Shown: in pieces, positions 1 to 64,000 of the stretch | How positions within the stretch are numbered: the stretch's first letter is position 1 | How the letters are laid out: each line of letters starts with the position of its first letter | Source: a virus | Virus record (IMG/VR): IMGVR_UViG_3300010388_000228 | Location: 34,183 to 98,182 of that record | Reading direction: 5' to 3' (one strand) | Length of the DNA stretch: 64,000 nucleotides | Program-made: the position numbers and the translations under genes | Notes under the pieces: generated by a model | Databases searched by the model: none | Seen by the model: the letters and a program-made list of their open reading frames with translations, nothing else | What the model was told of the DNA's origin: nothing

Positions 1-359
1 TTTTTATTATCACTACCCTCTTTCTTTTTAAATCCAATCCACTTATGAAAATAGATTGTATTATTATCGTAACTACACATACATAGCAACAACCATACTA
101 ATTTAGGATGGTGTTGTAATAAAAACCAATCCTTGTTATAATAATCATTTACTGTACATACAAAATGTTCTTGTATTTTACGCGATTGTCCTTCGACATT
201 ACTAATAAATCGATTTAAAATAAAGAAATCGCCTTTAAGTGATTTTTTATTTTCGTCGCTAAGTGCATCCCACAAGTATCGCATATTAGTGTCAACTGCT
301 TCTAATTTTTCACTTAACTTAATTTCGCTTTGAATTTCAGGTTGTAATTCTTCTTTCAT
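1..359 (-). CDS. Clamp-loader small subunit (T4 gp62-like), runs off the left edge of the window
   Basis: Not in the ORF track. Hand translation from ATG at 359 gives MKEELQPEIQSEIKLSEKLEAVDTNMRYLWDALSDENKKSLKGDFFILNRFISNV...TVNDYYNKDWFLLQHHPKLVWLLLCMC...YFHKWIGFKKK, open to position 1. The 'FILNRFIS...VN...HPKL.W...FHKWI.K' pattern resembles gp62 and the gene sits in the replication cluster. Confidence 0.6.
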   Translation of the reverse strand, partial: MKEELQPEIQSEIKLSEKLEAVDTNMRYLWDALSDENKKSLKGDFFILNRFISNVEGQSRKIQEHFVCTVNDYYNKDWFLLQHHPKLVWLLLCMCSYDNNTIYFHKWIGFKKKEGSDNK

Positions 360-361
360 TT

Positions 362-988
362 TTATTCTTCCTTAGGTACAATTGATGCTTCAAATGATAC
401 AACAGTTCTATTGCCAATGCCCGACCATGGATTTACCGTATGCGATAAACAGCTAGGAAACAGAACATATGTTCCAGGAGTTGCATCAGTTTGCCATGTG
501 TCTTGCATTATAAATCTGGATATATCCTTAGTTTGTGGTAATTTTAATACAAACTTTCCATCGGATGGATTACTTGTTGTATCTAACTCAGGTACACTAA
601 TGTATATGTTTCCGCTAATGTTACTGCCTAAATGACTATGCAATGTTTGATAACTTCCTGATGTTTGGCGTGTAGTCCATACATTAGTAACTACCGGCTT
701 GCAAATTTTAAGATCTGACGAACCTGAATGTTCTGATATAATATCTATATAATCTTGTGAAATCTTTGTTAACCATTGCGTAAGCCATAGTACATTTAAT
801 TCAATTCGTGATGGTTGAATTTGAATATGTTGGCCGCCTCGTACATTTACAAATGGATTATTAGTTTCATTTAAATCGATACGACTATGCAAGTCCTCAA
901 CTAAATTAAATAGTTTACTAAATTCAACAGGCGGAACTTGATCCGCCGCAACAATAGTTGGCGTAAAATATGCTACTTTATATGCCAT
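362..988 (-). CDS. Putative 2OG-Fe(II) oxygenase (TIGR02466-like, HxH type)
   Basis: Motifs W...Q.LHSH...ISG.IYI, LFPS.L.H.V.P and R..VSF; N-terminal YFTPTI is typical of this phage family. Confidence 0.75.
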   Translation of the reverse strand: MAYKVAYFTPTIVAADQVPPVEFSKLFNLVEDLHSRIDLNETNNPFVNVRGGQHIQIQPSRIELNVLWLTQWLTKISQDYIDIISEHSGSSDLKICKPVVTNVWTTRQTSGSYQTLHSHLGSNISGNIYISVPELDTTSNPSDGKFVLKLPQTKDISRFIMQDTWQTDATPGTYVLFPSCLSHTVNPWSGIGNRTVVSFEASIVPKEE

Positions 989-996
989 AATATCTC

Positions 997-1503
997 CTAT
1001 AACAGTTTATCTAAATGTATCATCTCACTATGCCTTGATACTTCTTTTACAAAGAATGCACACTCAGGCTGGTTTGAGATTTGTAACGGTGTTGTTAGTA
1101 AATGCCCAACTTTTATTTTAGGAAAATACCATTTAATATCATTATAAAAATTTACTATCTCAATTGGGCTAAATTCAATTCTAAAGTCAGAGATTGGGTT
1201 AAACACAAGTGCGCTAAACCCTCGATCGTTTAAGCTAGTTAATGGTAATATTTCAATGTTAGTTGCACTACTACTATCACCTACTGCTATGCACCAATCT
1301 ATTGGCATCATGATTTCTTTACCTCCAATTTTTAAAACAATTGCAGGTGCGTTAAATGATTCTAAATATATTAGTGGCATAAAATAGAAATCTGGATCTT
1401 GCGGATTACTATTATCTAAGACACTAAATTTCATATTCTCATCAACTTCGTCTGGTAAATTATTCAACGAAAATGATTCGTTTGATGTTGTTAAAATTTG
1501 CAT
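997..1503 (-). CDS. Hypothetical beta-rich protein (possible degenerate Hint-like fold)
   Basis: 168-aa ORF tightly packed downstream of uvsW; no catalytic motif recognised with confidence. Confidence 0.6.
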   Translation of the reverse strand: MQILTTSNESFSLNNLPDEVDENMKFSVLDNSNPQDPDFYFMPLIYLESFNAPAIVLKIGGKEIMMPIDWCIAVGDSSSATNIEILPLTSLNDRGFSALVFNPISDFRIEFSPIEIVNFYNDIKWYFPKIKVGHLLTTPLQISNQPECAFFVKEVSRHSEMIHLDKLL

Positions 1504-1504
1504 A

Positions 1505-2968
1505 TTATTTCCAGTCTATTTTATTAATGTCGAATTCGTATTTTGCATCTTTATAAAATTTCTTTCGTTCTGCAAGATGTCGTTTAGCATACTTACACGT
1601 ACTTGTTACATCGTAAATTTGTACAAAATCTTTATCATGGGCTTTTCTAATACCTCTACCGATACTTTGAATTACTCGTGTAAAACTTTTACCTGCTTCA
1701 ATTAGTACTAAGTTAAAGATACGTGGAATGTTAATACCTACAGCTGCTACACCGTATGTAGCTACAATAATTTTATTTGATGATGTTTTAATTTCGTCGT
1801 ATTCTGTTTTTCTATCTTTTGTTTTTACACTGCCTGATACAAAAACTGCATCTGGAATGTTTTCAAGTATTATATTACCGCTTTCTATACGTCCTACTAA
1901 TACTAATGTGTTACCAGTTTCTGCAATTATTTTAATTTGTTCACTAATGTATCTCATTCGATCTTCATTAGTAACTTGATACTTTAATTCGTCAGTATAC
2001 GATCTAAATGACGGTAAGTCAATCAGTTGTAACACCTTAACATGACACGCAGATAACACACCTGCATCTTGTAATTCATGTGCTTTAATACCGCCTACTA
2101 CTGGTCCAATGCTTGCAAATATTTGTTCGTATTCGAACTTTTCTTTAGGAACTGTTCCTGTTAATCCCCAACGAATTGGTGCATTACATAAGTTATGTGT
2201 AAGTAGATTTTTTAATACATCGGCTTTTGCCATATGTACTTCGTCAACAATTACTGCGCTTACGCCGTCTAAAAATTCTGCTAATGTTACAATATCATGT
2301 TCTGAGTTTTTACTTTTCTTATCTAATATATTAAGGCTTTGCCACGTACATATTGTATGTGTTTTGTTTAAGTCCTTGCGGTCACCGTAATACATACCGA
2401 CATCTAAATCAACATTTACAAAGTCTTCATGTGTTTGTTCTACTAAACTTTTGTTTGGTACAATAACTATAGTACGTCCTTGCGACTCACAGATATGTGC
2501 TAGTGTAGCAGTTGTAATCGTTTTACCTGCACCGGTTGCAATCTCCTGTAATGCTTGTGGTTGTGTTAAAAACTTATTAATAGCGTCTACTTGGTAATCA
2601 CGTAACATAATCGGCTTACCTGCATCATTGTGGCCTTCTGGCCACACTTTACCTAAGTCTGCCCAATATGTTTCTGTTACTGGTGTAAATGCTAAGTTAA
2701 ATGGTTTACGTAAATCTTCAATATCATCAATAGCTACACCCATCTTATTAAGGATTGCAAGTATTGATTCTAAGTTGTTTAAGTATCCAGTTCCACCTAT
2801 GCCAAATAAGCTAACAGTACCGTCCCATCTACCTAATTTAAATGCAGGCTGATATCTAGCATATGGTACTTCATATTTAAATGCACTTGCTAATTTCTTT
2901 CTTGCATCTAACGGTAGATGCTCAAATTTGATGTTAACTTCGTCTTTTATTACTAATTTGACTCCCAT
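1505..2968 (-). CDS. uvsW: UvsW-like SF2 DNA helicase
   Basis: LRDYQ Q-motif, ATGAGKT Walker A, DEVH, GLTGT and QSIGRGIR motif VI; adjacent to uvsY/uvsX. Confidence 0.92.
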   Translation of the reverse strand: MGVKLVIKDEVNIKFEHLPLDARKKLASAFKYEVPYARYQPAFKLGRWDGTVSLFGIGGTGYLNNLESILAILNKMGVAIDDIEDLRKPFNLAFTPVTETYWADLGKVWPEGHNDAGKPIMLRDYQVDAINKFLTQPQALQEIATGAGKTITTATLAHICESQGRTIVIVPNKSLVEQTHEDFVNVDLDVGMYYGDRKDLNKTHTICTWQSLNILDKKSKNSEHDIVTLAEFLDGVSAVIVDEVHMAKADVLKNLLTHNLCNAPIRWGLTGTVPKEKFEYEQIFASIGPVVGGIKAHELQDAGVLSACHVKVLQLIDLPSFRSYTDELKYQVTNEDRMRYISEQIKIIAETGNTLVLVGRIESGNIILENIPDAVFVSGSVKTKDRKTEYDEIKTSSNKIIVATYGVAAVGINIPRIFNLVLIEAGKSFTRVIQSIGRGIRKAHDKDFVQIYDVTSTCKYAKRHLAERKKFYKDAKYEFDINKIDWK

Positions 2969-4179
2969 TTATTCCTCGTTTCTATAATTGGTTCTACTGG
3001 TACATGCGATATAACTAAGTCACATCGATTAGCATATACTGCAGTTTTACTATGGCGTAATGTATTTTTAATACACAGCACACTCATTGGTTGCCATTTT
3101 TCTTTAAGAAAGAATTTAGGTAGTTTACCACCTAACACTGCTGCAACCTGCGTATCGTTGTTCAACACACTATTATACTGCCTTTTTCCAATTGCGTCAT
3201 TAAATATCTTTCCATCAGGTGTGTTATCTAATCTAAAATGGAATCCAATGTTATCAGTAATACCGTTTGATGTTAACGCATGTGCTAATTCGTTAAATTG
3301 TGTTATTGTAATAAGATCAGTTGATTGTTCGAACACTACTAGTAGTGGAAATCGTTTTAATTCAATTAATGATTTAATAACATCGTTAATTGAATACGCA
3401 TTACTATTAACCCATATTTTAGTTTTTTCACGATTTGCAATATTCTTTGTTAATTCATACTCGGTTTGAAAATCGTCAATTTTTGTTGTGTATTGATATC
3501 TCAATCTGCGATCATTTATAATTGCAGGCGGTAAGTTAGATATATCGCCAAGATCAGATGCAATACAATCTTGAAATCTTGGGTAAGGCATTTTATTAAG
3601 GTTGTACATATCTTCAATATCTGATTTGTCCCATAACTTAATAGTAGTATAGTAGTCTCGTAATGTTGTTTCAATTTCAAAGTTATACGGAGTTAATTTT
3701 TCAATAATTGCTACTAAGTTTTCTTCAGTAAAATCTGCATAGTATAACGAACCGGATTTTACTTGCCATAAGATTTCAGCAAGCGGTTTTAACTCATTAC
3801 GGATTATAGAAGAAAATGTAAAGTCAATTGCAATTACACCTGTATAGTTTTCCTTTAATAAGTGAATATTAATTTGATTAGAGCCTGCTGGAATATGATA
3901 TATCTTTTTTATATCAGGTAATACACGGAAGTCTTTTTTCCACAGCGGATCGTTAATATACTCTGCATAGTCCGAGTTAGCTAACAGCATAAACGGCGCA
4001 TACAGTTGATTGCTTAATATTTGAAGTAACAAATTACTTTGTTTTTCGGTAATGTAAGTATCGGTTTGCATTGCATTGTGTAAACTTTGCAATGTGCGAG
4101 TGTCTCTTGATGAGAAAGGAAGGGTAGTTGTCATTGCTTCTAAAAATACAAAATGAAGCAAACTATCAATTGTTTTCAT
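2953..4179 (-). CDS. Hypothetical protein
   Basis: 408-aa ORF co-oriented with and overlapping the uvsW start by 16 nt; no motif recognised. Confidence 0.7.
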   Translation of the reverse strand: MKTIDSLLHFVFLEAMTTTLPFSSRDTRTLQSLHNAMQTDTYITEKQSNLLLQILSNQLYAPFMLLANSDYAEYINDPLWKKDFRVLPDIKKIYHIPAGSNQINIHLLKENYTGVIAIDFTFSSIIRNELKPLAEILWQVKSGSLYYADFTEENLVAIIEKLTPYNFEIETTLRDYYTTIKLWDKSDIEDMYNLNKMPYPRFQDCIASDLGDISNLPPAIINDRRLRYQYTTKIDDFQTEYELTKNIANREKTKIWVNSNAYSINDVIKSLIELKRFPLLVVFEQSTDLITITQFNELAHALTSNGITDNIGFHFRLDNTPDGKIFNDAIGKRQYNSVLNNDTQVAAVLGGKLPKFFLKEKWQPMSVLCIKNTLRHSKTAVYANRCDLVISHVPVEPIIETRNKWESN

Positions 4180-4201
4180 GTGTTATACACCTATAAAAGT
4201 A

Positions 4202-4218
4202 ACGGGCACTAAGCCCGT
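4202..4218 (-). terminator. Possible intrinsic terminator after uvsY
   Basis: ACGGGC-actaa-GCCCGT hairpin followed on the minus strand by TACTTTT. Confidence 0.5.
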
Positions 4219-4226
4219 CATAATAA

Positions 4227-4682
4227 TTAAAGAGTTGCGTCTTCCATGCCTGCACATCTTAATCGTATAATGTTGCTTAATGCATACGATTTTTGATCTA
4301 AGGCTTTTGTAATACCCAACCATTGATTTCTCAGTAACGCAAATTCATTTATAATCTTTTCATATTCGATTACTTCGTCTTCACCTTCTACATATTTTTC
4401 ACAGTCGCGACTACTTAATGCTCTTGCGTATGTTTCTAAATACTTTCTAAAGTGATAACTCTTTAATCTTTTAAATTCAATGTTAAGGAACTCTAGGATA
4501 GCTTCAATTTCTTGAAGCTGTCCATATCTGTGTTCTACAATGCCTGGCATTGCAGCAGATGCTTTTTCTACGTTCCCTGCTATTTTACATTCTTTTTTGG
4601 CATCTGTCAACTCTGCTTCAAAGTGCAGAATACCATCAGGCAATCTTGTAATATCTCTAGTAATTGTAGAATACCAACTCAT
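4227..4682 (-). CDS. uvsY: UvsY-like recombination mediator
   Basis: 151-aa helical protein (Y.RALSSRD.EKYVEGE..., L..KSY.L.NI..LR.AG) lying between uvsX and uvsW, as in T4-like phages. Confidence 0.75.
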   Translation of the reverse strand: MSWYSTITRDITRLPDGILHFEAELTDAKKECKIAGNVEKASAAMPGIVEHRYGQLQEIEAILEFLNIEFKRLKSYHFRKYLETYARALSSRDCEKYVEGEDEVIEYEKIINEFALLRNQWLGITKALDQKSYALSNIIRLRCAGMEDATL

Positions 4683-4915
4683 TAGAACTCCAGTTCGTCG
4701 TAGCCGTCGTCTTCGTCTTCATTATCTTCAAGATAATAATTAATTGCTTGATCTAATGTAGGGTCAATGCCAGTTGCACCTAAAAAGGTACGATCAGTAG
4801 CACCAAAGTCTGCAAGCAATTCAATAAATCTTTCAGCAGCAATTTCTGCTTGCTTTTTATCAATATAATCTGCAAACAATAACCATACATCAGCAATTTG
4901 TGTTTCATTCAACAT
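4682..4915 (-). CDS. Small acidic hypothetical protein
   Basis: Likely start MLNETQIADVW at 4915, overlapping the uvsX stop; the longer track start at 4996 lies deep inside uvsX. Acidic C-terminal tail. Confidence 0.6.
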   Translation of the reverse strand: MLNETQIADVWLLFADYIDKKQAEIAAERFIELLADFGATDRTFLGATGIDPTLDQAINYYLEDNEDEDDGYDELEF

Positions 4916-5993
4916 CGTCATTCTCCATAACGTAATCATTGAGTTCATCTGTATCATCAATATCAGAAGATAATACAGGCATATCAGTAAATTCATTCAT
5001 TGCTCTTAGTAGAGCATCGTTTGCATTACTTTCCCACTCTTTACGGTATTGTTTAATTTCAGTACCATCAGTAGCCACGTATTTAAGTCTATTACCATCT
5101 TTTGATAGAATACCTTTTTTCTCAAATAAGTCAACTAATCCGCTAAATGGATTCATACCTGTAGTATACGGAATTTTAATTTGCAACGACTCAAATGGTT
5201 TAGCATAACGTGTTTTCATAATTTTACATGAGGCACGAATACCGTTAACTTCGCTAACTTTGTTACCATCTAGATCTTCTTTTAGTTTAAGTTTTTTCAT
5301 TGCAACTACAATACTAGATGCATAGATAAACCCTTGACCGCCTGAAATTTTGTCATCTGGATCAAACATATCTTGTGATGCATAACTATGGTTAGTACAT
5401 ACTAGTCCTACATTATGACTACCAAACATATTAACACAGTTACGAACAAGTGCTGTAAGTGCTTTAGGTTTACGACCCATATCACCTTTTAAATCACCTG
5501 CTTCGAATTGATTAATGTCTGTTGGAGTTAATAACATACCTAGTGAATCTACTACAAATAAGACTTTTGGTTTGTCTTCCATAGCTTTATATTCTTTCAT
5601 AAACTCACTGATAGTTTTAGCTACGTCATCAATCATAGCCATGTTAAGTTTAAGAAGTTTTTCTTCACTTGTGTCTACACCTAATGCGTGTAGCCAAGCT
5701 TCGTCTAATGCGTTTTCAGAATCGATCAGTACTACATAGATGTTCTGTTCTTGCGCGTGTTTAATGATGTTACCTGAACAAATATAACTTTTACCTGCAC
5801 CTGATTCTCCTGCAAACACAGTTACTTTGCCTAATGGTATACCTTTGTTGAAATCTGAACTAATAAGGTAGTTAAGTGCATAGTTGCCTGTACTAACCCA
5901 ATCTGTAGGATCGTTAAAGCCTACACCTAGGCCATCAATGCTTTTTGTTAGAGTTTTTCGAAATTTTGTTAAATCAAAGGGACGAGTAGCCAT
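4905..5993 (-). CDS. uvsX: UvsX / RecA-like recombinase
   Basis: GESGAGKS Walker A, IDSENALD, VVDSLGML and ISGGQGFIYASS motifs; GGAG RBS upstream. Confidence 0.93.
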   Translation of the reverse strand: MATRPFDLTKFRKTLTKSIDGLGVGFNDPTDWVSTGNYALNYLISSDFNKGIPLGKVTVFAGESGAGKSYICSGNIIKHAQEQNIYVVLIDSENALDEAWLHALGVDTSEEKLLKLNMAMIDDVAKTISEFMKEYKAMEDKPKVLFVVDSLGMLLTPTDINQFEAGDLKGDMGRKPKALTALVRNCVNMFGSHNVGLVCTNHSYASQDMFDPDDKISGGQGFIYASSIVVAMKKLKLKEDLDGNKVSEVNGIRASCKIMKTRYAKPFESLQIKIPYTTGMNPFSGLVDLFEKKGILSKDGNRLKYVATDGTEIKQYRKEWESNANDALLRAMNEFTDMPVLSSDIDDTDELNDYVMENDDVE

Positions 5994-6736
5994 TAGTTAT
6001 CTCCGTGTGTTAGTTTTCTATTTTCTTTTTTGTTATGTTTGCCAAACCGATCTTTACGTTCTTCTGCTGTCATTTTAGATATTTGTTCTTTCTTTATATT
6101 ACTCATTTTTTTACATATTTCTGCATTATGAGTATACTCTAATTTTGCTTGAGATTCTCTCATTTTTTGTTTAGTTTCATCAGTATGCTTCATACCGATA
6201 TGACCATTAGATTTACCTTTTTTTGCTAAAGAAATTGCCAATTTTCTCTCTTCAGACATAGGGCCTCTAAGTTTTCCACTTAATGATGCTTTTATTTTTT
6301 GACGCTGTTCGTTGGTAAATCCTCGGCGTTTAGCAGATGCACTCATTTTCTTAATAGTTTCAACCGAATGACGCTTATTGAGCATTCCGGTAATACCTTG
6401 TTTAATATTCTCTCTCATTTTTTTTCGAGTTGATGGTCCTGGATTTATTAATCCATCGCCGCCATCTGTTAAATTGTGTAATATTCCAGTACCAATATCC
6501 TTTCTACCATAAAACGATATTAACTCTATTTCTAATGAAATTGCTGCTGACTCGAATAAATTTTCTTTTATGAATTTAATTTTTGATTTATCTTTTGGAA
6601 CGCCGATTCTACCATGCGTCTCAAACGCTCGATTTTTTTTACCTTTACCGATATAATACGGGGTATTATCAGATTTTCTTAAATAACTGTAAACATAAAA
6701 AATAGGGGTATTATTATCAAAGGGTTTTGTTGCCAT
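5993..6736 (-). mobile_element. Free-standing GIY-YIG homing endonuclease with NUMOD3 repeats (Seg-like)
   Basis: FYVYSY...PYYIGKG (GIY-YIG), R and E core residues, NLTDGGDG, and several H(S/T).ET..KM NUMOD3-type repeats. AGGAG RBS before the ATG at 6736. Confidence 0.85.
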
Positions 6737-6755
6737 GAGGATACTCCTAATAATG

Positions 6756-6783
6756 TAGTGTAGCAAGACCCCTTGCTACACTA
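6756..6783. promoter_or_regulatory. Perfect 12-bp hairpin between gp32 and the endonuclease RBS
   Basis: TAGTGTAGCAAG-accc-CTTGCTACACTA; no U-tract on the minus strand, so it may be a processing or stabilising stem rather than a terminator. Confidence 0.55.
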
Positions 6784-6795
6784 ATCACTTGTATA

Positions 6796-7800
6796 TTAAG
6801 CGCCGCGGTTTCTAATTTTTGCTAAGATATCAGCTGCTCTTGAATCACTTGCAGGTGCTGCTTCAGCTACTGCAGGTGGTGGAGTATATGCGTTAACAAT
6901 ACCGGCTGGTTCATCCCATGGCATTTCTTCAGTAGTATGCACTGCAGGTGCAACAACAGGTGCTACCGTAGCAACGGGAGTTGCAACTGATGCAGGTGCG
7001 TCGCTTTCTGAAATACCATATGGTCTAAAGTATTTTCCCCAACGTTCAATGTCGTATGCTTCGCCATTAACTGATGCTTCAAACATTTCCATCATAACTT
7101 TAAGTTCAACTTCGTTTGGTTTTTTAGGTAAGTACTCTGATAAATCAGGTAAACCATATTTGTCAATTGCTGCGCGTTCTTCTTCACCGAGTGGACGTGT
7201 ACGTCTGCTCCATGTAGAAGTAGAGTAATCTGCATAACCGCCTTTTGTACCAACCTTTAAACGGAAATCAAATCCGTTAACGTAGTCTGTAGGTAATTCT
7301 GTAAATTCGTCGTCAAGCAATGCTGCGTGGATTAATTTGTAAATTTGTGGACCAATCACAAATCTACGAATTGGATTTTCAGGTTTTTCTTGTTCGCCAA
7401 GACCGTCTTCAGGAACAAATCCGTGGAAGATATATGATTTCTTTTTCCAGTATTTACGACCCATTTCTTCTAATGAAGGATCTTTAAACCAAGGACGCAC
7501 TTCTGAAAGAATTGGACATACTGAACCGTCGTTGTACATTTCAACGCATGGTACATTTACTACTACTGGTTTGCTATCGGTACGACCTTTGATACCTGCG
7601 AAAGGTAATTTGATTACAGAACGTTCAGCCCAGAAAAAAGTATTGTTTGGGTTGCCGTCTGGTAAGAATCTAAAAACTGCTTCACCACCGTTTTTAATAG
7701 TCCAGAAAGGATAAATTGATTTATCACCGCCTGTGTTGCTATCTGTACTACGTGTTTCTGCCGCTTTTAATTTTGCTCTGATTTCTGCTAATGTTGCCAT
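6796..7800 (-). CDS. Single-stranded DNA-binding protein (T4 gp32-like)
   Basis: MATLAEIRAKLK start, RFLP, CP..., YWKKKSY, G.DFRLK...GGYADYS.S.W motifs and C-terminal A.DIL.KIR.R. Confidence 0.9.
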   Translation of the reverse strand: MATLAEIRAKLKAAETRSTDSNTGGDKSIYPFWTIKNGGEAVFRFLPDGNPNNTFFWAERSVIKLPFAGIKGRTDSKPVVVNVPCVEMYNDGSVCPILSEVRPWFKDPSLEEMGRKYWKKKSYIFHGFVPEDGLGEQEKPENPIRRFVIGPQIYKLIHAALLDDEFTELPTDYVNGFDFRLKVGTKGGYADYSTSTWSRRTRPLGEEERAAIDKYGLPDLSEYLPKKPNEVELKVMMEMFEASVNGEAYDIERWGKYFRPYGISESDAPASVATPVATVAPVVAPAVHTTEEMPWDEPAGIVNAYTPPPAVAEAAPASDSRAADILAKIRNRGA

Positions 7801-7935
7801 ATTATAATTTCCTATTGTGTTTTGAGTTAACACACAGATTTTACTCTGTGTGTTATATAGCCTAAGTGTTTTATTACTAATATTTTTTTGTTTTATACTA
7901 ATATATAAGTTGCCTTACTTTTAAAGTATGTGCAT

Positions 7936-7964
7936 ATTATATACTCTATTATTTATATGAGCAA
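7936..7964 (-). promoter_or_regulatory. Sigma70-type promoter for gp32 with a T4 late promoter (TATAAATA, 7950-7957) nested in its spacer
   Basis: Minus strand reads TTGCTC-N17-TATAAT; the spacer contains TATAAATA. Confidence 0.65.
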
Positions 7965-7992
7965 GTGAAATCTTTCACTTTTTCAATTTATT

Positions 7993-9069
7993 TTACCATT
8001 TTGCTAATTGTATAATTCTAGCTAAACTATCTTCTTGACCGAATGTAACCGATTCACGCATACCTTGGAAATTAACACCTAGCGGTCCCTGCGCAGTTGA
8101 TGCAGTAGATGGCGGAGTTGCAGGTATTGCAGCATTTGCCGCTTGCGCTACATTGCGTGTAAGCGTATCAGGGCTGTTAAGGTTAGATTGTCCTTGTGCA
8201 ACCGCTTGTTGTGATGCTGCAGTCTTTTGTGATTGTTGACCATGGTACATGTTGATCGCATGCTGCTCATCTGATGGAAGATTTACATACGCTGCGTTTG
8301 CTGCAAGATTTGCATCGGTTTGAGCGTTACCTGATGATACAGTACCGTCGGGATTAACATATCCTGCAGTACCGGGTGCTGCTTTTTGAGCTGCTGCCGG
8401 GTGTGCTGCTGCCGGGTGTGCTGCTGCCGGGTGTGCTGCTGCCGGATGTGCTGCTGCCGGATGTGCTGCTGCAGCTGGTTTATTCCCAGCCATTTGGAAT
8501 CCAGCAGGTGGTTGAATGCCAGCTCTTGCTAGAGCCTGCATTGTTTGCGCACCAATTAATCCGTCAGTTGCTAATGGTTTACCGAATTGATCTTTATTCA
8601 CTTTTTGAAATGCAATGATTTCGTCACGTGTAGTTGGCCATTTTCCGGGAGGAGTAGCTGTTGTTGGTTTTGCGCTTGTACCTTGTTGGGTCGGCTGAGT
8701 AGTTTGACCGGATGCTTTTTTTGCATCTAACTCCTGTTGAGCGTAACTTACATGTTGATGTTTGTGCGGTGTAACAGGTTGTTGCTGAGTTTGCTGATTA
8801 GCAACAGGTTGTTGCTGAGTTTGCTGATTAGCAACAGGTTGTTGAGCAGTAGGTTCTAACTGTTGAAAAAATGCATTAGGATCAGTAAGTACACCTGAGT
8901 TATCAGCATTTTTATTAGCAGCTGCAGTAGCAGCTGCAGCTGCTTCGCCTTGTTTTCGAGTAGCAATACGCTGCTTTGCAGCATCCATCGAAGCATCTTC
9001 GTAAATTGCTAATTTTTCTGTTAATTGTTTAACTCTAAATAAGAGCGCATTTTCTGTAATTTTTATCAT
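7993..9069 (-). CDS. Low-complexity probable internal head protein with a peptidoglycan-binding-like motif
   Basis: I.AFQK.....L..DGLIG.QT..AL resembles the PG_binding_1 signature. Q/P/A repeats. C-terminal ESVTF.QEDSLARI.Q.A.W is shared with the neighbouring gene. Confidence 0.6.
   Translation of the reverse strand: MIKITENALLFRVKQLTEKLAIYEDASMDAAKQRIATRKQGEAAAAATAAANKNADNSGVLTDPNAFFQQLEPTAQQPVANQQTQQQPVANQQTQQQPVTPHKHQHVSYAQQELDAKKASGQTTQPTQQGTSAKPTTATPPGKWPTTRDEIIAFQKVNKDQFGKPLATDGLIGAQTMQALARAGIQPPAGFQMAGNKPAAAAHPAAAHPAAAHPAAAHPAAAHPAAAQKAAPGTAGYVNPDGTVSSGNAQTDANLAANAAYVNLPSDEQHAINMYHGQQSQKTAASQQAVAQGQSNLNSPDTLTRNVAQAANAAIPATPPSTASTAQGPLGVNFQGMRESVTFGQEDSLARIIQLAKW
8387..8470. repeat. 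15-bp tandem repeat (AAHPA x5)
   Basis: GCTGCTGCCGG(G/A)TGT units in tandem. Confidence 0.85.
8772..8845. repeat. 30-bp tandem repeat (QQPVANQQTQ)
   Basis: AACAGGTTGTTGCTGAGTTTGCTGATTAGC repeated about 2.3 times. Confidence 0.85.
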
Positions 9070-9070
9070 C

Positions 9071-9829
9071 TTATCTCCATTGGGCTATTTGCAGTATTCT
9101 AGCTAAACTATCTTCTTGTTTAAAGGTAACACTTTCTGAAATGGTTGCAGTTGGATCTTCAAAAATTCCTGGTTCAGGCATATTTGCAGTAGGATCCCTG
9201 TATTCATCACCTTGTGGATTATCAGGAGCAAATTGTTGATACTGTGCGTTATCAGCACCATTAGATTTCATAAATTCTTCCCAATCTAAAATTTGTTGTG
9301 TTTGAGGACCTAAAATACCGTCAGCTTTGATGTTGTAACCTTTTGCTCTCAATTCATATTGTAATTTTTGAATAGCCGGATCAAACTTAGCCCCAGGTTT
9401 TTTTGGTATGCCAGCCGGATGCTGAGGTGTTGGTTTAGATGCAGCACCATGTTGAGGCGCACCATACGCAGGAGCTTTATCTAAATCACTTAGATCTCCT
9501 ACTTTATCTTCTGGAGGTATAAACGATCCAGGATGGTCTTGTGCAAAACTAGTATCCGACACATTAAACTGGTGCGGGTCTACAGGCGGTGCTTCATATG
9601 GTTTAGGTTGTGCATTTAACAAATTAGTTGCTAAGTCGGGTGCATCGCCTGCGCCTGTTGACGCTAATGGTCCTTTTTTCATTCTTTCTTTTGTAGCTTG
9701 TATGCTGCGAGTCTGATCATCAAACGGACTAACACCGTGTACATTCCAATCAGCTTCATTAATAATTTGGATTAATTCTCTTAAAGAACTAACGGAATTT
9801 TGAAGCGCGGTTTCTAAAATTTCTTTCAT
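9071..9829 (-). CDS. Probable internal head protein with a peptidoglycan-binding-like motif; paralog of 7993-9069
   Basis: IQKLQ.EL...GY.IKADGILGPQT motif; C-terminal ESVTFKQEDSLARILQIAQWR; N-terminal ...LRELIQIINEA. Confidence 0.6.
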   Translation of the reverse strand: MKEILETALQNSVSSLRELIQIINEADWNVHGVSPFDDQTRSIQATKERMKKGPLASTGAGDAPDLATNLLNAQPKPYEAPPVDPHQFNVSDTSFAQDHPGSFIPPEDKVGDLSDLDKAPAYGAPQHGAASKPTPQHPAGIPKKPGAKFDPAIQKLQYELRAKGYNIKADGILGPQTQQILDWEEFMKSNGADNAQYQQFAPDNPQGDEYRDPTANMPEPGIFEDPTATISESVTFKQEDSLARILQIAQWR

Positions 9830-12128
9830 AATTATTCCTCATTGTTTTACGAATTTTTTGTTTGTCTAAACTATCATATCGACGGCGACCGCCAAATCCT
9901 TGTAATTCTCTCATTAACAACTCAATACTCTGGCCATCGTCATTATTATGATCAGTATGGCTAACTCCTGCTAATCGTAATACATCGTTTTGTTCTTGAT
10001 CGGCTGAGCTAGGGTCTAATTTGCTAACTTTATCTAATATATACTTTACATCGTCTTCTGTTGCGTCGTTGCCATACTCGCCGTCTTTAAAACTTTTAAT
10101 AATTTTAATTTTAACTCTAGCACCGCCAATTGTGAAGTTTTCTTCTTCTTTATTCCAAAATCCTTCAATTGAATTTAGAATTCGTTGTTTAACAGGTAAG
10201 TTTTCCTCTTCTGGTTCACCTCCGGCATCATCCATATCACATTCGCCAAATCCAGCTTCGCATGGTGTCATTCCGCTTTCTCTAATAAGATCGCGCATAG
10301 TCATACCTTCAGCAATCGGTGTATCTAAGTTAGCACCGGCAGCTTTAGCTTTAATAAGTTTAGCTTTGATTTTTGATTTTTTAGAATTAGCTCCTTCTTG
10401 AATCGGAGCTGCTGGAGGAACTTCACCTTCTGCACCTGGAGCTGCTGGAGGAACTTCACCTTCTGCACCCGGAGCTGCTGGAGGAACTTCACCGCCCTCT
10501 GGAGGAACTTCACCGCCCTCTGGAGGCATTCCGCCTAAATCTGGAGGCATTCCGCCACCGCCAAGTGCAGGCATGCCGCCGCCTAAATCTTCAGGAGGAG
10601 CGCCTGGATCTGCAGCCGGTGCAGGTGGAGGAGTTGATCCGTCGGCCATTGGTGGTAAATCAGTGCCGCCTAACTGGTCATCACCAAATTTTAATTCTCT
10701 TGCAACATCTGCATCTTTTCGTGTAATATATGCTTGCAATAATGCTCGTATATCTAAGTTTTCATCAACCTCAAGATCTTCGAGTTCATCAAAAAATGCA
10801 GGATCGTCAATTAACCCTCTTAACTCTGTCTTAAGAGTATCTAGATCTGGTCCTTGTTTAAGTTCATTTTGTAATTTATCATTTAATTTCTTAATGGCAG
10901 CAGTTCTTGCGTTTTTGTTGCTACTAAATATTTCATTTTCATCTTCCATCATAATGTGATGAATAAAAGATTCAAACGTTTCTTCTGGATCAAAACTTTC
11001 GTTCTTATGGCTCTTATAGCCTTTGTTTTTCATTGAGTGTGCTAATGCCCAAGGGTTATCAATTTCCTTGTGGTTCTTCATTGCTTTAACAGTACCTTCC
11101 CAACCTTTAGGAGCTTTTTCACCTAAGAAGTAATCTGAAGATAATTCACATACAGGCAATTCGCTTTCGTCTACAATGTTATATAAGAACGGAAATACTG
11201 ATTTCATATCTTCATTAAACGTGCGTACTGTTAATCGATCAATCCAGTCATTCATAACTGTTTCTGGAATTACTTTTTCTTCTTGCGTAGTAAATGATTC
11301 TGCAAATTGTTGATAATATGCAGGACGTTGTAAGCTGTTAATTTCTTTTTTTACTAATTCAATGCGGTCAATTACGCGTGATGTAACATCTCCCATTGCT
11401 TCTGATATTTGTGATTGACGATTAACGTAACCTTTAAATTTACGTAAACTTGCTAATTCTTCACTAAGTTTAGTAATGTGTTTACCAATATCGTCATACG
11501 GAATTCCACCGTGTTTAATATGTTCTGCTAGTGCGCGAGCACCTTGTAAATGCTTATACGGATATTTAAATCGTTCACCATCTGCATTTTCTATGTATAT
11601 GCATTCAATATGCATAGTACGTCCAGCAGCTAACTCTGGGTTAATAGGTTGATTATGTTTAACTATTAATCGAGCTTCACCTAAGTCTTGGTAGCTCATT
11701 CTAGAAGTACCAAACATTTTACTTTCCATCATTGTTTGTTCCTTGGGTTTTGCTTGAAACTGATAGTCTCGTTTGTCTAAGTTGCTCTTTCCGATGTTTT
11801 GTACATCAAAGTTTAATAAGCGATTTTTAGCAAATTTTCTAAATGATCTTATAAATTTAAATGCATTGTGGTGTGTAGTATTTGACTTATCGTCTACTAG
11901 GTCTCCACTAACTTGCACTACAACTCCGTCATCCAAATCTAAAGTAATAGTAATAGTCCCTAATGGCTCTCCGTCTTCAATGTATTCAAACTCAAAGAAC
12001 CGTGCTTTTGGAATATCAACTTTTTTACTCAATACTTCTGCATTTTCGTCGCCCATTTTAATGTTTGAGAAACGTGTTTCTATTTTGCCATAAAGGTCTT
12101 TAGCAATTTTATCTAAATTATTGTCCAT
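9789..12128 (-). CDS. Large head-associated (scaffold/internal) protein
   Basis: Likely start MDNNLDKIAKDL at 12128, just after a GATAAATA motif. Many (I/L/M/F)xE(S/A/G) sites, Pro/Gly/Glu-rich repeats and a VLRLAGV motif; directly downstream of terminase. Confidence 0.6.
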   Translation of the reverse strand: MDNNLDKIAKDLYGKIETRFSNIKMGDENAEVLSKKVDIPKARFFEFEYIEDGEPLGTITITLDLDDGVVVQVSGDLVDDKSNTTHHNAFKFIRSFRKFAKNRLLNFDVQNIGKSNLDKRDYQFQAKPKEQTMMESKMFGTSRMSYQDLGEARLIVKHNQPINPELAAGRTMHIECIYIENADGERFKYPYKHLQGARALAEHIKHGGIPYDDIGKHITKLSEELASLRKFKGYVNRQSQISEAMGDVTSRVIDRIELVKKEINSLQRPAYYQQFAESFTTQEEKVIPETVMNDWIDRLTVRTFNEDMKSVFPFLYNIVDESELPVCELSSDYFLGEKAPKGWEGTVKAMKNHKEIDNPWALAHSMKNKGYKSHKNESFDPEETFESFIHHIMMEDENEIFSSNKNARTAAIKKLNDKLQNELKQGPDLDTLKTELRGLIDDPAFFDELEDLEVDENLDIRALLQAYITRKDADVARELKFGDDQLGGTDLPPMADGSTPPPAPAADPGAPPEDLGGGMPALGGGGMPPDLGGMPPEGGEVPPEGGEVPPAAPGAEGEVPPAAPGAEGEVPPAAPIQEGANSKKSKIKAKLIKAKAAGANLDTPIAEGMTMRDLIRESGMTPCEAGFGECDMDDAGGEPEEENLPVKQRILNSIEGFWNKEEENFTIGGARVKIKIIKSFKDGEYGNDATEDDVKYILDKVSKLDPSSADQEQNDVLRLAGVSHTDHNNDDGQSIELLMRELQGFGGRRRYDSLDKQKIRKTMRNNYERNFRNRASKFR
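10406..10525. repeat. 33-bp and 21-bp tandem repeats (EGEVPPAAPGA / PPEGGEV)
   Basis: GGAGCTGCTGGAGGAACTTCACC... and GGAGGAACTTCACCGCCCTCT units. Confidence 0.8.
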
Positions 12129-12138
12129 ATTATATTTA

Positions 12139-13731
12139 TCACATATTAGAGGAAACAAATATTGGTAGAGGTGCTTCCCAGTCCTCAAATCGCTCTTCAA
12201 TCCGCATTCTTTCAAATACCAAAGGATCCCACTCTGCTAGTATGTCAATCATTCTTACTATTAATAGTAATGCTGCTACTAAATCGTCGTGTTGTCCCGG
12301 TTTACCTTTAAAACTAATGCCATGTGCGATAAAAGATTTTAGTTCGGTTATTAAAGGTTTACTGTTAATTACCATCTTATCTTCTTCAACAAAATATTTT
12401 AATTTTGAACATGCAGCAATTTTATTATTAAAGGTTGTATTAAATCCTTTGCGGAATTTGCGAACATGCCCCTTTCTGCCCGGCTCGCTTACAAATAATC
12501 CCGGAAATGTTTCTTCTCCTAAGTTGTCAATTACTACTAGTGCGCTTTCACCTACCGTATTGTTTTCTACTGACCAGTATACTGAGTTGTATTGGTCGGC
12601 GCCAATCTCATCTTGTATATATAATAGTACATCTCTAAATAACTTTACCTGTCCTTGGATTGGAGTAATGTTATGATGCCATTCTGCTACTTGTACCATT
12701 GACGGTAATTCAAATACTGATATTGCAGAATAGTCCCCGCCTGTACCTAAACTTGGATCCAATGCTACTAAATATAAATTACCAGCAGTTGGTGCTTTAT
12801 ACCATCTAACTTGTCCCATTTTCATTATTGGCTCTTTACCGTATAGTTCAACTAATTTTAAACTGTTAATAAGAGTTTCGTCGTATACTAAGAATTCGCA
12901 GCCGTATTCACGTCTAAACTTTTCTTCACCAATACGACCTAATTCGTCTTTCTTCCATTCTTCATCGCGATCTGGGTGATCCCACCAGTCAGAACGAAAT
13001 CCAGAGAATCCGTTAATTCCGATCCTATCTGCTTTCTCATTACCAAATTCATCAAAACATTGTTGGCTTTCTTTCCATATAGTAGCAAATTGATCTTCGT
13101 CACTATTTGGTGTAGAAGTAATAATACAACGTCCACCAGTTGCTAGTGTAGGTGAAATAGAAGTCCAAAACTCTTCAGCAATGTTAGGTTGTAAGAACGC
13201 AAACTCATCGCAATACAGTAACGAAATAGACATACCTCGTCCTGTTGTACCTGTTGTAGTTTGACTTACAATACGTGAACCGTTATCGAACTCCATAGAC
13301 CCTTTGTTATAACTAATAACACCAGCACGTAAAAAGTCTGGACAAAGTTCATATCCATAACGTATACGTTGCATAATCTCTTGAGCACCTGTATATTTGT
13401 GCGCTGCAATTAGAATAGTTTGGTCCGGGTGAAACATTGCATACCATAATAAGTATGCAGATGCACACGTAGTTTTACCACTTTGTCGTGGTAACATGTT
13501 AATATTAAAACGATGTGCGTGATAACAATTTAACAAATTAACCTGATAATCAAACGGCTGGAATAATAACTTTCCTTTTACTGAGTGTTGAATATGAAAA
13601 AAGTATCTTGAAAAATATAAATACCCATCAGTTGGATCGGCACACATTCGTAAATCAGTAATCTGTTGTTCTTCAAATCGTTCAGTTTTATGAGCTTTTT
13701 TAGTTAAAACACCATCTAAACTTTTAGCCAT
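12139..13731 (-). CDS. Terminase large subunit (T4 gp17-like)
   Basis: PRQSGKT Walker A, LLYCDEFAF Walker B, ITSTPN, LDPSLGTGGDYS, VENN and HDDLV nuclease motifs. Likely start MAKSLDG after AAGG. Confidence 0.95.
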   Translation of the reverse strand: MAKSLDGVLTKKAHKTERFEEQQITDLRMCADPTDGYLYFSRYFFHIQHSVKGKLLFQPFDYQVNLLNCYHAHRFNINMLPRQSGKTTCASAYLLWYAMFHPDQTILIAAHKYTGAQEIMQRIRYGYELCPDFLRAGVISYNKGSMEFDNGSRIVSQTTTGTTGRGMSISLLYCDEFAFLQPNIAEEFWTSISPTLATGGRCIITSTPNSDEDQFATIWKESQQCFDEFGNEKADRIGINGFSGFRSDWWDHPDRDEEWKKDELGRIGEEKFRREYGCEFLVYDETLINSLKLVELYGKEPIMKMGQVRWYKAPTAGNLYLVALDPSLGTGGDYSAISVFELPSMVQVAEWHHNITPIQGQVKLFRDVLLYIQDEIGADQYNSVYWSVENNTVGESALVVIDNLGEETFPGLFVSEPGRKGHVRKFRKGFNTTFNNKIAACSKLKYFVEEDKMVINSKPLITELKSFIAHGISFKGKPGQHDDLVAALLLIVRMIDILAEWDPLVFERMRIEERFEDWEAPLPIFVSSNM

Positions 13732-13763
13732 ATAATATCCTTTATCTGTCTTATTGTATTTAC

Positions 13764-13790
13764 AAAAAAAAGCGGACATAATGTCCGCTT
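13764..13790 (-). terminator. Intrinsic terminator upstream of the terminase gene
   Basis: AAAGCGGACA-taa-TGTCCGCTTT stem ending in a T8 tract on the minus strand, immediately followed by a TGTAAATA late-promoter-like motif (13757-13764). Confidence 0.8.
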
Positions 13791-13795
13791 TGTGA

Positions 13796-14092
13796 TTATC
13801 TTGGAGGATTATCTGTTAGTTCGATTGTGCAGTGTTTACCTTTTCTAGCTTGTAATTTCTTTTCTTTTTCAGCTTTATGAATAGCAGCATCTAACTCAGG
13901 AGACCCGTCTACACCGCCTGGATATATTCTCCACGGAAATTCATGATTGTAATTAAAAATTGCAACATTAATAATTGGATCATAATCAGGATCCATGATT
14001 GATCGTGGTTTAGAAAATGCTTGATCTGCTGTAAATCCGCCTCTTCCGCCGTATACATGATCATGTTCGGCTTTATGACGATCCTCACTTAT
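13796..14092 (-). CDS. Open frame probably expressed as a -1 frameshift extension of 14089-14556
   Basis: The frame of track ORF 13796..13996 stays open upstream to the A11 run (ISEDRHKAEHDHVYGGRGGFTADQAFSKPRSI-MDPDY...). No SD precedes the internal ATG. Confidence 0.5.
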   Translation of the reverse strand: MSEDRHKAEHDHVYGGRGGFTADQAFSKPRSIMDPDYDPIINVAIFNYNHEFPWRIYPGGVDGSPELDAAIHKAEKEKKLQARKGKHCTIELTDNPPR

Positions 14093-14556
14093 TTTTTTTT
14101 TTGGCTACGTAATTTAACGTTTTCGTATAAATCAGAAAGATTTTGAATTAACGCTTCGTGAACTTGAGGATTGCCGCCGCCATTTACTTTACGTGCTTCT
14201 CTGTCTTTTTTATCGCCTTGATGAATTAATGCATCAATGCCGTACGTTGTTGGACCAACATCACCGTCTACTTCATTTTTATACCCATCACCGATAACAA
14301 TTTCAGCGTCATGATCATGTGGAATGTCTTTTGGTTCTGCATCAGTATCACTGCCAATTCCTTTTAGTACATCAATTAATTCACGAATACCATCTGCACC
14401 TTTGCTATTAATAGTAAGATTCATATTTAATGATTCGTCAGGTGGTTGACTACCATGAATAATAGCTGCAGGCATTTCGCCGCCACATTCTTCAATTGAC
14501 GGGTTGCACCCTTCTTCAATGCTTTTCATTGTTTGCATTAACTGTTTAAAATCCAT
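14089..14556 (-). CDS. Acidic probable internal head protein
   Basis: N-terminal MDFKQLMQTMKSIEEG resembles a cleavable capsid-targeting leader; ends in QKKK-stop on an A11 run. Confidence 0.6.
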   Translation of the reverse strand: MDFKQLMQTMKSIEEGCNPSIEECGGEMPAAIIHGSQPPDESLNMNLTINSKGADGIRELIDVLKGIGSDTDAEPKDIPHDHDAEIVIGDGYKNEVDGDVGPTTYGIDALIHQGDKKDREARKVNGGGNPQVHEALIQNLSDLYENVKLRSQKKK

Positions 14557-15179
14557 TAGTTTATTCCTTTAGCAGTCGGTAATGTAACTTTTTTAGATCC
14601 AACTGGACTAGTAGTTCCAATTGTTTTATCATATTTGGCACTTGTTGCTGCTTTTTCAACAGGCGCTTTTTTTGCTAATAGTTGATCATTAACACCCTTA
14701 TACTGTTCACCTTGATGTTTAACTTTGTTAAGTTCTTTTAACAATGACATTACATTTGATTGGCCTGCTAAGTGCTGATTGCTTTCTTTATCGTAATCTT
14801 TACCTAATAATGCGTCACCTGATGTTTCATCAAATTTGTGATTAAGCTCTTCTTCTTCAACTTCTTTAAGATTGCGAACTTTAACACAGCATTCACTTAA
14901 CCCTAATGCATCAGCAGCAAGCTGTCTTACTTGAAAACTAGTTGCAGGGTATGTTAATATAACATCATATGTAGTAACATTGATGTTGTGATGTTCAGGA
15001 AAATCAACTTGTGTTTCTTGAATTGGAGTGCGAGTGCTTTCTGAAAACGATTCAACTGTAAATCTTTCTAATGCACTTTTAAGTTTATTAATATTGTCTT
15101 GTGGATGTTCTCCCACAAGTTTAATTTTAAATTCATAAACTTGTTTTGATTCTAATAAATGTTGTCTAAATGATTTCAT
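14556..15179 (-). CDS. Probable head/prohead-core protein
   Basis: N-terminal MKSFRQHLLES resembles the T4 MKtf.efi.E capsid-targeting pattern; AATAAATA motif (15198-15205) and AAGGA RBS upstream. Confidence 0.55.
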   Translation of the reverse strand: MKSFRQHLLESKQVYEFKIKLVGEHPQDNINKLKSALERFTVESFSESTRTPIQETQVDFPEHHNINVTTYDVILTYPATSFQVRQLAADALGLSECCVKVRNLKEVEEEELNHKFDETSGDALLGKDYDKESNQHLAGQSNVMSLLKELNKVKHQGEQYKGVNDQLLAKKAPVEKAATSAKYDKTIGTTSPVGSKKVTLPTAKGIN

Positions 15180-15200
15180 AATATATCCTTGATATTATAT

Positions 15201-15680
15201 TTATTTCATATTCTTCAATTTTTCGATCAGACTATTACGGTCGGTAACGATAAATCCTTCGCCTGAAATATTAACACCGTTGTCTTCTGGGTGAGCATCG
15301 TTGTCTAATTTTTGTTTCTTAATCTGAAGTTCGATCATTTTAATTTTCTTATCAATTTTTGCCGACTTAGCATCAATTGCGTTCTTAAGCATACTTGCAG
15401 CTACTTCAAATACCCGGCCGCTGTATCGAGCTTCAACATTCATTCCTAAATCCATTAAGTCGTCATACGCATCCGTTGCACGCTGCGCTAATGCATCAAA
15501 CTCTGAATCACTAGCATCGCCTAGCCCTTTTACTTGTGGTAATGCTGCTGATATTTTATCAAATTCAGCCATGTCTCGAAGTAACGGAACTGGTCCAGCC
15601 GGTACTGCAGGCGTAGTATCTTCTTTTATAATTGTTTTACTTTCTGGTAAATTTAGAAGGTCTTCTAATTTGCGGGTCAT
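15201..15680 (-). CDS. Terminase small subunit (T4 gp16-like)
   Basis: Helical D..A..A...Y.DLM......E...GRVFEVA..MLK pattern like gp16 (RafEV); late motif CTTAAATA upstream. Confidence 0.7.
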   Translation of the reverse strand: MTRKLEDLLNLPESKTIIKEDTTPAVPAGPVPLLRDMAEFDKISAALPQVKGLGDASDSEFDALAQRATDAYDDLMDLGMNVEARYSGRVFEVAASMLKNAIDAKSAKIDKKIKMIELQIKKQKLDNDAHPEDNGVNISGEGFIVTDRNSLIEKLKNMK

Positions 15681-15710
15681 GAATTATCCTCATATAGTAT
15701 ACTATTTAAG

Positions 15711-16151
15711 TTATTTGGACCCGTTATGAAAAATATCATTTTCATTTATAACTCTAAATACTAATCCATGTTGTTTACAATAAGCAGTAGCAGCTGCCCA
15801 TTTTGCTTGATTTTTAATAAACTGCGCTTGATTGTATTTGTTTTTACCAACACGTTCTAATATATGTTGACTTGCAGGTTTTATTTCAATTACTTCATTA
15901 TGTATATGATTGTTTTTATCTACGTACTGAATAAAAAAATCTGGCAAATAAATAGTGTTACGATTAGTAAGAGGATCTCGATACGGTATAGTGATTGCTT
16001 CGCTTGCCCATTTGTGAATTGCAGGATTTGTATCACACATACTCATAAAAGTCATTTCCCAAGAACTTCTGTAGAATGGTATTTTTGTCCCTACATATTT
16101 TGCTGGATTTTTAGGTGTAAATTTTCCTTTAGCAAATTTACGACTACTCAT
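15711..16151 (-). CDS. Head completion nuclease (T4 gp4-like)
   Basis: G.F.PKNP.KY.G, YRSSWE, W.SE...IPY, Y.PDF, IEIKP and N.AKW.AA motifs. Confidence 0.9.
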   Translation of the reverse strand: MSSRKFAKGKFTPKNPAKYVGTKIPFYRSSWEMTFMSMCDTNPAIHKWASEAITIPYRDPLTNRNTIYLPDFFIQYVDKNNHIHNEVIEIKPASQHILERVGKNKYNQAQFIKNQAKWAAATAYCKQHGLVFRVINENDIFHNGSK

Positions 16152-16516
16152 ACTAATATGTTTCTCGATTCGTAGTCATTATCAATCTTATTAACTCGAT
16201 ATCCTAATAAACTAGTAGGTGATCTATATGAATTTAATATTTGGGCAACTACTTGATTTAACTGTAATGATGGAAGAGTTTTAAGGGTGTCTAACAATGC
16301 AAATACATCAACTCCGTCGTATCGTGCTTGATTTAATAACACAATTGCAGTTGAACTTGCACTAGCAGTATCAAAATTTCTTTTTTGAAAAAACCCAATA
16401 ACTGCATCAATCTGTTCACACGGAAACGAAACATCGTTAGTATAAAATTTATCAAAAAAATGTTTAATTTCAGTTGATACCGGTTCAGTATATGGAGATG
16501 GTAAATTTATATTCAT
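16148..16516 (-). CDS. Hypothetical (probably structural) protein
   Basis: 122-aa ORF with 4-nt overlaps to neighbours on both sides. Confidence 0.6.
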   Translation of the reverse strand: MNINLPSPYTEPVSTEIKHFFDKFYTNDVSFPCEQIDAVIGFFQKRNFDTASASSTAIVLLNQARYDGVDVFALLDTLKTLPSLQLNQVVAQILNSYRSPTSLLGYRVNKIDNDYESRNILV

Positions 16517-17661
16517 CTAGTTTGTCCGTTTTGTCCATAGTTAGGAGTTGTAGTTAGTCCAGTTTGTGTTGCAATTGTACCAGTAGCAGTAGCTTTAGCA
16601 TTTCCTACATTAGTACTTATTTGTGTTGCAGTTGTGCCAGTAGCAGTTGTGCCAGTAGCAGTTGTGCCAGTAGCAGCGGTGCCATTACCTGTTGGAATAG
16701 ATGCACCGAGTTTGTTTGCAGATGTAGAACTAGTACCTGCTGCACCAATCGTTGATGAAAGAGATGCTAACCCATTGCCAGTCGGTAACGCAATGCCAAG
16801 TTTGTTTGCAACTGATGCTAGAAGAGCCGATTGTTGTGCAGCTACAGTAGTTGAGTTAGCTGTACCTAATATCGGTTGCGGAAATGATGGATATGTGCTA
16901 GTATTTGACATCGGTGTTCCGGGTTGCAACGGTGACGGATAATAATCATAATGTGATATACCAAATCCTTCCATGTTACCGTCAGTAACATACCCAGTAC
17001 CGTACGAAACTGCTTCATATGCAAGTGTCATATCAAACGCGTGTGAATCACCTGAATGGTATGCTAAGTTGCCTCCGCCCCAGTGGGTAATAAGAGGGTT
17101 AATAAGTTTATAACTAACAAACTCATGTCTTGCCATTTGATAAATTGTTATATAATTAAAAAATGGTTTAGATCGCCCAATAAATCCGTAAGGATTTTTT
17201 ATGTACGACGATGGTAGTGTTGCTGTCTTATTATATGCACCTTTAGCAGATGAAACTGTTGGATCGTTATAAAAATACTTATAATATGTTTGCCATAATT
17301 GATTTACGAGTCCCATATTATCATCATGAAACGATAATTTAACATCAGTATATTTGTGCTGATATTGGACAACTCGTTTTCTATTATATTGATTTAACGT
17401 TTCGGCAGATACAGTGTATGTAGGTAAGTCAATATTTTTAACTAATAAGTTAATCTCATTTTTAAGAGTTTCTAACATCTTAGCTTCAATTGTACTTGGT
17501 TTAATACCTTGCCAGTTAATATTAAATGCAACATGAAATAAAAATTTATCTTTAGGTAATAATCGAAATTGATCGGTTACAAAAGTTTGAGACGCGTGCT
17601 GGCGGCATCGAAGGTTTTCGACAGGGTCAGCTACTAAAAATTCGTTTTGTGCAAATGCCAT
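16513..17661 (-). CDS. Tail-tube-fold baseplate protein (gp54/gp48-like)
   Basis: LVK.IDLP.Y.....LNQYNRKR......Y..V.L.FHDD and FDMTLAYE tube-fold signature; T/A/G-rich tail with TGTTA repeats (16625-16676). Confidence 0.6.
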   Translation of the reverse strand: MAFAQNEFLVADPVENLRCRQHASQTFVTDQFRLLPKDKFLFHVAFNINWQGIKPSTIEAKMLETLKNEINLLVKNIDLPTYTVSAETLNQYNRKRVVQYQHKYTDVKLSFHDDNMGLVNQLWQTYYKYFYNDPTVSSAKGAYNKTATLPSSYIKNPYGFIGRSKPFFNYITIYQMARHEFVSYKLINPLITHWGGGNLAYHSGDSHAFDMTLAYEAVSYGTGYVTDGNMEGFGISHYDYYPSPLQPGTPMSNTSTYPSFPQPILGTANSTTVAAQQSALLASVANKLGIALPTGNGLASLSSTIGAAGTSSTSANKLGASIPTGNGTAATGTTATGTTATGTTATQISTNVGNAKATATGTIATQTGLTTTPNYGQNGQTR

Positions 17662-17694
17662 ATATATATTTATCCCTTAAAACTCGCAGAAATC

Positions 17695-17720
17695 AAAAAA
17701 AAGCCCGCAATGCGGGCTTT
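17695..17720 (-). terminator. Intrinsic terminator after the tail tube gene
   Basis: AAAGCCCGCA-a-TGCGGGCTTT stem with a T8 tract on the minus strand. Confidence 0.85.
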
Positions 17721-17742
17721 AATTGTTTTACTTAAATTGGTA

Positions 17743-18399
17743 TTATGAACCAACAACTGTACTAAAATCAGCCATAGTTGATCTAGTAGTGTCTTCGTAT
17801 CCAATACCAGCACTTTCTCCGCCAACAACTTGTACGCAGTTATCAGGTTGAATTGAAAGATCAATTGTCATAAACCCAGCATCAGCGTATGTTAATGCGT
17901 TGTAAGTTGATGAAACTAAGTAACAACCGTAGCACATCCATGTTTCTAATATCGATGAACTGTCATCAAACGACTTGTTGTTTGCACCGTCTAGCATTTC
18001 AACTTTCATTTTAAACTTATATGAACCTGCAGCAGCAGCTGAACTTTGTTCAAAGAAGTCAAATTGTTTCTGATTTTGCTCACCGACAAGTTGATTTACA
18101 ACGTTAGTTTGATCATCACGTATTTTAACACTAATTGCTCCCCATTTAGGTTTCCCTGCATAGTGAATAATACTGTTATATACGTCAATTGTTTTATCAT
18201 CAAATGTTAGCGTAGGTCTAGAAGCTTCTGATACTTGACGAGTTAATTCAGTAAGTTTACCAGTACTAGATTCAGCACCAAAGCCTTCAAATGTTATTCT
18301 AAAACGATATTTTAATTTAGGCATTAACAACGAAGAGTTGCCAAGATCGCCCATTTCAGTTGGTACTGACATATTAATTAATGATGAAATTGCAGCCAT
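17743..18399 (-). CDS. Tail tube protein (T4 gp19-like)
   Basis: PKLKYRFR, .SRP.L.F, YAGKP.W..I...RDD and ETW...GC motifs; directly after the sheath gene. Confidence 0.85.
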   Translation of the reverse strand: MAAISSLINMSVPTEMGDLGNSSLLMPKLKYRFRITFEGFGAESSTGKLTELTRQVSEASRPTLTFDDKTIDVYNSIIHYAGKPKWGAISVKIRDDQTNVVNQLVGEQNQKQFDFFEQSSAAAAGSYKFKMKVEMLDGANNKSFDDSSSILETWMCYGCYLVSSTYNALTYADAGFMTIDLSIQPDNCVQVVGGESAGIGYEDTTRSTMADFSTVVGS

Positions 18400-18400
18400 T

Positions 18401-21400
18401 TTATTTTGCTCCTAATGTTTTAACTTCGCCGGTGTTTAATAAACGCAACGGGATGTAAATAAATTCTACAGCTTTAGTTGGTTCAATTGCAACATCTAAA
18501 TATACTTCACTGTTATCTATTCTTGCAGGTGTATTATTGGTAGTATCACATACTACTACAAAATCGTATAATGCACGTTGGCCTACAAGCTCCATTAACA
18601 TGTTTTCAGCAGCATGTTTAATTTGACTACGTGTAGCGGTATCGTTTGGTTGGAACAAATACGGTCTTGCAAGTTTTGCAAACTGTCTACGTAATTGAAT
18701 AACTAAACGAGCAACGTTAATGCGATCTAATGAACTAGAAACTGATGAACGAGTGTATTGTCCAAAGTTAACAATTCCTGATCCAATAATTGTAGCAATT
18801 GCATTAACTTTAATTTTTGCTAATGTATCACGTTGTCCAGGATTTAACGATACTGTTACAAACTCACCTGATGTATTAACATATCCTACAGATGATGCAT
18901 TGTTAATAACACCTCTTGAAGTTCCAGCTGGAGCAAACCAAGGATGACTTGCAGCATCGCTTAATGCAATAGTGCGAAGCATCATAGTACTTGGAGGAAT
19001 AACAATGTTATTTCCGCTGTTGTCACTTGATAATCCCCATGGATAAAAGAATGCTAAGTATGGATCAGATGTAGTTAAACCGTTGTCATTATCTTCAATA
19101 GCACCTTTAATGTTTGAACCCCAATTTTCTAATGAGGTTGCATCTGGTGTTAATCTTGCAGGAGTATCAGCTACAACAAACGCAGTAATGCCGTTGTCAT
19201 AATTTAAAATTTTCATTTCGCCAACAAGTTCAGGATATCCAGGACATGCAATCAAATTAAATTCTCTAACTTCTGTTTCACGAATTTGAAGATTTGAATT
19301 AACAACTGCTTGCAATGCCTGAACGACTACCCCGCGTTGTGCTAAACGACCAAATGCGCCTGCACCATTTGACAAGTTAGCAGCAGCAGTTACCCAACGA
19401 TGTGGATGATAATATGCCATTGATTCGTCGCTAAATCTTAAGTTAAGATTGTTCAAATTAACATAATTTTTATGTAATTTTTTAACATTGTTTCCACTTC
19501 TACGCAAGTTCCATAACATCATGCCTTCTGGATATAACGCAGGATCCGGAGCATCAAAGTCTACAAAGTCAGCTGCATCAAGTTCTGCTTGTGAGTATTC
19601 ATCAAGTGTACCACCTAACAACGAAATAATTGAAGCAGCTTCACTGTCGGTACCACTAGTACTCCATCTTGCGTCAGCAAAGATAATACCTTCACTAGTA
19701 ACTTGGTCAGTAATGTCAACTCTTTCCCATTTTTTATCAAAGTTAATATATTTGTATAATGATGGGTAATTTTCAGTATCCGAAGTATCAATCCACAAAT
19801 CACCTTCTTTTAAATCAGAAACACCATCGTTTTGTGTAGTTGGTTTAGAAGCAGAAACAATTGGTCCAAGTGGATCAGTTGCGCCGCGATTATTACCGTG
19901 ATCTACGTTACGATATGCTCTCCATTTATGATTACTGTTAACCATAATGTCAATTTCGTCAACACTTGGGTTATACCATAACAAGCCATCATCTGCTGCA
20001 CCGGTTACTTCGGTTTCGCTTGGAGTAATAAATGAATGAATTCTATCATTTGTATATTCAGTCCATAATGTTGCAATGTAATGTGTAGTAAGAGGGTTTG
20101 GAGGAGTTGATGTATCATAAGTATCTGCAATTAAATAATTTGCATTATGATAGAAATTATCAGTTTTAGATGGATCAAACAATTTAGTTAACGGTTGTCC
20201 AATTAAATCTACAAACTCAATATCGCCGCCGCGTGCGTGTGAAATTACAATTCTGTTTCCAGTACGTGATGCATGAACCGATGTACCGTTTCTGCTGTTA
20301 ATTGCAGTTAAGATACTTTGAATAACTTCATCAATTTTTTGTGAGTCAGGAGTTGACGGTGGAAACGTAGGAATATCAAAAGAGATCGGTGCAGTTACTG
20401 ATAACGCAGCTGCTCCAGCAACACTTTCTTGAAGTGAAAATGTATACGTGCCAGATGCAAACGTATCAGTTTTAATTACTGCAGAAGTGATTGAAGTAGC
20501 AATTACATCTTTACGACGATATACTTTAAATGTTGCATAAGTAGTAGCTGATTCTGAATCGTTATATTTAACGTATACTGTATTTCCAGCTAACCCAATA
20601 CCGCCACCTGTTGGATCTAATGCAGCTAAAGCAGATGAACCGTTTGGATACAACGGAGCTGATTTAGTAACCCAAGAAGCTGACGCAGTTTCGTATTTTT
20701 GAACTACCCAATTTGCACCATTGTTTACAGAGTTTGTTTTAATCCATAGCGACCCTGTTGGTACTCCAATAAAGGTATCTGGATTTTCTTTACGTTTGTA
20801 AGTTGGTACATGCGTAGACGACGAAATTGTCAATTTTGGTGCAATATAATTTGTTTGAGTAGTTGGAATCGAAATTCCAAGTTTTGTTGTAGTTTGTGCA
20901 AGAGAATTAGCAAAGTCTACATCAATACCTGTCGAATAAATTACTAATGCGTTGTTAACTACTGCAGCAGAAATACCAACCATTGAATCGTCTGTTGAAT
21001 CATTGATTAGATTTACTAATCCTTCATTCACATCATCACTTACTAATGCAGTAAATCCTGTAAATACCACACCATTAATAGTTAATGAATCTGCACTATT
21101 TGTACCAGACGGTGCATCATACCACACAGTAGTTGATGGTACAGTAGAACCTTGTACAGTAGGGATACTTCCTTTCCATTCAGGTGATCCAACTAATACC
21201 CAATTACTAGTAACTGGTGATTTATACCAAAGTGAAATAAGACTAGTTACTGCAGTGATTGCGTATGACCCAACTACTCCATAACTTGACAGTGGTGCAA
21301 AAGAGGGATCTACTAATGTTACGTCAGTAATTATAGACGGTGTAATACTTTTAAATTTTTGGCCTTGTGCTGTACTTGCAGATGCTGAATCCCATTCAGA

Positions 21401-21850
21401 AATACCCCAATGTGAAGCAATAGTGTTTAACCAAAAGGTGTTGTTTGCAGGTTTACCTGCAGGTTCTGTAGAAAGAGGTTTTAGTTGATCTAAATCAACA
21501 TCTGCACGTAGTACATAAGCAGCACTGCTTACTCCTAAGAAACTATATGCAGCATGTAAACCATATTCATTTTGTTCACCAGCATTAACTGGAGTGTTAC
21601 TCGCATCGGTTTTAAACACTGGTTGACCGAATGTGTCTGTTAATTCTTTTTGGCTAGTAATTTTAAATACTTGGCCATATTTGCTAGATGTTTTTAATGT
21701 CCCTGGAGCAATTCCAGTTTTAGAGCCATTTAATTTGTTCGCAGCAGTAGCGATAAAAATTAATGGTACTGTACCAGGAGCCGATGAAGTGTAGAAACTA
21801 TCGTCCGTTACCGATACACTTACGCCTGGTGAACTAAGTTGTTGAGCCAT
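18401..21850 (-). CDS. Tail sheath protein (T4 gp18-like), enlarged
   Basis: SPGVSV N-terminus; C-terminal PWFAPAG..RG, RDTL...VN.I, DRINV.RL, VCD..NNTP..ID and P.K.VEFIYI; TATAAATA (21883-21890) and GGAG upstream. Confidence 0.93.
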   Translation of the reverse strand: MAQQLSSPGVSVSVTDDSFYTSSAPGTVPLIFIATAANKLNGSKTGIAPGTLKTSSKYGQVFKITSQKELTDTFGQPVFKTDASNTPVNAGEQNEYGLHAAYSFLGVSSAAYVLRADVDLDQLKPLSTEPAGKPANNTFWLNTIASHWGISEWDSASASTAQGQKFKSITPSIITDVTLVDPSFAPLSSYGVVGSYAITAVTSLISLWYKSPVTSNWVLVGSPEWKGSIPTVQGSTVPSTTVWYDAPSGTNSADSLTINGVVFTGFTALVSDDVNEGLVNLINDSTDDSMVGISAAVVNNALVIYSTGIDVDFANSLAQTTTKLGISIPTTQTNYIAPKLTISSSTHVPTYKRKENPDTFIGVPTGSLWIKTNSVNNGANWVVQKYETASASWVTKSAPLYPNGSSALAALDPTGGGIGLAGNTVYVKYNDSESATTYATFKVYRRKDVIATSITSAVIKTDTFASGTYTFSLQESVAGAAALSVTAPISFDIPTFPPSTPDSQKIDEVIQSILTAINSRNGTSVHASRTGNRIVISHARGGDIEFVDLIGQPLTKLFDPSKTDNFYHNANYLIADTYDTSTPPNPLTTHYIATLWTEYTNDRIHSFITPSETEVTGAADDGLLWYNPSVDEIDIMVNSNHKWRAYRNVDHGNNRGATDPLGPIVSASKPTTQNDGVSDLKEGDLWIDTSDTENYPSLYKYINFDKKWERVDITDQVTSEGIIFADARWSTSGTDSEAASIISLLGGTLDEYSQAELDAADFVDFDAPDPALYPEGMMLWNLRRSGNNVKKLHKNYVNLNNLNLRFSDESMAYYHPHRWVTAAANLSNGAGAFGRLAQRGVVVQALQAVVNSNLQIRETEVREFNLIACPGYPELVGEMKILNYDNGITAFVVADTPARLTPDATSLENWGSNIKGAIEDNDNGLTTSDPYLAFFYPWGLSSDNSGNNIVIPPSTMMLRTIALSDAASHPWFAPAGTSRGVINNASSVGYVNTSGEFVTVSLNPGQRDTLAKIKVNAIATIIGSGIVNFGQYTRSSVSSSLDRINVARLVIQLRRQFAKLARPYLFQPNDTATRSQIKHAAENMLMELVGQRALYDFVVVCDTTNNTPARIDNSEVYLDVAIEPTKAVEFIYIPLRLLNTGEVKTLGAK

Positions 21851-21911
21851 ATTATAATCTCCATATATACAAGTTCTAACTGTATTTATAGGAAATTGTC
21901 AAATTATGGCC

Positions 21912-22529
21912 TTATATATTAACTATTTCTGTTACTTTTGAATATAACGATTCAAGTGTACCGTTGTTATCAATTGTATGATCTACTACTAAACCATACC
22001 ATGCCCACTCACTCTCGTGTATTCCAAACTCTTTTAACATTAAGATATCTTCTATGTTGTTAGCTAATGCACCGGTAACATATTGATGCCATTCTGGGTT
22101 AGGCCCGCGTTTTACACGAAGCATTATACCACCTAATTTTTTAATAGTTTCAAACTCATTTGGAAATCTGCAATCACTTATAACAACATTAGTACCTACA
22201 TTTCTTAACTTATTTTCTAAACTAGCAATCCATATATCGTCATGAAAACTTCTTCTACATACTTCTGTACCCCATTGCTGCAATACATACCGAGGAGTTA
22301 AGTTTGGGATATTTAACTTATCTGCCCACCATTGATCAACTTGTTCACGCCATTCCCTAGACTCTTTAGTTTGTCCTTCAAGCATTGATCTATCCCATCC
22401 AAATACTGCAGCAACTGCATCTTTTAATGTGCCTGCAAAACTTTCACGTTTAAAGTTATGTTCATTTACTAAGTAATCTGCGATAGTATCTTTGCCTTCG
22501 CCTATATTTCCTACAATACCGATTATCAT
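21912..22529 (-). CDS. Deoxynucleoside monophosphate kinase (T4 gp1-like)
   Basis: IIGI.G..G.GKDT, SFA..LK, TPR..LQ..GTE..R, ISD.RF.NE and HESE motifs. Confidence 0.9.
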   Translation of the reverse strand: MIIGIVGNIGEGKDTIADYLVNEHNFKRESFAGTLKDAVAAVFGWDRSMLEGQTKESREWREQVDQWWADKLNIPNLTPRYVLQQWGTEVCRRSFHDDIWIASLENKLRNVGTNVVISDCRFPNEFETIKKLGGIMLRVKRGPNPEWHQYVTGALANNIEDILMLKEFGIHESEWAWYGLVVDHTIDNNGTLESLYSKVTEIVNI

Positions 22530-22548
22530 ATTATTCTCCTAAAATTGT

Positions 22549-22577
22549 ATTATACACTAATTTTAGAAAAATGTCAA
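22549..22577 (-). promoter_or_regulatory. Consensus sigma70 (early) promoter for dNMP kinase
   Basis: Minus strand reads TTGACA-N17-TATAAT, followed by AGGAG and ATG. Confidence 0.85.
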
Positions 22578-22579
22578 TA

Positions 22580-23350
22580 CTAACCTATGATAAACGAATA
22601 GCCAGTTCCTCCGGAAATTTGTGTTTCAAGTTCTTTGTCAAGTGCAACTAATTCTTCTTTACCTGCAGTTTTTAAATCGTTGCCATTAAGTGTAATGCCG
22701 CCGCCTGGTCCTGCAATAGTCGAAAACAAACTACGTGCTTCTCCTAACATAATTTTACAAGTAGCTAGTGTATAATCACGTAACCACTGTTTAGCATATA
22801 TATCAGATAACAACACAAAATCAGGTCGAAAGTTATGTGACTTAATTAAAATCTGTTCACCTTGTGCAAACGGACGTTGTAAAATTGTTAGTACGTGACT
22901 AGTTGGTTTCCATTTAAATTCGATATAACTACCAAACATCTTACCGACTAATTTTTGATATCCTGAAAATAATTCATATGTAGCAAGTCCGCCCATCATA
23001 CTTCCACTCATCATGTATGTGTTAGTATATGCTAAGTTAAATGGTTCAAATAATGTACCACCTGCTCCTATTCCAGAACGTGAGCCAATTGCACGTCTAA
23101 AAACACTTTGTACTTCAATAATTTCATCAGGCAACCGGTAATCGTTTTGATCTTGTACTAGTTCTAAAAAGCTATAGCTTTCTTCTACTGAATTTGGACT
23201 ACGTTGTCTAAAGCGGTTTAATGCTCTGTCCAATGCAGTTTCGTAATGAATAGGATCTAAATCTAGATCAATCATCTGATCACCAAGCATAGCTTTAACG
23301 TAATCAAATACTTTGTTTCTTTCTATCAATGATGTTGTTTCGTCAGACAT
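22580..23350 (-). CDS. Neck protein (T4 gp13-like)
   Basis: Likely start MSDETT at 23350 after AGGAG. LG...ID..LD, W...Y.LA..K..LG..R..F..I.GP.GG..LNG and C-terminal F.IG. Confidence 0.85.
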   Translation of the reverse strand: MSDETTSLIERNKVFDYVKAMLGDQMIDLDLDPIHYETALDRALNRFRQRSPNSVEESYSFLELVQDQNDYRLPDEIIEVQSVFRRAIGSRSGIGAGGTLFEPFNLAYTNTYMMSGSMMGGLATYELFSGYQKLVGKMFGSYIEFKWKPTSHVLTILQRPFAQGEQILIKSHNFRPDFVLLSDIYAKQWLRDYTLATCKIMLGEARSLFSTIAGPGGGITLNGNDLKTAGKEELVALDKELETQISGGTGYSFIIG

Positions 23351-23365
23351 AATAGTTCTCCTACT

Positions 23366-23387
23366 ATATTTATCGTAAGATAAATAT
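23366..23387. promoter_or_regulatory. Back-to-back late promoters (GATAAATA on both strands)
   Basis: ATATTTATC-gtaa-GATAAATAT palindrome between divergent gp13 and gp14, each followed by an AGGAG RBS. Confidence 0.75.
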
Positions 23388-23411
23388 GATAACACCCAAG
23401 GAGAACACTAA

Positions 23412-24845
23412 ATGCCTAGACTTTCACTTTATCATCCTGAGAAAGGCAACAACTACAGATTTATCGATCGCCAAATATCACGGATGTTTCAAGTCGGATG
23501 CACTGACGTACATTTGCATAAGTACCTTGGTCCTAAGATACAAGAAGAAGGAACTGCCGATCAACCAGTCTATCAAAATATTTCTGAAATTAATATACAA
23601 GATCTATTATTTTTAGAAAACCGAGATCGCAAATACGAATCAGAAGTATATCGTCTTAGAGGCCATTATCAAGTTCAAAATCTTGATTTTAATTTAAGTC
23701 AATTTGGTTTATTCATTGACAACGATACTGTAATTATGACAGTACATATTAATGATTTTATCGAAGCAATTGGCCGTAAGCCACTAGACGGTGATGTAAT
23801 CGAATTGCCTCACTTACGTGATGATTTTTCATTAAATGATTATGATGTTAGTGTTCCTCGATTTTTTGTTGTTGAAGATGTTGGTCGTGCTAGTGAAGGT
23901 TACAGCGCAACATGGTATCCTCATTTATACAGATTAAAACTTAAAAAAATCGCAGACAGCCAACAATATTCTGACATTCTTGATCAACCAGCAAGTGAAG
24001 ACTCTCCATTTGCACTACGTGATTTATTAAGTACTCGCAAACGAGAATTAGAAATAAACGATGCAATCGTTGCGCAAGCAGAAAGCGATGCACCAATGTG
24101 CGGTTATGAAACTCGACAATTTTATACATTAGCAATTGATCCTACTACCGGTAGAACAGATCTAATTACAGTCGATTCTGATGTTTATACTGCAAATTAC
24201 CAAAGCCAACTCATAAATGGTGAATCTAATATTAACGCAAGCAGCCTTAATGCAGTACCGTTAAGAACAGGTTATACTGGATATTTAGTAGGTGACGGTT
24301 ATCCGTTTAACGGGTACGTATTTGGACAAGGAATTGAGTTTCCAGTAAACGTTGCAAAAGATGACTTCTTCTTAAGACTTGATTTTGTTCCAAATCGATT
24401 ATTTAGATACGACGGCCGCAAATGGCACAAGGTAGAAGACGCTATTAGAACAACACTAACTAATACCGATACTCGATTTACTAGACGAGTTAGCTTTATT
24501 AACAATAGTAACTTTACTTACAACGACGAAGTTGCAACTGATTATGTTAGAGTTAGTAATGAATTTACTGTAATTGATACCGACATTAACTTTAGTATAA
24601 CTGCACCGTATATTGTACTTACATACGAAACTAACAGATTAGAATTTGTTATTGCTGATTTTGATAATTTATTAGAAGAATATGATGTTAACGGTATTAG
24701 TAAAATTAGAGTTAACTTACCAATAGTTGATAATTCTCAAGTTAAAATACCATATACAGGTGTATGGAGAATTAGCTTATTTACATATAGAGAAGCTCAA
24801 AGACAAGGTATTTCAAAAGTACTTAAACCCCGTGCTGATTTTTAA
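23412..24845 (+). CDS. Neck / head-closure protein (T4 gp14-like) with C-terminal extension
   Basis: LSQFGLFI...., GRKP..GDVIELP, F.V.DV and W.PHLYRL motifs; precedes the gp15-like gene. Confidence 0.7.
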   Translation: MPRLSLYHPEKGNNYRFIDRQISRMFQVGCTDVHLHKYLGPKIQEEGTADQPVYQNISEINIQDLLFLENRDRKYESEVYRLRGHYQVQNLDFNLSQFGLFIDNDTVIMTVHINDFIEAIGRKPLDGDVIELPHLRDDFSLNDYDVSVPRFFVVEDVGRASEGYSATWYPHLYRLKLKKIADSQQYSDILDQPASEDSPFALRDLLSTRKRELEINDAIVAQAESDAPMCGYETRQFYTLAIDPTTGRTDLITVDSDVYTANYQSQLINGESNINASSLNAVPLRTGYTGYLVGDGYPFNGYVFGQGIEFPVNVAKDDFFLRLDFVPNRLFRYDGRKWHKVEDAIRTTLTNTDTRFTRRVSFINNSNFTYNDEVATDYVRVSNEFTVIDTDINFSITAPYIVLTYETNRLEFVIADFDNLLEEYDVNGISKIRVNLPIVDNSQVKIPYTGVWRISLFTYREAQRQGISKVLKPRADF

Positions 24846-24889
24846 TCTCATAAGAAGTGCAGTACTAAATATTGATATAGGAGAAAGTA

Positions 24890-26383
24890 ATGCAACATTT
24901 TTATGACGGTGCTATACGCAAGTATATTACCCAAACAATTAGACTCTTTAGTGAGTTTTCAGTTCGATATGGTGATGGATCTTTGCATCGAGTACCAGTA
25001 GCATACGGTGATGCAGATAGACAGGCAGTAAATATCGTTCGTCAAAACTCAGAAAACGCCCTTAACTCAGTTCCAAAAATAAGTGTATATATTCATACCT
25101 TAGAGTTAGATAAAGATCGATTATCTGATTCATCGTTTGTAAGTAAAGTAGCAGTACGTGAGCGTGATGTACAACCAGATGCATCTGGTAACCTTAAGTA
25201 TACTTCTAATCGAGGAAGAAACTATACTATTGAACGGTTAATGCCAACTCCGTTTAAACTAACATTAAAAGTTGATATATGGACTGCAAATACTGATCAA
25301 AAATTACAGTTAATGGAGCAAATCTTAATGTTGTTTAATCCTAGTTTAGATATTCAGACATCTGACAACTATCTAGATTGGACTAGTTTATCTGTAATTT
25401 ATCTTGAAGGTATTAATTGGACAAGTAAAGCAATTCCTGTCGGTACTGACACTCCTATCGACATTGCAACATTAACGTTTTCTACACCAATATGGATTAG
25501 TCCTCCTGCTAAAGTTAAACAGCTTGGTGTAATTACAAAAATTATTACTGGTATATTTGACGGTAATACTACATTAAGTGAACCAATTTTTGGTTCAGAT
25601 TATTTAGATCCGTTATCAAAATTTACCGATGCAAGTGCAGCACTGTTAACTACTGTGCTTACTATTGTTGAAGATTTTTCAATTGAAGTATCTGATAATC
25701 AAGTAGTATTATTAGATTCGCATTATCACATACCATACGAAGAATCACAGTACGAAACTCCTGAAAGAAACGGGTTAGAAGTGAGTTGGGTTGAAATACT
25801 TGAAAAATATCCTAAAAAATTTATACCTGGTTTTAGCAGAATAATTGTAACGCAATTAGGCGGAATTGAAATTGTAGGTACATTAACAGCAAATCCATTG
25901 AATGAAGCAATAATGGACGTAGTATGGGATGCGGATACTCTAAATCGAAACACGTTAATTGATAGTCAAGGTTATTTAGATTCCGATGTTAATTATTTTA
26001 ATTTGTCAACATGTCTTCGTGCATCGCCTGGAACATTTAATGCAATTATTAACCCGTACACCTTTAATCCGTACGAACAAGGCGAACTTTTAGTTCCAGG
26101 TATTCGATATTTAATTATTGAAGATATTGGTTCTGATATTAATGAAAACGGCGCACTTGCATGGAAAGCAACAAATAATGATGATTTAATTGCACACGCT
26201 AATGATATTATTGAGTGGACCGGTGAGAAATGGAATGTTATTTTTGATTCTCAAACCGAAACTGATACTATTATTTGGCAAACTAACTTAACAGGTGGTA
26301 TTCAGTTTATGTGGAACGGTGTTGTGTGGACTAAAAGTTTTGAAGGGTTTTACAGGACAGGAAAATGGCGATTGGAGTTTTAA
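24890..26383 (+). CDS. Tail terminator / sheath stabiliser (T4 gp15-like) with C-terminal extension
   Basis: FYD..IRKY......LF, VPV.YG, P.PF.L...DIW..N.DQ..Q..EQIL..FNP and WI.PP; ACTAAATA and AGGAG upstream. Confidence 0.8.
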   Translation: MQHFYDGAIRKYITQTIRLFSEFSVRYGDGSLHRVPVAYGDADRQAVNIVRQNSENALNSVPKISVYIHTLELDKDRLSDSSFVSKVAVRERDVQPDASGNLKYTSNRGRNYTIERLMPTPFKLTLKVDIWTANTDQKLQLMEQILMLFNPSLDIQTSDNYLDWTSLSVIYLEGINWTSKAIPVGTDTPIDIATLTFSTPIWISPPAKVKQLGVITKIITGIFDGNTTLSEPIFGSDYLDPLSKFTDASAALLTTVLTIVEDFSIEVSDNQVVLLDSHYHIPYEESQYETPERNGLEVSWVEILEKYPKKFIPGFSRIIVTQLGGIEIVGTLTANPLNEAIMDVVWDADTLNRNTLIDSQGYLDSDVNYFNLSTCLRASPGTFNAIINPYTFNPYEQGELLVPGIRYLIIEDIGSDINENGALAWKATNNDDLIAHANDIIEWTGEKWNVIFDSQTETDTIIWQTNLTGGIQFMWNGVVWTKSFEGFYRTGKWRLEF

Positions 26384-26814
26384 AAGATCAAATTATATGT
26401 AGCGGTGCATTAATCTATTCACAAGCTACACATAGATTCTTACTAATTCAAAAGTCGTCTGGCAAGCATCAAGGTACATGGGGACTAGTAGGTGGAACTA
26501 ATTTAGTTAATGAAAATCCATGGCAAGGGTTAGTTAGAGAAATAGAAGAAGAGATTGGGTTTCTTCCAGACATTAAAAAAACACTACCGTTAGAAAAATT
26601 TGTATCTAACGATAGTGTCTTTAATTTTCATACATATTTTTGTTTAGTTAACAACGAATTTGTGCCAACATTAAGCGATGAACATATTGCCTGGGGTTGG
26701 TTTGATATAACTGTGTTACCTAAACCAATTCATCGTGGCTTAAATCTTAGCTTGCGTAACAAAGTTATTCAAACTAAGATTCAAACATTAATCGATATTA
26801 TTGACTCTTTATAA
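26365..26814 (+). CDS. Nudix hydrolase
   Basis: WGLVGG.....E......REIEEEIG Nudix box and EH....WF. Confidence 0.85.
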   Translation: MAIGVLKDQIICSGALIYSQATHRFLLIQKSSGKHQGTWGLVGGTNLVNENPWQGLVREIEEEIGFLPDIKKTLPLEKFVSNDSVFNFHTYFCLVNNEFVPTLSDEHIAWGWFDITVLPKPIHRGLNLSLRNKVIQTKIQTLIDIIDSL

Positions 26815-28288
26815 CAGAGTCAATCCACTGTTTATGATCTACAGATTGCTGCTCGATATATTTTTTAAGTTCTTTAATTTGTTGCGATGCACTAGCAGCA
26901 TGATCGTATAGCCATCTAGATTTTAAAAAGTTTTCTAAATTATCAGTATTTTTAAATAATCCATACCCATATGCAATGCAATTAAAATCTGCAGACTCAA
27001 ACATGTCTGCAGCAGTTTTATTAAAATTGTAAATAGTTAACGGAGTACTATCAATTAAGGTTATTATATCTTTAATTTCGTCTGGAGTATTATCAGTTAA
27101 ATATTGCCAAAATGAAGAATCTGTTCGGCCAGTATTATAAAAAAATCGTATATATTTAAACGTATTTTTATATATTGTAGTCATTACTGTGTTATAATGA
27201 TTTATTATTTGAGTAGATGTAATACCGTCAAACACCTTTGTAATTAAATCTATTTGTGTAAATGCATGATGTATGTTAGTTGCTTCGAGAGGTTCAACAA
27301 ACCCACTCGACAATCCAATTGCAACACAATTGCCTACCCAATGCTCTGCATTATATCCGCTCTTAAATTTAATAATACGATCAGACGTTAAATTAACATT
27401 GTATTTTTCTTTTAACCATTTATCAAATTCAAATCGAGCCTCGTCATCTGTTGTAAATTTACTGCTATATACATACCCAGTACCATGTCGATTTGATAAC
27501 GGCACATCAAGAATCCACCCATTTTTAGTTGCCTCTGCAGTCGTATATGGCGGGATATAATCAAAATCCTTAAACAGAGGAAACGGTATTGCTCTATCGG
27601 TTGGTAACTGATCAGATAAATCAACCCAATCAACTGCTAAGTGTTTAAACAACACTTGGTCTAACCCGGATGCATCTATAAATAAGTCAGCTGAATATTC
27701 TTGCCTATTTGCTAATTTGATAGAGGTAATAGATCTATTAGTAACATGTACATCGGTGACATTTCCGTCGATAATTGTAATTTTATCTTGAAATACAAAT
27801 TCGACATATTTACTAAGAAGACTTGCATCTACATGTAATGCATGTCGATATGATAAATTGTCAGTTGACGGTAATACGTTATTATTAAAATAAAATTTAC
27901 CATAGGTATAACCAGAATCGTATTGGTTATGTAAAATATCAAATGCGTCTACTGCATTAAAATCAACAAGTACCGGATTAACTAATGATAACGATTCGTT
28001 ATGTGGAAAACTGTGAAACCATTCGCTACCGTCGTGTGTCCAATTTTTAAACTTTAAACCAAGTTTAATCGTTGCATTACAATTTCGAATTAAATCAATT
28101 GTAGAAATACCCACTGTTTTTAAATAATTGTCAAATAGTGGCGTTAGACTCTCGCCTACGCCAATACCAGGTTTACTATGGTCGTATAGCATAGTAACAT
28201 CAGCACGATCTCCCCAGTAAGATTTGAAATAGCTAGCAGCCATAGCACCGGCTGTTCCGCCACCGACTACAATAATTTTAAATGTCAT
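26798..28288 (-). CDS. Flavin-dependent tryptophan-halogenase-like protein 1
   Basis: GGGTAG, IGVGES, ATIKLG (PrnA K79-equivalent Lys), ADLFIDASG, GWILDVPL and GFVEPLEAT. Confidence 0.85.
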   Translation of the reverse strand: MTFKIIVVGGGTAGAMAASYFKSYWGDRADVTMLYDHSKPGIGVGESLTPLFDNYLKTVGISTIDLIRNCNATIKLGLKFKNWTHDGSEWFHSFPHNESLSLVNPVLVDFNAVDAFDILHNQYDSGYTYGKFYFNNNVLPSTDNLSYRHALHVDASLLSKYVEFVFQDKITIIDGNVTDVHVTNRSITSIKLANRQEYSADLFIDASGLDQVLFKHLAVDWVDLSDQLPTDRAIPFPLFKDFDYIPPYTTAEATKNGWILDVPLSNRHGTGYVYSSKFTTDDEARFEFDKWLKEKYNVNLTSDRIIKFKSGYNAEHWVGNCVAIGLSSGFVEPLEATNIHHAFTQIDLITKVFDGITSTQIINHYNTVMTTIYKNTFKYIRFFYNTGRTDSSFWQYLTDNTPDEIKDIITLIDSTPLTIYNFNKTAADMFESADFNCIAYGYGLFKNTDNLENFLKSRWLYDHAASASQQIKELKKYIEQQSVDHKQWIDSVIKSQ

Positions 28289-28910
28289 AGTTATCCTCCT
28301 CTATAGTGTATGTAAAGTTTATAATCACTCGTCTATCAACATCATTAGGTGTTGCACTTGCATGATAATGTTCACCGTTAAAACCTAATAGTCTATTTCG
28401 ACGCGGGGCTACCTTATGAAGTATAGTTTCGTTACCTAAAAAATTTTCTTTAAAATAACTAAAACTTGCATCTGCAAAGTCTTCATATTTTGACTTATCT
28501 AAATTAAAATCATACTTTTCATTATAAATTACAGTCGGTGAATCTGAATCAATCAGATATAAAATACCTACTTGATGCGGATCTGGCATATCGATATGAG
28601 GATCATTAACATATTGGCCTGTTGTTCTTGGTTGTAATACTATTCGAACTCGAATTATTTCTTTTACAGTATGTCCGAGTTTATCAATTAAGTCAAGAAG
28701 TATAGGCTGTAACATTTCACCTATTTGATTATGTGGTTGACTGTTAGTAATTGGATAGTGTGTAAAATTAAACGGGTGCGGATTTGTGCTATTGAGTTTA
28801 TCAAAAGAATACGTAATTGGGCTATAATGCCATGGAAAATCATAATCTAAAATTTTTCTTTCTAGCAATGCAATTATTGCAGGTGATACCGCATTATCGA
28901 TTATTTTCAT
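28278..28910 (-). CDS. 2OG-Fe(II) oxygenase (HxD type)
   Basis: PHID, ILYL.DSD..T, P..NR...F.G..YHAS..P and RRVIINF. Confidence 0.75.
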   Translation of the reverse strand: MKIIDNAVSPAIIALLERKILDYDFPWHYSPITYSFDKLNSTNPHPFNFTHYPITNSQPHNQIGEMLQPILLDLIDKLGHTVKEIIRVRIVLQPRTTGQYVNDPHIDMPDPHQVGILYLIDSDSPTVIYNEKYDFNLDKSKYEDFADASFSYFKENFLGNETILHKVAPRRNRLLGFNGEHYHASATPNDVDRRVIINFTYTIEEDNYDI

Positions 28911-28972
28911 AGAGTTGCTAACCTCACAAGTCCTGCAATGCTATTTGGTAGATTTACGTTGTAATTTAACAT
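28907..28972 (-). CDS. Unannotated 21-aa peptide MLNYNVNLPNSIAGLVRLATL
   Basis: AAGGAG-7nt-ATG directly after a GATAAGTA promoter-like motif; its TGA overlaps the oxygenase ATG (ATGA). Confidence 0.55.
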   Translation of the reverse strand: MLNYNVNLPNSIAGLVRLATL

Positions 28973-28989
28973 ATAGTGTCTCCTTTTTT

Positions 28990-29035
28990 TACTTATCAGA
29001 ATACTATGTTTGTGAAAATCAATTCTGATAAGTAA
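28990..29035. promoter_or_regulatory. 14-bp inverted repeat holding divergent late-like promoters (GATAAGTA)
   Basis: TTACTTATCAGAAT (28990-29003) ... ATTCTGATAAGTAA (29022-29035) between the two divergent halogenase operons. Confidence 0.65.
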
Positions 29036-29058
29036 CTTCATATTAAAAAGGAATAACT

Positions 29059-30645
29059 ATGCCTAAAAAAATTGAAAAAGTAGTGATTGTAGGTGGTGGA
29101 TCAGCTGGATGGATGAGTGCTGCTACATTGATTAATTTTTTTCCTAATAAACAAATTGTTGTTGTTGAAAGTCCAGATGTTCCTGCAGTAGGAGTCGGTG
29201 AAAGTACACTTGGTGGGATACGACACTGGATGTATGCGTTAGGAATTAATGAAAAAGACTTCATGCAGTATACAAATGCATCTTATAAAATGAGTATTAA
29301 GTTTACTGATTTTTATAATAAAGATGCTGGTTCGTTTCATTACCCATTCGGAAGTCCGAGATTATTTGATACTGAAACCGGATTAGCGGAATGGCAAGCA
29401 AAAAAAGCGTTGTATCCCGATACGCCAGTTGATGATTATTGTAGAAATTATTATTCAACAATGCCGTTAATCGAAAACAACAAATTTAGCAATAACGATA
29501 ATGGTGAATTTGATACTTTTAGACCTGATCTAGATGTTGCGTATCATTTTGAAGCATCGTTATTTGCTAGTTGGTTACGTGACAAATATTGTATTCCCCG
29601 TGGAGTAATTCATATTTTAGAAAACGTATCTAACATTACTACATCAGACATTGGAATAGAAAGTTTAACATTAGCTAACGGTGATACTGTTATTGCCGAT
29701 TTGTTTGTTGATTGTACTGGATGGAAAAGTATGTTGCTAGGGGATGCGCTTGATGAACCGTTTACTTCATACGAAGATATCCTTCCAAATAACCGAGCAT
29801 GGGCAGTTCAAGTACCATATACTAATAAAGAACTCGAATTAGAACCGTATACTAACTGTACTGCAATCGGACATGGTTGGGTGTGGAATATTCCACTATG
29901 GAGTCGATTAGGAACTGGCTATGTTTATAGCGATAAATTTATAACTCCGGAAGATGCACTACAAGAGTTTAAAGATTATTTAAATTCAAATAAAATGACA
30001 GTTTATAATCCTACCCGTACTGATGCGTTAGAGTTTAAAGATATATCAATGCGTATCGGTATTCACGAACGTACCTGGGTTAAAAACGTAGTTGCAATTG
30101 GGTTATCTGCAGGCTTTATTGAACCACTTGAAAGTAACGGGTTGTTTACTGTTCACGAGTTTTTGTTATCGCTTGTTGCAGTGCTTCAACGTGAGTACAT
30201 TAATCAATGGGATCGCGATACTTATAACACTGCAACTTTAGAAATATTTAATAATTTATCAGAATTTGTAGCGTTACACTATGCGTTAAGTGTTCGAGAT
30301 GATACTAATTATTGGCATGAAATGTCTAATAAAACATTTAGCCCTAATATGATAAAAAAGATTCCAACCCTAACTAAGGGGTTTAATGACCTAGTTAATA
30401 AAAAAATGTTTGAATTTGATCACAATCCAGTAGGCGGAATGCACTGCGTTGCTACTGGTATGAATTTTTTAGTACTAAGTAAGATTAATTTATTGTTTGC
30501 TGACCATGTTAATGGAGTAGATGTTAAAGAACGAGTAGATGCGTTTATTAACAGTCGATCAATACTTCAAGAAAAATGGCGTAAGGCTGCAGATAATTCA
30601 AAATTGTTAGTTGACTATTTAAAAGAGAATATACATAATGATTGA
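29059..30645 (+). CDS. Flavin-dependent tryptophan-halogenase-like protein 2 (all canonical motifs)
   Basis: GGGSAGW, VGVGEST, ASYKMSIKF (catalytic Lys), ADLFVDCTG, GWVWNIPL (WxWxIP) and GFIEPLESNG. Confidence 0.9.
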   Translation: MPKKIEKVVIVGGGSAGWMSAATLINFFPNKQIVVVESPDVPAVGVGESTLGGIRHWMYALGINEKDFMQYTNASYKMSIKFTDFYNKDAGSFHYPFGSPRLFDTETGLAEWQAKKALYPDTPVDDYCRNYYSTMPLIENNKFSNNDNGEFDTFRPDLDVAYHFEASLFASWLRDKYCIPRGVIHILENVSNITTSDIGIESLTLANGDTVIADLFVDCTGWKSMLLGDALDEPFTSYEDILPNNRAWAVQVPYTNKELELEPYTNCTAIGHGWVWNIPLWSRLGTGYVYSDKFITPEDALQEFKDYLNSNKMTVYNPTRTDALEFKDISMRIGIHERTWVKNVVAIGLSAGFIEPLESNGLFTVHEFLLSLVAVLQREYINQWDRDTYNTATLEIFNNLSEFVALHYALSVRDDTNYWHEMSNKTFSPNMIKKIPTLTKGFNDLVNKKMFEFDHNPVGGMHCVATGMNFLVLSKINLLFADHVNGVDVKERVDAFINSRSILQEKWRKAADNSKLLVDYLKENIHND

Positions 30646-31243
30646 TATACATCCGTTATTTTCAACTCCTGTATTCATAAGTACACCTGATGAGGAGGCA
30701 ACTCCTCATCATAACGTATTAGAATATTGTAAAACTTTAAAATACAATTTAAATATAGGTCAAAATTGGGCAAGTGAAGACACTGATATTTTGTCAAACC
30801 CGGTATTTAAAGAAATTCGAGTCTTAATACAACATGCAATAGACCAATATACAAAGAACATAATGATGTGGGACAACACTGAGTTTTATATTACACAATC
30901 GTGGATTAATGTTACTCCTAAAGATACAGAACACCATGTACATTATCATAATAATAGTATTATTAGTGGCACGTTTTACCTTCAAACAGTTAGTAACGAC
31001 TATATTATGTTTCGACATGATAAAAAGTCAATAATTGAATTTGATAGAAGTTCATTTAACATTTGGAATTCCGATACATGGAAACTTAATGTTTCAACTA
31101 ATGCTATTGCAATTTTCCCATCGTCAATATATCACAATGTTGAAAAACATGATGAAAATATTGACAGAGTTAGTATCGCATTTAATGTGTTCTTTCGAGG
31201 TGAAGTTGGTAGCAAAGAAAAATTAACATACTTAAAATTATAA
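30638..31243 (+). CDS. Putative 2OG-Fe(II) oxygenase (TIGR02466-like)
   Basis: LFSTP, SWIN, HVHYH, ISGTFY, FPS.I.H.V and RVSIAFN. Confidence 0.8.
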   Translation: MIDIHPLFSTPVFISTPDEEATPHHNVLEYCKTLKYNLNIGQNWASEDTDILSNPVFKEIRVLIQHAIDQYTKNIMMWDNTEFYITQSWINVTPKDTEHHVHYHNNSIISGTFYLQTVSNDYIMFRHDKKSIIEFDRSSFNIWNSDTWKLNVSTNAIAIFPSSIYHNVEKHDENIDRVSIAFNVFFRGEVGSKEKLTYLKL

Positions 31244-31246
31244 CAT

Positions 31247-32170
31247 ATGAATACAGCATTTATTATTAACGGAGGCGCTGGTCGTGTGCTATGCGCAATT
31301 CCTGCATTAGAAATTTACGAAGCAAGTTATCCCAATGACGATTTTATTATTGTTGTCGAATACTGGATTGATTTATTTAAAGGGCATCCAACATTATATA
31401 AACGATGTTTTGATGCTGCTCATAAAAATTTGTTTGAAGATAAAATTAAAAGTCGACAGATAGTAGCACCTGAACCATATCAACTGTGGGAATATTATAA
31501 TCAAAAAGCGTCAATTGCACAAGGATTTGATATTGCAATAAATCATAGCGGACTACGCCCAATTCATCGGCCGTCAATTTATTTGTCTAACGCCGAACGG
31601 AACGGAGGAGTTGCATCAGTTAACGCTATTAGAAAGGAACATAATAAAAAAATTATCGTTTTCCAACCGTTCGGAAGAGGTTCTGCATTTCATAACAATG
31701 AAATAGTAGACGATGTATTTGGAAAATCATTTTTTATTAGCGATGTTATTAATATTATTAAGAATTTACAAGCAAAATATACGATTTTATTAATGTCCGA
31801 ATCTACTATAGAATTTGATAAATTAGACAAAAGTGTACAAGTTGCACAAATACCAAATTTATCAGTTCGACAATGGATGGCAATCATTAATGCTTCGGAT
31901 TATTTTTTAGGGTGTGATAGTTTAGGACAGCATATTGCATATTCATTAAATAAGCCAGCTACTGTGGTGTTAGGTAGTACATTTAAAGAAAATGTATCAT
32001 ATCCAAATGTTGACAATTTTAACATAGTTGATGTTGGTGAAGATAAAAAAGAGTATTCACCGTTGCGCGTATGCTATGATACCGCAATTGATATTAACAA
32101 TGAAAATTTAATGAGATTAAATCAGCATCATATTTCTGATATTATTACATTAATTGAAAACGCAATATGA
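31247..32170 (+). CDS. GT9-like (heptosyltransferase-fold) glycosyltransferase
   Basis: GGAGRVLCAIPAL, IVFQP.G and RQWMAII..SDYFLG.DS...H.A..L.KP..V..GST (GT9 C-terminal signature). Confidence 0.7.
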   Translation: MNTAFIINGGAGRVLCAIPALEIYEASYPNDDFIIVVEYWIDLFKGHPTLYKRCFDAAHKNLFEDKIKSRQIVAPEPYQLWEYYNQKASIAQGFDIAINHSGLRPIHRPSIYLSNAERNGGVASVNAIRKEHNKKIIVFQPFGRGSAFHNNEIVDDVFGKSFFISDVINIIKNLQAKYTILLMSESTIEFDKLDKSVQVAQIPNLSVRQWMAIINASDYFLGCDSLGQHIAYSLNKPATVVLGSTFKENVSYPNVDNFNIVDVGEDKKEYSPLRVCYDTAIDINNENLMRLNQHHISDIITLIENAI

Positions 32171-32772
32171 CGCCTGAATTACTTCCGTTATTTCCAACTG
32201 CTATCTATAAACATAAAATTCGATCGTTATTAGATACTGAATTATTAGCAGTTAACACTGCTCCTATGATTGCACAAGGTCTCGGAAATCATAGTTCAGT
32301 TAACACATATATTTTAGAGTTAGAAGAGTTATTGGAATTAAAAAATGAAATATTACATAATATTAACGTATATTTCTGTGATGTATTACACTTCACAAAC
32401 GAAGTTTATATAACAAATTCGTGGATTAATATTACTGATTCAAACGAAATGCATATGGGTCACACTCATACTAATAGCATCATTTCAGGAGTGTATTATA
32501 TAGATGTAGATAATAGCCAACCAATGATTTCTTTTAATCGGATTGCTCCTCCATTTTTATTAAACATGTTACCGACTGAATTTAATATATTTAATTCAAT
32601 CGAATGGGACGTTCCTGTTGAAAATAACAGCATTGTGTTATTTCCGTCATCATGCTATCATTATGTTAAACGAAATGAATCAGCAAATAAAAGAATTAGC
32701 ATTGCATTTAACACATTTATTAGAGGGCAGCTTGGAACTAAATTTTCAGGTGCCGATTTAGATTTAAGGTAA
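32167..32772 (+). CDS. Putative 2OG-Fe(II) oxygenase (TIGR02466-like)
   Basis: LFPT, SWIN, HMGHTH, ISGVYY, FPS..YH.V and RISIAFN. Confidence 0.8.
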   Translation: MTPELLPLFPTAIYKHKIRSLLDTELLAVNTAPMIAQGLGNHSSVNTYILELEELLELKNEILHNINVYFCDVLHFTNEVYITNSWINITDSNEMHMGHTHTNSIISGVYYIDVDNSQPMISFNRIAPPFLLNMLPTEFNIFNSIEWDVPVENNSIVLFPSSCYHYVKRNESANKRISIAFNTFIRGQLGTKFSGADLDLR

Positions 32773-32777
32773 AAACT

Positions 32778-34571
32778 ATGAATAAAAAACCAATTTGGAT
32801 TGCCGGAGTTGCTAGAGGTCATAATGCCGGCGTATGCTTGTTAAAAGATGGAGAAATTGTATTTTCAATTGAAGAAGAACGATTGTCAAGAGTTAAATAT
32901 GACGGCGGACCATTTGCCAGCATTCTTAAAATATTAGAGTATACCGATAGACTTGACTTTTTAGTATTTTCTCATACTACTCCCCTACACACTGCAGGAA
33001 CTATTGAGTTTTCCGGTGATAATATATATGTTGGATTTGCTAGAAAATTAGGGTTAATTTCAAAAGATCTAGGTTACGGTATGCAACATCCTCAAGTTAT
33101 TGATCTTAGCCACTTACACCATAAAATGCATGCAGCATGTGCATTTTATAGATCAGGTTGGGATGATGCAGTTGCATTAGTTGTTGATGGTGCTGGAACA
33201 TATTGTCCAACAAGTATTGATGATCAAGAATTAACATCTTGGGAAGTTGAATCAATCTACACCTGCGAGTATCCTGCAAGTTTTAAAACGTTATATAAAC
33301 ACCTTGGGTTGCCTAACAGCGTTAGAACACACATTGAACCTGCTGTCGCTAGTCAGTTTTTTGATGAAGACGGCACGCATGAATCTGTGTTTTCAGACAG
33401 AGCAGGAATCGTAAAAGTATACGAAGCAGTAACTAAATATTGCGGATTTCAGGAAATTGATGCAGGAAAAACCATGGGGTTATTCCCGTACGGAAAAGAA
33501 AATTTAAATATTCCTCCGTTATTTGAACAGTACGGAGATCTATATCTTTCAAACAGAAATTTTGTTATTCCCACTTACCCTGCAGGTGCAAAATTAAACA
33601 ATCATTTATTTCCGTTTTTAGATACAAATAATTATGATGATCTAACCCTAGAACAAAATAGACGTGACCTTGCGTATGCAGTACAACTGCAATCTCAAGA
33701 GCAGGTTGTTAAATTAATTAAAAAAGCAGTTACAATGTCTGGAAAGAATAAGGTAGTTATTAGTGGCGGGTATGGGTTAAACTGCGTTGCAAACTACTAT
33801 TATTTAAGCCAGCTACAAAACGAAGGTATCGAATTATATATTGAACCAATAAGTAACGATGCAGGTACTGCAATAGGAGCTGCATTGTATTTTTGGCATA
33901 TGTATACTAACAATACAACTATCCGCACGTATAATTCAGTTTACTTAGGACCGCTATTAAATTATTCGATTGATAACATACTGTCAATTGTATCAACTAC
34001 TAGTGTTGATATTACTGATGCTACTTACGCTGATATTGTTGATTTAATAATTAAAAAGAACATTGTTACTATTTTTCAAGGACGGTCGGAAAATGGGCCA
34101 CGTGCATTGGGTAATCGATCAGTTTTGTTTGATCCTAGATTTGTAGACGGTAAGGACTTTGTTAATTCAGTAAAACATCGTGAATATTTTAGACCGTTTG
34201 CTGGTACAATTTTAGAAGAACATGTGCATGAATGGTTTGATCTCAGAGGAATGAAAAATAGTCCGCATATGATGTATGCAGTAAATTGCCAACCAGGTGT
34301 TGAACATCAAATACCAAGCATTATTCATGTTGACGGTACTTGCAGAATTCAAACAGTTACCGAAGAACAGAATTTTCATTATTATAATTTGATAAAAGAA
34401 TTTTATAATCAAACAAGTGTTCCGGTATTATTTAATACAAGCTTCAACTTAGGTGGTGAACCGTTAGTTGAAACATTAGAAGATGCAATTTGGACTTTAC
34501 AAAATTCAGATATTGAATACTTGTATTTGCCAGAATTTAATAAATTAATTACTATACCAAATAAGGAGTAA
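32778..34571 (+). CDS. O-carbamoyltransferase (NodU/CmcH/TobZ family)
   Basis: GHN, EEERLSR.K, HH..HA, DGAG, GK.MGL.PYG, SGG..LNCVAN, DAG.AIGAA, E.GPRALGNRS, K.RE.FRPFA, HVDGT.RIQTV and NTSFN..GEP. Confidence 0.92.
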   Translation: MNKKPIWIAGVARGHNAGVCLLKDGEIVFSIEEERLSRVKYDGGPFASILKILEYTDRLDFLVFSHTTPLHTAGTIEFSGDNIYVGFARKLGLISKDLGYGMQHPQVIDLSHLHHKMHAACAFYRSGWDDAVALVVDGAGTYCPTSIDDQELTSWEVESIYTCEYPASFKTLYKHLGLPNSVRTHIEPAVASQFFDEDGTHESVFSDRAGIVKVYEAVTKYCGFQEIDAGKTMGLFPYGKENLNIPPLFEQYGDLYLSNRNFVIPTYPAGAKLNNHLFPFLDTNNYDDLTLEQNRRDLAYAVQLQSQEQVVKLIKKAVTMSGKNKVVISGGYGLNCVANYYYLSQLQNEGIELYIEPISNDAGTAIGAALYFWHMYTNNTTIRTYNSVYLGPLLNYSIDNILSIVSTTSVDITDATYADIVDLIIKKNIVTIFQGRSENGPRALGNRSVLFDPRFVDGKDFVNSVKHREYFRPFAGTILEEHVHEWFDLRGMKNSPHMMYAVNCQPGVEHQIPSIIHVDGTCRIQTVTEEQNFHYYNLIKEFYNQTSVPVLFNTSFNLGGEPLVETLEDAIWTLQNSDIEYLYLPEFNKLITIPNKE

Positions 34572-34572
34572 T

Positions 34573-35307
34573 ATGTCAGTTACTACACCACCATGGTTAT
34601 CATGGAACTTTTTAGAATTTAAAAGCGAGCCGGCAATTAGCCCATTTGCTCCTGAATATCATTACATATTTGCCGAAAATAAAATTGTTAATGTTGATTT
34701 TAAAAAAATTGCATCTATAATTTTAGAAAAAGAAAAAACAATAATTGAATCCACTTCCCCAACATCAGATGCTTATACAGGGTTAGGTGATGATAGTTTA
34801 ACATCAAGATGGAAATCATTTAACGTGTTTGCATGGTCTGAACCGGAAATAGAAAAACTTAAATCGCAGATATATTTACGATATTTAGAATTTTTGAAAG
34901 CATATAATGTGCCTAGATCTAATGTTAAAATTCAATGTTGGGCAAATGTATTAAGAGAAGGCGGAGAAATAAATCCACATATACATTCGACAGGTAAATG
35001 GGCATATTTAGGCGGCCATGTAACTGTTCAGTGCGAAGACACGTATACAGTTTATATTAATCCAATTAATCAAATAAACGATCCAGAAACATATAATAGC
35101 CGTAACGAAGTTGGAAAAATTACATTTTTTCAACATAACATTCCTCATTTTACTACACCACATTATAGTACAACTGGTTTAGAAAGAATTACTATCGCGT
35201 TTGACCTATCAATGGAAGAATTTGTTAACTCGTTTGATCATAATGCACATCCTGAATGGAATAATTATGTAGTGTTTGACGATCCTAATTTAGAGAAAGT
35301 GGCATGA
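34573..35307 (+). CDS. Putative 2OG-Fe(II) oxygenase
   Basis: CWANVLR.G..I.PHIH, G....F.....H.T and RITIAFD. Confidence 0.7.
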   Translation: MSVTTPPWLSWNFLEFKSEPAISPFAPEYHYIFAENKIVNVDFKKIASIILEKEKTIIESTSPTSDAYTGLGDDSLTSRWKSFNVFAWSEPEIEKLKSQIYLRYLEFLKAYNVPRSNVKIQCWANVLREGGEINPHIHSTGKWAYLGGHVTVQCEDTYTVYINPINQINDPETYNSRNEVGKITFFQHNIPHFTTPHYSTTGLERITIAFDLSMEEFVNSFDHNAHPEWNNYVVFDDPNLEKVA

Positions 35308-36473
35308 AAATAGCAGTTATCGGAGTAGGTACTGCAGGTATAACATCATTATGTCATGCATTAAGATGGTTAACAACTGACGAAACTACAATTACGTCAA
35401 TTTATGACCCATCTGTTAAAATACTTGAAATCGGTGAATCAATGGATCCTGGGTTTCCTACTGTATTATTTGAAGGTACTGGGTTTACATTAGTAGAAGA
35501 TGCAAATAAATTAGATGCTACTATGAAATTAGGCGTAACTTGGAAAGGTTGGAGAGATCAAGAATTTACCTCGTTAATGCATCCTCCGTCATATGCGATG
35601 CATTTTAATAATGGAAAGTTAAAGGATTATTGTTTTAGTAAATTTGAAGAACTTTGGGATACTTATTTTAATATTATTGAAGGGGCAGTTACTACTTTAG
35701 AAAATAAAGATTCGCACGTAGTAGTTGTTGTAAACGAATCTGAGTATACATTTGATTATGTAATAGATTGTCGTGGCACTCCTACCGATTTTTCAGAATA
35801 TGTTATAGTTAATAATCCGGTTAATCATTGCCTTGTGCATTCTGTAGATAAACCAGGAGACTGGAATACAACTATTCATCAAGCGCATACTAATGGTTGG
35901 ATGTTTGGTATCCCGTTATCTTCTCGCCAAGGATGGGGGTATCTATATAATGATAATATAACATTAAGAGACGATGCAGTAAAAGAGTTAGAGGAGCTAT
36001 TTAACACAACTGAGTTAAATTTAAAAGAATTTAAATTCACTAGTTATTATGCTAAAAAGTTTTTTGATGGACGAATTATAAAAAATGGGAACGCTGCTAT
36101 GTTTTTTGAACCAATGGAGGCATTATCTGGTTATTTCTATAGTACAGTGTTACGTAATTTAGTTGATTACATATACGGTGAATGTTCAGTCAATGACGTA
36201 AATAGCCGATTAACAGATGCTGCTCAAGATATTGAAAATTTTATCAATTATGCATATCACGGCGGTTCAACATTTAACAGTCCGTTTTGGAATAATACAG
36301 TTATTCAAACATCTAAAAAATTACAAAATGATTCTAGATGGCAAATAACTTTATCTGAAATAAAATCATGTATACACAACGGTAAAATTATACACGAACG
36401 TTCTATTGCAAGATGGTACATTCGGCATTGGATTAATTGGGATAAGAATTTAGGTTATAATTATTTTACTTAA
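35304..36473 (+). CDS. Short flavin-dependent halogenase-like protein 3
   Basis: GVGTAG, IGES, ATMKLG, DYVIDCRG, GWMFGIPL and FFEPMEA; 389 aa, shorter than PrnA-type enzymes. Confidence 0.8.
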   Translation: MKIAVIGVGTAGITSLCHALRWLTTDETTITSIYDPSVKILEIGESMDPGFPTVLFEGTGFTLVEDANKLDATMKLGVTWKGWRDQEFTSLMHPPSYAMHFNNGKLKDYCFSKFEELWDTYFNIIEGAVTTLENKDSHVVVVVNESEYTFDYVIDCRGTPTDFSEYVIVNNPVNHCLVHSVDKPGDWNTTIHQAHTNGWMFGIPLSSRQGWGYLYNDNITLRDDAVKELEELFNTTELNLKEFKFTSYYAKKFFDGRIIKNGNAAMFFEPMEALSGYFYSTVLRNLVDYIYGECSVNDVNSRLTDAAQDIENFINYAYHGGSTFNSPFWNNTVIQTSKKLQNDSRWQITLSEIKSCIHNGKIIHERSIARWYIRHWINWDKNLGYNYFT

Positions 36474-36506
36474 TAAAAAACGGAAGCACATGCTTCCGTT
36501 TTTTAT
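36473..36506. terminator. Bidirectional intrinsic terminator
   Basis: ATAAAAAACGGAAGCA-ca-TGCTTCCGTTTTTTAT between the convergent halogenase operon and the tail-fibre operon. Confidence 0.9.
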
Positions 36507-36514
36507 ACTTAACA

Positions 36515-37024
36515 TTATAAAGGATTAGCAGGTGGCAGTGACCATTTCCCCACTTTTGATAAAAGTGTTGGCGGTGTTGGCCACGGGATATCTTTTCTTA
36601 ATTTTATATTTTCAAAGTCTATCGTGTCGGTCATTTCTCGTAATGCAGTGCGATACTCTGCCCACGCTGCTTTTTCTTCTACAGTTAATGGAGCATCATT
36701 AAGTTGTGTCCAATCGCAAGACATAAAGTAATATTCTCTAGGACTAAGTATCCATCTTCTAACTTTTTCCTCAATGGATAACTCAGATATATCCCATAGT
36801 TGCTCAATTGTACCGTCGGAGTTTTTAACAATTTCTCCCCGTGTACAATTTATATCTTCTATATTATCTATAATAGGTAAGTCATAGTTTAAAACTACTG
36901 CAAGATTGTGAGCTAATAAATCCGATTCTAAAAACTCAGTAGTATCTAATATACCAACAACGTTTTCCCACAGTATCGGATAATCAATTGGATCGCCATT
37001 TTCGTCAATTTTAATATATATCAT
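36515..37024 (-). CDS. Tail fibre assembly chaperone-like protein
   Basis: C-terminal R......DWTQL.D.PL...K..W..YR..LR......WP.PP motif; directly follows the fibre gene. Confidence 0.75.
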   Translation of the reverse strand: MIYIKIDENGDPIDYPILWENVVGILDTTEFLESDLLAHNLAVVLNYDLPIIDNIEDINCTRGEIVKNSDGTIEQLWDISELSIEEKVRRWILSPREYYFMSCDWTQLNDAPLTVEEKAAWAEYRTALREMTDTIDFENIKLRKDIPWPTPPTLLSKVGKWSLPPANPL

Positions 37025-37048
37025 ATGTTGTTTTCCTTTAATTATGTA

Positions 37049-38944
37049 TTACATGTCTGATGCATTTGTTGGATAACTGCGGCCGCCTCCCCATATAATA
37101 CGAACACCGCCATATCCGCCCCAGCCACCGCCGGAGCCGGTGCCACCGCCGCCACCCCCGCCACCGTAGTTGCCGCCACATGCAAAACCGTTACCTTGGC
37201 CGTTACTATACGGTTCACCGTTTTTACCGCAAGTACCACCGGATCCGCCTTGTCCTGCGCCGCCACCTGTTCCGTGACCCCCAGGTGATGCCGAACCGCA
37301 TGCACCGTTAGAACCTTGTCCGTAAATTCCAGTGCCGCCACCGCCACCGGTACCGTGAGTTGAACTATGATGTGAAGTTGCGCCACCACCACCACCGTAG
37401 CATCCAACATGCCCAGATGGTCGACTATTACAAGTGTTATTACAATATCCGCCACCGCCACCGCCACCGCCTGCGGTATCCGGATATGCAATCATACCAC
37501 AACTACCGCACCCGGATGTATACGTTCCACTAAGAGTGTAACTTCCTGCACAACAGCCGCAACAGCCACCACACGCAACAAATCCAGGGAAACATGAACA
37601 CCCGCCTTGGGAACCACCCCAACAACCGCCGTTGCCGACGGCAATTGTATAGCTACTACCGGGAGTCACTGGAATACCATTAGCCCAAACTAACCCACCG
37701 CCGGCGCCACCGCAATACGCCCATCCGCTGCAGCCACCACCACCGGCGCCAATTGCAGCAATACTAACAGTCGTTACGCCAGACGGTGCAACCCATGTAT
37801 ACGTAGACGACCCTCCATTTGTATTCGAAGAACTTCCGGAATATAAAACTTGGCCAATCGGCAGCGGAATAACAATATTAACACTAAAAGTCCGATCATA
37901 TGTCACAGTATTAGCAGTTGCGGTAATAGTAAACGAATAGTTAGTAGTAGTTCCGTATCCTGCAGTTGATGTACCAGAAATAACACCAGTTGACGAATTT
38001 AATGTTCCGTTCGATGGCAACGTTCCGCTTACTAACGTATACGTAACTGCTGACATAGACGTTGCATTTAATGTAATCGAATACACTCCGTTAGTTGCAG
38101 TGTAATTCGGTATAGTTGCAGGAGTTACCCATACCGGTCTATAATCTATGTACATTCTAGACGCTGCATGGCTGTCTGAAGTTGGGTTAGGAACGCTAAC
38201 TGTACCAGTAAACGTTGTATTACCAGAAATACTAACAGTAGAATTTGCATCTAATGTTGTAAACTTACCAGTAGATCTAGTAGTACTACCAATTGCCATA
38301 TTGTTAATTGATCCAGTAGTACCTGACGCAATCGAAATAACTCCTGCACCAGTTGTTGAGATGGTTTGATTGTTTGTGCCAGTAGTTGCTGATAATGCTC
38401 CAGTAAATGTTGTATTACCAGAAATACTAACAGTAGAATTTGCATCTAATGTTGTAAACTTACCAGTAGATCTAGTAGTACTACCAATTGCCATATTGTC
38501 AATTGATCCAGTAGTGCCTGACGCAATTGATATAGTTCCAGTTGACGACGTACTAAATGTCTGATTGTTAGTAGTAGTGTTTGCAGTAATTGCACCAGTA
38601 ATGTCAGTTGTAGATGCAACTAATGGTCCACCGGTTTCTGCAAAAACAACATAGTCTGTGCCATCGGATGCAAGTTCTACTGTGCCAAGCGACGGTATAG
38701 TTTGGGTAGCAGCTGTTGAACTTTCAAGACCTTTAAATACACCACTTGGTGTTGAAATAGTAATTACACCAGACGTGCTATTATAAAATCGTTGTGTTGA
38801 TCCATAATGTAATCTCGGATCTGGAAGTATAACAGTGTACGGTGCAGTACCTGCAAATTCAGTAAATAACCCTTGTGCTGGGGTAGTAATCGTTGTCGCG
38901 CTTGTAATTATTCGCGAGACCGATACCGTATTATAACGTGCCAT
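37049..38944 (-). CDS. Tail fibre / adhesin with an Ig-like domain and a Gly/Cys-rich tip
   Basis: T/S-rich shaft repeats, He_PIG-like SGTLP...LNSSTGVISGT, and a C-terminal W.AP.GVT.VS...GAGGGG...G.GGVRIIWG glycine-rich domain. Confidence 0.75.
   Translation of the reverse strand: MARYNTVSVSRIITSATTITTPAQGLFTEFAGTAPYTVILPDPRLHYGSTQRFYNSTSGVITISTPSGVFKGLESSTAATQTIPSLGTVELASDGTDYVVFAETGGPLVASTTDITGAITANTTTNNQTFSTSSTGTISIASGTTGSIDNMAIGSTTRSTGKFTTLDANSTVSISGNTTFTGALSATTGTNNQTISTTGAGVISIASGTTGSINNMAIGSTTRSTGKFTTLDANSTVSISGNTTFTGTVSVPNPTSDSHAASRMYIDYRPVWVTPATIPNYTATNGVYSITLNATSMSAVTYTLVSGTLPSNGTLNSSTGVISGTSTAGYGTTTNYSFTITATANTVTYDRTFSVNIVIPLPIGQVLYSGSSSNTNGGSSTYTWVAPSGVTTVSIAAIGAGGGGCSGWAYCGGAGGGLVWANGIPVTPGSSYTIAVGNGGCWGGSQGGCSCFPGFVACGGCCGCCAGSYTLSGTYTSGCGSCGMIAYPDTAGGGGGGGGYCNNTCNSRPSGHVGCYGGGGGATSHHSSTHGTGGGGGTGIYGQGSNGACGSASPGGHGTGGGAGQGGSGGTCGKNGEPYSNGQGNGFACGGNYGGGGGGGGTGSGGGWGGYGGVRIIWGGGRSYPTNASDM
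38205..38527. repeat. Internal ~128-bp direct repeat (period 195 bp / 65 aa) in the fibre shaft
   Basis: 38205-38332 versus 38400-38527, three mismatches by eye. Confidence 0.85.
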
Positions 38945-38961
38945 AAATATCTCCTTTTAAA

Positions 38962-39282
38962 TTATGATGTAGAGGTTTCAATACCATACACATTAACATT
39001 AACTCCTGTACCGCTGCAATATGCAACTACTTGTAAGCCAGCTCCGCCAACCAATCCAGTTCTTTCAAATACACCGTTACCTACAATAGTAGTATCATAT
39101 TCAATATATTCGCTTACTGCAGGGGTAGCAGCAGATGCAGTTGCTAATCGAATAGTAACTGCACTAGTTGTTGTATTTGTAAATGAAACGTTAAACACTG
39201 TATACGACCCGGTGGGTACAGTATATACAGTTGTTAACGTAGTTGCTGCTAATTGGGTTGTGCCCAATCTTCCTGTTGCCAT
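38962..39282 (-). CDS. Small virion structural protein
   Basis: 106 aa, YTVP, beta-rich, GGAG RBS; resembles 58815-59147. Confidence 0.65.
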   Translation of the reverse strand: MATGRLGTTQLAATTLTTVYTVPTGSYTVFNVSFTNTTTSAVTIRLATASAATPAVSEYIEYDTTIVGNGVFERTGLVGGAGLQVVAYCSGTGVNVNVYGIETSTS

Positions 39283-39297
39283 GTTTATTTCTCCGTA

Positions 39298-42200
39298 TTA
39301 TCGTTGATTAAAGAACATAAGAGCTACTGGAGCTCCATCAATTCCACCTGTAAAATTCATTTTTGAAGTTACGTTTATTGCAGTACCATTAATATTTGTA
39401 ATTGTATTACCTGAAATATATATTTGGCCAGCTGTGATTGTATTTACGTTCAATGAACTTGAACCACCACCAATTTGTGATGTAATAAACGCCTTAATTG
39501 CTTTTTGTGTTGGTACTATATTATCACTGTTTGCTGTAAAATATGGATCTGTACTAAATTGAGTAATAGTTGCACTACCAATTCCTAACACAACTGATCC
39601 TAACGTTAAACTTTGTAATCCAGATAAGTTAAATGCATCTGCGTTTAATGTTGCAGTACCGGTTGATTGTTGAACACCAAATAAGTTACCTACGTTAAAG
39701 TTACCATCTTGGTCAGTACTTGTAAAGAATACACGTCCACCGCCAGTTGATAATTCCTGGCTAGCTTGTATAGCCTTTGTTGGATCAACATTTGGATAGT
39801 TAGTTGATGTTTGATTTCCAGTACCAATGTATAAAAAGTCATGGCCGGTTAATCGTACTTGACTATATTCTAAATTAGTAGTAATCAACGTTCCGTGCTT
39901 TGGAGCATCTAATGTTGACAGCGCAGGACTGATTTGTAAAGTAGCAGTATAGTTACCTGGTATTCCTAAAATATTAGAAACCGAAACAAGTTTATACCAT
40001 CTATCGTTACCAGTAATTGTACTAAACACAACGTTTGACCCCGGTGTCGGCATTTGATACAACGACGATACATTTATGTATGTACCAGGTTGATATAAGT
40101 CAGCATATCCATCACCTGAAATACTTGCTGTAGCTGTAGTATTTGCAGTACCTCTATTACCAAAGCTTGGATTACCTAATGCACCGTTACCAATGCGTGC
40201 TGCAACTGGAACAGTGTTAACATGATTTGGATCAATTACAGTAACAATTGGACTTGCAAAGTACGTCATTCCTGTTATTGCTGCAGTTGAAAGTGCAATT
40301 GCACTACCGCCCGCAGTTAATGATATTGAAAATTCAGTAGATGTAATACTGCCAGAAACTACATAGTAGTATTTATCAGTAATAATACCGCCTGTACTTA
40401 CACCATTAAAAATAATCGGTTGATTTGCTATTAAATTGTTAGTAGTGTCGCAAGTAATAACATTAGTTGTAACTGTAGTTGAAATAACATTTCCTCTTGG
40501 GAATCCGCTACCAGGTTCAATCATTCTAATTTCAGACACTGCGTTATCTTTTATTTGCACACGACCTAATGGCGTTGCACCAGTTTTAATGCTTGCACCA
40601 GTTGTTCCACTAGTACTTGATACTGCCGACCACACTGGAGTTGCGCCTAACGTTTCATTAATTGGGTTTCCAAACGCAATTGCAGTCCAATTACTCGATA
40701 CTGACATTGCATGAATTGCCCAATTAATACCGTCCCAACTAGTAGCACATGCATCCGTGCCTGCTGCAATTGCAAAAAATAAGCCTTGTCCATATGCAAC
40801 TTTAGTCCAAGTTACAGTACTTGGTAGACCAGCAGTTGTTGATTGGAACCACGATGTGCCAACATTATAACTATACGCAATTGTACCGTTTGCAGCTAAT
40901 GCAACAAATCGACCATTACCGTATGCAATGCTTGCCCAAGTAGTTGATATTGGTAAATTACCACCTGCTGTCCATGCTACTGCATTAACTGTAGTTGTAG
41001 TAATATTCCCCGATGCCGGAATTGCAACAAATCGACCATTACCGTATGCAACTGCAGCGTATGTAACCGCTCCAGTGATGTTACCAGATCTATTAATCCA
41101 CGATGCTGTAGTTGCGTTACCTGTCATTGATGCAGCTGACGGTGTAGTTGTGGTACCGCCTACAGCTACATAAATGTTATTTCCGTATGCTAACCCTTTT
41201 AAATCACTAGTTGGTAATACAGTTGTAGTAGGTGACCAAGTGCTTGATAAAGTAGTTGGTAAATTGTATGCACTTGCGGTACTGCTACTTGATATTGCAA
41301 CAAATGCTGATTGTGCATCTATTACTTGTATAACCGGTGTAAACTTGTATCCATCACCGGGAGATACAATTGTAAAGCCACTTACACCATTATTGGTTAA
41401 ATTAGCAGTTACGGCTGCTAACGTTGCAATGTATGTTAGTGATACAGATCCGTTTGTGCCAGTTCCTGATGTAAATACAGGACCAGTTAGCCCACCAATT
41501 GAAAATGTGCCAGCAGTAGTTGCTAAGTAATAATGCACAATTCCAGACACATCCGCGTAAGAATAATTTGTGCCTATTACTGCAGAACCACCACTGGTCC
41601 ATTGAGTTGCAGTAACTGGTGGTTCTATAGAAACTGTCGGAATTGCAAAATAGTTTGAACCCCATGTTAGCGCAGTTATACTAGATAGCTGGCTTGTATA
41701 TACCGAAATAGTTGCACCATTATAATAGCCGCCGCCTTGAATTTCTAATGTTACTGTAGTAATAGTACCATTTAAGACTGTACAAGTGGCAACTGCACCA
41801 ACACCGCCCGAAATTGCATTAAACACAATCGTCGGTGGAGTCAAATAATTGTATCCACCATTTACAATAGTTATATTAACAATTTGTCCTGCACTTGTAC
41901 CAGTTCCAATTGTTGCAGTTAGCACTGCACCTCCGCCTCCTAATCCTCCAACGACTGCCGATGCAGTAGCACCAGTACCACCGCCGTATACTACGTTTGA
42001 CCATGTTGTACTTGACGGCATTGCACCACCAGGCGCCCATGTTTTTCCATCAATACACGCTGATGTAGAAGTAGAGCCAGATGCTAACGCAACAAAATGC
42101 CCGTCGCCGTAACCAATGGCACTCCATGTTGCAGTAGTTGATAACACATTTGCAGTTGCAGTAAACCCTGGATTAGTATATGTAATTTGTGGTTCAATAA

Positions 42201-45200
42201 TATACGCCGATGTTAAATCAGGTATGTTATTAATCGGATATCCTGGAACTACATGATCCCATCCTGCTGCATATACTGGAACACTGATTGTACCAGTAAG
42301 CGTAGTAGTAGATACTGCTTGACTTACAGTAACAGTCCAAGTTGAACCTGCACCGCTACCGCTAACGTTGGCAGTAATATACGTGTTATTAGCAACTCCG
42401 GTGCCGGTTATTAATTGTCCAACAGTAACAGTACCTGAACTAACAGTTCCAATCGTTAACGTAGTACCTAAAATCGATGATGCTGCCATAACTGATGGTG
42501 TTGCACTAACTGCTGTTAACGATGTTACATTACCGCCACTTGTAGTTGATACTGAAAACTGTGTTGCAGTAAGGTTAGTTGCACTAACATAATATAGTGT
42601 AGTTGGTAATAATCCAGATACATCTGTACTAATATAAATTGGCATAGTTGCATATAAGGTAGCTGTGCTCGAAACTGTAAAGACAGTAGTTGAACTTTGT
42701 GTAATCGTTAACGGAATAAACGACGGTTTATATATTAATGCAACTTTTGTACCATTATTATATTTGAATATGTTTGCATATTGCCCAACTCCGGTACCTC
42801 CTAGCAGCTGTATACGCATATTTGTGTATGCAGTGCTTAGTGCAGTATCAGTATTTGCAATTGTTATTTGCCCAATGCCGCCATCTTGTCCAGTATTTGA
42901 ATTTGTAATATAAGAACTTCCGCCAACACCTAACCCGTCTTCTAGATCAACCAGTCGAGATTCGAATACTGCAGCATCACGCAACTCATCACCAATTGCA
43001 GTAGCATTATAACCCGAACCATTAATTAATGGCAGTGCGTTAGTGTACGCACTGCCGGCGTTTGCATATTCAAGTCGTAAAATTTGATTATAACTATCAG
43101 TTACTACATTAGTAACCCACGCTTCATTTGATTGGTTATTTAATGTTGAATACCCCGGAGCTTCAAACGAATCAATTCCTTCTGCAATAACACCATACAC
43201 ACCATACGAACTGTTACCGTTAGTAGCTCGCATGCGACCGCCTAATTCTGCTAAGTATCCAGCATAACCGTAATATGAGAATACTGATACACATTCTGTT
43301 AGTGCGTTAGAACCAGTACACCATACACCGATACCATCACTTAATACTTGTGTAAAGTCGTTAGCAAGAATAGAACGGTTACCTCCGCCATGAATTGCGC
43401 CGTCAATTTTTAAACCAACACACCCACTACCAAAGTTAGTAACGTTTTGAACATAGCAGCTTCTTACGTTTGCCCAGGTATCTTGATCGTTTGGTCCAAA
43501 TCCTGGATCTAAACTAACATATGCACCTGCAGTTGGTCGACGTGTACCGTATGCATTTGGCAATCCTAAACTACCACTTAACCCATTTAATGTCATATTA
43601 CGCATACCTGTTCCGTTTCGTACATGGAACATGTCTGTGCTAGTTGCACCACTTTGTGCTGACAAATATACTTGTGCATATCGCATTGTTTTATAGTTAC
43701 CGGTCCATGTTAAGTCATGAATTAATGCGTTAACATATAATGTAGCATCTCGAACTGCTCTATCAAACAAATAAGAATAGTTAACAGTACATGTGCCAGT
43801 TGCAGTTGTTAACACTACTGGAGTTTGTGTACCAGTGCCTGCCTGAGTTGCAGAAATAGTAAATGACGATGCGTCAGGTACAGTTAACACAAAATATGTA
43901 ACATTTTCAGTAATTCCGCCAAATGTAGTACCTTTAAATATAACCGGATCACCTACTGATAACTGATGTGCAAATGGTGTTGTGATTAGATTAGTTACAA
44001 TGGTAGTATTAGTAACAGTACCACCAAATACAGTTGCAACAAATGCAGCAGCTTCAGTTGCAATAAACGGAATGTTTGCACGTATATTTTCAACCCCGTT
44101 TATGGTTGCAAGTGTATTATTATACGTCATTGTTCCGTTAACTGCTTTTGTATTCAAACCGTGTAATGTTTCAACCCCAATTGTTGCTCCGGCAGTTAAA
44201 CTTGATACTGTGTTAGTAATTGCAAAGCTAACGCCGCTGTTAAATGAGCTAGTAACAGTAATATTGTTACTATCGATAATAGAATTAACCCAATATTGAT
44301 TCCCGTTTACTAACCCGCCGGCAGCATTAAATGTTACATTCATAGACCCTGATCCAGAAGTAATTGACACTACTGAACCACCTAATGTTTTGCTAAGTTT
44401 AATAGTGCTGCCTGTTGCAGTGTGAACATAATACACTTGTGTTGGCACTACTGTACCAAATGTTAATCCAGTAAAGTAAACTGGCATACCAACTTCAATT
44501 TGTAAACTACTAACTGTTGCCGATAATGTAATATTATTAGTGCTCGATGTAGTAGTAGTAGCAGTTGTAGTAATGTTATTAGGTAAATTGCTAAACACAA
44601 TTGGCATATTTACAGTTACATTAGTAGTGGTGTTTATTGTAATTGCGTTAGATGATGTAGTAACTGCAGTAATTGGAATAAGTTCGTTTGTTCCAGTGAT
44701 TACTGTAGTTACACCAAGTCCGCCGTATAATCCGTAAACAGTAACAGTTGATGAACCAAATACAGTTGCAGTAATTGGTAAAACTGGCCCATCAAATGTT
44801 TGACTAATTGTAATCTGTGTAGTATTTACAATCCCTACTACATAATAGGTACCTGCAAGTACATCACCGATATCATTAGTAAATGTAATTGATAATCCTG
44901 GTACAACGCCTGCAGTTGACCCTAATGTAATATAATTAGTTCCAGTAGTAACTTTATTTGCAGCAGTTGTTAACGTGCTAACCTGTTGGCTATAATTTAA
45001 CAACCAACTAGATCCACTACCTGATATAATTTGAGTACCACTAACAATGCCAGTGCCTGATAATTGCATACCTACTGATATAGTTCCACTTACTACTGAG
45101 TTTATAGTTAATAATGTTCCATTGATTGAGCCGTTAAATACTGCAGAGATAGTAGGCCTACCTTGAATGTTTGCAATCATGTCATCAAGTGTAGTTTGTA

Positions 45201-48200
45201 CCTGTGCAATACTTCCACTTGCTGCAATTTGTTTAGCTTTATAACCTATAAATCCAATCACACCGTGTACAGAATCTGCAAATTTTGCTTTTAAATTAAT
45301 AATCGATGTAATTAATCTGTTGTATGCACGACCGTTAATGATTGAATAGAAGTTACTTCCGAGTAATATATCATAGCTTAATGCAGTAACAATATATCCA
45401 GCATCGCGATTTGTTAATGGCAAATCTGGACTTTCAAAGTGGAAGAATTTAACTACCCACGCTTGTGCATCATCTTGTATTTCAGTAGCACGAGATTGAA
45501 TTGCGTTAAATGCAGTTTGTCTTTCAATACTAGTTAATGCGTATGCACCTGATATTACCGGAGTGATAATAGTCGTTGCAACCATGTTAGTTGCAGCAGT
45601 AACCGTTTGACTTGTACTAATAGTCCACGTGGTACCACTGCCTGCAGTAATATAAGTACCAGGAAGAACACCTGCAGTTGCCGTCATTGTGCCAGATGCA
45701 GTTGTTAACACTGGACTTGTAGTAGTTCCAAAATTGTATAAAGAAACTGTACTTCCGACAATTGTATTAATAATATAGGTAGTTGTAGTAAGTCCACCAA
45801 ATGGTGCTTGTGTACCATATCCGTACGTTGTGCTAAATGTAATTGCCATACCTGCATTTAACCCAGCAGTTGATGCTAAAGTTACAACATTTGTAGTAGC
45901 AGTTGTACCAGTTACAGTAGTAGTTAACGTTGCTCCAGTAACTGCTTGTCCAATTGCTAGTGTACCACTAGCAACTGCTGAAACCGTTAAGGTTGTTCCG
46001 GCAATTGTACCAGTTGCATACGCAACAGTTTCGTTTTGGAATCCATTGTTAATCCAGTATACAATATCATCAATACGTGATTGTGCAAATGCAGCAGCTT
46101 GAACTGAACCTGCAGTGCCTGATACTGATTGTGTAGTAGTATTACCAGCCGATGCAGATACTGCCGATTTTTGTATAATTTGACTAATAATAGTTGATAA
46201 CCTAGATAATGCAGCCAACACACCTGGCAAATAATTTGTAGTAATCATTGGATTATTTAAACTATAATACGCTCGCGCTGCAATCAATGTTTGATCATTA
46301 ACTCCGTAAGTTAAATCGTATTGTAATGCATCTAGAATATTACTTAAATCGCGACTAGTTTCAGCTTTAAATGTAGTACTGTACGAAGACCACGTTGGAT
46401 TTGTTAACGTAACATCTAAATAACTAACAATTTCATCGTTAATAAATTGATAATTATTAACAATCTGTGTAATTGCATCACTATATCCCGCTAACCATGT
46501 AGTGTTATAACCGGGCAACACTGGCATAGAAAATGCAGGTGCTTGTGTAAGACCGTTACTTAACATATTTCTAATAATTGAAGTATTATCAACTACCTCA
46601 TTTACTGCTAATAATGAACCTAAATCACCAGTTGATGGTTGAGTTGTTGTATCAGTCGATGCTTGTGCTGCAATCAAATAACTAATATAATTTATAGCAT
46701 GTTTAGTAGCTGGTAATTCTAGGCTACTAACTAATACTTGTGCAGATGAGTTATATCGAAAATATGCACGAGCTGAAATCATACTATAATACGTTGAATC
46801 TAATAACATATCATACGATAATGCATCAATAATAGTTCCAGCATCGCGATACGTTAATGACGGACTAATATTTAAAGTTGGATATGTATATGCTATCCAA
46901 TTCATAATTGAAGTCTGTAGTTCAGATTTTTTTGTTTGAATGTTAGTAAATGCTAATCTAACATCAGATTTAACCCACGTTGAACACGGTTGAATTGTAG
47001 TATTTGCAGTTCCATTATTAATCCAATCAATAATATCCTGAATGCGATCTTGAGCAAAAACACCAGCATATGCAGAACCAGGTGTGCCTAAAACAACTTG
47101 TGATGCAGTATAACCACTAGATTTAGTCCATCCTGCAGTATTAGCAACAATAATGTTATCAATAATATCTTTAAGACGAGTCATTACTGCAATTGTTGCA
47201 GTTAAATTTGTACCGGACACTTGTAATACGCCTAACGTATAATAACTATCGCCGTTTTTAAGACTTTGAGTATTGCCACCGTAAGTCATGTCGTAAATTA
47301 TTGCGTCTAATGCATATCCCACGTCACGCATTGCTTGACCTTTTTGGGTAGAATTTAATGCTGACCAACTAAATCCACCTGTTGTAAGATTAGTTAAAAA
47401 TCCGCCAATTTCTGTCTGAATAAATGCACGATTTTGAACAATTTGAGCAACACCGTCGCCATAGCCTGCACTATTTCCTGTAGTATTCCCAGTACATGCA
47501 TATGCAGTATGGGTTAATGCTGAAGAATTATATCCAGTCGGAGTTGATAATGTATATGTACCAGTATTTGGTGCAGTAACCGTCTCTGCAGTTAGTGTAA
47601 TAGTAGTAGTACCTGCACCCGGAAGCGATGCTAATCCGTTTGTTAACACTGTTTGTATAGTAGCAGTGTTAGTAATAATTGACTGAGTAGCAGTGGAGTA
47701 GGTAGGCGAACCTAAATACTGTTGTAATTCTGTATTTCCGGTACTTGTAGATACAGGAATGTTTGCCACTATTCCTGGAATTATTGATTGAATTCGTTTA
47801 ATAGCTGAAATAGTTTTAGGTCTATCGTTTACTAATAATGGACGGGCAGGTGCTGCTTGAATAATTGTACTCCGTAATTCATCACCTTGTATTGAAGTAT
47901 CAAGCGGAATTACAATAGGTGAAAACTCGTTGTATGTACCTGTTTTAACATAAATTGACGTATGTGGTCTATCTAGTTGTGGAATATTTGCATACGTTCC
48001 TGCCGACAACGCACCAATGACAATGCCTAATAAATCTTGTGCAATTGTTAAGGTGTTTGCTTCTGAAGTATAATTATTGTTAATTTGTTGTTTGGCTCTA
48101 AATGCAGACGCAACACCGTTTAACAATTGATAATTTGTTGCAGGTGCAACATTTCCGATAATTGCCGGTAACAATGCATCTTGTAAATAATTTAAACTTG

Positions 48201-50364
48201 CAATAAACTGGGTGATTTGATATAGTGTATTAGTGGTAATAAAGCTAGTAACTGTAGCAAAAAATGCTTGTGTTGAAACAGTAGTTTTATAATTACCGCC
48301 ATGTGTTAAATCAAATATAATTGATTCAATAATAGTTCCAGCATCTCTCTCTGCTTTATTAGGAGCATAAACAAATGTAGCAGACATTGCAGTACTGCTT
48401 GAAGATAACGTAAATACAACTCCGTTGTGGGTTGCACTAATTGTAAATGTATTTGAATTTACAATTGTTTTTACATAATAAGTTACACCAGGTACAACGC
48501 CGCCGGTTGTTCCTGTAAATTTAATTGGCATTCCTACATTCATTGATGCAGTTGAGGTAGTAGTAAATACATTACCGGTAGACGATGCCGACGAAATTGC
48601 GTAAGTGTAAGTATTAATAATAAAATTATCAACTTCTTTCATCATAAACGCTTTGTTTATTCTTAATAACGCACCGGCATTAGTGTTTAAATAGCCTTCT
48701 TCAACTTGTCGGCATGCAAATAAAACAGACGCCCATGGTTTATCAATTGTTAAACCTTGACTTAGCCCAATTGAATCAACTCCATGAGGAGCAACATATA
48801 CTACATTGTTAAGAATTCCGTAATATGACCACGAAGGTACTTCGTTTTTAACTTGTAATAATTGTCCTTCTGTTCCAATTGGCAGTCGTTGTGCACCGGT
48901 TGCACCGTAATACACAATATCACCTTGTGTAGTTAACACTGCACTATCAGCACCACTTGCTAACATATTCCAATATGTTGCAGAGGTGTCAGCAAACGGG
49001 TTATTAGTTGATGTTCCAATATGCGCACTGATACAAATATACGAACTTACACCGTAATAAACTACATCACCTTCTAAATAAGTTACACCATCAACCCATG
49101 TTACTGAGTTGCCAACAAATGTAAACGTTGATATTGCACCACTTGATACACCAGTTATTGTAATAGTAATATCATTTGCAGGACTAACGCCGCCGGCTAA
49201 TGTTCCTGAAATTTTAATAATGTCGTTAACTGCATAATTACTACCTGCAGATCCTGGATGAATTATCACAGTATACGCAGTGTTGTTTGTAGTAACATTA
49301 AACGTTGCACCGGATCCGGAACTAGCAACATTAGTCGAAGCAACATTTGTGTATGGAACATTGATAGTATTTTGTCTTATACCAGAATTTAATCTTGACC
49401 AATATAATGTGTTTGGCGGTGTATGTCCAACGCTATCACTTGTTGCAGTATAAGTAAACCCGCCTACTCTTACTACATTACCAATTCTGTAGTTAGTAGC
49501 ATCATCCCAGTCTCCGACAAAATTTAAACCAGTAGTAAACGTTTTCCAATATGCAGTTGCAGTACTTGGTGTTTGACCAGTATGATTTAAAATACAAGTG
49601 TATGAATACCCGCCGTAAGTTACAATATCGCCAATTTGATAAATTGTAGAATTACTCCACGAATCTTCAAATTCAAATCCATTAACAAAAATACTAAATT
49701 TTAATGTATCAATAGTTGTACCGGTAGACGTATGCTGTGTTGTACAAATCCATAAATCTGCACCAAATTTTACAACATCATTTAATTTATATCGTACACT
49801 GCTCCCGCTCCAACCGCCTAGAAATGTAATGCCTGAGTTAAATGTATCCCAATCACTAATATTTGATTCTAAACCTTGTGAAGTTAAACTAGCCGATACG
49901 TGTGCATGTTTACAAACATAACTAATGCCCCCGTAATATACTAAATCATTAACTTTATATCGTGTACTAACTGCCCATTGCCCAGACCATTCTAAATTTG
50001 ATGCAAACTCGTCCCAATCGGATTGATTAAGTTCCAATCCGTTATACGACGGTGACACAAATGTAGACGAAGTATGCGATGTTTTACAAACATATACCGT
50101 GCCGCCCCACTTAACCATATCACCTACATTATAATATGTAGATGCGGTCCAATCATTCCGCCATTTGGTTCCGTCTGCTATCAAATTCCATTTTGAAAGG
50201 GTAGCATTAAGATCTGTTACAAATGCCGCAGCCGATGTATGTTGTTTAATACAAATATACGTTTTGCCACTTACTGTTACTACATCATCGACAAGATATG
50301 CCGTATCTGTGGTCCAATTACCTTGGTACACAAACTTAATTCTACCTAGTTTAAATTCTGCCAT
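39298..50364 (-). CDS. Giant virion structural/fibre protein (3688 aa)
   Basis: N-terminal W...T.Y..GD.V...G..Y.C...H.S repeats (CBM5/12-like), beta-helix-like VYV..G.D/GTY.E and GDELR segments, W..vayGng.fva propeller-like repeats, and C-terminal HDFL.IGTG...GRVFFTSTDQDGNF. Confidence 0.8.
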   Translation of the reverse strand: MAEFKLGRIKFVYQGNWTTDTAYLVDDVVTVSGKTYICIKQHTSAAAFVTDLNATLSKWNLIADGTKWRNDWTASTYYNVGDMVKWGGTVYVCKTSHTSSTFVSPSYNGLELNQSDWDEFASNLEWSGQWAVSTRYKVNDLVYYGGISYVCKHAHVSASLTSQGLESNISDWDTFNSGITFLGGWSGSSVRYKLNDVVKFGADLWICTTQHTSTGTTIDTLKFSIFVNGFEFEDSWSNSTIYQIGDIVTYGGYSYTCILNHTGQTPSTATAYWKTFTTGLNFVGDWDDATNYRIGNVVRVGGFTYTATSDSVGHTPPNTLYWSRLNSGIRQNTINVPYTNVASTNVASSGSGATFNVTTNNTAYTVIIHPGSAGSNYAVNDIIKISGTLAGGVSPANDITITITGVSSGAISTFTFVGNSVTWVDGVTYLEGDVVYYGVSSYICISAHIGTSTNNPFADTSATYWNMLASGADSAVLTTQGDIVYYGATGAQRLPIGTEGQLLQVKNEVPSWSYYGILNNVVYVAPHGVDSIGLSQGLTIDKPWASVLFACRQVEEGYLNTNAGALLRINKAFMMKEVDNFIINTYTYAISSASSTGNVFTTTSTASMNVGMPIKFTGTTGGVVPGVTYYVKTIVNSNTFTISATHNGVVFTLSSSSTAMSATFVYAPNKAERDAGTIIESIIFDLTHGGNYKTTVSTQAFFATVTSFITTNTLYQITQFIASLNYLQDALLPAIIGNVAPATNYQLLNGVASAFRAKQQINNNYTSEANTLTIAQDLLGIVIGALSAGTYANIPQLDRPHTSIYVKTGTYNEFSPIVIPLDTSIQGDELRSTIIQAAPARPLLVNDRPKTISAIKRIQSIIPGIVANIPVSTSTGNTELQQYLGSPTYSTATQSIITNTATIQTVLTNGLASLPGAGTTTITLTAETVTAPNTGTYTLSTPTGYNSSALTHTAYACTGNTTGNSAGYGDGVAQIVQNRAFIQTEIGGFLTNLTTGGFSWSALNSTQKGQAMRDVGYALDAIIYDMTYGGNTQSLKNGDSYYTLGVLQVSGTNLTATIAVMTRLKDIIDNIIVANTAGWTKSSGYTASQVVLGTPGSAYAGVFAQDRIQDIIDWINNGTANTTIQPCSTWVKSDVRLAFTNIQTKKSELQTSIMNWIAYTYPTLNISPSLTYRDAGTIIDALSYDMLLDSTYYSMISARAYFRYNSSAQVLVSSLELPATKHAINYISYLIAAQASTDTTTQPSTGDLGSLLAVNEVVDNTSIIRNMLSNGLTQAPAFSMPVLPGYNTTWLAGYSDAITQIVNNYQFINDEIVSYLDVTLTNPTWSSYSTTFKAETSRDLSNILDALQYDLTYGVNDQTLIAARAYYSLNNPMITTNYLPGVLAALSRLSTIISQIIQKSAVSASAGNTTTQSVSGTAGSVQAAAFAQSRIDDIVYWINNGFQNETVAYATGTIAGTTLTVSAVASGTLAIGQAVTGATLTTTVTGTTATTNVVTLASTAGLNAGMAITFSTTYGYGTQAPFGGLTTTTYIINTIVGSTVSLYNFGTTTSPVLTTASGTMTATAGVLPGTYITAGSGTTWTISTSQTVTAATNMVATTIITPVISGAYALTSIERQTAFNAIQSRATEIQDDAQAWVVKFFHFESPDLPLTNRDAGYIVTALSYDILLGSNFYSIINGRAYNRLITSIINLKAKFADSVHGVIGFIGYKAKQIAASGSIAQVQTTLDDMIANIQGRPTISAVFNGSINGTLLTINSVVSGTISVGMQLSGTGIVSGTQIISGSGSSWLLNYSQQVSTLTTAANKVTTGTNYITLGSTAGVVPGLSITFTNDIGDVLAGTYYVVGIVNTTQITISQTFDGPVLPITATVFGSSTVTVYGLYGGLGVTTVITGTNELIPITAVTTSSNAITINTTTNVTVNMPIVFSNLPNNITTTATTTTSSTNNITLSATVSSLQIEVGMPVYFTGLTFGTVVPTQVYYVHTATGSTIKLSKTLGGSVVSITSGSGSMNVTFNAAGGLVNGNQYWVNSIIDSNNITVTSSFNSGVSFAITNTVSSLTAGATIGVETLHGLNTKAVNGTMTYNNTLATINGVENIRANIPFIATEAAAFVATVFGGTVTNTTIVTNLITTPFAHQLSVGDPVIFKGTTFGGITENVTYFVLTVPDASSFTISATQAGTGTQTPVVLTTATGTCTVNYSYLFDRAVRDATLYVNALIHDLTWTGNYKTMRYAQVYLSAQSGATSTDMFHVRNGTGMRNMTLNGLSGSLGLPNAYGTRRPTAGAYVSLDPGFGPNDQDTWANVRSCYVQNVTNFGSGCVGLKIDGAIHGGGNRSILANDFTQVLSDGIGVWCTGSNALTECVSVFSYYGYAGYLAELGGRMRATNGNSSYGVYGVIAEGIDSFEAPGYSTLNNQSNEAWVTNVVTDSYNQILRLEYANAGSAYTNALPLINGSGYNATAIGDELRDAAVFESRLVDLEDGLGVGGSSYITNSNTGQDGGIGQITIANTDTALSTAYTNMRIQLLGGTGVGQYANIFKYNNGTKVALIYKPSFIPLTITQSSTTVFTVSSTATLYATMPIYISTDVSGLLPTTLYYVSATNLTATQFSVSTTSGGNVTSLTAVSATPSVMAASSILGTTLTIGTVSSGTVTVGQLITGTGVANNTYITANVSGSGAGSTWTVTVSQAVSTTTLTGTISVPVYAAGWDHVVPGYPINNIPDLTSAYIIEPQITYTNPGFTATANVLSTTATWSAIGYGDGHFVALASGSTSTSACIDGKTWAPGGAMPSSTTWSNVVYGGGTGATASAVVGGLGGGGAVLTATIGTGTSAGQIVNITIVNGGYNYLTPPTIVFNAISGGVGAVATCTVLNGTITTVTLEIQGGGYYNGATISVYTSQLSSITALTWGSNYFAIPTVSIEPPVTATQWTSGGSAVIGTNYSYADVSGIVHYYLATTAGTFSIGGLTGPVFTSGTGTNGSVSLTYIATLAAVTANLTNNGVSGFTIVSPGDGYKFTPVIQVIDAQSAFVAISSSSTASAYNLPTTLSSTWSPTTTVLPTSDLKGLAYGNNIYVAVGGTTTTPSAASMTGNATTASWINRSGNITGAVTYAAVAYGNGRFVAIPASGNITTTTVNAVAWTAGGNLPISTTWASIAYGNGRFVALAANGTIAYSYNVGTSWFQSTTAGLPSTVTWTKVAYGQGLFFAIAAGTDACATSWDGINWAIHAMSVSSNWTAIAFGNPINETLGATPVWSAVSSTSGTTGASIKTGATPLGRVQIKDNAVSEIRMIEPGSGFPRGNVISTTVTTNVITCDTTNNLIANQPIIFNGVSTGGIITDKYYYVVSGSITSTEFSISLTAGGSAIALSTAAITGMTYFASPIVTVIDPNHVNTVPVAARIGNGALGNPSFGNRGTANTTATASISGDGYADLYQPGTYINVSSLYQMPTPGSNVVFSTITGNDRWYKLVSVSNILGIPGNYTATLQISPALSTLDAPKHGTLITTNLEYSQVRLTGHDFLYIGTGNQTSTNYPNVDPTKAIQASQELSTGGGRVFFTSTDQDGNFNVGNLFGVQQSTGTATLNADAFNLSGLQSLTLGSVVLGIGSATITQFSTDPYFTANSDNIVPTQKAIKAFITSQIGGGSSSLNVNTITAGQIYISGNTITNINGTAINVTSKMNFTGGIDGAPVALMFFNQR

Positions 50365-50385
50365 ATTTTTTAATTCCTCTGATAG

Positions 50386-50408
50386 TATTTATCTTTTCAA
50401 TATTTATC
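50386..50408 (-). promoter_or_regulatory. Tandem late promoters (GATAAATA x2)
   Basis: GATAAATA at 50401-50408 and 50386-50393 on the minus strand, ahead of the GAGG RBS of the 3688-aa gene. Confidence 0.65.
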
Positions 50409-53400
50409 AAATTCCATTTCCGCGATTCTTACCACCGCCGATAAAGAATTGTAATGCTGCAAAATCACCGTCAACTCCTGCGCCGGATATATAGGCATTA
50501 CTTATATTAATAACTGATCCTAATTGACCGTTTGGAACTGAAGAACGTATACGATCAGCACCACCTACCATAACTGTACCTGCAGTTAGTTGGCCAGTAA
50601 ACGTATTAGCACCACCTTGACTTAACCTACTTGTTAAGTACGATTTAATAGCACGTTGCGTTGAAATAACATAATCTGAACTAGCAGTAAACGTGGGATC
50701 GGTACTAAATTGTGTAATAATAACACTAGAACTACCTACTGCTATACCACCTAAACTTAATGCATCTAGTCCCTCTAAGCCAAACTGAGTAGCACTTAAT
50801 GTAATAGTACCAGTTGATTGTTGAACACCAAATAAGTTACCTACAGTAAAGTTACCATCTTGGTCAGTACTTGTAAAGAATACGCGTCCTTGATTTAACT
50901 CAACAGTAATATTTTGTATTTTCGTTGAATTTGCATCCACATACGGATAGTTAGTCTCCTCTCGATTTCCTGAACCAATTGATAAAAAGTCATGATTAGT
51001 TAATCGGCACTGACTATACAATTGTCGTATACTAACTAAGGTACCGTCTTCGGGACTGTTTGAAACAGTAATAGTTGGAGATATTTGAATATTTGCTTCA
51101 ATAAATGGCGCAGTTGATCCGTATACAATGTCTGCACTAGTAACTTTATACACCTGTGTATCATTTGCGATTGTTAAGTTACTACCAACTGCCGGAACAT
51201 TATTTAAATTATTTACGATTAATTTATACCCGCTTTGATACGAATCCGAATAGCCGTTACCAGTAATAGTAATAACTGTAGATGATGTATTATATCCAGT
51301 TCCTCTATTAATAATTGTCGGATTTGCTAGTGTACCGTTTCCTAATCTCGGTACTAAACTTACCGAAATTGCTAAATTATGATCAGTAACCTCAACTGTA
51401 GGAATAGTATCATAATTTGCACCTGGTTCCCACAAAACAAATGTAGTTACTACGCCAGACTCAATCTTTACACGACCTTGTGTTCTTGATCCAGATTTAA
51501 TAATGCTTCCGATATTTCCTGTTCCTAACGTCGGAAACACTCCTATATGATTAACATCAAATCCAAATCCAATTGCAGTGTATCCACTGTTAAAAATAGA
51601 TTTTGTATTCCAAAATAAACCACTATCGCTAATAAAGCACGCACCTGATATATCTGAAATTGTTACAAATGAGCCTTGTCCGTATGCAATATCCGTACCA
51701 CTAACATGTGTTGACGAGGCAAACCAATGAATACTATCAAAGCTGTATGATGCGTACACCGATGATTGATTTTGAATTGCCACAAATCGATTATTACCGT
51801 ATGTTATCGCAGAAAATGCACCGGATGTAAACGTATATGTTAAACCAGTAGGAGTACCACTAGTAGTACTAATTGCAGTACCGCCTTTTGACGCCGATAA
51901 TGTAAACTGGGTAGTGCCATTAGTTGCAATAATATAGTATGTAGTAGGATCATCATATCCGGCAATTGCACCTGTTCCTGCTTTTGTTCCAGATATAGTT
52001 ACTGTTTGATTTACTTCTAACAGCACACTAGTTGCTGTGCATGAAAATTGCCCTGCCGACCCTGTAATTTGAACCGATGATAACAAATTAGAATTTAATG
52101 TAGTTTGTGATGATTGCCAAGTTGTTCCGTCATAACTCCACGCAACATCACCGGATTGTGATACTGCCGCAAATACTCCAGATCCGTACGACAACCCAAT
52201 CCATGTAGATACGATAGTCGGCAATGTCGATGCAGTCCACGTTTTTCCATAGTTAGTTGAATATGCAGCATTTGTTCCGGAATTTACAATTGCAACAAAA
52301 ACACCATTTCCGTATGATACATAACTCCATGGCTGCGAACTTGGAAGATTAGATACTCGCCATCCTGCACCATTTGAACTTGAATACGCCATTGATGCAC
52401 TGTTAGTTGCAATTGCTACCCAATATTTGTTGCCGTAAGTTATGCTTGTCCAATTTAATGAAAGAGGTAATGTCATTGATGTCCAGTTAGTTCCGTCAAT
52501 CGAGTATGAACCTGTTTGACCACTACTAGGCATTGCTATAAATACGCTATTTCCGTATGCGATAGCTGTCCATTGCACACCTGCTGCTAATGATACTACT
52601 GATATAGCACTATCTTGTGTAAACGGGGGTTTTGAAAATGTAGTTCTAGGTTCAATTGTATATTTACTAGTGTTATCAAGCGTGTTAACTGGTAATAACC
52701 CTGGTGTAATATTATCCCATCCAACTGCACCAAGTTTCATGTTTCCAATTGCAGATGATAGTGTAATTGCACTACCTGTTGCAGTTGTACCTAGTGTAAT
52801 ATTATTACTGTCAATTGTTAGTACATAATAGTTAGTACTACCTGATACTCCACCAAATAATGACGAAGTAAATGTTGCATTCATTATTCCTATTCCATTA
52901 GATACTGTTGTTTTTTCTCCAGTACTAGATATTGTCATTAACCCAGTTCCGCCAATTAGTACTTTTGGAGAAGGGCATGTTTTTGCTAACATTTTTCCTT
53001 GAGCAGAGGTTAATAACATCACGGATCCGCCAGCAACGTGACTTATAGTAAACGTATATTCGTCATTTATAATTTGAATAAAATATGTAGTTTCAGCAAC
53101 AATACCGCCAAAGGTTAACCCAATAAACTTAACAGGTTGATTCTGTACAAACCCAACTGTAGATTCAACAGTTATTAAATTTGATGAAAATTGGGTCATT
53201 GTTGCTTGTACAGTTATAATACCGGCAGTAATATTAAATGTGCTGTTGTTTATAATTTTACTAATATAATATTTCGTGTCAATACTAATGTTTGGGTCAA
53301 AACTAGTGCCGCTAAAAACTATTGGATTTAACGGTATTAACTGATTAGTAGATCCAACTGTTATTGCAGAGGTGCTAGTTGCAGTTGCAGTATCAGATAC

Positions 53401-56400
53401 AGTAGTTGATGAAATTGTAAAATTATTCAAGTCAATAATATCGCTAACGTAGTATTCAGCACCTAATGTAATACCGCCTAACGATAGTCCAGTAAACGAT
53501 ATTGGTTCGTTAATTAACATATTACCAGTTGAACTAGCAGTTAAGTAGTTGTAATAATTTGGATAATTTAACTGCATGTTTCCAATTTCAGATGTAAGCT
53601 GCCAAGTATCGCCGCCTAACTCATTAGAAATTTGAATAGTAATATCGTCTATAATATTAATAATATAATATGTATAATTAGTAGTAATTGTACTAAAGGT
53701 AGCACCGGCAAATGAAATAGGCATATTAATATGTAACGAAGCCGTACTAGTCACAGTAAGCGTGTTCACTGTTCCGCCAGTTGCACTAGTGAATTGCATC
53801 GATGACGTAGACGTTTCTGATATAATGCTAGTATAATATGTTGGCATTATTTGTACCAATTGGCCAACATATAATTGGCTTAAATCATCAGTACCACTAA
53901 TTGTTAATAAATTAGTACCACTAGCTGTAGAAACGATAGTTAACAAATCAAATGATTCTCTTAATATTTGAACAGTTTTATCGATCGGATTAAATGATGA
54001 TATATACCCATATTGGCCGGCACCAGAACCAGTCTCTACCACTAATCGCATACCTACGTAGTTGTTTGTTCCGCTATCAGATTCTGCAATTTGTGCATAA
54101 TACTGATTTCCATATTGTAAATTATTTGATGCAGTTATGTATCCTTTACCACCAGTTACTCCATTTAAGTCAGTAACAATTCTACCTTGAAAAACCGATT
54201 TAGATCTAATTTCATTTCCTAAAAATACAGCGCCTGTGCCGGCACCAACTACTTGAAAGTTTGCGTATGCAGTGTATTTTTGCGTAATTGAATCAAGATA
54301 GAAATTTGGAGTAAACGTTGAATTTGAAATTTCAACCTGCGCACCATAAACTACAGAATACGTGTCAGCCACTGGTGCAGTTTTTCCAGTCGGATAAAAT
54401 CTAAATTGTAATGTATCATTAATACCTGCAGGATCGTTAACTGCAACCCAAATCCTATACCATTTAGGAATTAACGTTTTTTGTACACCGTAATTAGATG
54501 GTAAAAATCCTCCATTAGCTGCATAAGGTGTAGCTGTCTTTGATACAACATTATAGCTAATTCCACTTGTTCTTGTACTTGAACCTAGGAAGACACCTTC
54601 TAAATTAAAAGATGTTGATGATCCGCCATATACATACAAGCTCAATGTGTAATTTTGATCGCTGTTATCTGGCACTACTCCTACAGACGAGAATGTAGCA
54701 ATACTACCTACTACACCATCACCGCCATACGATAACGATACGCTACCGTTTGTACTCGATCCACTAGTAAACGTTGGACCAAACGTAGAGAATGTACCGT
54801 CACTTGTTGCTAGATAATATCTAGTAATACCAGATAAACTAGTATATGAGTAATAATTTCCGGTAGTTGCTACACCACCGCTTGACCATAATAGTGTTGT
54901 AATTGAGTTAATTGTAATAGATAAATCGTTAATTCCAGTAATCCCACCTAACTTAATACCTGTAATAAGAATTTGGTCACCAACTGCATAAACATTTCCA
55001 GGATTATTAATTACTAATTGGTATGCAGATGTTGATACAGTAACATCAAATGTACCGTTTACACCGAGCCCAATTAAGTTTGATCCGGCGATATTAGAAT
55101 ATAAGTTTCCTGCCGGATTAATATTTACATTTTGGTAAACATATGATGACCCTGGATTATTGCTAGTACCACGTACCCCCCACGCTTCAGTATACCCAGT
55201 AGGAGCAACGTTGTTTTTAGTAAATGTTACTAATCCGTCAGTAAGCCACGATGATAAAAAATTATTACTATGTTTTAATAAATTAGTAGTAGGAGTATAA
55301 TAGGCCGATCCGGCATTTCCAAATTCTAATTTTAAAAGTTGAGCAATCGATGTAAATGAACTTTTTACAGTAGCTTGAACTTGAGTAGATTTGTTAAACA
55401 CAGTACCAGTAATTGGCGTTTCATTTAAGTCATAGCCTTCACTAACAGCACCAAATACCCCATATGAACTATTGCCATTTGTAGATCGTATTCTTCCGCC
55501 TGCTTCTGAAAAATGCCCAATATATGAATAATACGAGAATACAGATACACATTCGGTAATAGCGCCTGAACCAGTGCACCATACCCCAACCCCGTCACTA
55601 ATTACTTGTGTGTAATCATTGTGCAACATAGATTTACTGCCGCCGTTATGTAAACTACCATCAATTTTAGTACCAGTACACCCTACACCAAAATTAGTAA
55701 TATTTTGCATATATGGCGATCTACGAATAATCCACACTGTACTGTCATCAGGACCGTTGCCGGGATCTAAACTTGTATATGAACCACCAGTAGGTCGTGC
55801 AAGTCCCCATTCATCAGGAACAGTTAACGTTCCTTTTAACCCAAACATTGTAAAATTACGCATTGTAGTGCCATTACGCATATAAAACATATCAGATAAA
55901 CAATCACCTGCATATATTAACATGTCGCCTACACCAGTAGTTAAGTTAACTATCTGGCCAACTGCAGTAAACGATGCTAAAATAGAACTAGCAGTTGCAG
56001 TATTTGAAATTGTAATAGTTGCAATGCTGTTAATTGATTGATCAAATGCTAACACGGTCGTACCGTCCGGAATCCCATTGCCGATAATAGTTGCACCTAC
56101 TGTTAAATTACTAATTTTTGACACGTTTGAAATAATATCACTATCAATAGTTGTAGATCCTACAAAGGTAATAGTTGGTGATGACTGTATTTGGAATGTA
56201 GTTGCAGTAATTGACGAGTTAACAACATAATAGTTTTTTCCTGAATCTACTCCGCCAAACGTTGAGGGTGCATTGTTTTTATACGGGGAAATAAACTGTA
56301 ATCTCATGTTATCAGTTAACCCAGTAGTGTCAGTAACAGTTACTGTGTTAGTAATTGCCGATGTTGATTTACAAAATAATTCAAGACTTATTGCAGGCTG

Positions 56401-58419
56401 AATTGCAACACTTCTTAATTCGTCACCAACTACTGAAAGATTTTCTGGTACAATTATAGGTAACAATTCGTTATATGTACCAGTTTTAATATATAAAATT
56501 GCAGTTAACCCAGTATTGTCACTAGGTACAAATTTAGTTGATTGTAACGATAACGCAGTAGTAACAATATTCATTAAACTAGTTGCTTCTGCAGATGATA
56601 ATGATTCGATATTAGGCACACTAACTCGAGATACTACTAGATCATCTGGAATATCATTTAACACTTGATAGTTTAATAATGGATTAGTATCTGTTAATAC
56701 ATTATTCATTAAACTTAATAATTGTGTTAGTGCAGGAACAAAGTATTCTATTGATGCTTCGACTAAACTGTTAACTAATATATCAGTTGTACCGTAATAA
56801 AATAACCGTTTAGTTGCTGCAACAGTTTGACTGTTGCCACCACGTTGCATGTCATATAGGACCGAGTCAATAAAATAGCCTGCATCACGTTGTGCGTATG
56901 TATGATCCCATAATGATGTAGGACTAAATGGTGCAATGCTATTAGACATTTGGTATAACATCCATTGATACATTTCAGAGATTAACCATCCTTTATTCAG
57001 TTCTAATGCTAATGTAGCATTTGGAAAATACGTGCCTTTTCTAATAAAATCACAAGAATATCTAATTGTTTTCCATGGTGCTTCTATAGATGTACCATAT
57101 AATGGCGAGTCTATGCCAATGTCATTATCTACATAAAACACAGCCGGGGCTACATTGTAGGTTGACCAAATTGGTAAAGATTGTGAAGTTTGAAATACAT
57201 CGCGAGCATTACCAGCATGAATTGCAGTGTATTTAGAATCATTGTATGTTTCTAAATCACCGTATGAAGTCATTGCATTATTTTTGTTATGTGAAATTAT
57301 TAATGACCAATATACATTATTACTGTCTAAATCCGGACGACGCAATAGTGTCGAAACATGCGATGTAAGACACGTATAAGTACCATTGCCCCATACTGCA
57401 ATATCATTTTTTACATAACTAACACTAGTTGCCCACCGATTTGACCAGTATAACCCCGGAACAATAATCTTCCAATGTATTTCTGATTGGTCAGTAGATG
57501 GGTCAATTGCTGAACTATTTGTAACTGCTTCATATAACGTACCATGGCGCCGAACTACACTTCCGATAGTATATTGAGATGCATTGTTCCATTCATTTTC
57601 AATACTGTAACCTTGATTAAATAATGCCCATTCAGTTGAGCTACTTACTGGGTTGTTATTTAGGTTATTATCAGTTTTACTAATATATGCATTACCACCA
57701 TATATTGCAACATCACCTAAGTTGTATCCGGTCATAGATGTCCATGACGAGTCAAACATCTGTCCTGGTAACCATACGCTCCACTTAGTATCATCAAATA
57801 CACTAGTTGATGTATGATAATTTATACAAATAAAGATACTTGCATCAAGTTTAACTAAATCATTAACTTTATATCGAGTTGCAGTAGTCCAATTAGTTTT
57901 ATATTCAATCCCTTCATAATATGATGTCCAGTGTGAACTATCAATTTCTAACCCATCAGTTATAGTTGCTGCTGATGTATGAGCAGTTAAACATTTATAA
58001 ATTATCCCGCCATATTTAACAAGGTCGTTTTGAATATATCGAGTGTTAGGAGACCAAATTGTATTCCAGTTTGATGATTCTGCGTATACTTCCCAGTTAG
58101 CAGTGTTATTCTGAAATTGAGAACTAGTGTGCGGAATTATACAACGATATGCAGTACCGCCAGCAAGCACAATGTTATCTAAATCGTAGTATGTAGACGT
58201 TACCCACGGTCCTTTCCATGATTTTCCATCTACCGATAAATCCCATTTAGTAGGATCTGCAATGAGATCAGTATGGAATAATGCACTTGACGTATGTCCA
58301 GTTTTACATATGTAAGTTTTACCTTGATGTAGTACTACCGAGTCTTCATCATATCTGACACCAGTTTGCCATTCTCCGACCCATATGTATCGAAATCTAC
58401 TAAGTTTAAATTCTGCCAT
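50407..58419 (-). CDS. Giant virion structural/fibre protein (2670 aa), paralog of 39298-50364
   Basis: Same MAEFKL start, W..Y repeats, GDELRS segment, RPTGG.Y.SLDPG.GP.D segment and C-terminal GRVFFTSTDQDGNF module. Confidence 0.8.
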   Translation of the reverse strand: MAEFKLSRFRYIWVGEWQTGVRYDEDSVVLHQGKTYICKTGHTSSALFHTDLIADPTKWDLSVDGKSWKGPWVTSTYYDLDNIVLAGGTAYRCIIPHTSSQFQNNTANWEVYAESSNWNTIWSPNTRYIQNDLVKYGGIIYKCLTAHTSAATITDGLEIDSSHWTSYYEGIEYKTNWTTATRYKVNDLVKLDASIFICINYHTSTSVFDDTKWSVWLPGQMFDSSWTSMTGYNLGDVAIYGGNAYISKTDNNLNNNPVSSSTEWALFNQGYSIENEWNNASQYTIGSVVRRHGTLYEAVTNSSAIDPSTDQSEIHWKIIVPGLYWSNRWATSVSYVKNDIAVWGNGTYTCLTSHVSTLLRRPDLDSNNVYWSLIISHNKNNAMTSYGDLETYNDSKYTAIHAGNARDVFQTSQSLPIWSTYNVAPAVFYVDNDIGIDSPLYGTSIEAPWKTIRYSCDFIRKGTYFPNATLALELNKGWLISEMYQWMLYQMSNSIAPFSPTSLWDHTYAQRDAGYFIDSVLYDMQRGGNSQTVAATKRLFYYGTTDILVNSLVEASIEYFVPALTQLLSLMNNVLTDTNPLLNYQVLNDIPDDLVVSRVSVPNIESLSSAEATSLMNIVTTALSLQSTKFVPSDNTGLTAILYIKTGTYNELLPIIVPENLSVVGDELRSVAIQPAISLELFCKSTSAITNTVTVTDTTGLTDNMRLQFISPYKNNAPSTFGGVDSGKNYYVVNSSITATTFQIQSSPTITFVGSTTIDSDIISNVSKISNLTVGATIIGNGIPDGTTVLAFDQSINSIATITISNTATASSILASFTAVGQIVNLTTGVGDMLIYAGDCLSDMFYMRNGTTMRNFTMFGLKGTLTVPDEWGLARPTGGSYTSLDPGNGPDDSTVWIIRRSPYMQNITNFGVGCTGTKIDGSLHNGGSKSMLHNDYTQVISDGVGVWCTGSGAITECVSVFSYYSYIGHFSEAGGRIRSTNGNSSYGVFGAVSEGYDLNETPITGTVFNKSTQVQATVKSSFTSIAQLLKLEFGNAGSAYYTPTTNLLKHSNNFLSSWLTDGLVTFTKNNVAPTGYTEAWGVRGTSNNPGSSYVYQNVNINPAGNLYSNIAGSNLIGLGVNGTFDVTVSTSAYQLVINNPGNVYAVGDQILITGIKLGGITGINDLSITINSITTLLWSSGGVATTGNYYSYTSLSGITRYYLATSDGTFSTFGPTFTSGSSTNGSVSLSYGGDGVVGSIATFSSVGVVPDNSDQNYTLSLYVYGGSSTSFNLEGVFLGSSTRTSGISYNVVSKTATPYAANGGFLPSNYGVQKTLIPKWYRIWVAVNDPAGINDTLQFRFYPTGKTAPVADTYSVVYGAQVEISNSTFTPNFYLDSITQKYTAYANFQVVGAGTGAVFLGNEIRSKSVFQGRIVTDLNGVTGGKGYITASNNLQYGNQYYAQIAESDSGTNNYVGMRLVVETGSGAGQYGYISSFNPIDKTVQILRESFDLLTIVSTASGTNLLTISGTDDLSQLYVGQLVQIMPTYYTSIISETSTSSMQFTSATGGTVNTLTVTSTASLHINMPISFAGATFSTITTNYTYYIINIIDDITIQISNELGGDTWQLTSEIGNMQLNYPNYYNYLTASSTGNMLINEPISFTGLSLGGITLGAEYYVSDIIDLNNFTISSTTVSDTATATSTSAITVGSTNQLIPLNPIVFSGTSFDPNISIDTKYYISKIINNSTFNITAGIITVQATMTQFSSNLITVESTVGFVQNQPVKFIGLTFGGIVAETTYFIQIINDEYTFTISHVAGGSVMLLTSAQGKMLAKTCPSPKVLIGGTGLMTISSTGEKTTVSNGIGIMNATFTSSLFGGVSGSTNYYVLTIDSNNITLGTTATGSAITLSSAIGNMKLGAVGWDNITPGLLPVNTLDNTSKYTIEPRTTFSKPPFTQDSAISVVSLAAGVQWTAIAYGNSVFIAMPSSGQTGSYSIDGTNWTSMTLPLSLNWTSITYGNKYWVAIATNSASMAYSSSNGAGWRVSNLPSSQPWSYVSYGNGVFVAIVNSGTNAAYSTNYGKTWTASTLPTIVSTWIGLSYGSGVFAAVSQSGDVAWSYDGTTWQSSQTTLNSNLLSSVQITGSAGQFSCTATSVLLEVNQTVTISGTKAGTGAIAGYDDPTTYYIIATNGTTQFTLSASKGGTAISTTSGTPTGLTYTFTSGAFSAITYGNNRFVAIQNQSSVYASYSFDSIHWFASSTHVSGTDIAYGQGSFVTISDISGACFISDSGLFWNTKSIFNSGYTAIGFGFDVNHIGVFPTLGTGNIGSIIKSGSRTQGRVKIESGVVTTFVLWEPGANYDTIPTVEVTDHNLAISVSLVPRLGNGTLANPTIINRGTGYNTSSTVITITGNGYSDSYQSGYKLIVNNLNNVPAVGSNLTIANDTQVYKVTSADIVYGSTAPFIEANIQISPTITVSNSPEDGTLVSIRQLYSQCRLTNHDFLSIGSGNREETNYPYVDANSTKIQNITVELNQGRVFFTSTDQDGNFTVGNLFGVQQSTGTITLSATQFGLEGLDALSLGGIAVGSSSVIITQFSTDPTFTASSDYVISTQRAIKSYLTSRLSQGGANTFTGQLTAGTVMVGGADRIRSSVPNGQLGSVINISNAYISGAGVDGDFAALQFFIGGGKNRGNGI

Positions 58420-58451
58420 TTATTTTTTTCCTGTATTCGTATGATGTTAAA

Positions 58452-58805
58452 TTATGAATAAACGTATGCTTGATTAATACGAACTACAAATTCGCCATTG
58501 TCATTTATGTAATAAAAGCAATTTCTGTTATCCCATCGATATTGGTCAATGAACAAATTAGGATGCGGCCTAGTATGATCAGCTAATCGTCCATCAAAGT
58601 AATCTGCATTATAATCAAAATCATTAAAGTTATCTTCAGGTGGTCCTGGAATGTTTATTGTAATCGTTGCATTATCGGCTGCTAATTGATCAATTTTATC
58701 AAAATAAACTGTACCGTCATCTGCTCTGCGCAATGCATAAAAATATCTAGCATTTGCTCCTAATAAGTCTGCTTGGCTAATTTCACCACCGACGTAATAT
58801 GTCAT
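58452..58805 (-). CDS. Hypothetical virion protein
   Basis: FYALRR..DG..YF...QYRWD....YYI...GE.VVRIN; lies in the structural operon. Confidence 0.6.
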   Translation of the reverse strand: MTYYVGGEISQADLLGANARYFYALRRADDGTVYFDKIDQLAADNATITINIPGPPEDNFNDFDYNADYFDGRLADHTRPHPNLFIDQYRWDNRNCFYYINDNGEFVVRINQAYVYS

Positions 58806-58814
58806 AATATTCCC

Positions 58815-59147
58815 TTATGTAAGTTCAACATAGCTCATAACGAGATCTATGCTATTATCTAAATTTGATTGCACATATACACTCATAGATTGGCTTAAAA
58901 CTAATTTTTCGCCGCCGTTTACAACTCGTAAACTTTGATGAGATGGTATAATTACATTTTTTATGTAGTATGCTGTGTCTGAGGTTGTAGTATCAAGAAT
59001 TCGAATTGATGCAAGAATGATAGCATCGCTAGTATTTGTTAAACTTAAACCAATTACTGTAACTCTTGTTGACGCACTAGTAGTAAGAATTAACGATTCT
59101 GTAGTGCCAATATTAGCAAAAAGTTTGTTTTTTAAGAGTGTTGCCAT
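58815..59147 (-). CDS. Small virion structural protein
   Basis: Likely start MATLLKN at 59147; VIGLSLTN...IP....L....GEKLVL...D...SYVE pattern. Confidence 0.65.
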   Translation of the reverse strand: MATLLKNKLFANIGTTESLILTTSASTRVTVIGLSLTNTSDAIILASIRILDTTTSDTAYYIKNVIIPSHQSLRVVNGGEKLVLSQSMSVYVQSNLDNSIDLVMSYVELT

Positions 59148-59201
59148 TATATTATCCAAGTGTAAGTTGGTTGATACAATCTGCAAATTTGACCGATACC
59201 C

Positions 59202-59230
59202 AACTAATTGTAGTATTTATACAATTAGTT
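59202..59230. promoter_or_regulatory. Inverted repeat enclosing a TATAAATA late promoter
   Basis: AACTAATTGTA-gtattta-TACAATTAGTT with further flanking pairing; minus-strand TATAAATA at 59214-59221. Confidence 0.6.
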
Positions 59231-59250
59231 AGGTATGGTTATGAGAATTA

Positions 59251-60975
59251 CTAGTATATGGTTCCCCAAGCGCCCCATCCTATTGAGCCGCCGTACGCGG
59301 TGCCTTTGCTGCCACCACCACCGCCGGCCCATGAGTTAGCACTATATGTAGCGTTTGCGGGATACGAACTAGTGCCGCCGGCACTTCCAGCGGCCCATGT
59401 GCCACCACCACCGCCACTAGCACCATAACTACTGCCGCCTGTTCCGCCACCACCGCCGCTATATCCACTTGCGTTAGTGCCGCCACCGCCTGTTCCTGTT
59501 CCTCTGCCGCCACCACCGCCACCACCGCCACCGCCGCCGCCACCTATGGTACTATAATTATACATGTAACTAGTAGAACTTGAATAATAGCCAAAACCGC
59601 CGTTGCCACCGTTGCCACCGCTAGAAGTTCCAGGAGCTCCGGCTCCTGCTCCGCCTTGTCCGCCACCACCACCACCACCGGCAATTGTCGAATAATTATA
59701 AAAATATACAGTGCTATATATAGTAACGCCTGTACCGCCTGAAAATCCGCCACCACCGCCTGACCCTGTACCGCCGTTAGTTGTTGAGCTGCCAGCTCGA
59801 CCAGCTCCGCCGGTAATACTTCCCCAATTATTCCATGTACATGCTGTAGAAATATCCAGTGCGCTTCCACCGTCACATGGGCCGGTTCCGTACGATGCAG
59901 AGTACACACCATCTGCACCATTTATAGTTGCATAATTATTAACAGTAACAGTTGCGCCATAGCCTATTCCAACACCCAGTGTAAAACATGGTCTTGCTTG
60001 ATAATACACTGACTGATACGCTCCATAAATTGTTGCCGTTATTATTGCATACTGATCGCTTGATCCGGTACCGAATGTTGTAATATTTTGCCTACCACTG
60101 CTGTTAAGTGTGTAATTTATAACAGTCCGCGCCATAATTGCATTACTTAACCCGCTATATGCACTATTTCCTACAGAAGTAGTTACCATAACCCTAAACG
60201 AATACGATGATCCACTAACAATCCCTACTGCTGAAAATGATAGTGGATTTGACCCGCCGTTTACTGTATTACCAGAAGAAAGTTGTTCACACTTAGCAGT
60301 ATAAGATGATACTCCATAATACCCTCCTCCTGCATTGTAAGTAAATGGAATATTATATACTTTGCCAGTTTCTGTAATTGTTCCAATAGTCGGTGCAGGA
60401 GGAAATGTTACATTAAATGCTGGAGACGACGGAGTTTGATACCCATTACTATTGTTTGCTTTTACATATATGTTGTATCCGGTGTTGCCTGTTAACCCGG
60501 TGATAGAAGTTCCAGTATATGACGGAGTAACTGACTTTTGTGTACTATCTGTCCATATTGTGTATGTCATACCGGCTACATATGTCCATGCTATAGTAAC
60601 ACTAGTTTCTGAATTAGAAGAAAGTACTAATCCAGTTGGTGCTGCAGCGTTTGTAAGAACTTGTAGTGCAACTGATGTAGCACTACCAGTTGCGTTAATT
60701 GCTTTAACATAAAATGGATAAGATGTATTTGCAGAAAATCCGTAAGATGAATAATCGATTACTGCATAGCTTATTGTAAACCCTGGATCACTTGACCAAC
60801 TGCCGAGTGTTACATCTGTTTTTGATGCACCGTAAAGTATGTGATATGATGTTATAGTTGCATCGTAACTCCAATTTAAAGTAAAACCGGTAGCAGTATA
60901 GGAGCTTGCAGATAGATTTTTTGGCGGCATTGGTCCGCCGCCGGCGACAAGTAATGTTGATAGCATTCCACTCAT
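59251..60975 (-). CDS. Fibre-tip adhesin: FN3 repeats plus a gp38-like glycine-rich domain
   Basis: About three FN3-like units (P.NL......T...L.W...Y.F.VKA.N) then repeated N...I.G.GG.GG motifs like T-even gp38 polyglycine adhesins. Confidence 0.7.
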   Translation of the reverse strand: MSGMLSTLLVAGGGPMPPKNLSASSYTATGFTLNWSYDATITSYHILYGASKTDVTLGSWSSDPGFTISYAVIDYSSYGFSANTSYPFYVKAINATGSATSVALQVLTNAAAPTGLVLSSNSETSVTIAWTYVAGMTYTIWTDSTQKSVTPSYTGTSITGLTGNTGYNIYVKANNSNGYQTPSSPAFNVTFPPAPTIGTITETGKVYNIPFTYNAGGGYYGVSSYTAKCEQLSSGNTVNGGSNPLSFSAVGIVSGSSYSFRVMVTTSVGNSAYSGLSNAIMARTVINYTLNSSGRQNITTFGTGSSDQYAIITATIYGAYQSVYYQARPCFTLGVGIGYGATVTVNNYATINGADGVYSASYGTGPCDGGSALDISTACTWNNWGSITGGAGRAGSSTTNGGTGSGGGGGFSGGTGVTIYSTVYFYNYSTIAGGGGGGGQGGAGAGAPGTSSGGNGGNGGFGYYSSSTSYMYNYSTIGGGGGGGGGGGGGRGTGTGGGGTNASGYSGGGGGTGGSSYGASGGGGGTWAAGSAGGTSSYPANATYSANSWAGGGGGSKGTAYGGSIGWGAWGTIY

Positions 60976-60986
60976 ATATTATTTCC

Positions 60987-63900
60987 TTATGATAATCCCG
61001 AACCTGATATAAACCATTTAGTAGCTGTAACTTTAATAACAGTAGCCATACCGTTTGCAGCTAATGATCGTGTTGTAGCCGAATCGCCCGACGGAATCCA
61101 TACTAACGCATCTGACGTAACTTGTATAGTAAGTATACCAGATCCAGAATCGTTAATAAAAGTTAACACTGTTCCTACTGGGAACGATACTGAACTATTT
61201 GCCGGTATTGTGTATGTATGCGCAGTACCTGAACTATGGAACAAATGTTTTCCCGAATCTGATAGTACAATTGGATACGCATTTGGTTGGGCATTTTGAG
61301 GTACTTCTAAGTAACCTACGTTAATTGTTCCAGCCGGTAATGTAGCAGTAGTATTAGCAGTTGATACTAAGGTTGTTGTAAACGACCCTGACGTAGCAAA
61401 TGTTGAGTTAGTTGCGATTGTTAATGTTGAAGCAGATGCCGGTTGAGTTATTGTTATTTTATTAATAGCAGCACTTGCACCTAATGTTATTGGACTGTTA
61501 ATTGACAACGAATTAGTTGTTGTACCAATATTAATTGTAGTAGTTCCGTATGTACCTGACGAACTTTGAGTACCAATGTTAATATTACCAGCAACAACAG
61601 TACCGCCTGATGTTGGAAAACCGCCGTCGATATAAACATGTCCACCAGTTTTAGTGCCCGATGCGCCGTTAGCAATACCGCCTGCTATTTGTATATTACC
61701 GCCATTTGCAGTTGTAGTACCTTGGCTTGTTCCGCCTACAACTGTTATTTTTCCACCAGTTGACGTTGCAGCAGTAACGGTTCCGCCAGTTAATGTTACT
61801 GTACTGCCGGTTGCAGCTGAAGTACCACTTGCGCCTGCATAAATTGAAATGTTACCAGCAGTTCCGGTAGCTAGTGTAGAATTGCCAGAATAAATGTTAA
61901 TATTACCCGTTGCACCAGCAGTAGTTGAACCTGAGTATAAATTAACATTCCCAGTAGTACCTGCAGTTATAGTTGTTCCAGTGTACAACCATAATGCGCC
62001 TGAAGCATACCCAGTTGCTGAGCCGGTTATAACATACGCATCACCCGAAAACTGCGATGAATCACCTGTACCGATTGTCATCGAACCAGATGTACCAGAT
62101 GTAGTAGTCGTGCCTGTTTTAATTGTAACTGTTCCGGAATTTGCAGAAGTTGCATTACCCGAATTGATAGTAACTGTACCAGATGCACCTGCAGAGTTTC
62201 CAGAATTAATAGCAATTAACCCTGTTGTACCACTTGTAGTAGTTGTTCCGGTGTACAACGATAAAGAACCTGAATTTGAAGCTGCTGCAGGTTGTCCGCT
62301 ATACATTGAAATTGCACCACTAGCTCCGCTAGTTGTAGTATTGCCAGTGTATAATGATAATGTTCCAGATACTGCACTTACTGAAGTTCCAGAATAAACA
62401 GATACCGCGCCAGATGCAGCTGCTGAATTACCTGTATATAACTTAGCAGCACCAGTTGTACCGCTAGTAGTAGTTGTTCCGGTGTATATTGAGATTGATC
62501 CTGACACTGCGCTAATTGCAGTTCCCGACGACACGACTACATTACCAGAATCTGCTCCGGCATTTCCTGAGTTAATAGTAACTGTTCCAGAAGTTGATAT
62601 AGATGTACCCGAATTAAATGTAATTGCGCCAGTAGTTCCTGATACTGTAGTTGCTCCAGTAGCAATTGCTATTGCAGTTGTATTTCCGCCAGCTACTGGT
62701 GATGTTGTAAAACCAGTAATACCAGTTAACGATTGTTCTGCACTACTTCTATTAAATGTAATTGATGTAGTACCAATGTAGTGTGCTGGAATATCTGCAG
62801 CTACTAATGATGACCACACAGGTGCAACACCGTTAGTGCCATCGCCTGTTTGATTAAAGAATTTCTTAGTTGTAGTTGTATTTGGACTTACAAATAATGT
62901 AGTATTAGCTGCACTTTGATATGGCATTGATCCAAGTACACCACTTGCAATGCCTGCTGCATAACCAGTTGTATTTTGATTTAATGTCGGAATGTCAGCT
63001 GCAACAATTGCCCTAAACGACGGAATAGCATCTGAACCATTTGGTGCAGCATAAAACGTATTTGCCGTTTTGCTAGTAAACGCATCTTGTTTTCCGTTAA
63101 ATGTGGACCAATCTGTTGACGTTAGCGCACCTCGATTAGTACTACTAGCATTTGGAACATTAAGTGTTATTACACCAGATGAAATTGTCGATAAAAGGTC
63201 TGTTCCAGTGGTTCCAATAGTTAATGCTGACGATACATACGCAGTACCGTCTGCACTTAGTGCACCGCCTGCTCCAAGTTTAACAAACCCTGATGTTCCT
63301 ACGTTAGGAAATTTTAATGAACCGTTTAATGTAGTAGTACTGCTAGATGACCCTACTGCAATAATAGATGCAGCTCCAAACAAATTACCAGTAGTTACAA
63401 CAGTGTTGAATACGTTTGCAGTAGTAACACCAGTTGATGTTGTTAATGTAGCAGTACCAACAGTTGCATTACCATTAATTACTAATATGTTATCTGTGGT
63501 TGTAGAGCCGATTGTTAATGTAGTTGCACTGGCTGCGTTAACACCAATTTTAACAGAAGTTGCAGCTCCAAACAAATTACCAGTAGTTGCAATTGTGTTG
63601 AATACGTTTGCAGTAGTAACACCAGTGGATGTTAAAATCGATGCTGATCCGGCTGACGCGCCATTAATAGTTAACGTGTTATTGTATGATGTTGACCCAA
63701 CAGTAAGAGTAGTTGCAGCACCTGCACTTGTTCCAACATTAACAGCAGTAGCAGCACCAAATAAGTTACCAGTTAATACATTTGTATTGAATACGTTTGC
63801 AGTAGTAACACCGGTTGATGTTAAAATTGATGCTGATCCAGCTGACGCGCCATTAATTACTAATATGTTATCTGTGGTTGTAGAGCCGATTGTTAATGTA

Positions 63901-64000
63901 GTTGCACTGGCTGCGTTAACACCAATTTTAACAGAAGTTGCAGCTCCAAACAAATTACCAGTAGTTGCAATTGTGTTGAATACGTTTGCAGTAGTAACAC
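60987..64000 (-). CDS. Long tail fibre protein (5' end outside the window)
   Basis: T/G/S-rich repeats (G.I.I.SG..), PSFRAIVAADIP motifs and C-terminal YTIPAN.SV.FP.GT...W...G.GLS module; the frame continues to the window edge. Confidence 0.75.
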   Translation of the reverse strand, partial: VTTANVFNTIATTGNLFGAATSVKIGVNAASATTLTIGSTTTDNILVINGASAGSASILTSTGVTTANVFNTNVLTGNLFGAATAVNVGTSAGAATTLTVGSTSYNNTLTINGASAGSASILTSTGVTTANVFNTIATTGNLFGAATSVKIGVNAASATTLTIGSTTTDNILVINGNATVGTATLTTSTGVTTANVFNTVVTTGNLFGAASIIAVGSSSSTTTLNGSLKFPNVGTSGFVKLGAGGALSADGTAYVSSALTIGTTGTDLLSTISSGVITLNVPNASSTNRGALTSTDWSTFNGKQDAFTSKTANTFYAAPNGSDAIPSFRAIVAADIPTLNQNTTGYAAGIASGVLGSMPYQSAANTTLFVSPNTTTTKKFFNQTGDGTNGVAPVWSSLVAADIPAHYIGTTSITFNRSSAEQSLTGITGFTTSPVAGGNTTAIAIATGATTVSGTTGAITFNSGTSISTSGTVTINSGNAGADSGNVVVSSGTAISAVSGSISIYTGTTTTSGTTGAAKLYTGNSAAASGAVSVYSGTSVSAVSGTLSLYTGNTTTSGASGAISMYSGQPAAASNSGSLSLYTGTTTTSGTTGLIAINSGNSAGASGTVTINSGNATSANSGTVTIKTGTTTTSGTSGSMTIGTGDSSQFSGDAYVITGSATGYASGALWLYTGTTITAGTTGNVNLYSGSTTAGATGNINIYSGNSTLATGTAGNISIYAGASGTSAATGSTVTLTGGTVTAATSTGGKITVVGGTSQGTTTANGGNIQIAGGIANGASGTKTGGHVYIDGGFPTSGGTVVAGNINIGTQSSSGTYGTTTINIGTTTNSLSINSPITLGASAAINKITITQPASASTLTIATNSTFATSGSFTTTLVSTANTTATLPAGTINVGYLEVPQNAQPNAYPIVLSDSGKHLFHSSGTAHTYTIPANSSVSFPVGTVLTFINDSGSGILTIQVTSDALVWIPSGDSATTRSLAANGMATVIKVTATKWFISGSGLS
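63472..64000. repeat. Direct repeats (63-aa units; identical ~150-bp copies 378 bp apart)
   Basis: 63472-63623 matches 63850-64000; additional partial copies at about 63370-63430 and 63600-63850. Confidence 0.85.

What the first reader, a model, noticed from the sequence alone, without database searches (positions are those of the whole stretch)
26798..36473. Phage tailoring cassette: 3 flavin halogenases, 4 2OG-Fe(II) oxygenases, a GT9 and a carbamoyltransferase wedged among virion genes
Seen: a 9.7-kb unit of nine modifying enzymes in two divergent operons. It has its own paired promoter-like motifs, ends at a bidirectional terminator, and lies between neck/tail-completion genes and tail-fibre genes. 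No nucleotide-synthesis gene (thymidylate-synthase or kinase type) or flavin reductase is inside it. Established: 2OG oxygenases create hydroxyls, GTs glycosylate them, NodU/TobZ enzymes O-carbamoylate hydroxyls or sugars, PrnA-type enzymes halogenate aromatics, and a phage halogenase (VirX1) is known. Inference: this looks like a coupled biosynthetic-cluster-like pathway (hydroxylate, glycosylate, carbamoylate, halogenate). Its late-type promoters and location favour decoration of virion proteins or a peptide (receptor tuning, shielding) over classical DNA hypermodification.
Basis: partly seen in the sequence, partly recalled or inferred. Interest (0 to 1): 0.85.

Follow-up and report, generated by a model that had tools for sequence, protein, structure and literature searches.

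The report
Phage tailoring-enzyme cassette beside fibre genes
An uncultured T4-like aquatic phage carries nine intact enzyme genes (three halogenases, four iron/2-oxoglutarate oxygenases, a sugar transferase and a carbamoyl-adding enzyme) between its neck and tail-fibre genes; clusters of this kind are known from marine cyanophages since 2010, and their target, possibly the phage's own fibre tips, has never been measured.

Summary
All nine genes at 26798-36473 are intact and I confirmed each enzyme type. That includes the ORF with no Pfam hit, which is a prolyl-hydroxylase-like 2OG oxygenase that phage databases label 'DNA endonuclease V'. The neck and fibre flanks, the two diverging arms and the bidirectional terminator are real.

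Two details fail:
- The paired motif (TGATAAGTAAC, inverted) is specific to the cassette. It is not the phage's late promoter (ATAAATA).
- The 21-aa 'leader peptide' ORF is the leftover 3' end of a lost oxygenase gene.

Comparison with 120 related IMG/VR loci shows a stable core: halogenase B, PF13759 oxygenase(s), a GT9-fold transferase and a carbamoyltransferase. This core always lies beside a fibre chaperone and a glycine-rich fibre gene. The other five genes come and go. The transferase-carbamoyltransferase pair was adjacent in all 39 loci that reached that far, usually with no halogenase nearby.

Halogenase/dioxygenase arrays in cyanophages were described by Iyer et al. in 2010, and VirX1 is a characterised member. 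This scan has already reported the same kind of cassette on at least ten other genomes. Decoration of the fibre tip is the best-supported reading, at about 0.4, but it rests only on gene position. I rate it a new variant of a known kind, of moderate interest.

The parts
26798..28288 (-). Halogenase A (496 aa), flavin-dependent, PrnA/VirX1 family. WxWxIP is degenerate (WILDVP).
   Evidence: PF04820 at 1e-91; phrog_2928. GxGxxG, the catalytic Lys and EPxE are kept.
28278..28910 (-). Oxygenase 0 (210 aa), a PHD-like 2OG-Fe(II) dioxygenase of the Syn9 gp53 type, labelled 'DNA endonuclease V' in phage databases.
   Evidence: phrog_274 at 3e-34. The family keeps HxD...H...R. AlphaFold pLDDT 90.8; Foldseek top hits PolD, PHD2 and FIH.
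28907..28972 (-). 21-codon ORF: the 3' relic of a lost PF13759 oxygenase gene, not a precursor peptide.
   Evidence: Its DNA aligns with the 3' end of the intact 220-aa oxygenase gene directly upstream of oxygenase 0 in L046, L076 and L047. The distal His is changed and a 21-nt deletion removes the Arg. No homologue elsewhere.
28989..29035 (.). 14-bp perfect inverted repeat (core TGATAAGTAA) in the divergent intergenic region. It is a cassette-specific regulatory element: back-to-back promoters or an operator.
   Evidence: Both copies are conserved about 37 nt apart upstream of halogenase B in L046, L064 and L076. These are the only two copies in the 64-kb window.
29059..30645 (+). Halogenase B (528 aa), VirX1-like, with all canonical motifs. 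It is part of the conserved core.
   Evidence: PF04820 at 1e-103. PDB 6QGM (VirX1) at 9e-100. GWVWNIPL and FIEPLESNG are intact.
30638..31243 (+). Oxygenase 1 (201 aa), PF13759/TIGR02466 2OG-Fe(II) oxygenase; core member.
   Evidence: PF13759 at 1e-15 and phrog_81 at 1e-35. Present in every GT9/CT-linked locus that extends far enough.
31247..32170 (+). GT9-fold glycosyltransferase (307 aa), phage family phrog_8954; core member.
   Evidence: phrog_8954 at 2e-115. AlphaFold pLDDT 88.8; Foldseek top hits 3tov, WaaC, WaaF and TibC. Invariant GxDSxGxH.
32167..32772 (+). Oxygenase 2 (201 aa), PF13759; variable member.
   Evidence: PF13759 at 5e-19. Its only PDB relatives are uncharacterised proteins 2RG4 and 3BVC.
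32778..34571 (+). NodU/CmcH/TobZ-type O-carbamoyltransferase (597 aa); core member.
   Evidence: PF16861 at 8e-57 and PF02543 at 3e-26. PDB relatives 7XB6, GdmN, NovN and TobZ. Adjacent to GT9 in every locus that reaches far enough.
34573..35307 (+). Oxygenase 3 (244 aa), a divergent PF13759-like oxygenase; variable member.
   Evidence: PF13759 at 26.1 bits (cut-off 27) and phrog_81 at 3e-20. 75-76% identical in L046, L047 and L076.
35304..36473 (+). Halogenase C (389 aa), a short paralogue lacking an ~80-aa insert and the C-terminal substrate module. WxWxIP reads WMFGIP.
   Evidence: PF04820 at 6e-29, in two stretches. GVGTAG, the catalytic Lys and EPxE are kept. 73% identical in the closest relatives.
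36473..36506 (.). Bidirectional intrinsic terminator (A6-stem-T6) between the cassette and the fibre chaperone gene.
   Evidence: -20 and -19.5 kcal/mol on the two strands, z -10.5 and -7.7. An equivalent hairpin sits at the same junction in L046.
36515..38944 (-). Fibre assembly chaperone (169 aa) and a 631-aa fibre with a Gly/Cys/Trp-rich C-terminal tip. These are constant neighbours of the core and the candidate substrate.
   Evidence: PF16778 at 4e-12. phrog_4912 and phrog_4474. Sequence. Homologues lie next to halogenase B or GT9 in relatives.
24890..26814 (+). gp15 tail-sheath stabiliser and a NUDIX hydrolase: the conserved neck-side border, not part of the cassette.
   Evidence: PF16724 and PF00293. 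The gp15-NUDIX pair also borders the island in L004, L046, L058, L097 and others.

Best explanation
Shown: the cassette is an intact copy of a recurrent accessory module of T4-like aquatic phages.
- Core: a VirX1-like flavin halogenase, PF13759 2OG-Fe(II) oxygenase(s), a GT9-fold glycosyltransferase and a NodU/TobZ-type O-carbamoyltransferase.
- Variable shell: two more halogenase paralogues and more oxygenases.
- Position: the slot between the neck genes and the fibre-tip genes.
- Content: tailoring enzymes only. There is no scaffold synthetase, no precursor peptide and no flavin reductase.

Inferred: the enzymes act on a ready-made macromolecule, most likely the phage's own glycine-rich fibre tip or adhesin as the adjacent chaperone folds it. 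The proposed steps are:
1. The oxygenases hydroxylate side chains.
2. The GT9 enzyme adds a sugar, heptose-like by family.
3. The carbamoyltransferase O-carbamoylates that sugar.
4. The halogenases, using host FADH2, halogenate exposed aromatic residues.

The result would be a tuned or shielded host-recognition surface.
For: - All nine enzyme calls were verified.
- GT9 and the carbamoyltransferase are adjacent in all 39 loci that extend far enough of the 42 found with GT9. They are usually co-directional with fibre genes and flanked by them. L005, for example, runs giant fibre, small fibre protein, PF16778 chaperone, Gly_rich protein, GT9, carbamoyltransferase, giant fibre.
- About 20 of the 80 best halogenase-B loci carry fibre, chaperone, halogenase B, oxygenase, GT9 and carbamoyltransferase.
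- On the halogenase-B tree, the GT9/CT-linked copies all fall on one side. That side holds 15 linked rows and 3 loci too short to score, but the node joining its two sub-clades is weak (67).
- On the GT9 tree, linkage to a halogenase needs only one change, with support 93.
- The gene set survives three different arrangements, including an in-place flip of the five-gene core between the window and L046.
- Oxygenase 0 is structurally closest to protein prolyl hydroxylases.
- VirX1 has an unusually open active site that accepts bulky substrates (PMC8407142). Peptide and protein Trp halogenases exist: SrpI, MibH and ChlH (PMC10858898, 10.1101/2025.01.12.632611).
- A protein-heptosylating GT9 relative, TibC, is among the fold matches.
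- The fibre is Ser/Thr-rich, with Trp/Tyr in its Gly-rich tip.
- The near-complete relative has no hydroxymethylase.
Against: - No modification has been measured in any phage of this kind. The link to fibres is positional only, and this slot is a known hot spot for accessory genes in T4-like phages (PMC2984593).
- The cassette lacks the phage's late-promoter motif, and relative L094 has a consensus sigma70 (early-type) promoter before halogenase B. Co-expression with virion genes is therefore not shown.
- The stable linkage could be plain vertical inheritance.
- The GT9 enzyme lacks the Cys-rich iron finger of the TibC-type protein heptosyltransferases: only one conserved Cys.
- No phage GmhA (the first heptose-pathway enzyme) was found in the 94%-complete relative, so the donor sugar is unknown.
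- GT9/CT and the halogenases occur apart in most phages, so they need not share a substrate.
Confidence: 0.4

Rival explanations
1. The enzymes tailor a small molecule or free amino acid/peptide of the host, yielding a halogenated, hydroxylated, glycosylated metabolite during infection. This is the secondary-metabolite reading of Iyer et al. 2010 for the Syn9 array.
For: - Iyer et al. (PMC2938197) found the same halogenase plus multi-dioxygenase theme in bacterial clusters with peptide synthetases and TonB receptors.
- The closest solved relatives of the carbamoyltransferase are antibiotic tailoring enzymes: GdmN, NovN and TobZ.
- VirX1 halogenates many small aromatics in vitro (PMC8407142).
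- L094 has an early-type promoter.
Against: - No scaffold-forming enzyme (NRPS, PKS, ATP-grasp) and no exporter lies in the cassette or in the relatives' versions. Every extra gene there is another oxygenase or halogenase, apart from one cupin-like ORF and one 258-aa ORF with no hit.
- This reading does not explain the constant position beside fibre-tip and chaperone genes.
Confidence: 0.2
2. There is no single pathway. The slot between the neck and fibre genes is a hyperplastic hot spot where independent accessory genes accumulate: a GT9/carbamoyltransferase pair, halogenase/oxygenase arrays and others. The nine genes are neighbours by descent, not by shared function.
For: - GT9/CT occur without a halogenase in 39 of 42 GT9 loci. 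Many halogenase loci lack GT9/CT but sit in the same slot between NUDIX-gp15 and the fibre genes.
- Five of the nine genes vary among close relatives.
- One oxygenase gene has decayed to a relic here.
- Hyperplastic regions are well known in T4-like phages (PMC2984593).
- In S-RIM44 the carbamoyltransferase and the halogenases lie 88 kb apart.
Against: - The four-gene core is kept contiguous in two deep halogenase-B sub-clades at about 50% identity and through inversions.
- Overlapping or abutting start and stop codons throughout the plus arm point to co-translation as one unit.
Confidence: 0.2
3. The GT9 and carbamoyltransferase enzymes, with helpers, remodel a host envelope glycan during infection. 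The change would be LPS-core-like heptosylation and 7-O-carbamoylation, serving to block superinfection or to stop progeny sticking to debris.
For: - The best folds are the LPS heptosyltransferases WaaC and WaaF.
- Pseudomonas core oligosaccharide clusters pair heptosyltransferases with the carbamoyltransferase WapO, which carbamoylates HepII (PMC8005017).
- Cultured carriers (S-SSM7, S-CAM1) place ADP-heptose pathway genes next to the pair.
- The cyanophage literature calls these genes 'LPS genes' (PMC2984593).
Against: - The Pfam GT9 score is below the cut-off, and the phage family is distinct (phrog_8954).
- Halogenases and PHD-like oxygenases have no known role in LPS.
- Host-takeover genes are not normally placed inside fibre gene runs, as they are in L005 and L094.
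Confidence: 0.15
4. The cassette hypermodifies phage DNA by hydroxylating, glycosylating and carbamoylating a base.
For: Phage DNA glycosyltransferases and 2OG base hydroxylases exist (established knowledge). A NUDIX gene abuts the cassette and a dNMP kinase gene lies 4 kb away.
Against: - No ThyA/dCMP-hydroxymethylase family gene in the window's contig or in the 94%-complete 345-kb relative.
- NUDIX-gp15 and the kinase are conserved core neighbours whatever the island holds.
- None of the oxygenases is a TET/JBP or AlkB type.
Confidence: 0.04

Closest known systems
Syn9/Syn10 gp40-gp54 array of cyanomyoviruses: two Trp-type halogenases (one is VirX1) plus about ten tandem dioxygenases (Iyer et al. 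2010, PMC2938197; PDB 6QGM)
   Same: A T4-like phage with several flavin halogenase paralogues next to several non-identical 2OG-Fe(II) dioxygenases. Halogenase B is 38% identical to VirX1 in the alignment (41% by tblastn) and keeps all its motifs. Oxygenase 0 belongs to the Syn9 gp53 family. The array lies downstream of fibre-like genes, and its natural substrate is unknown.
   Different: This cassette has fewer dioxygenases, and Pfam detects no JmjC/MINA-type member or dUTPase-fold gene. It adds a GT9-fold transferase and a carbamoyltransferase inside the array. It is split into two divergent arms with its own inverted-repeat element. The near-complete relative has no psbA, so the host may not be a cyanobacterium.
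GT9-like/carbamoyltransferase pair ('LPS genes', T4-GC302/303) of S-SSM7, S-CAM1/3, P-SSM2/5 and Sf-FS3
   Same: Orthologous pair: GT9 41-47% identical and carbamoyltransferase 46-60% identical. The two genes are adjacent and sit among fibre genes near the neck genes.
   Different: In the cultured cyanophages the pair comes with ADP-heptose pathway genes and mostly without halogenases. Here an oxygenase gene separates the two, halogenases flank them, and no heptose-pathway gene was found in 98 kb or in the 345-kb relative.
Pseudomonas LPS core cluster: heptosyltransferases WaaC/WaaF plus carbamoyltransferase WapO (PA5005)
   Same: A GT9-fold enzyme paired with a NodU-family carbamoyltransferase. 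In Pseudomonas the carbamoyl group goes onto the heptose that the GT9 enzyme installed (PMC8005017).
   Different: Sequence similarity to WaaC/WaaF is marginal: Pfam E 0.005 and 10-14% identity in the structural alignment. The context is a phage fibre module, not an LPS operon, and the acceptor is unknown.
Virion glycosylation in mycobacteriophages (Freeman et al. 2023, cited in PMC12801897) and TibC/AAH heptosylation of autotransporter adhesins (PDB 4RB4)
   Same: Glycosyltransferase genes placed beside structural genes that decorate surface-exposed virion or adhesin proteins. TibC is a GT9-fold enzyme acting on a repetitive Ser-rich adhesin.
   Different: The phage GT9 lacks the Cys-rich iron finger of TibC. 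No carbamoylation, hydroxylation or halogenation is known in those systems. Nothing has been measured for this phage group.
RiPP peptide halogenation (SrpI, MibH, ChlH)
   Same: Flavin-dependent halogenases that act on Trp within ribosomal peptides or proteins (PMC10858898; 10.1101/2025.01.12.632611).
   Different: No precursor peptide gene is present. The only small ORF is a gene relic.

Membership tests
Flavin-dependent (Trp-type) halogenase, PF04820 | Profile match above the curated cut-off | tested here: met
   All three proteins score 308, 348 and 102 bits against a cut-off of 21.
Flavin-dependent (Trp-type) halogenase, PF04820 | GxGxxG flavin-binding motif and the catalytic lysine (K79 of PrnA/VirX1) | tested here: met
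   GGGTAG, GGGSAG and GVGTAG are present. The Lys column is invariant in the alignment with VirX1.
Flavin-dependent (Trp-type) halogenase, PF04820 | WxWxIP motif | tested here: inconclusive
   Intact only in halogenase B (GWVWNIPL). Halogenase A has WILDVP and halogenase C has WMFGIP. The two variants could be atypical halogenases or monooxygenase-like.
Flavin-dependent (Trp-type) halogenase, PF04820 | Halogenating activity and a partner flavin reductase | not testable with these tools
   No PF01613 reductase in the contig or in two relatives' records. Host supply is assumed.
2OG-Fe(II) dioxygenase superfamily | HxD/E...H iron triad plus a 2OG-binding Arg, on a double-stranded beta-helix fold | tested here: met
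   Oxygenase 0: H105, D107, H183 and R194 are conserved in 18 homologues, and its fold matches PolD, PHD2 and FIH. Oxygenases 1 and 2 score above the PF13759 cut-off. Oxygenase 3 scores 26.1 against 27 and hits phrog_81 at 3e-20.
T4 endonuclease V (DenV), the database label of oxygenase 0's family | Pyrimidine-dimer glycosylase fold (PF03013) | tested here: not met
   No Pfam hit, and the model is a beta-helix oxygenase. The label is an annotation error.
CAZy GT9 heptosyltransferase | GT-B fold closest to GT9 members | tested here: met
   Foldseek ranks 1-11 are all GT9: 3tov, WaaC, WaaF and TibC, with E down to 4e-10.
CAZy GT9 heptosyltransferase | Sequence-profile membership (PF01075 cut-off) | tested here: not met
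   16.7 bits against a cut-off of 22. NCBIfam heptosyltransferase models score far below their cut-offs. I file it as GT9-fold, not as a proven heptosyltransferase.
CAZy GT9 heptosyltransferase | ADP-heptose as donor | not testable with these tools
   No GmhA or nucleotidyltransferase gene in the contig, and no GmhA in the 345-kb relative. Cultured carriers do encode the pathway next to the pair.
TibC/AAH protein heptosyltransferases | Cys-rich iron-finger insertion | tested here: not met
   Only one nearly invariant Cys in 29 homologues. TibC ranks below WaaC and WaaF.
NodU/CmcH/TobZ O-carbamoyltransferase | Both the Kae1-like N-domain and the YrdC-like C-domain above their cut-offs | tested here: met
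   PF02543 at 93 bits and PF16861 at 192 bits. PDB relatives 7XB6, GdmN, NovN and TobZ, with E from 2e-58 to 1e-37.
Syn9-type phage halogenase/dioxygenase array (Iyer et al. 2010) | Several Trp-type halogenases next to several non-identical dioxygenases in a T4-like phage | tested here: met
   Three halogenases and four dioxygenases of two families. The Syn10 locus was compared directly.
Syn9-type phage halogenase/dioxygenase array (Iyer et al. 2010) | JmjC/MINA-type member and a dUTPase-fold gene | tested here: not met
   Neither is detected among the nine proteins by Pfam, PHROGs or NCBIfam.
RiPP biosynthetic cluster | A precursor peptide gene conserved with the enzymes | tested here: not met
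   The 21-aa ORF is the relic of an oxygenase gene and has no homologue in 125 loci.
Phage DNA hypermodification pathway (hydroxymethyl-pyrimidine route) | ThyA-family hydroxymethylase | tested here: not met
   PF00303 is absent from the contig and from four relatives, including one 94% complete.

The most novel reading that the evidence does not exclude
A widespread group of aquatic T4-like phages chemically rewrites its own receptor-binding fibre tips after translation. The changes would be hydroxylation, a carbamoylated heptose-type sugar and halogenated aromatic residues. That would make these the first halogenated and first carbamoyl-glycosylated virion proteins known, and would finally give VirX1-type viral halogenases a natural substrate.
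Probability: 0.3. Interest if true: 0.85.

Novelty: new variant of a known kind. Interest (0 to 1): 0.5.

Why it matters
Viral halogenases and the large oxygenase arrays of cyanophages have had no known natural substrate since the Syn9 genome (2007), the analysis of Iyer et al. (2010) and the VirX1 work (2019). This cassette and its relatives narrow the question.

- The module contains only tailoring enzymes.
- It has a four-gene core that stays together.
- That core is always beside a fibre chaperone and a glycine-rich fibre tip.

Together these make a concrete experiment possible with phages already in culture: virion mass spectrometry and co-expression of fibre plus enzymes.

If the fibre is the target, this would be a new way for phages to tune or hide their host-recognition surface. 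It would also yield enzymes useful for site-specific protein halogenation and glycan carbamoylation. If the target is not the fibre, the cassette is one more example of a known accessory island.

Tried and rejected
- **Near-identical DNA in the 50,697 phage records.** None found beyond one 113-nt stretch. The phage is uncultured and only distantly related to isolates.
- **The 21-aa ORF as a RiPP precursor or leader.** Rejected; it is a gene relic.
- **The GATAAGTA pair as late promoters.** Rejected. The late motif ATAAATA is depleted across the window (16 found against 44 expected), most copies lie just upstream of structural genes, and there is none in the cassette's intergenic region. The pair is not shared by the more distant relatives L003 and L004.
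- **An NtcA-type GTA-N8-TAC site in the intergenic region.** None seen by eye.
- **'DNA endonuclease V' for 28278-28910.** Rejected by fold.
- **Phage-encoded ADP-heptose pathway, flavin reductase, ThyA and psbA.** PF13580 (GmhA) and PF01467 were searched in the contig, and PF13580, PF01613, PF00303 and PF00124 in relatives. None was found. The window's contig is only about 27% of a genome.
- **More short halogenase-C homologues.** A single-sequence pattern scan found only four loci, too few for a structure prediction.
- **The Syn9 transcriptome paper** (10.1038/ismej.2015.210) is not held, so published expression timing for the Syn9 array could not be checked.
- **The sigma70 scan of the region.** It found no more sites than shuffled sequence (77 against 86).

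Full report
**What is there.**
The window is the 3' 64 kb of a 98-kb IMG/VR viral contig. CheckV rates the contig about 27% complete. Its composition is uniform, around 0.33 GC.

Two genes run leftward: halogenase A and oxygenase 0. Seven run rightward: halogenase B, oxygenase 1, GT9-like, oxygenase 2, carbamoyltransferase, oxygenase 3 and halogenase C. Start and stop codons overlap or abut along the whole right arm.

On the left lie a gp13-like adaptor, a virion protein, the gp15 sheath stabiliser and a NUDIX hydrolase. On the right lie a fibre-assembly chaperone (PF16778), a 631-aa fibre with a Gly/Cys/Trp-rich tip, a 106-aa fibre-like protein and a 3688-aa fibre. A perfect A6-stem-T6 hairpin at 36473-36506 closes the cassette. 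It folds at about -20 kcal/mol on either strand.

**The enzymes.**
- *Halogenases.* Halogenases A and B are full-length PF04820 proteins. B's best solved relative is VirX1 of cyanophage Syn10 (9e-100). I aligned all three with VirX1 taken from the Syn10 record. All three keep GxGxxG, the catalytic lysine and the EPxE glutamates. Only B keeps WxWxIP and the Fx.Px.Sx.G motif. A reads WILDVP. C reads WMFGIP and lacks an ~80-residue insert and the C-terminal substrate module.
- *PF13759 oxygenases.* Oxygenases 1 and 2 are PF13759/TIGR02466 proteins. Oxygenase 3 is 0.9 bit under the Pfam cut-off but clear in PHROGs. The only solved PF13759 relatives are uncharacterised structural-genomics proteins.
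- *Oxygenase 0.* It has no Pfam hit, and PHROGs calls it 'DNA endonuclease V'. Eighteen homologues conserve H-x-D...H...R. Its AlphaFold model (pLDDT 90.8) matches PolD, the HIF prolyl hydroxylase PHD2, FIH and AsqJ. The protein atlas places it among viral 2OG oxygenase clusters. So it is a fourth dioxygenase, of the Syn9 gp53 family, and the DenV label is wrong.
- *GT9-like protein.* It belongs to a phage family (phrog_8954, 2e-115). Its model (pLDDT 88.8) has GT9 3tov, WaaC, WaaF and TibC as its eleven best folds. It is below the Pfam GT9 cut-off and lacks TibC's Cys-rich finger.
- *Carbamoyltransferase.* It has both NodU/TobZ domains, and its solved relatives are GdmN, NovN and TobZ.

**Regulatory details.**
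The divergent intergenic region holds a 14-bp perfect inverted repeat with core TGATAAGTAA. Both copies recur with the same spacing of about 37 nt upstream of halogenase B in the closest relatives L046, L064 and L076. They are the only two copies in the window. The repeat is absent from the more distant L003 and L004.

The phage's late-promoter motif is the T4/cyanophage-type ATAAATA (PMC2984593). It is depleted in the window (16 found against 44 expected). Most copies lie just upstream of structural genes, and none lies in the cassette's intergenic region. In relative L094 a consensus TTGACA-N16-TATAAT precedes halogenase B. So 'late-type promoters' is not supported, and expression timing is open.

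**The small ORF.**
The 21-codon ORF with a strong Shine-Dalgarno sequence (28907-28972, minus strand) was noted by first readers as a possible leader peptide. It aligns at the DNA level with the last codons of an intact 220-aa PF13759 oxygenase gene. That gene lies directly upstream of oxygenase 0 in L046, L076 and L047. In the window's copy the distal His is changed and a 21-nt deletion removes the Arg. The ORF has no homologue in 125 loci. It is a gene relic.

**Comparative picture.**
- *Cultured cyanomyoviruses.* GT9-like and carbamoyltransferase genes are adjacent in S-CAM1, S-CAM3, P-SSM2, P-SSM5, S-SSM7 and Sf-FS3. In S-SSM7 the pair sits with a halogenase, the 'DenV' oxygenase and ADP-heptose pathway genes between fibre genes and gp13-15. 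Sf-CH11 has oxygenases and a halogenase in the same slot.
- *Syn10.* Two halogenases, one of them VirX1, are followed by a run of genes of about 170-260 codons. Three of them aligned here with the window's oxygenases. This is the array that Iyer et al. described.
- *IMG/VR loci found with GT9.* The carbamoyltransferase is adjacent in all 39 of the 42 loci that extend far enough. The pair is usually co-directional with fibre, chaperone and Gly-rich genes and flanked by them. Only three of these loci have halogenases.
- *IMG/VR loci found with halogenase B.* There are more than 598 relatives. Among the best 80, about 20 carry fibre, chaperone, halogenase B, oxygenase, GT9 and carbamoyltransferase. 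Others carry halogenases and oxygenases only, still between NUDIX-gp15 and the fibre genes.
- *Trees.* On a quick halogenase-B tree, the GT9/CT-linked copies fall on one side (15 rows plus 3 loci too short to score). They form two well-supported sub-clades, but the node joining them is weak. On the GT9 tree, linkage to a halogenase needs only one change, with support 93.
- *Rearrangement.* The closest relatives (70-72% identity for halogenase B) hold the same genes, but the block from halogenase B to the carbamoyltransferase is flipped in place relative to its flanks. A third arrangement has everything co-directional with the fibre genes.
- *Extra genes in relatives.* Where identifiable, these are again oxygenases, halogenase paralogues or a cupin.

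Thus the nine genes are a conserved four-gene core (halogenase B, PF13759 oxygenase, GT9, carbamoyltransferase) plus a variable shell.

**Genome-level context.**
A 345-kb relative is 94% complete. It lacks psbA, so these may not be cyanophages. It also lacks a ThyA/hydroxymethylase family gene, GmhA and a flavin reductase.

**Interpretation.**
The cassette holds tailoring enzymes only, and nothing in it builds a scaffold. The substrate must therefore already exist in the infected cell.

The strongest regularity is positional. The core travels with a fibre chaperone and a glycine-rich fibre tip, and the GT9/carbamoyltransferase pair sits inside fibre gene runs in dozens of phages. Three further points agree with this: oxygenase 0 resembles a protein prolyl hydroxylase, VirX1 has an open active site (PMC8407142), and peptide and protein halogenases are known (PMC10858898). 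On this basis I favour post-translational decoration of the fibre tip, at about 0.4.

This remains inference. The slot is a hot spot, timing is unknown, the linkage could be inherited rather than selected, and no modified virion protein has been reported. The rival readings are a small-molecule product (Iyer et al.), remodelling of a host envelope glycan (the WaaC/WapO analogy, PMC8005017), unrelated neighbours in a hot spot, and DNA modification. The last is the least likely.

**Novelty.**
Halogenase/dioxygenase arrays in cyanophages, VirX1, and sporadic carbamoyltransferase and prnA genes are all published (PMC2938197, PMC3037559, PMC2984593, PMC8407142). In the held literature I found no description of the GT9/carbamoyltransferase pair as a fibre-linked unit, or of its fusion with the halogenase array.

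The scan itself has reported the same kind of cassette on at least ten other genomes, with follow-ups reaching similar conclusions. This window adds four things:
- the in-place flip of the core block;
- the cassette-specific inverted repeat;
- the relic that disposes of the 'leader peptide';
- fold evidence against the DenV label.

Noticed in passing
window 28907-28972 (-); L046:15566-16228: The SD-led 21-codon ORF ahead of oxygenase 0 is the decayed 3' end of a PF13759 oxygenase gene that is intact in close relatives. This bears on the sibling finding that proposes it as a RiPP leader.
   Followed up: yes
window 29059-34571 versus L046:10001-15576: The five-gene block from halogenase B to the carbamoyltransferase is inverted in place between this phage and its closest relatives, while both flanks keep their orientation. 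A third, fully co-directional arrangement occurs in L052-L054.
   Followed up: partly
window-wide, e.g. 15198, 17667, 21883, 23380, 50386, 50401, 59214: ATAAATA is strongly depleted (16 found against about 44 expected), and most copies lie just upstream of structural genes. This fits a T4-type late promoter under counter-selection elsewhere.
   Followed up: partly
G001 (IMGVR_UViG_3300027708_000012, 345 kb, 94% complete; holds L043/L050): The near-complete relative is a jumbo T4-like genome with no psbA, no ThyA-family gene, no GmhA and no flavin reductase. The group's best protein matches are to cyanomyoviruses, but its host may not be a cyanobacterium.
   Followed up: partly
window 28278-28910; phrog_274; RefSeq 'denV' of Syn19, P-SSM7, S-SM2, S-RIM12 and others: The family annotated 'DNA endonuclease V' across cyanomyovirus records is a PHD-like 2OG-Fe(II) dioxygenase by motif and fold. 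The annotation looks systematically wrong.
   Followed up: yes
L094:9925-9958: A consensus sigma70-type promoter (TTGACA-N16-TATAAT) sits between the fibre chaperone gene and the halogenase in a relative whose module is co-directional with its fibre genes. This hints at early or dual-phase expression.
   Followed up: no
window 26798-26814: The NUDIX gene and halogenase A converge and overlap by 17 nt, with no terminator between them.
   Followed up: no
window 37049-37735 (-): The fibre's last ~230 residues are a Gly-rich tract packed with Cys, plus Trp/Tyr and a His cluster, in DNA much more GC-rich than its surroundings (0.42 against 0.33). This could be a polyglycine-type receptor-binding tip; its fold was not modelled.
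   Followed up: no
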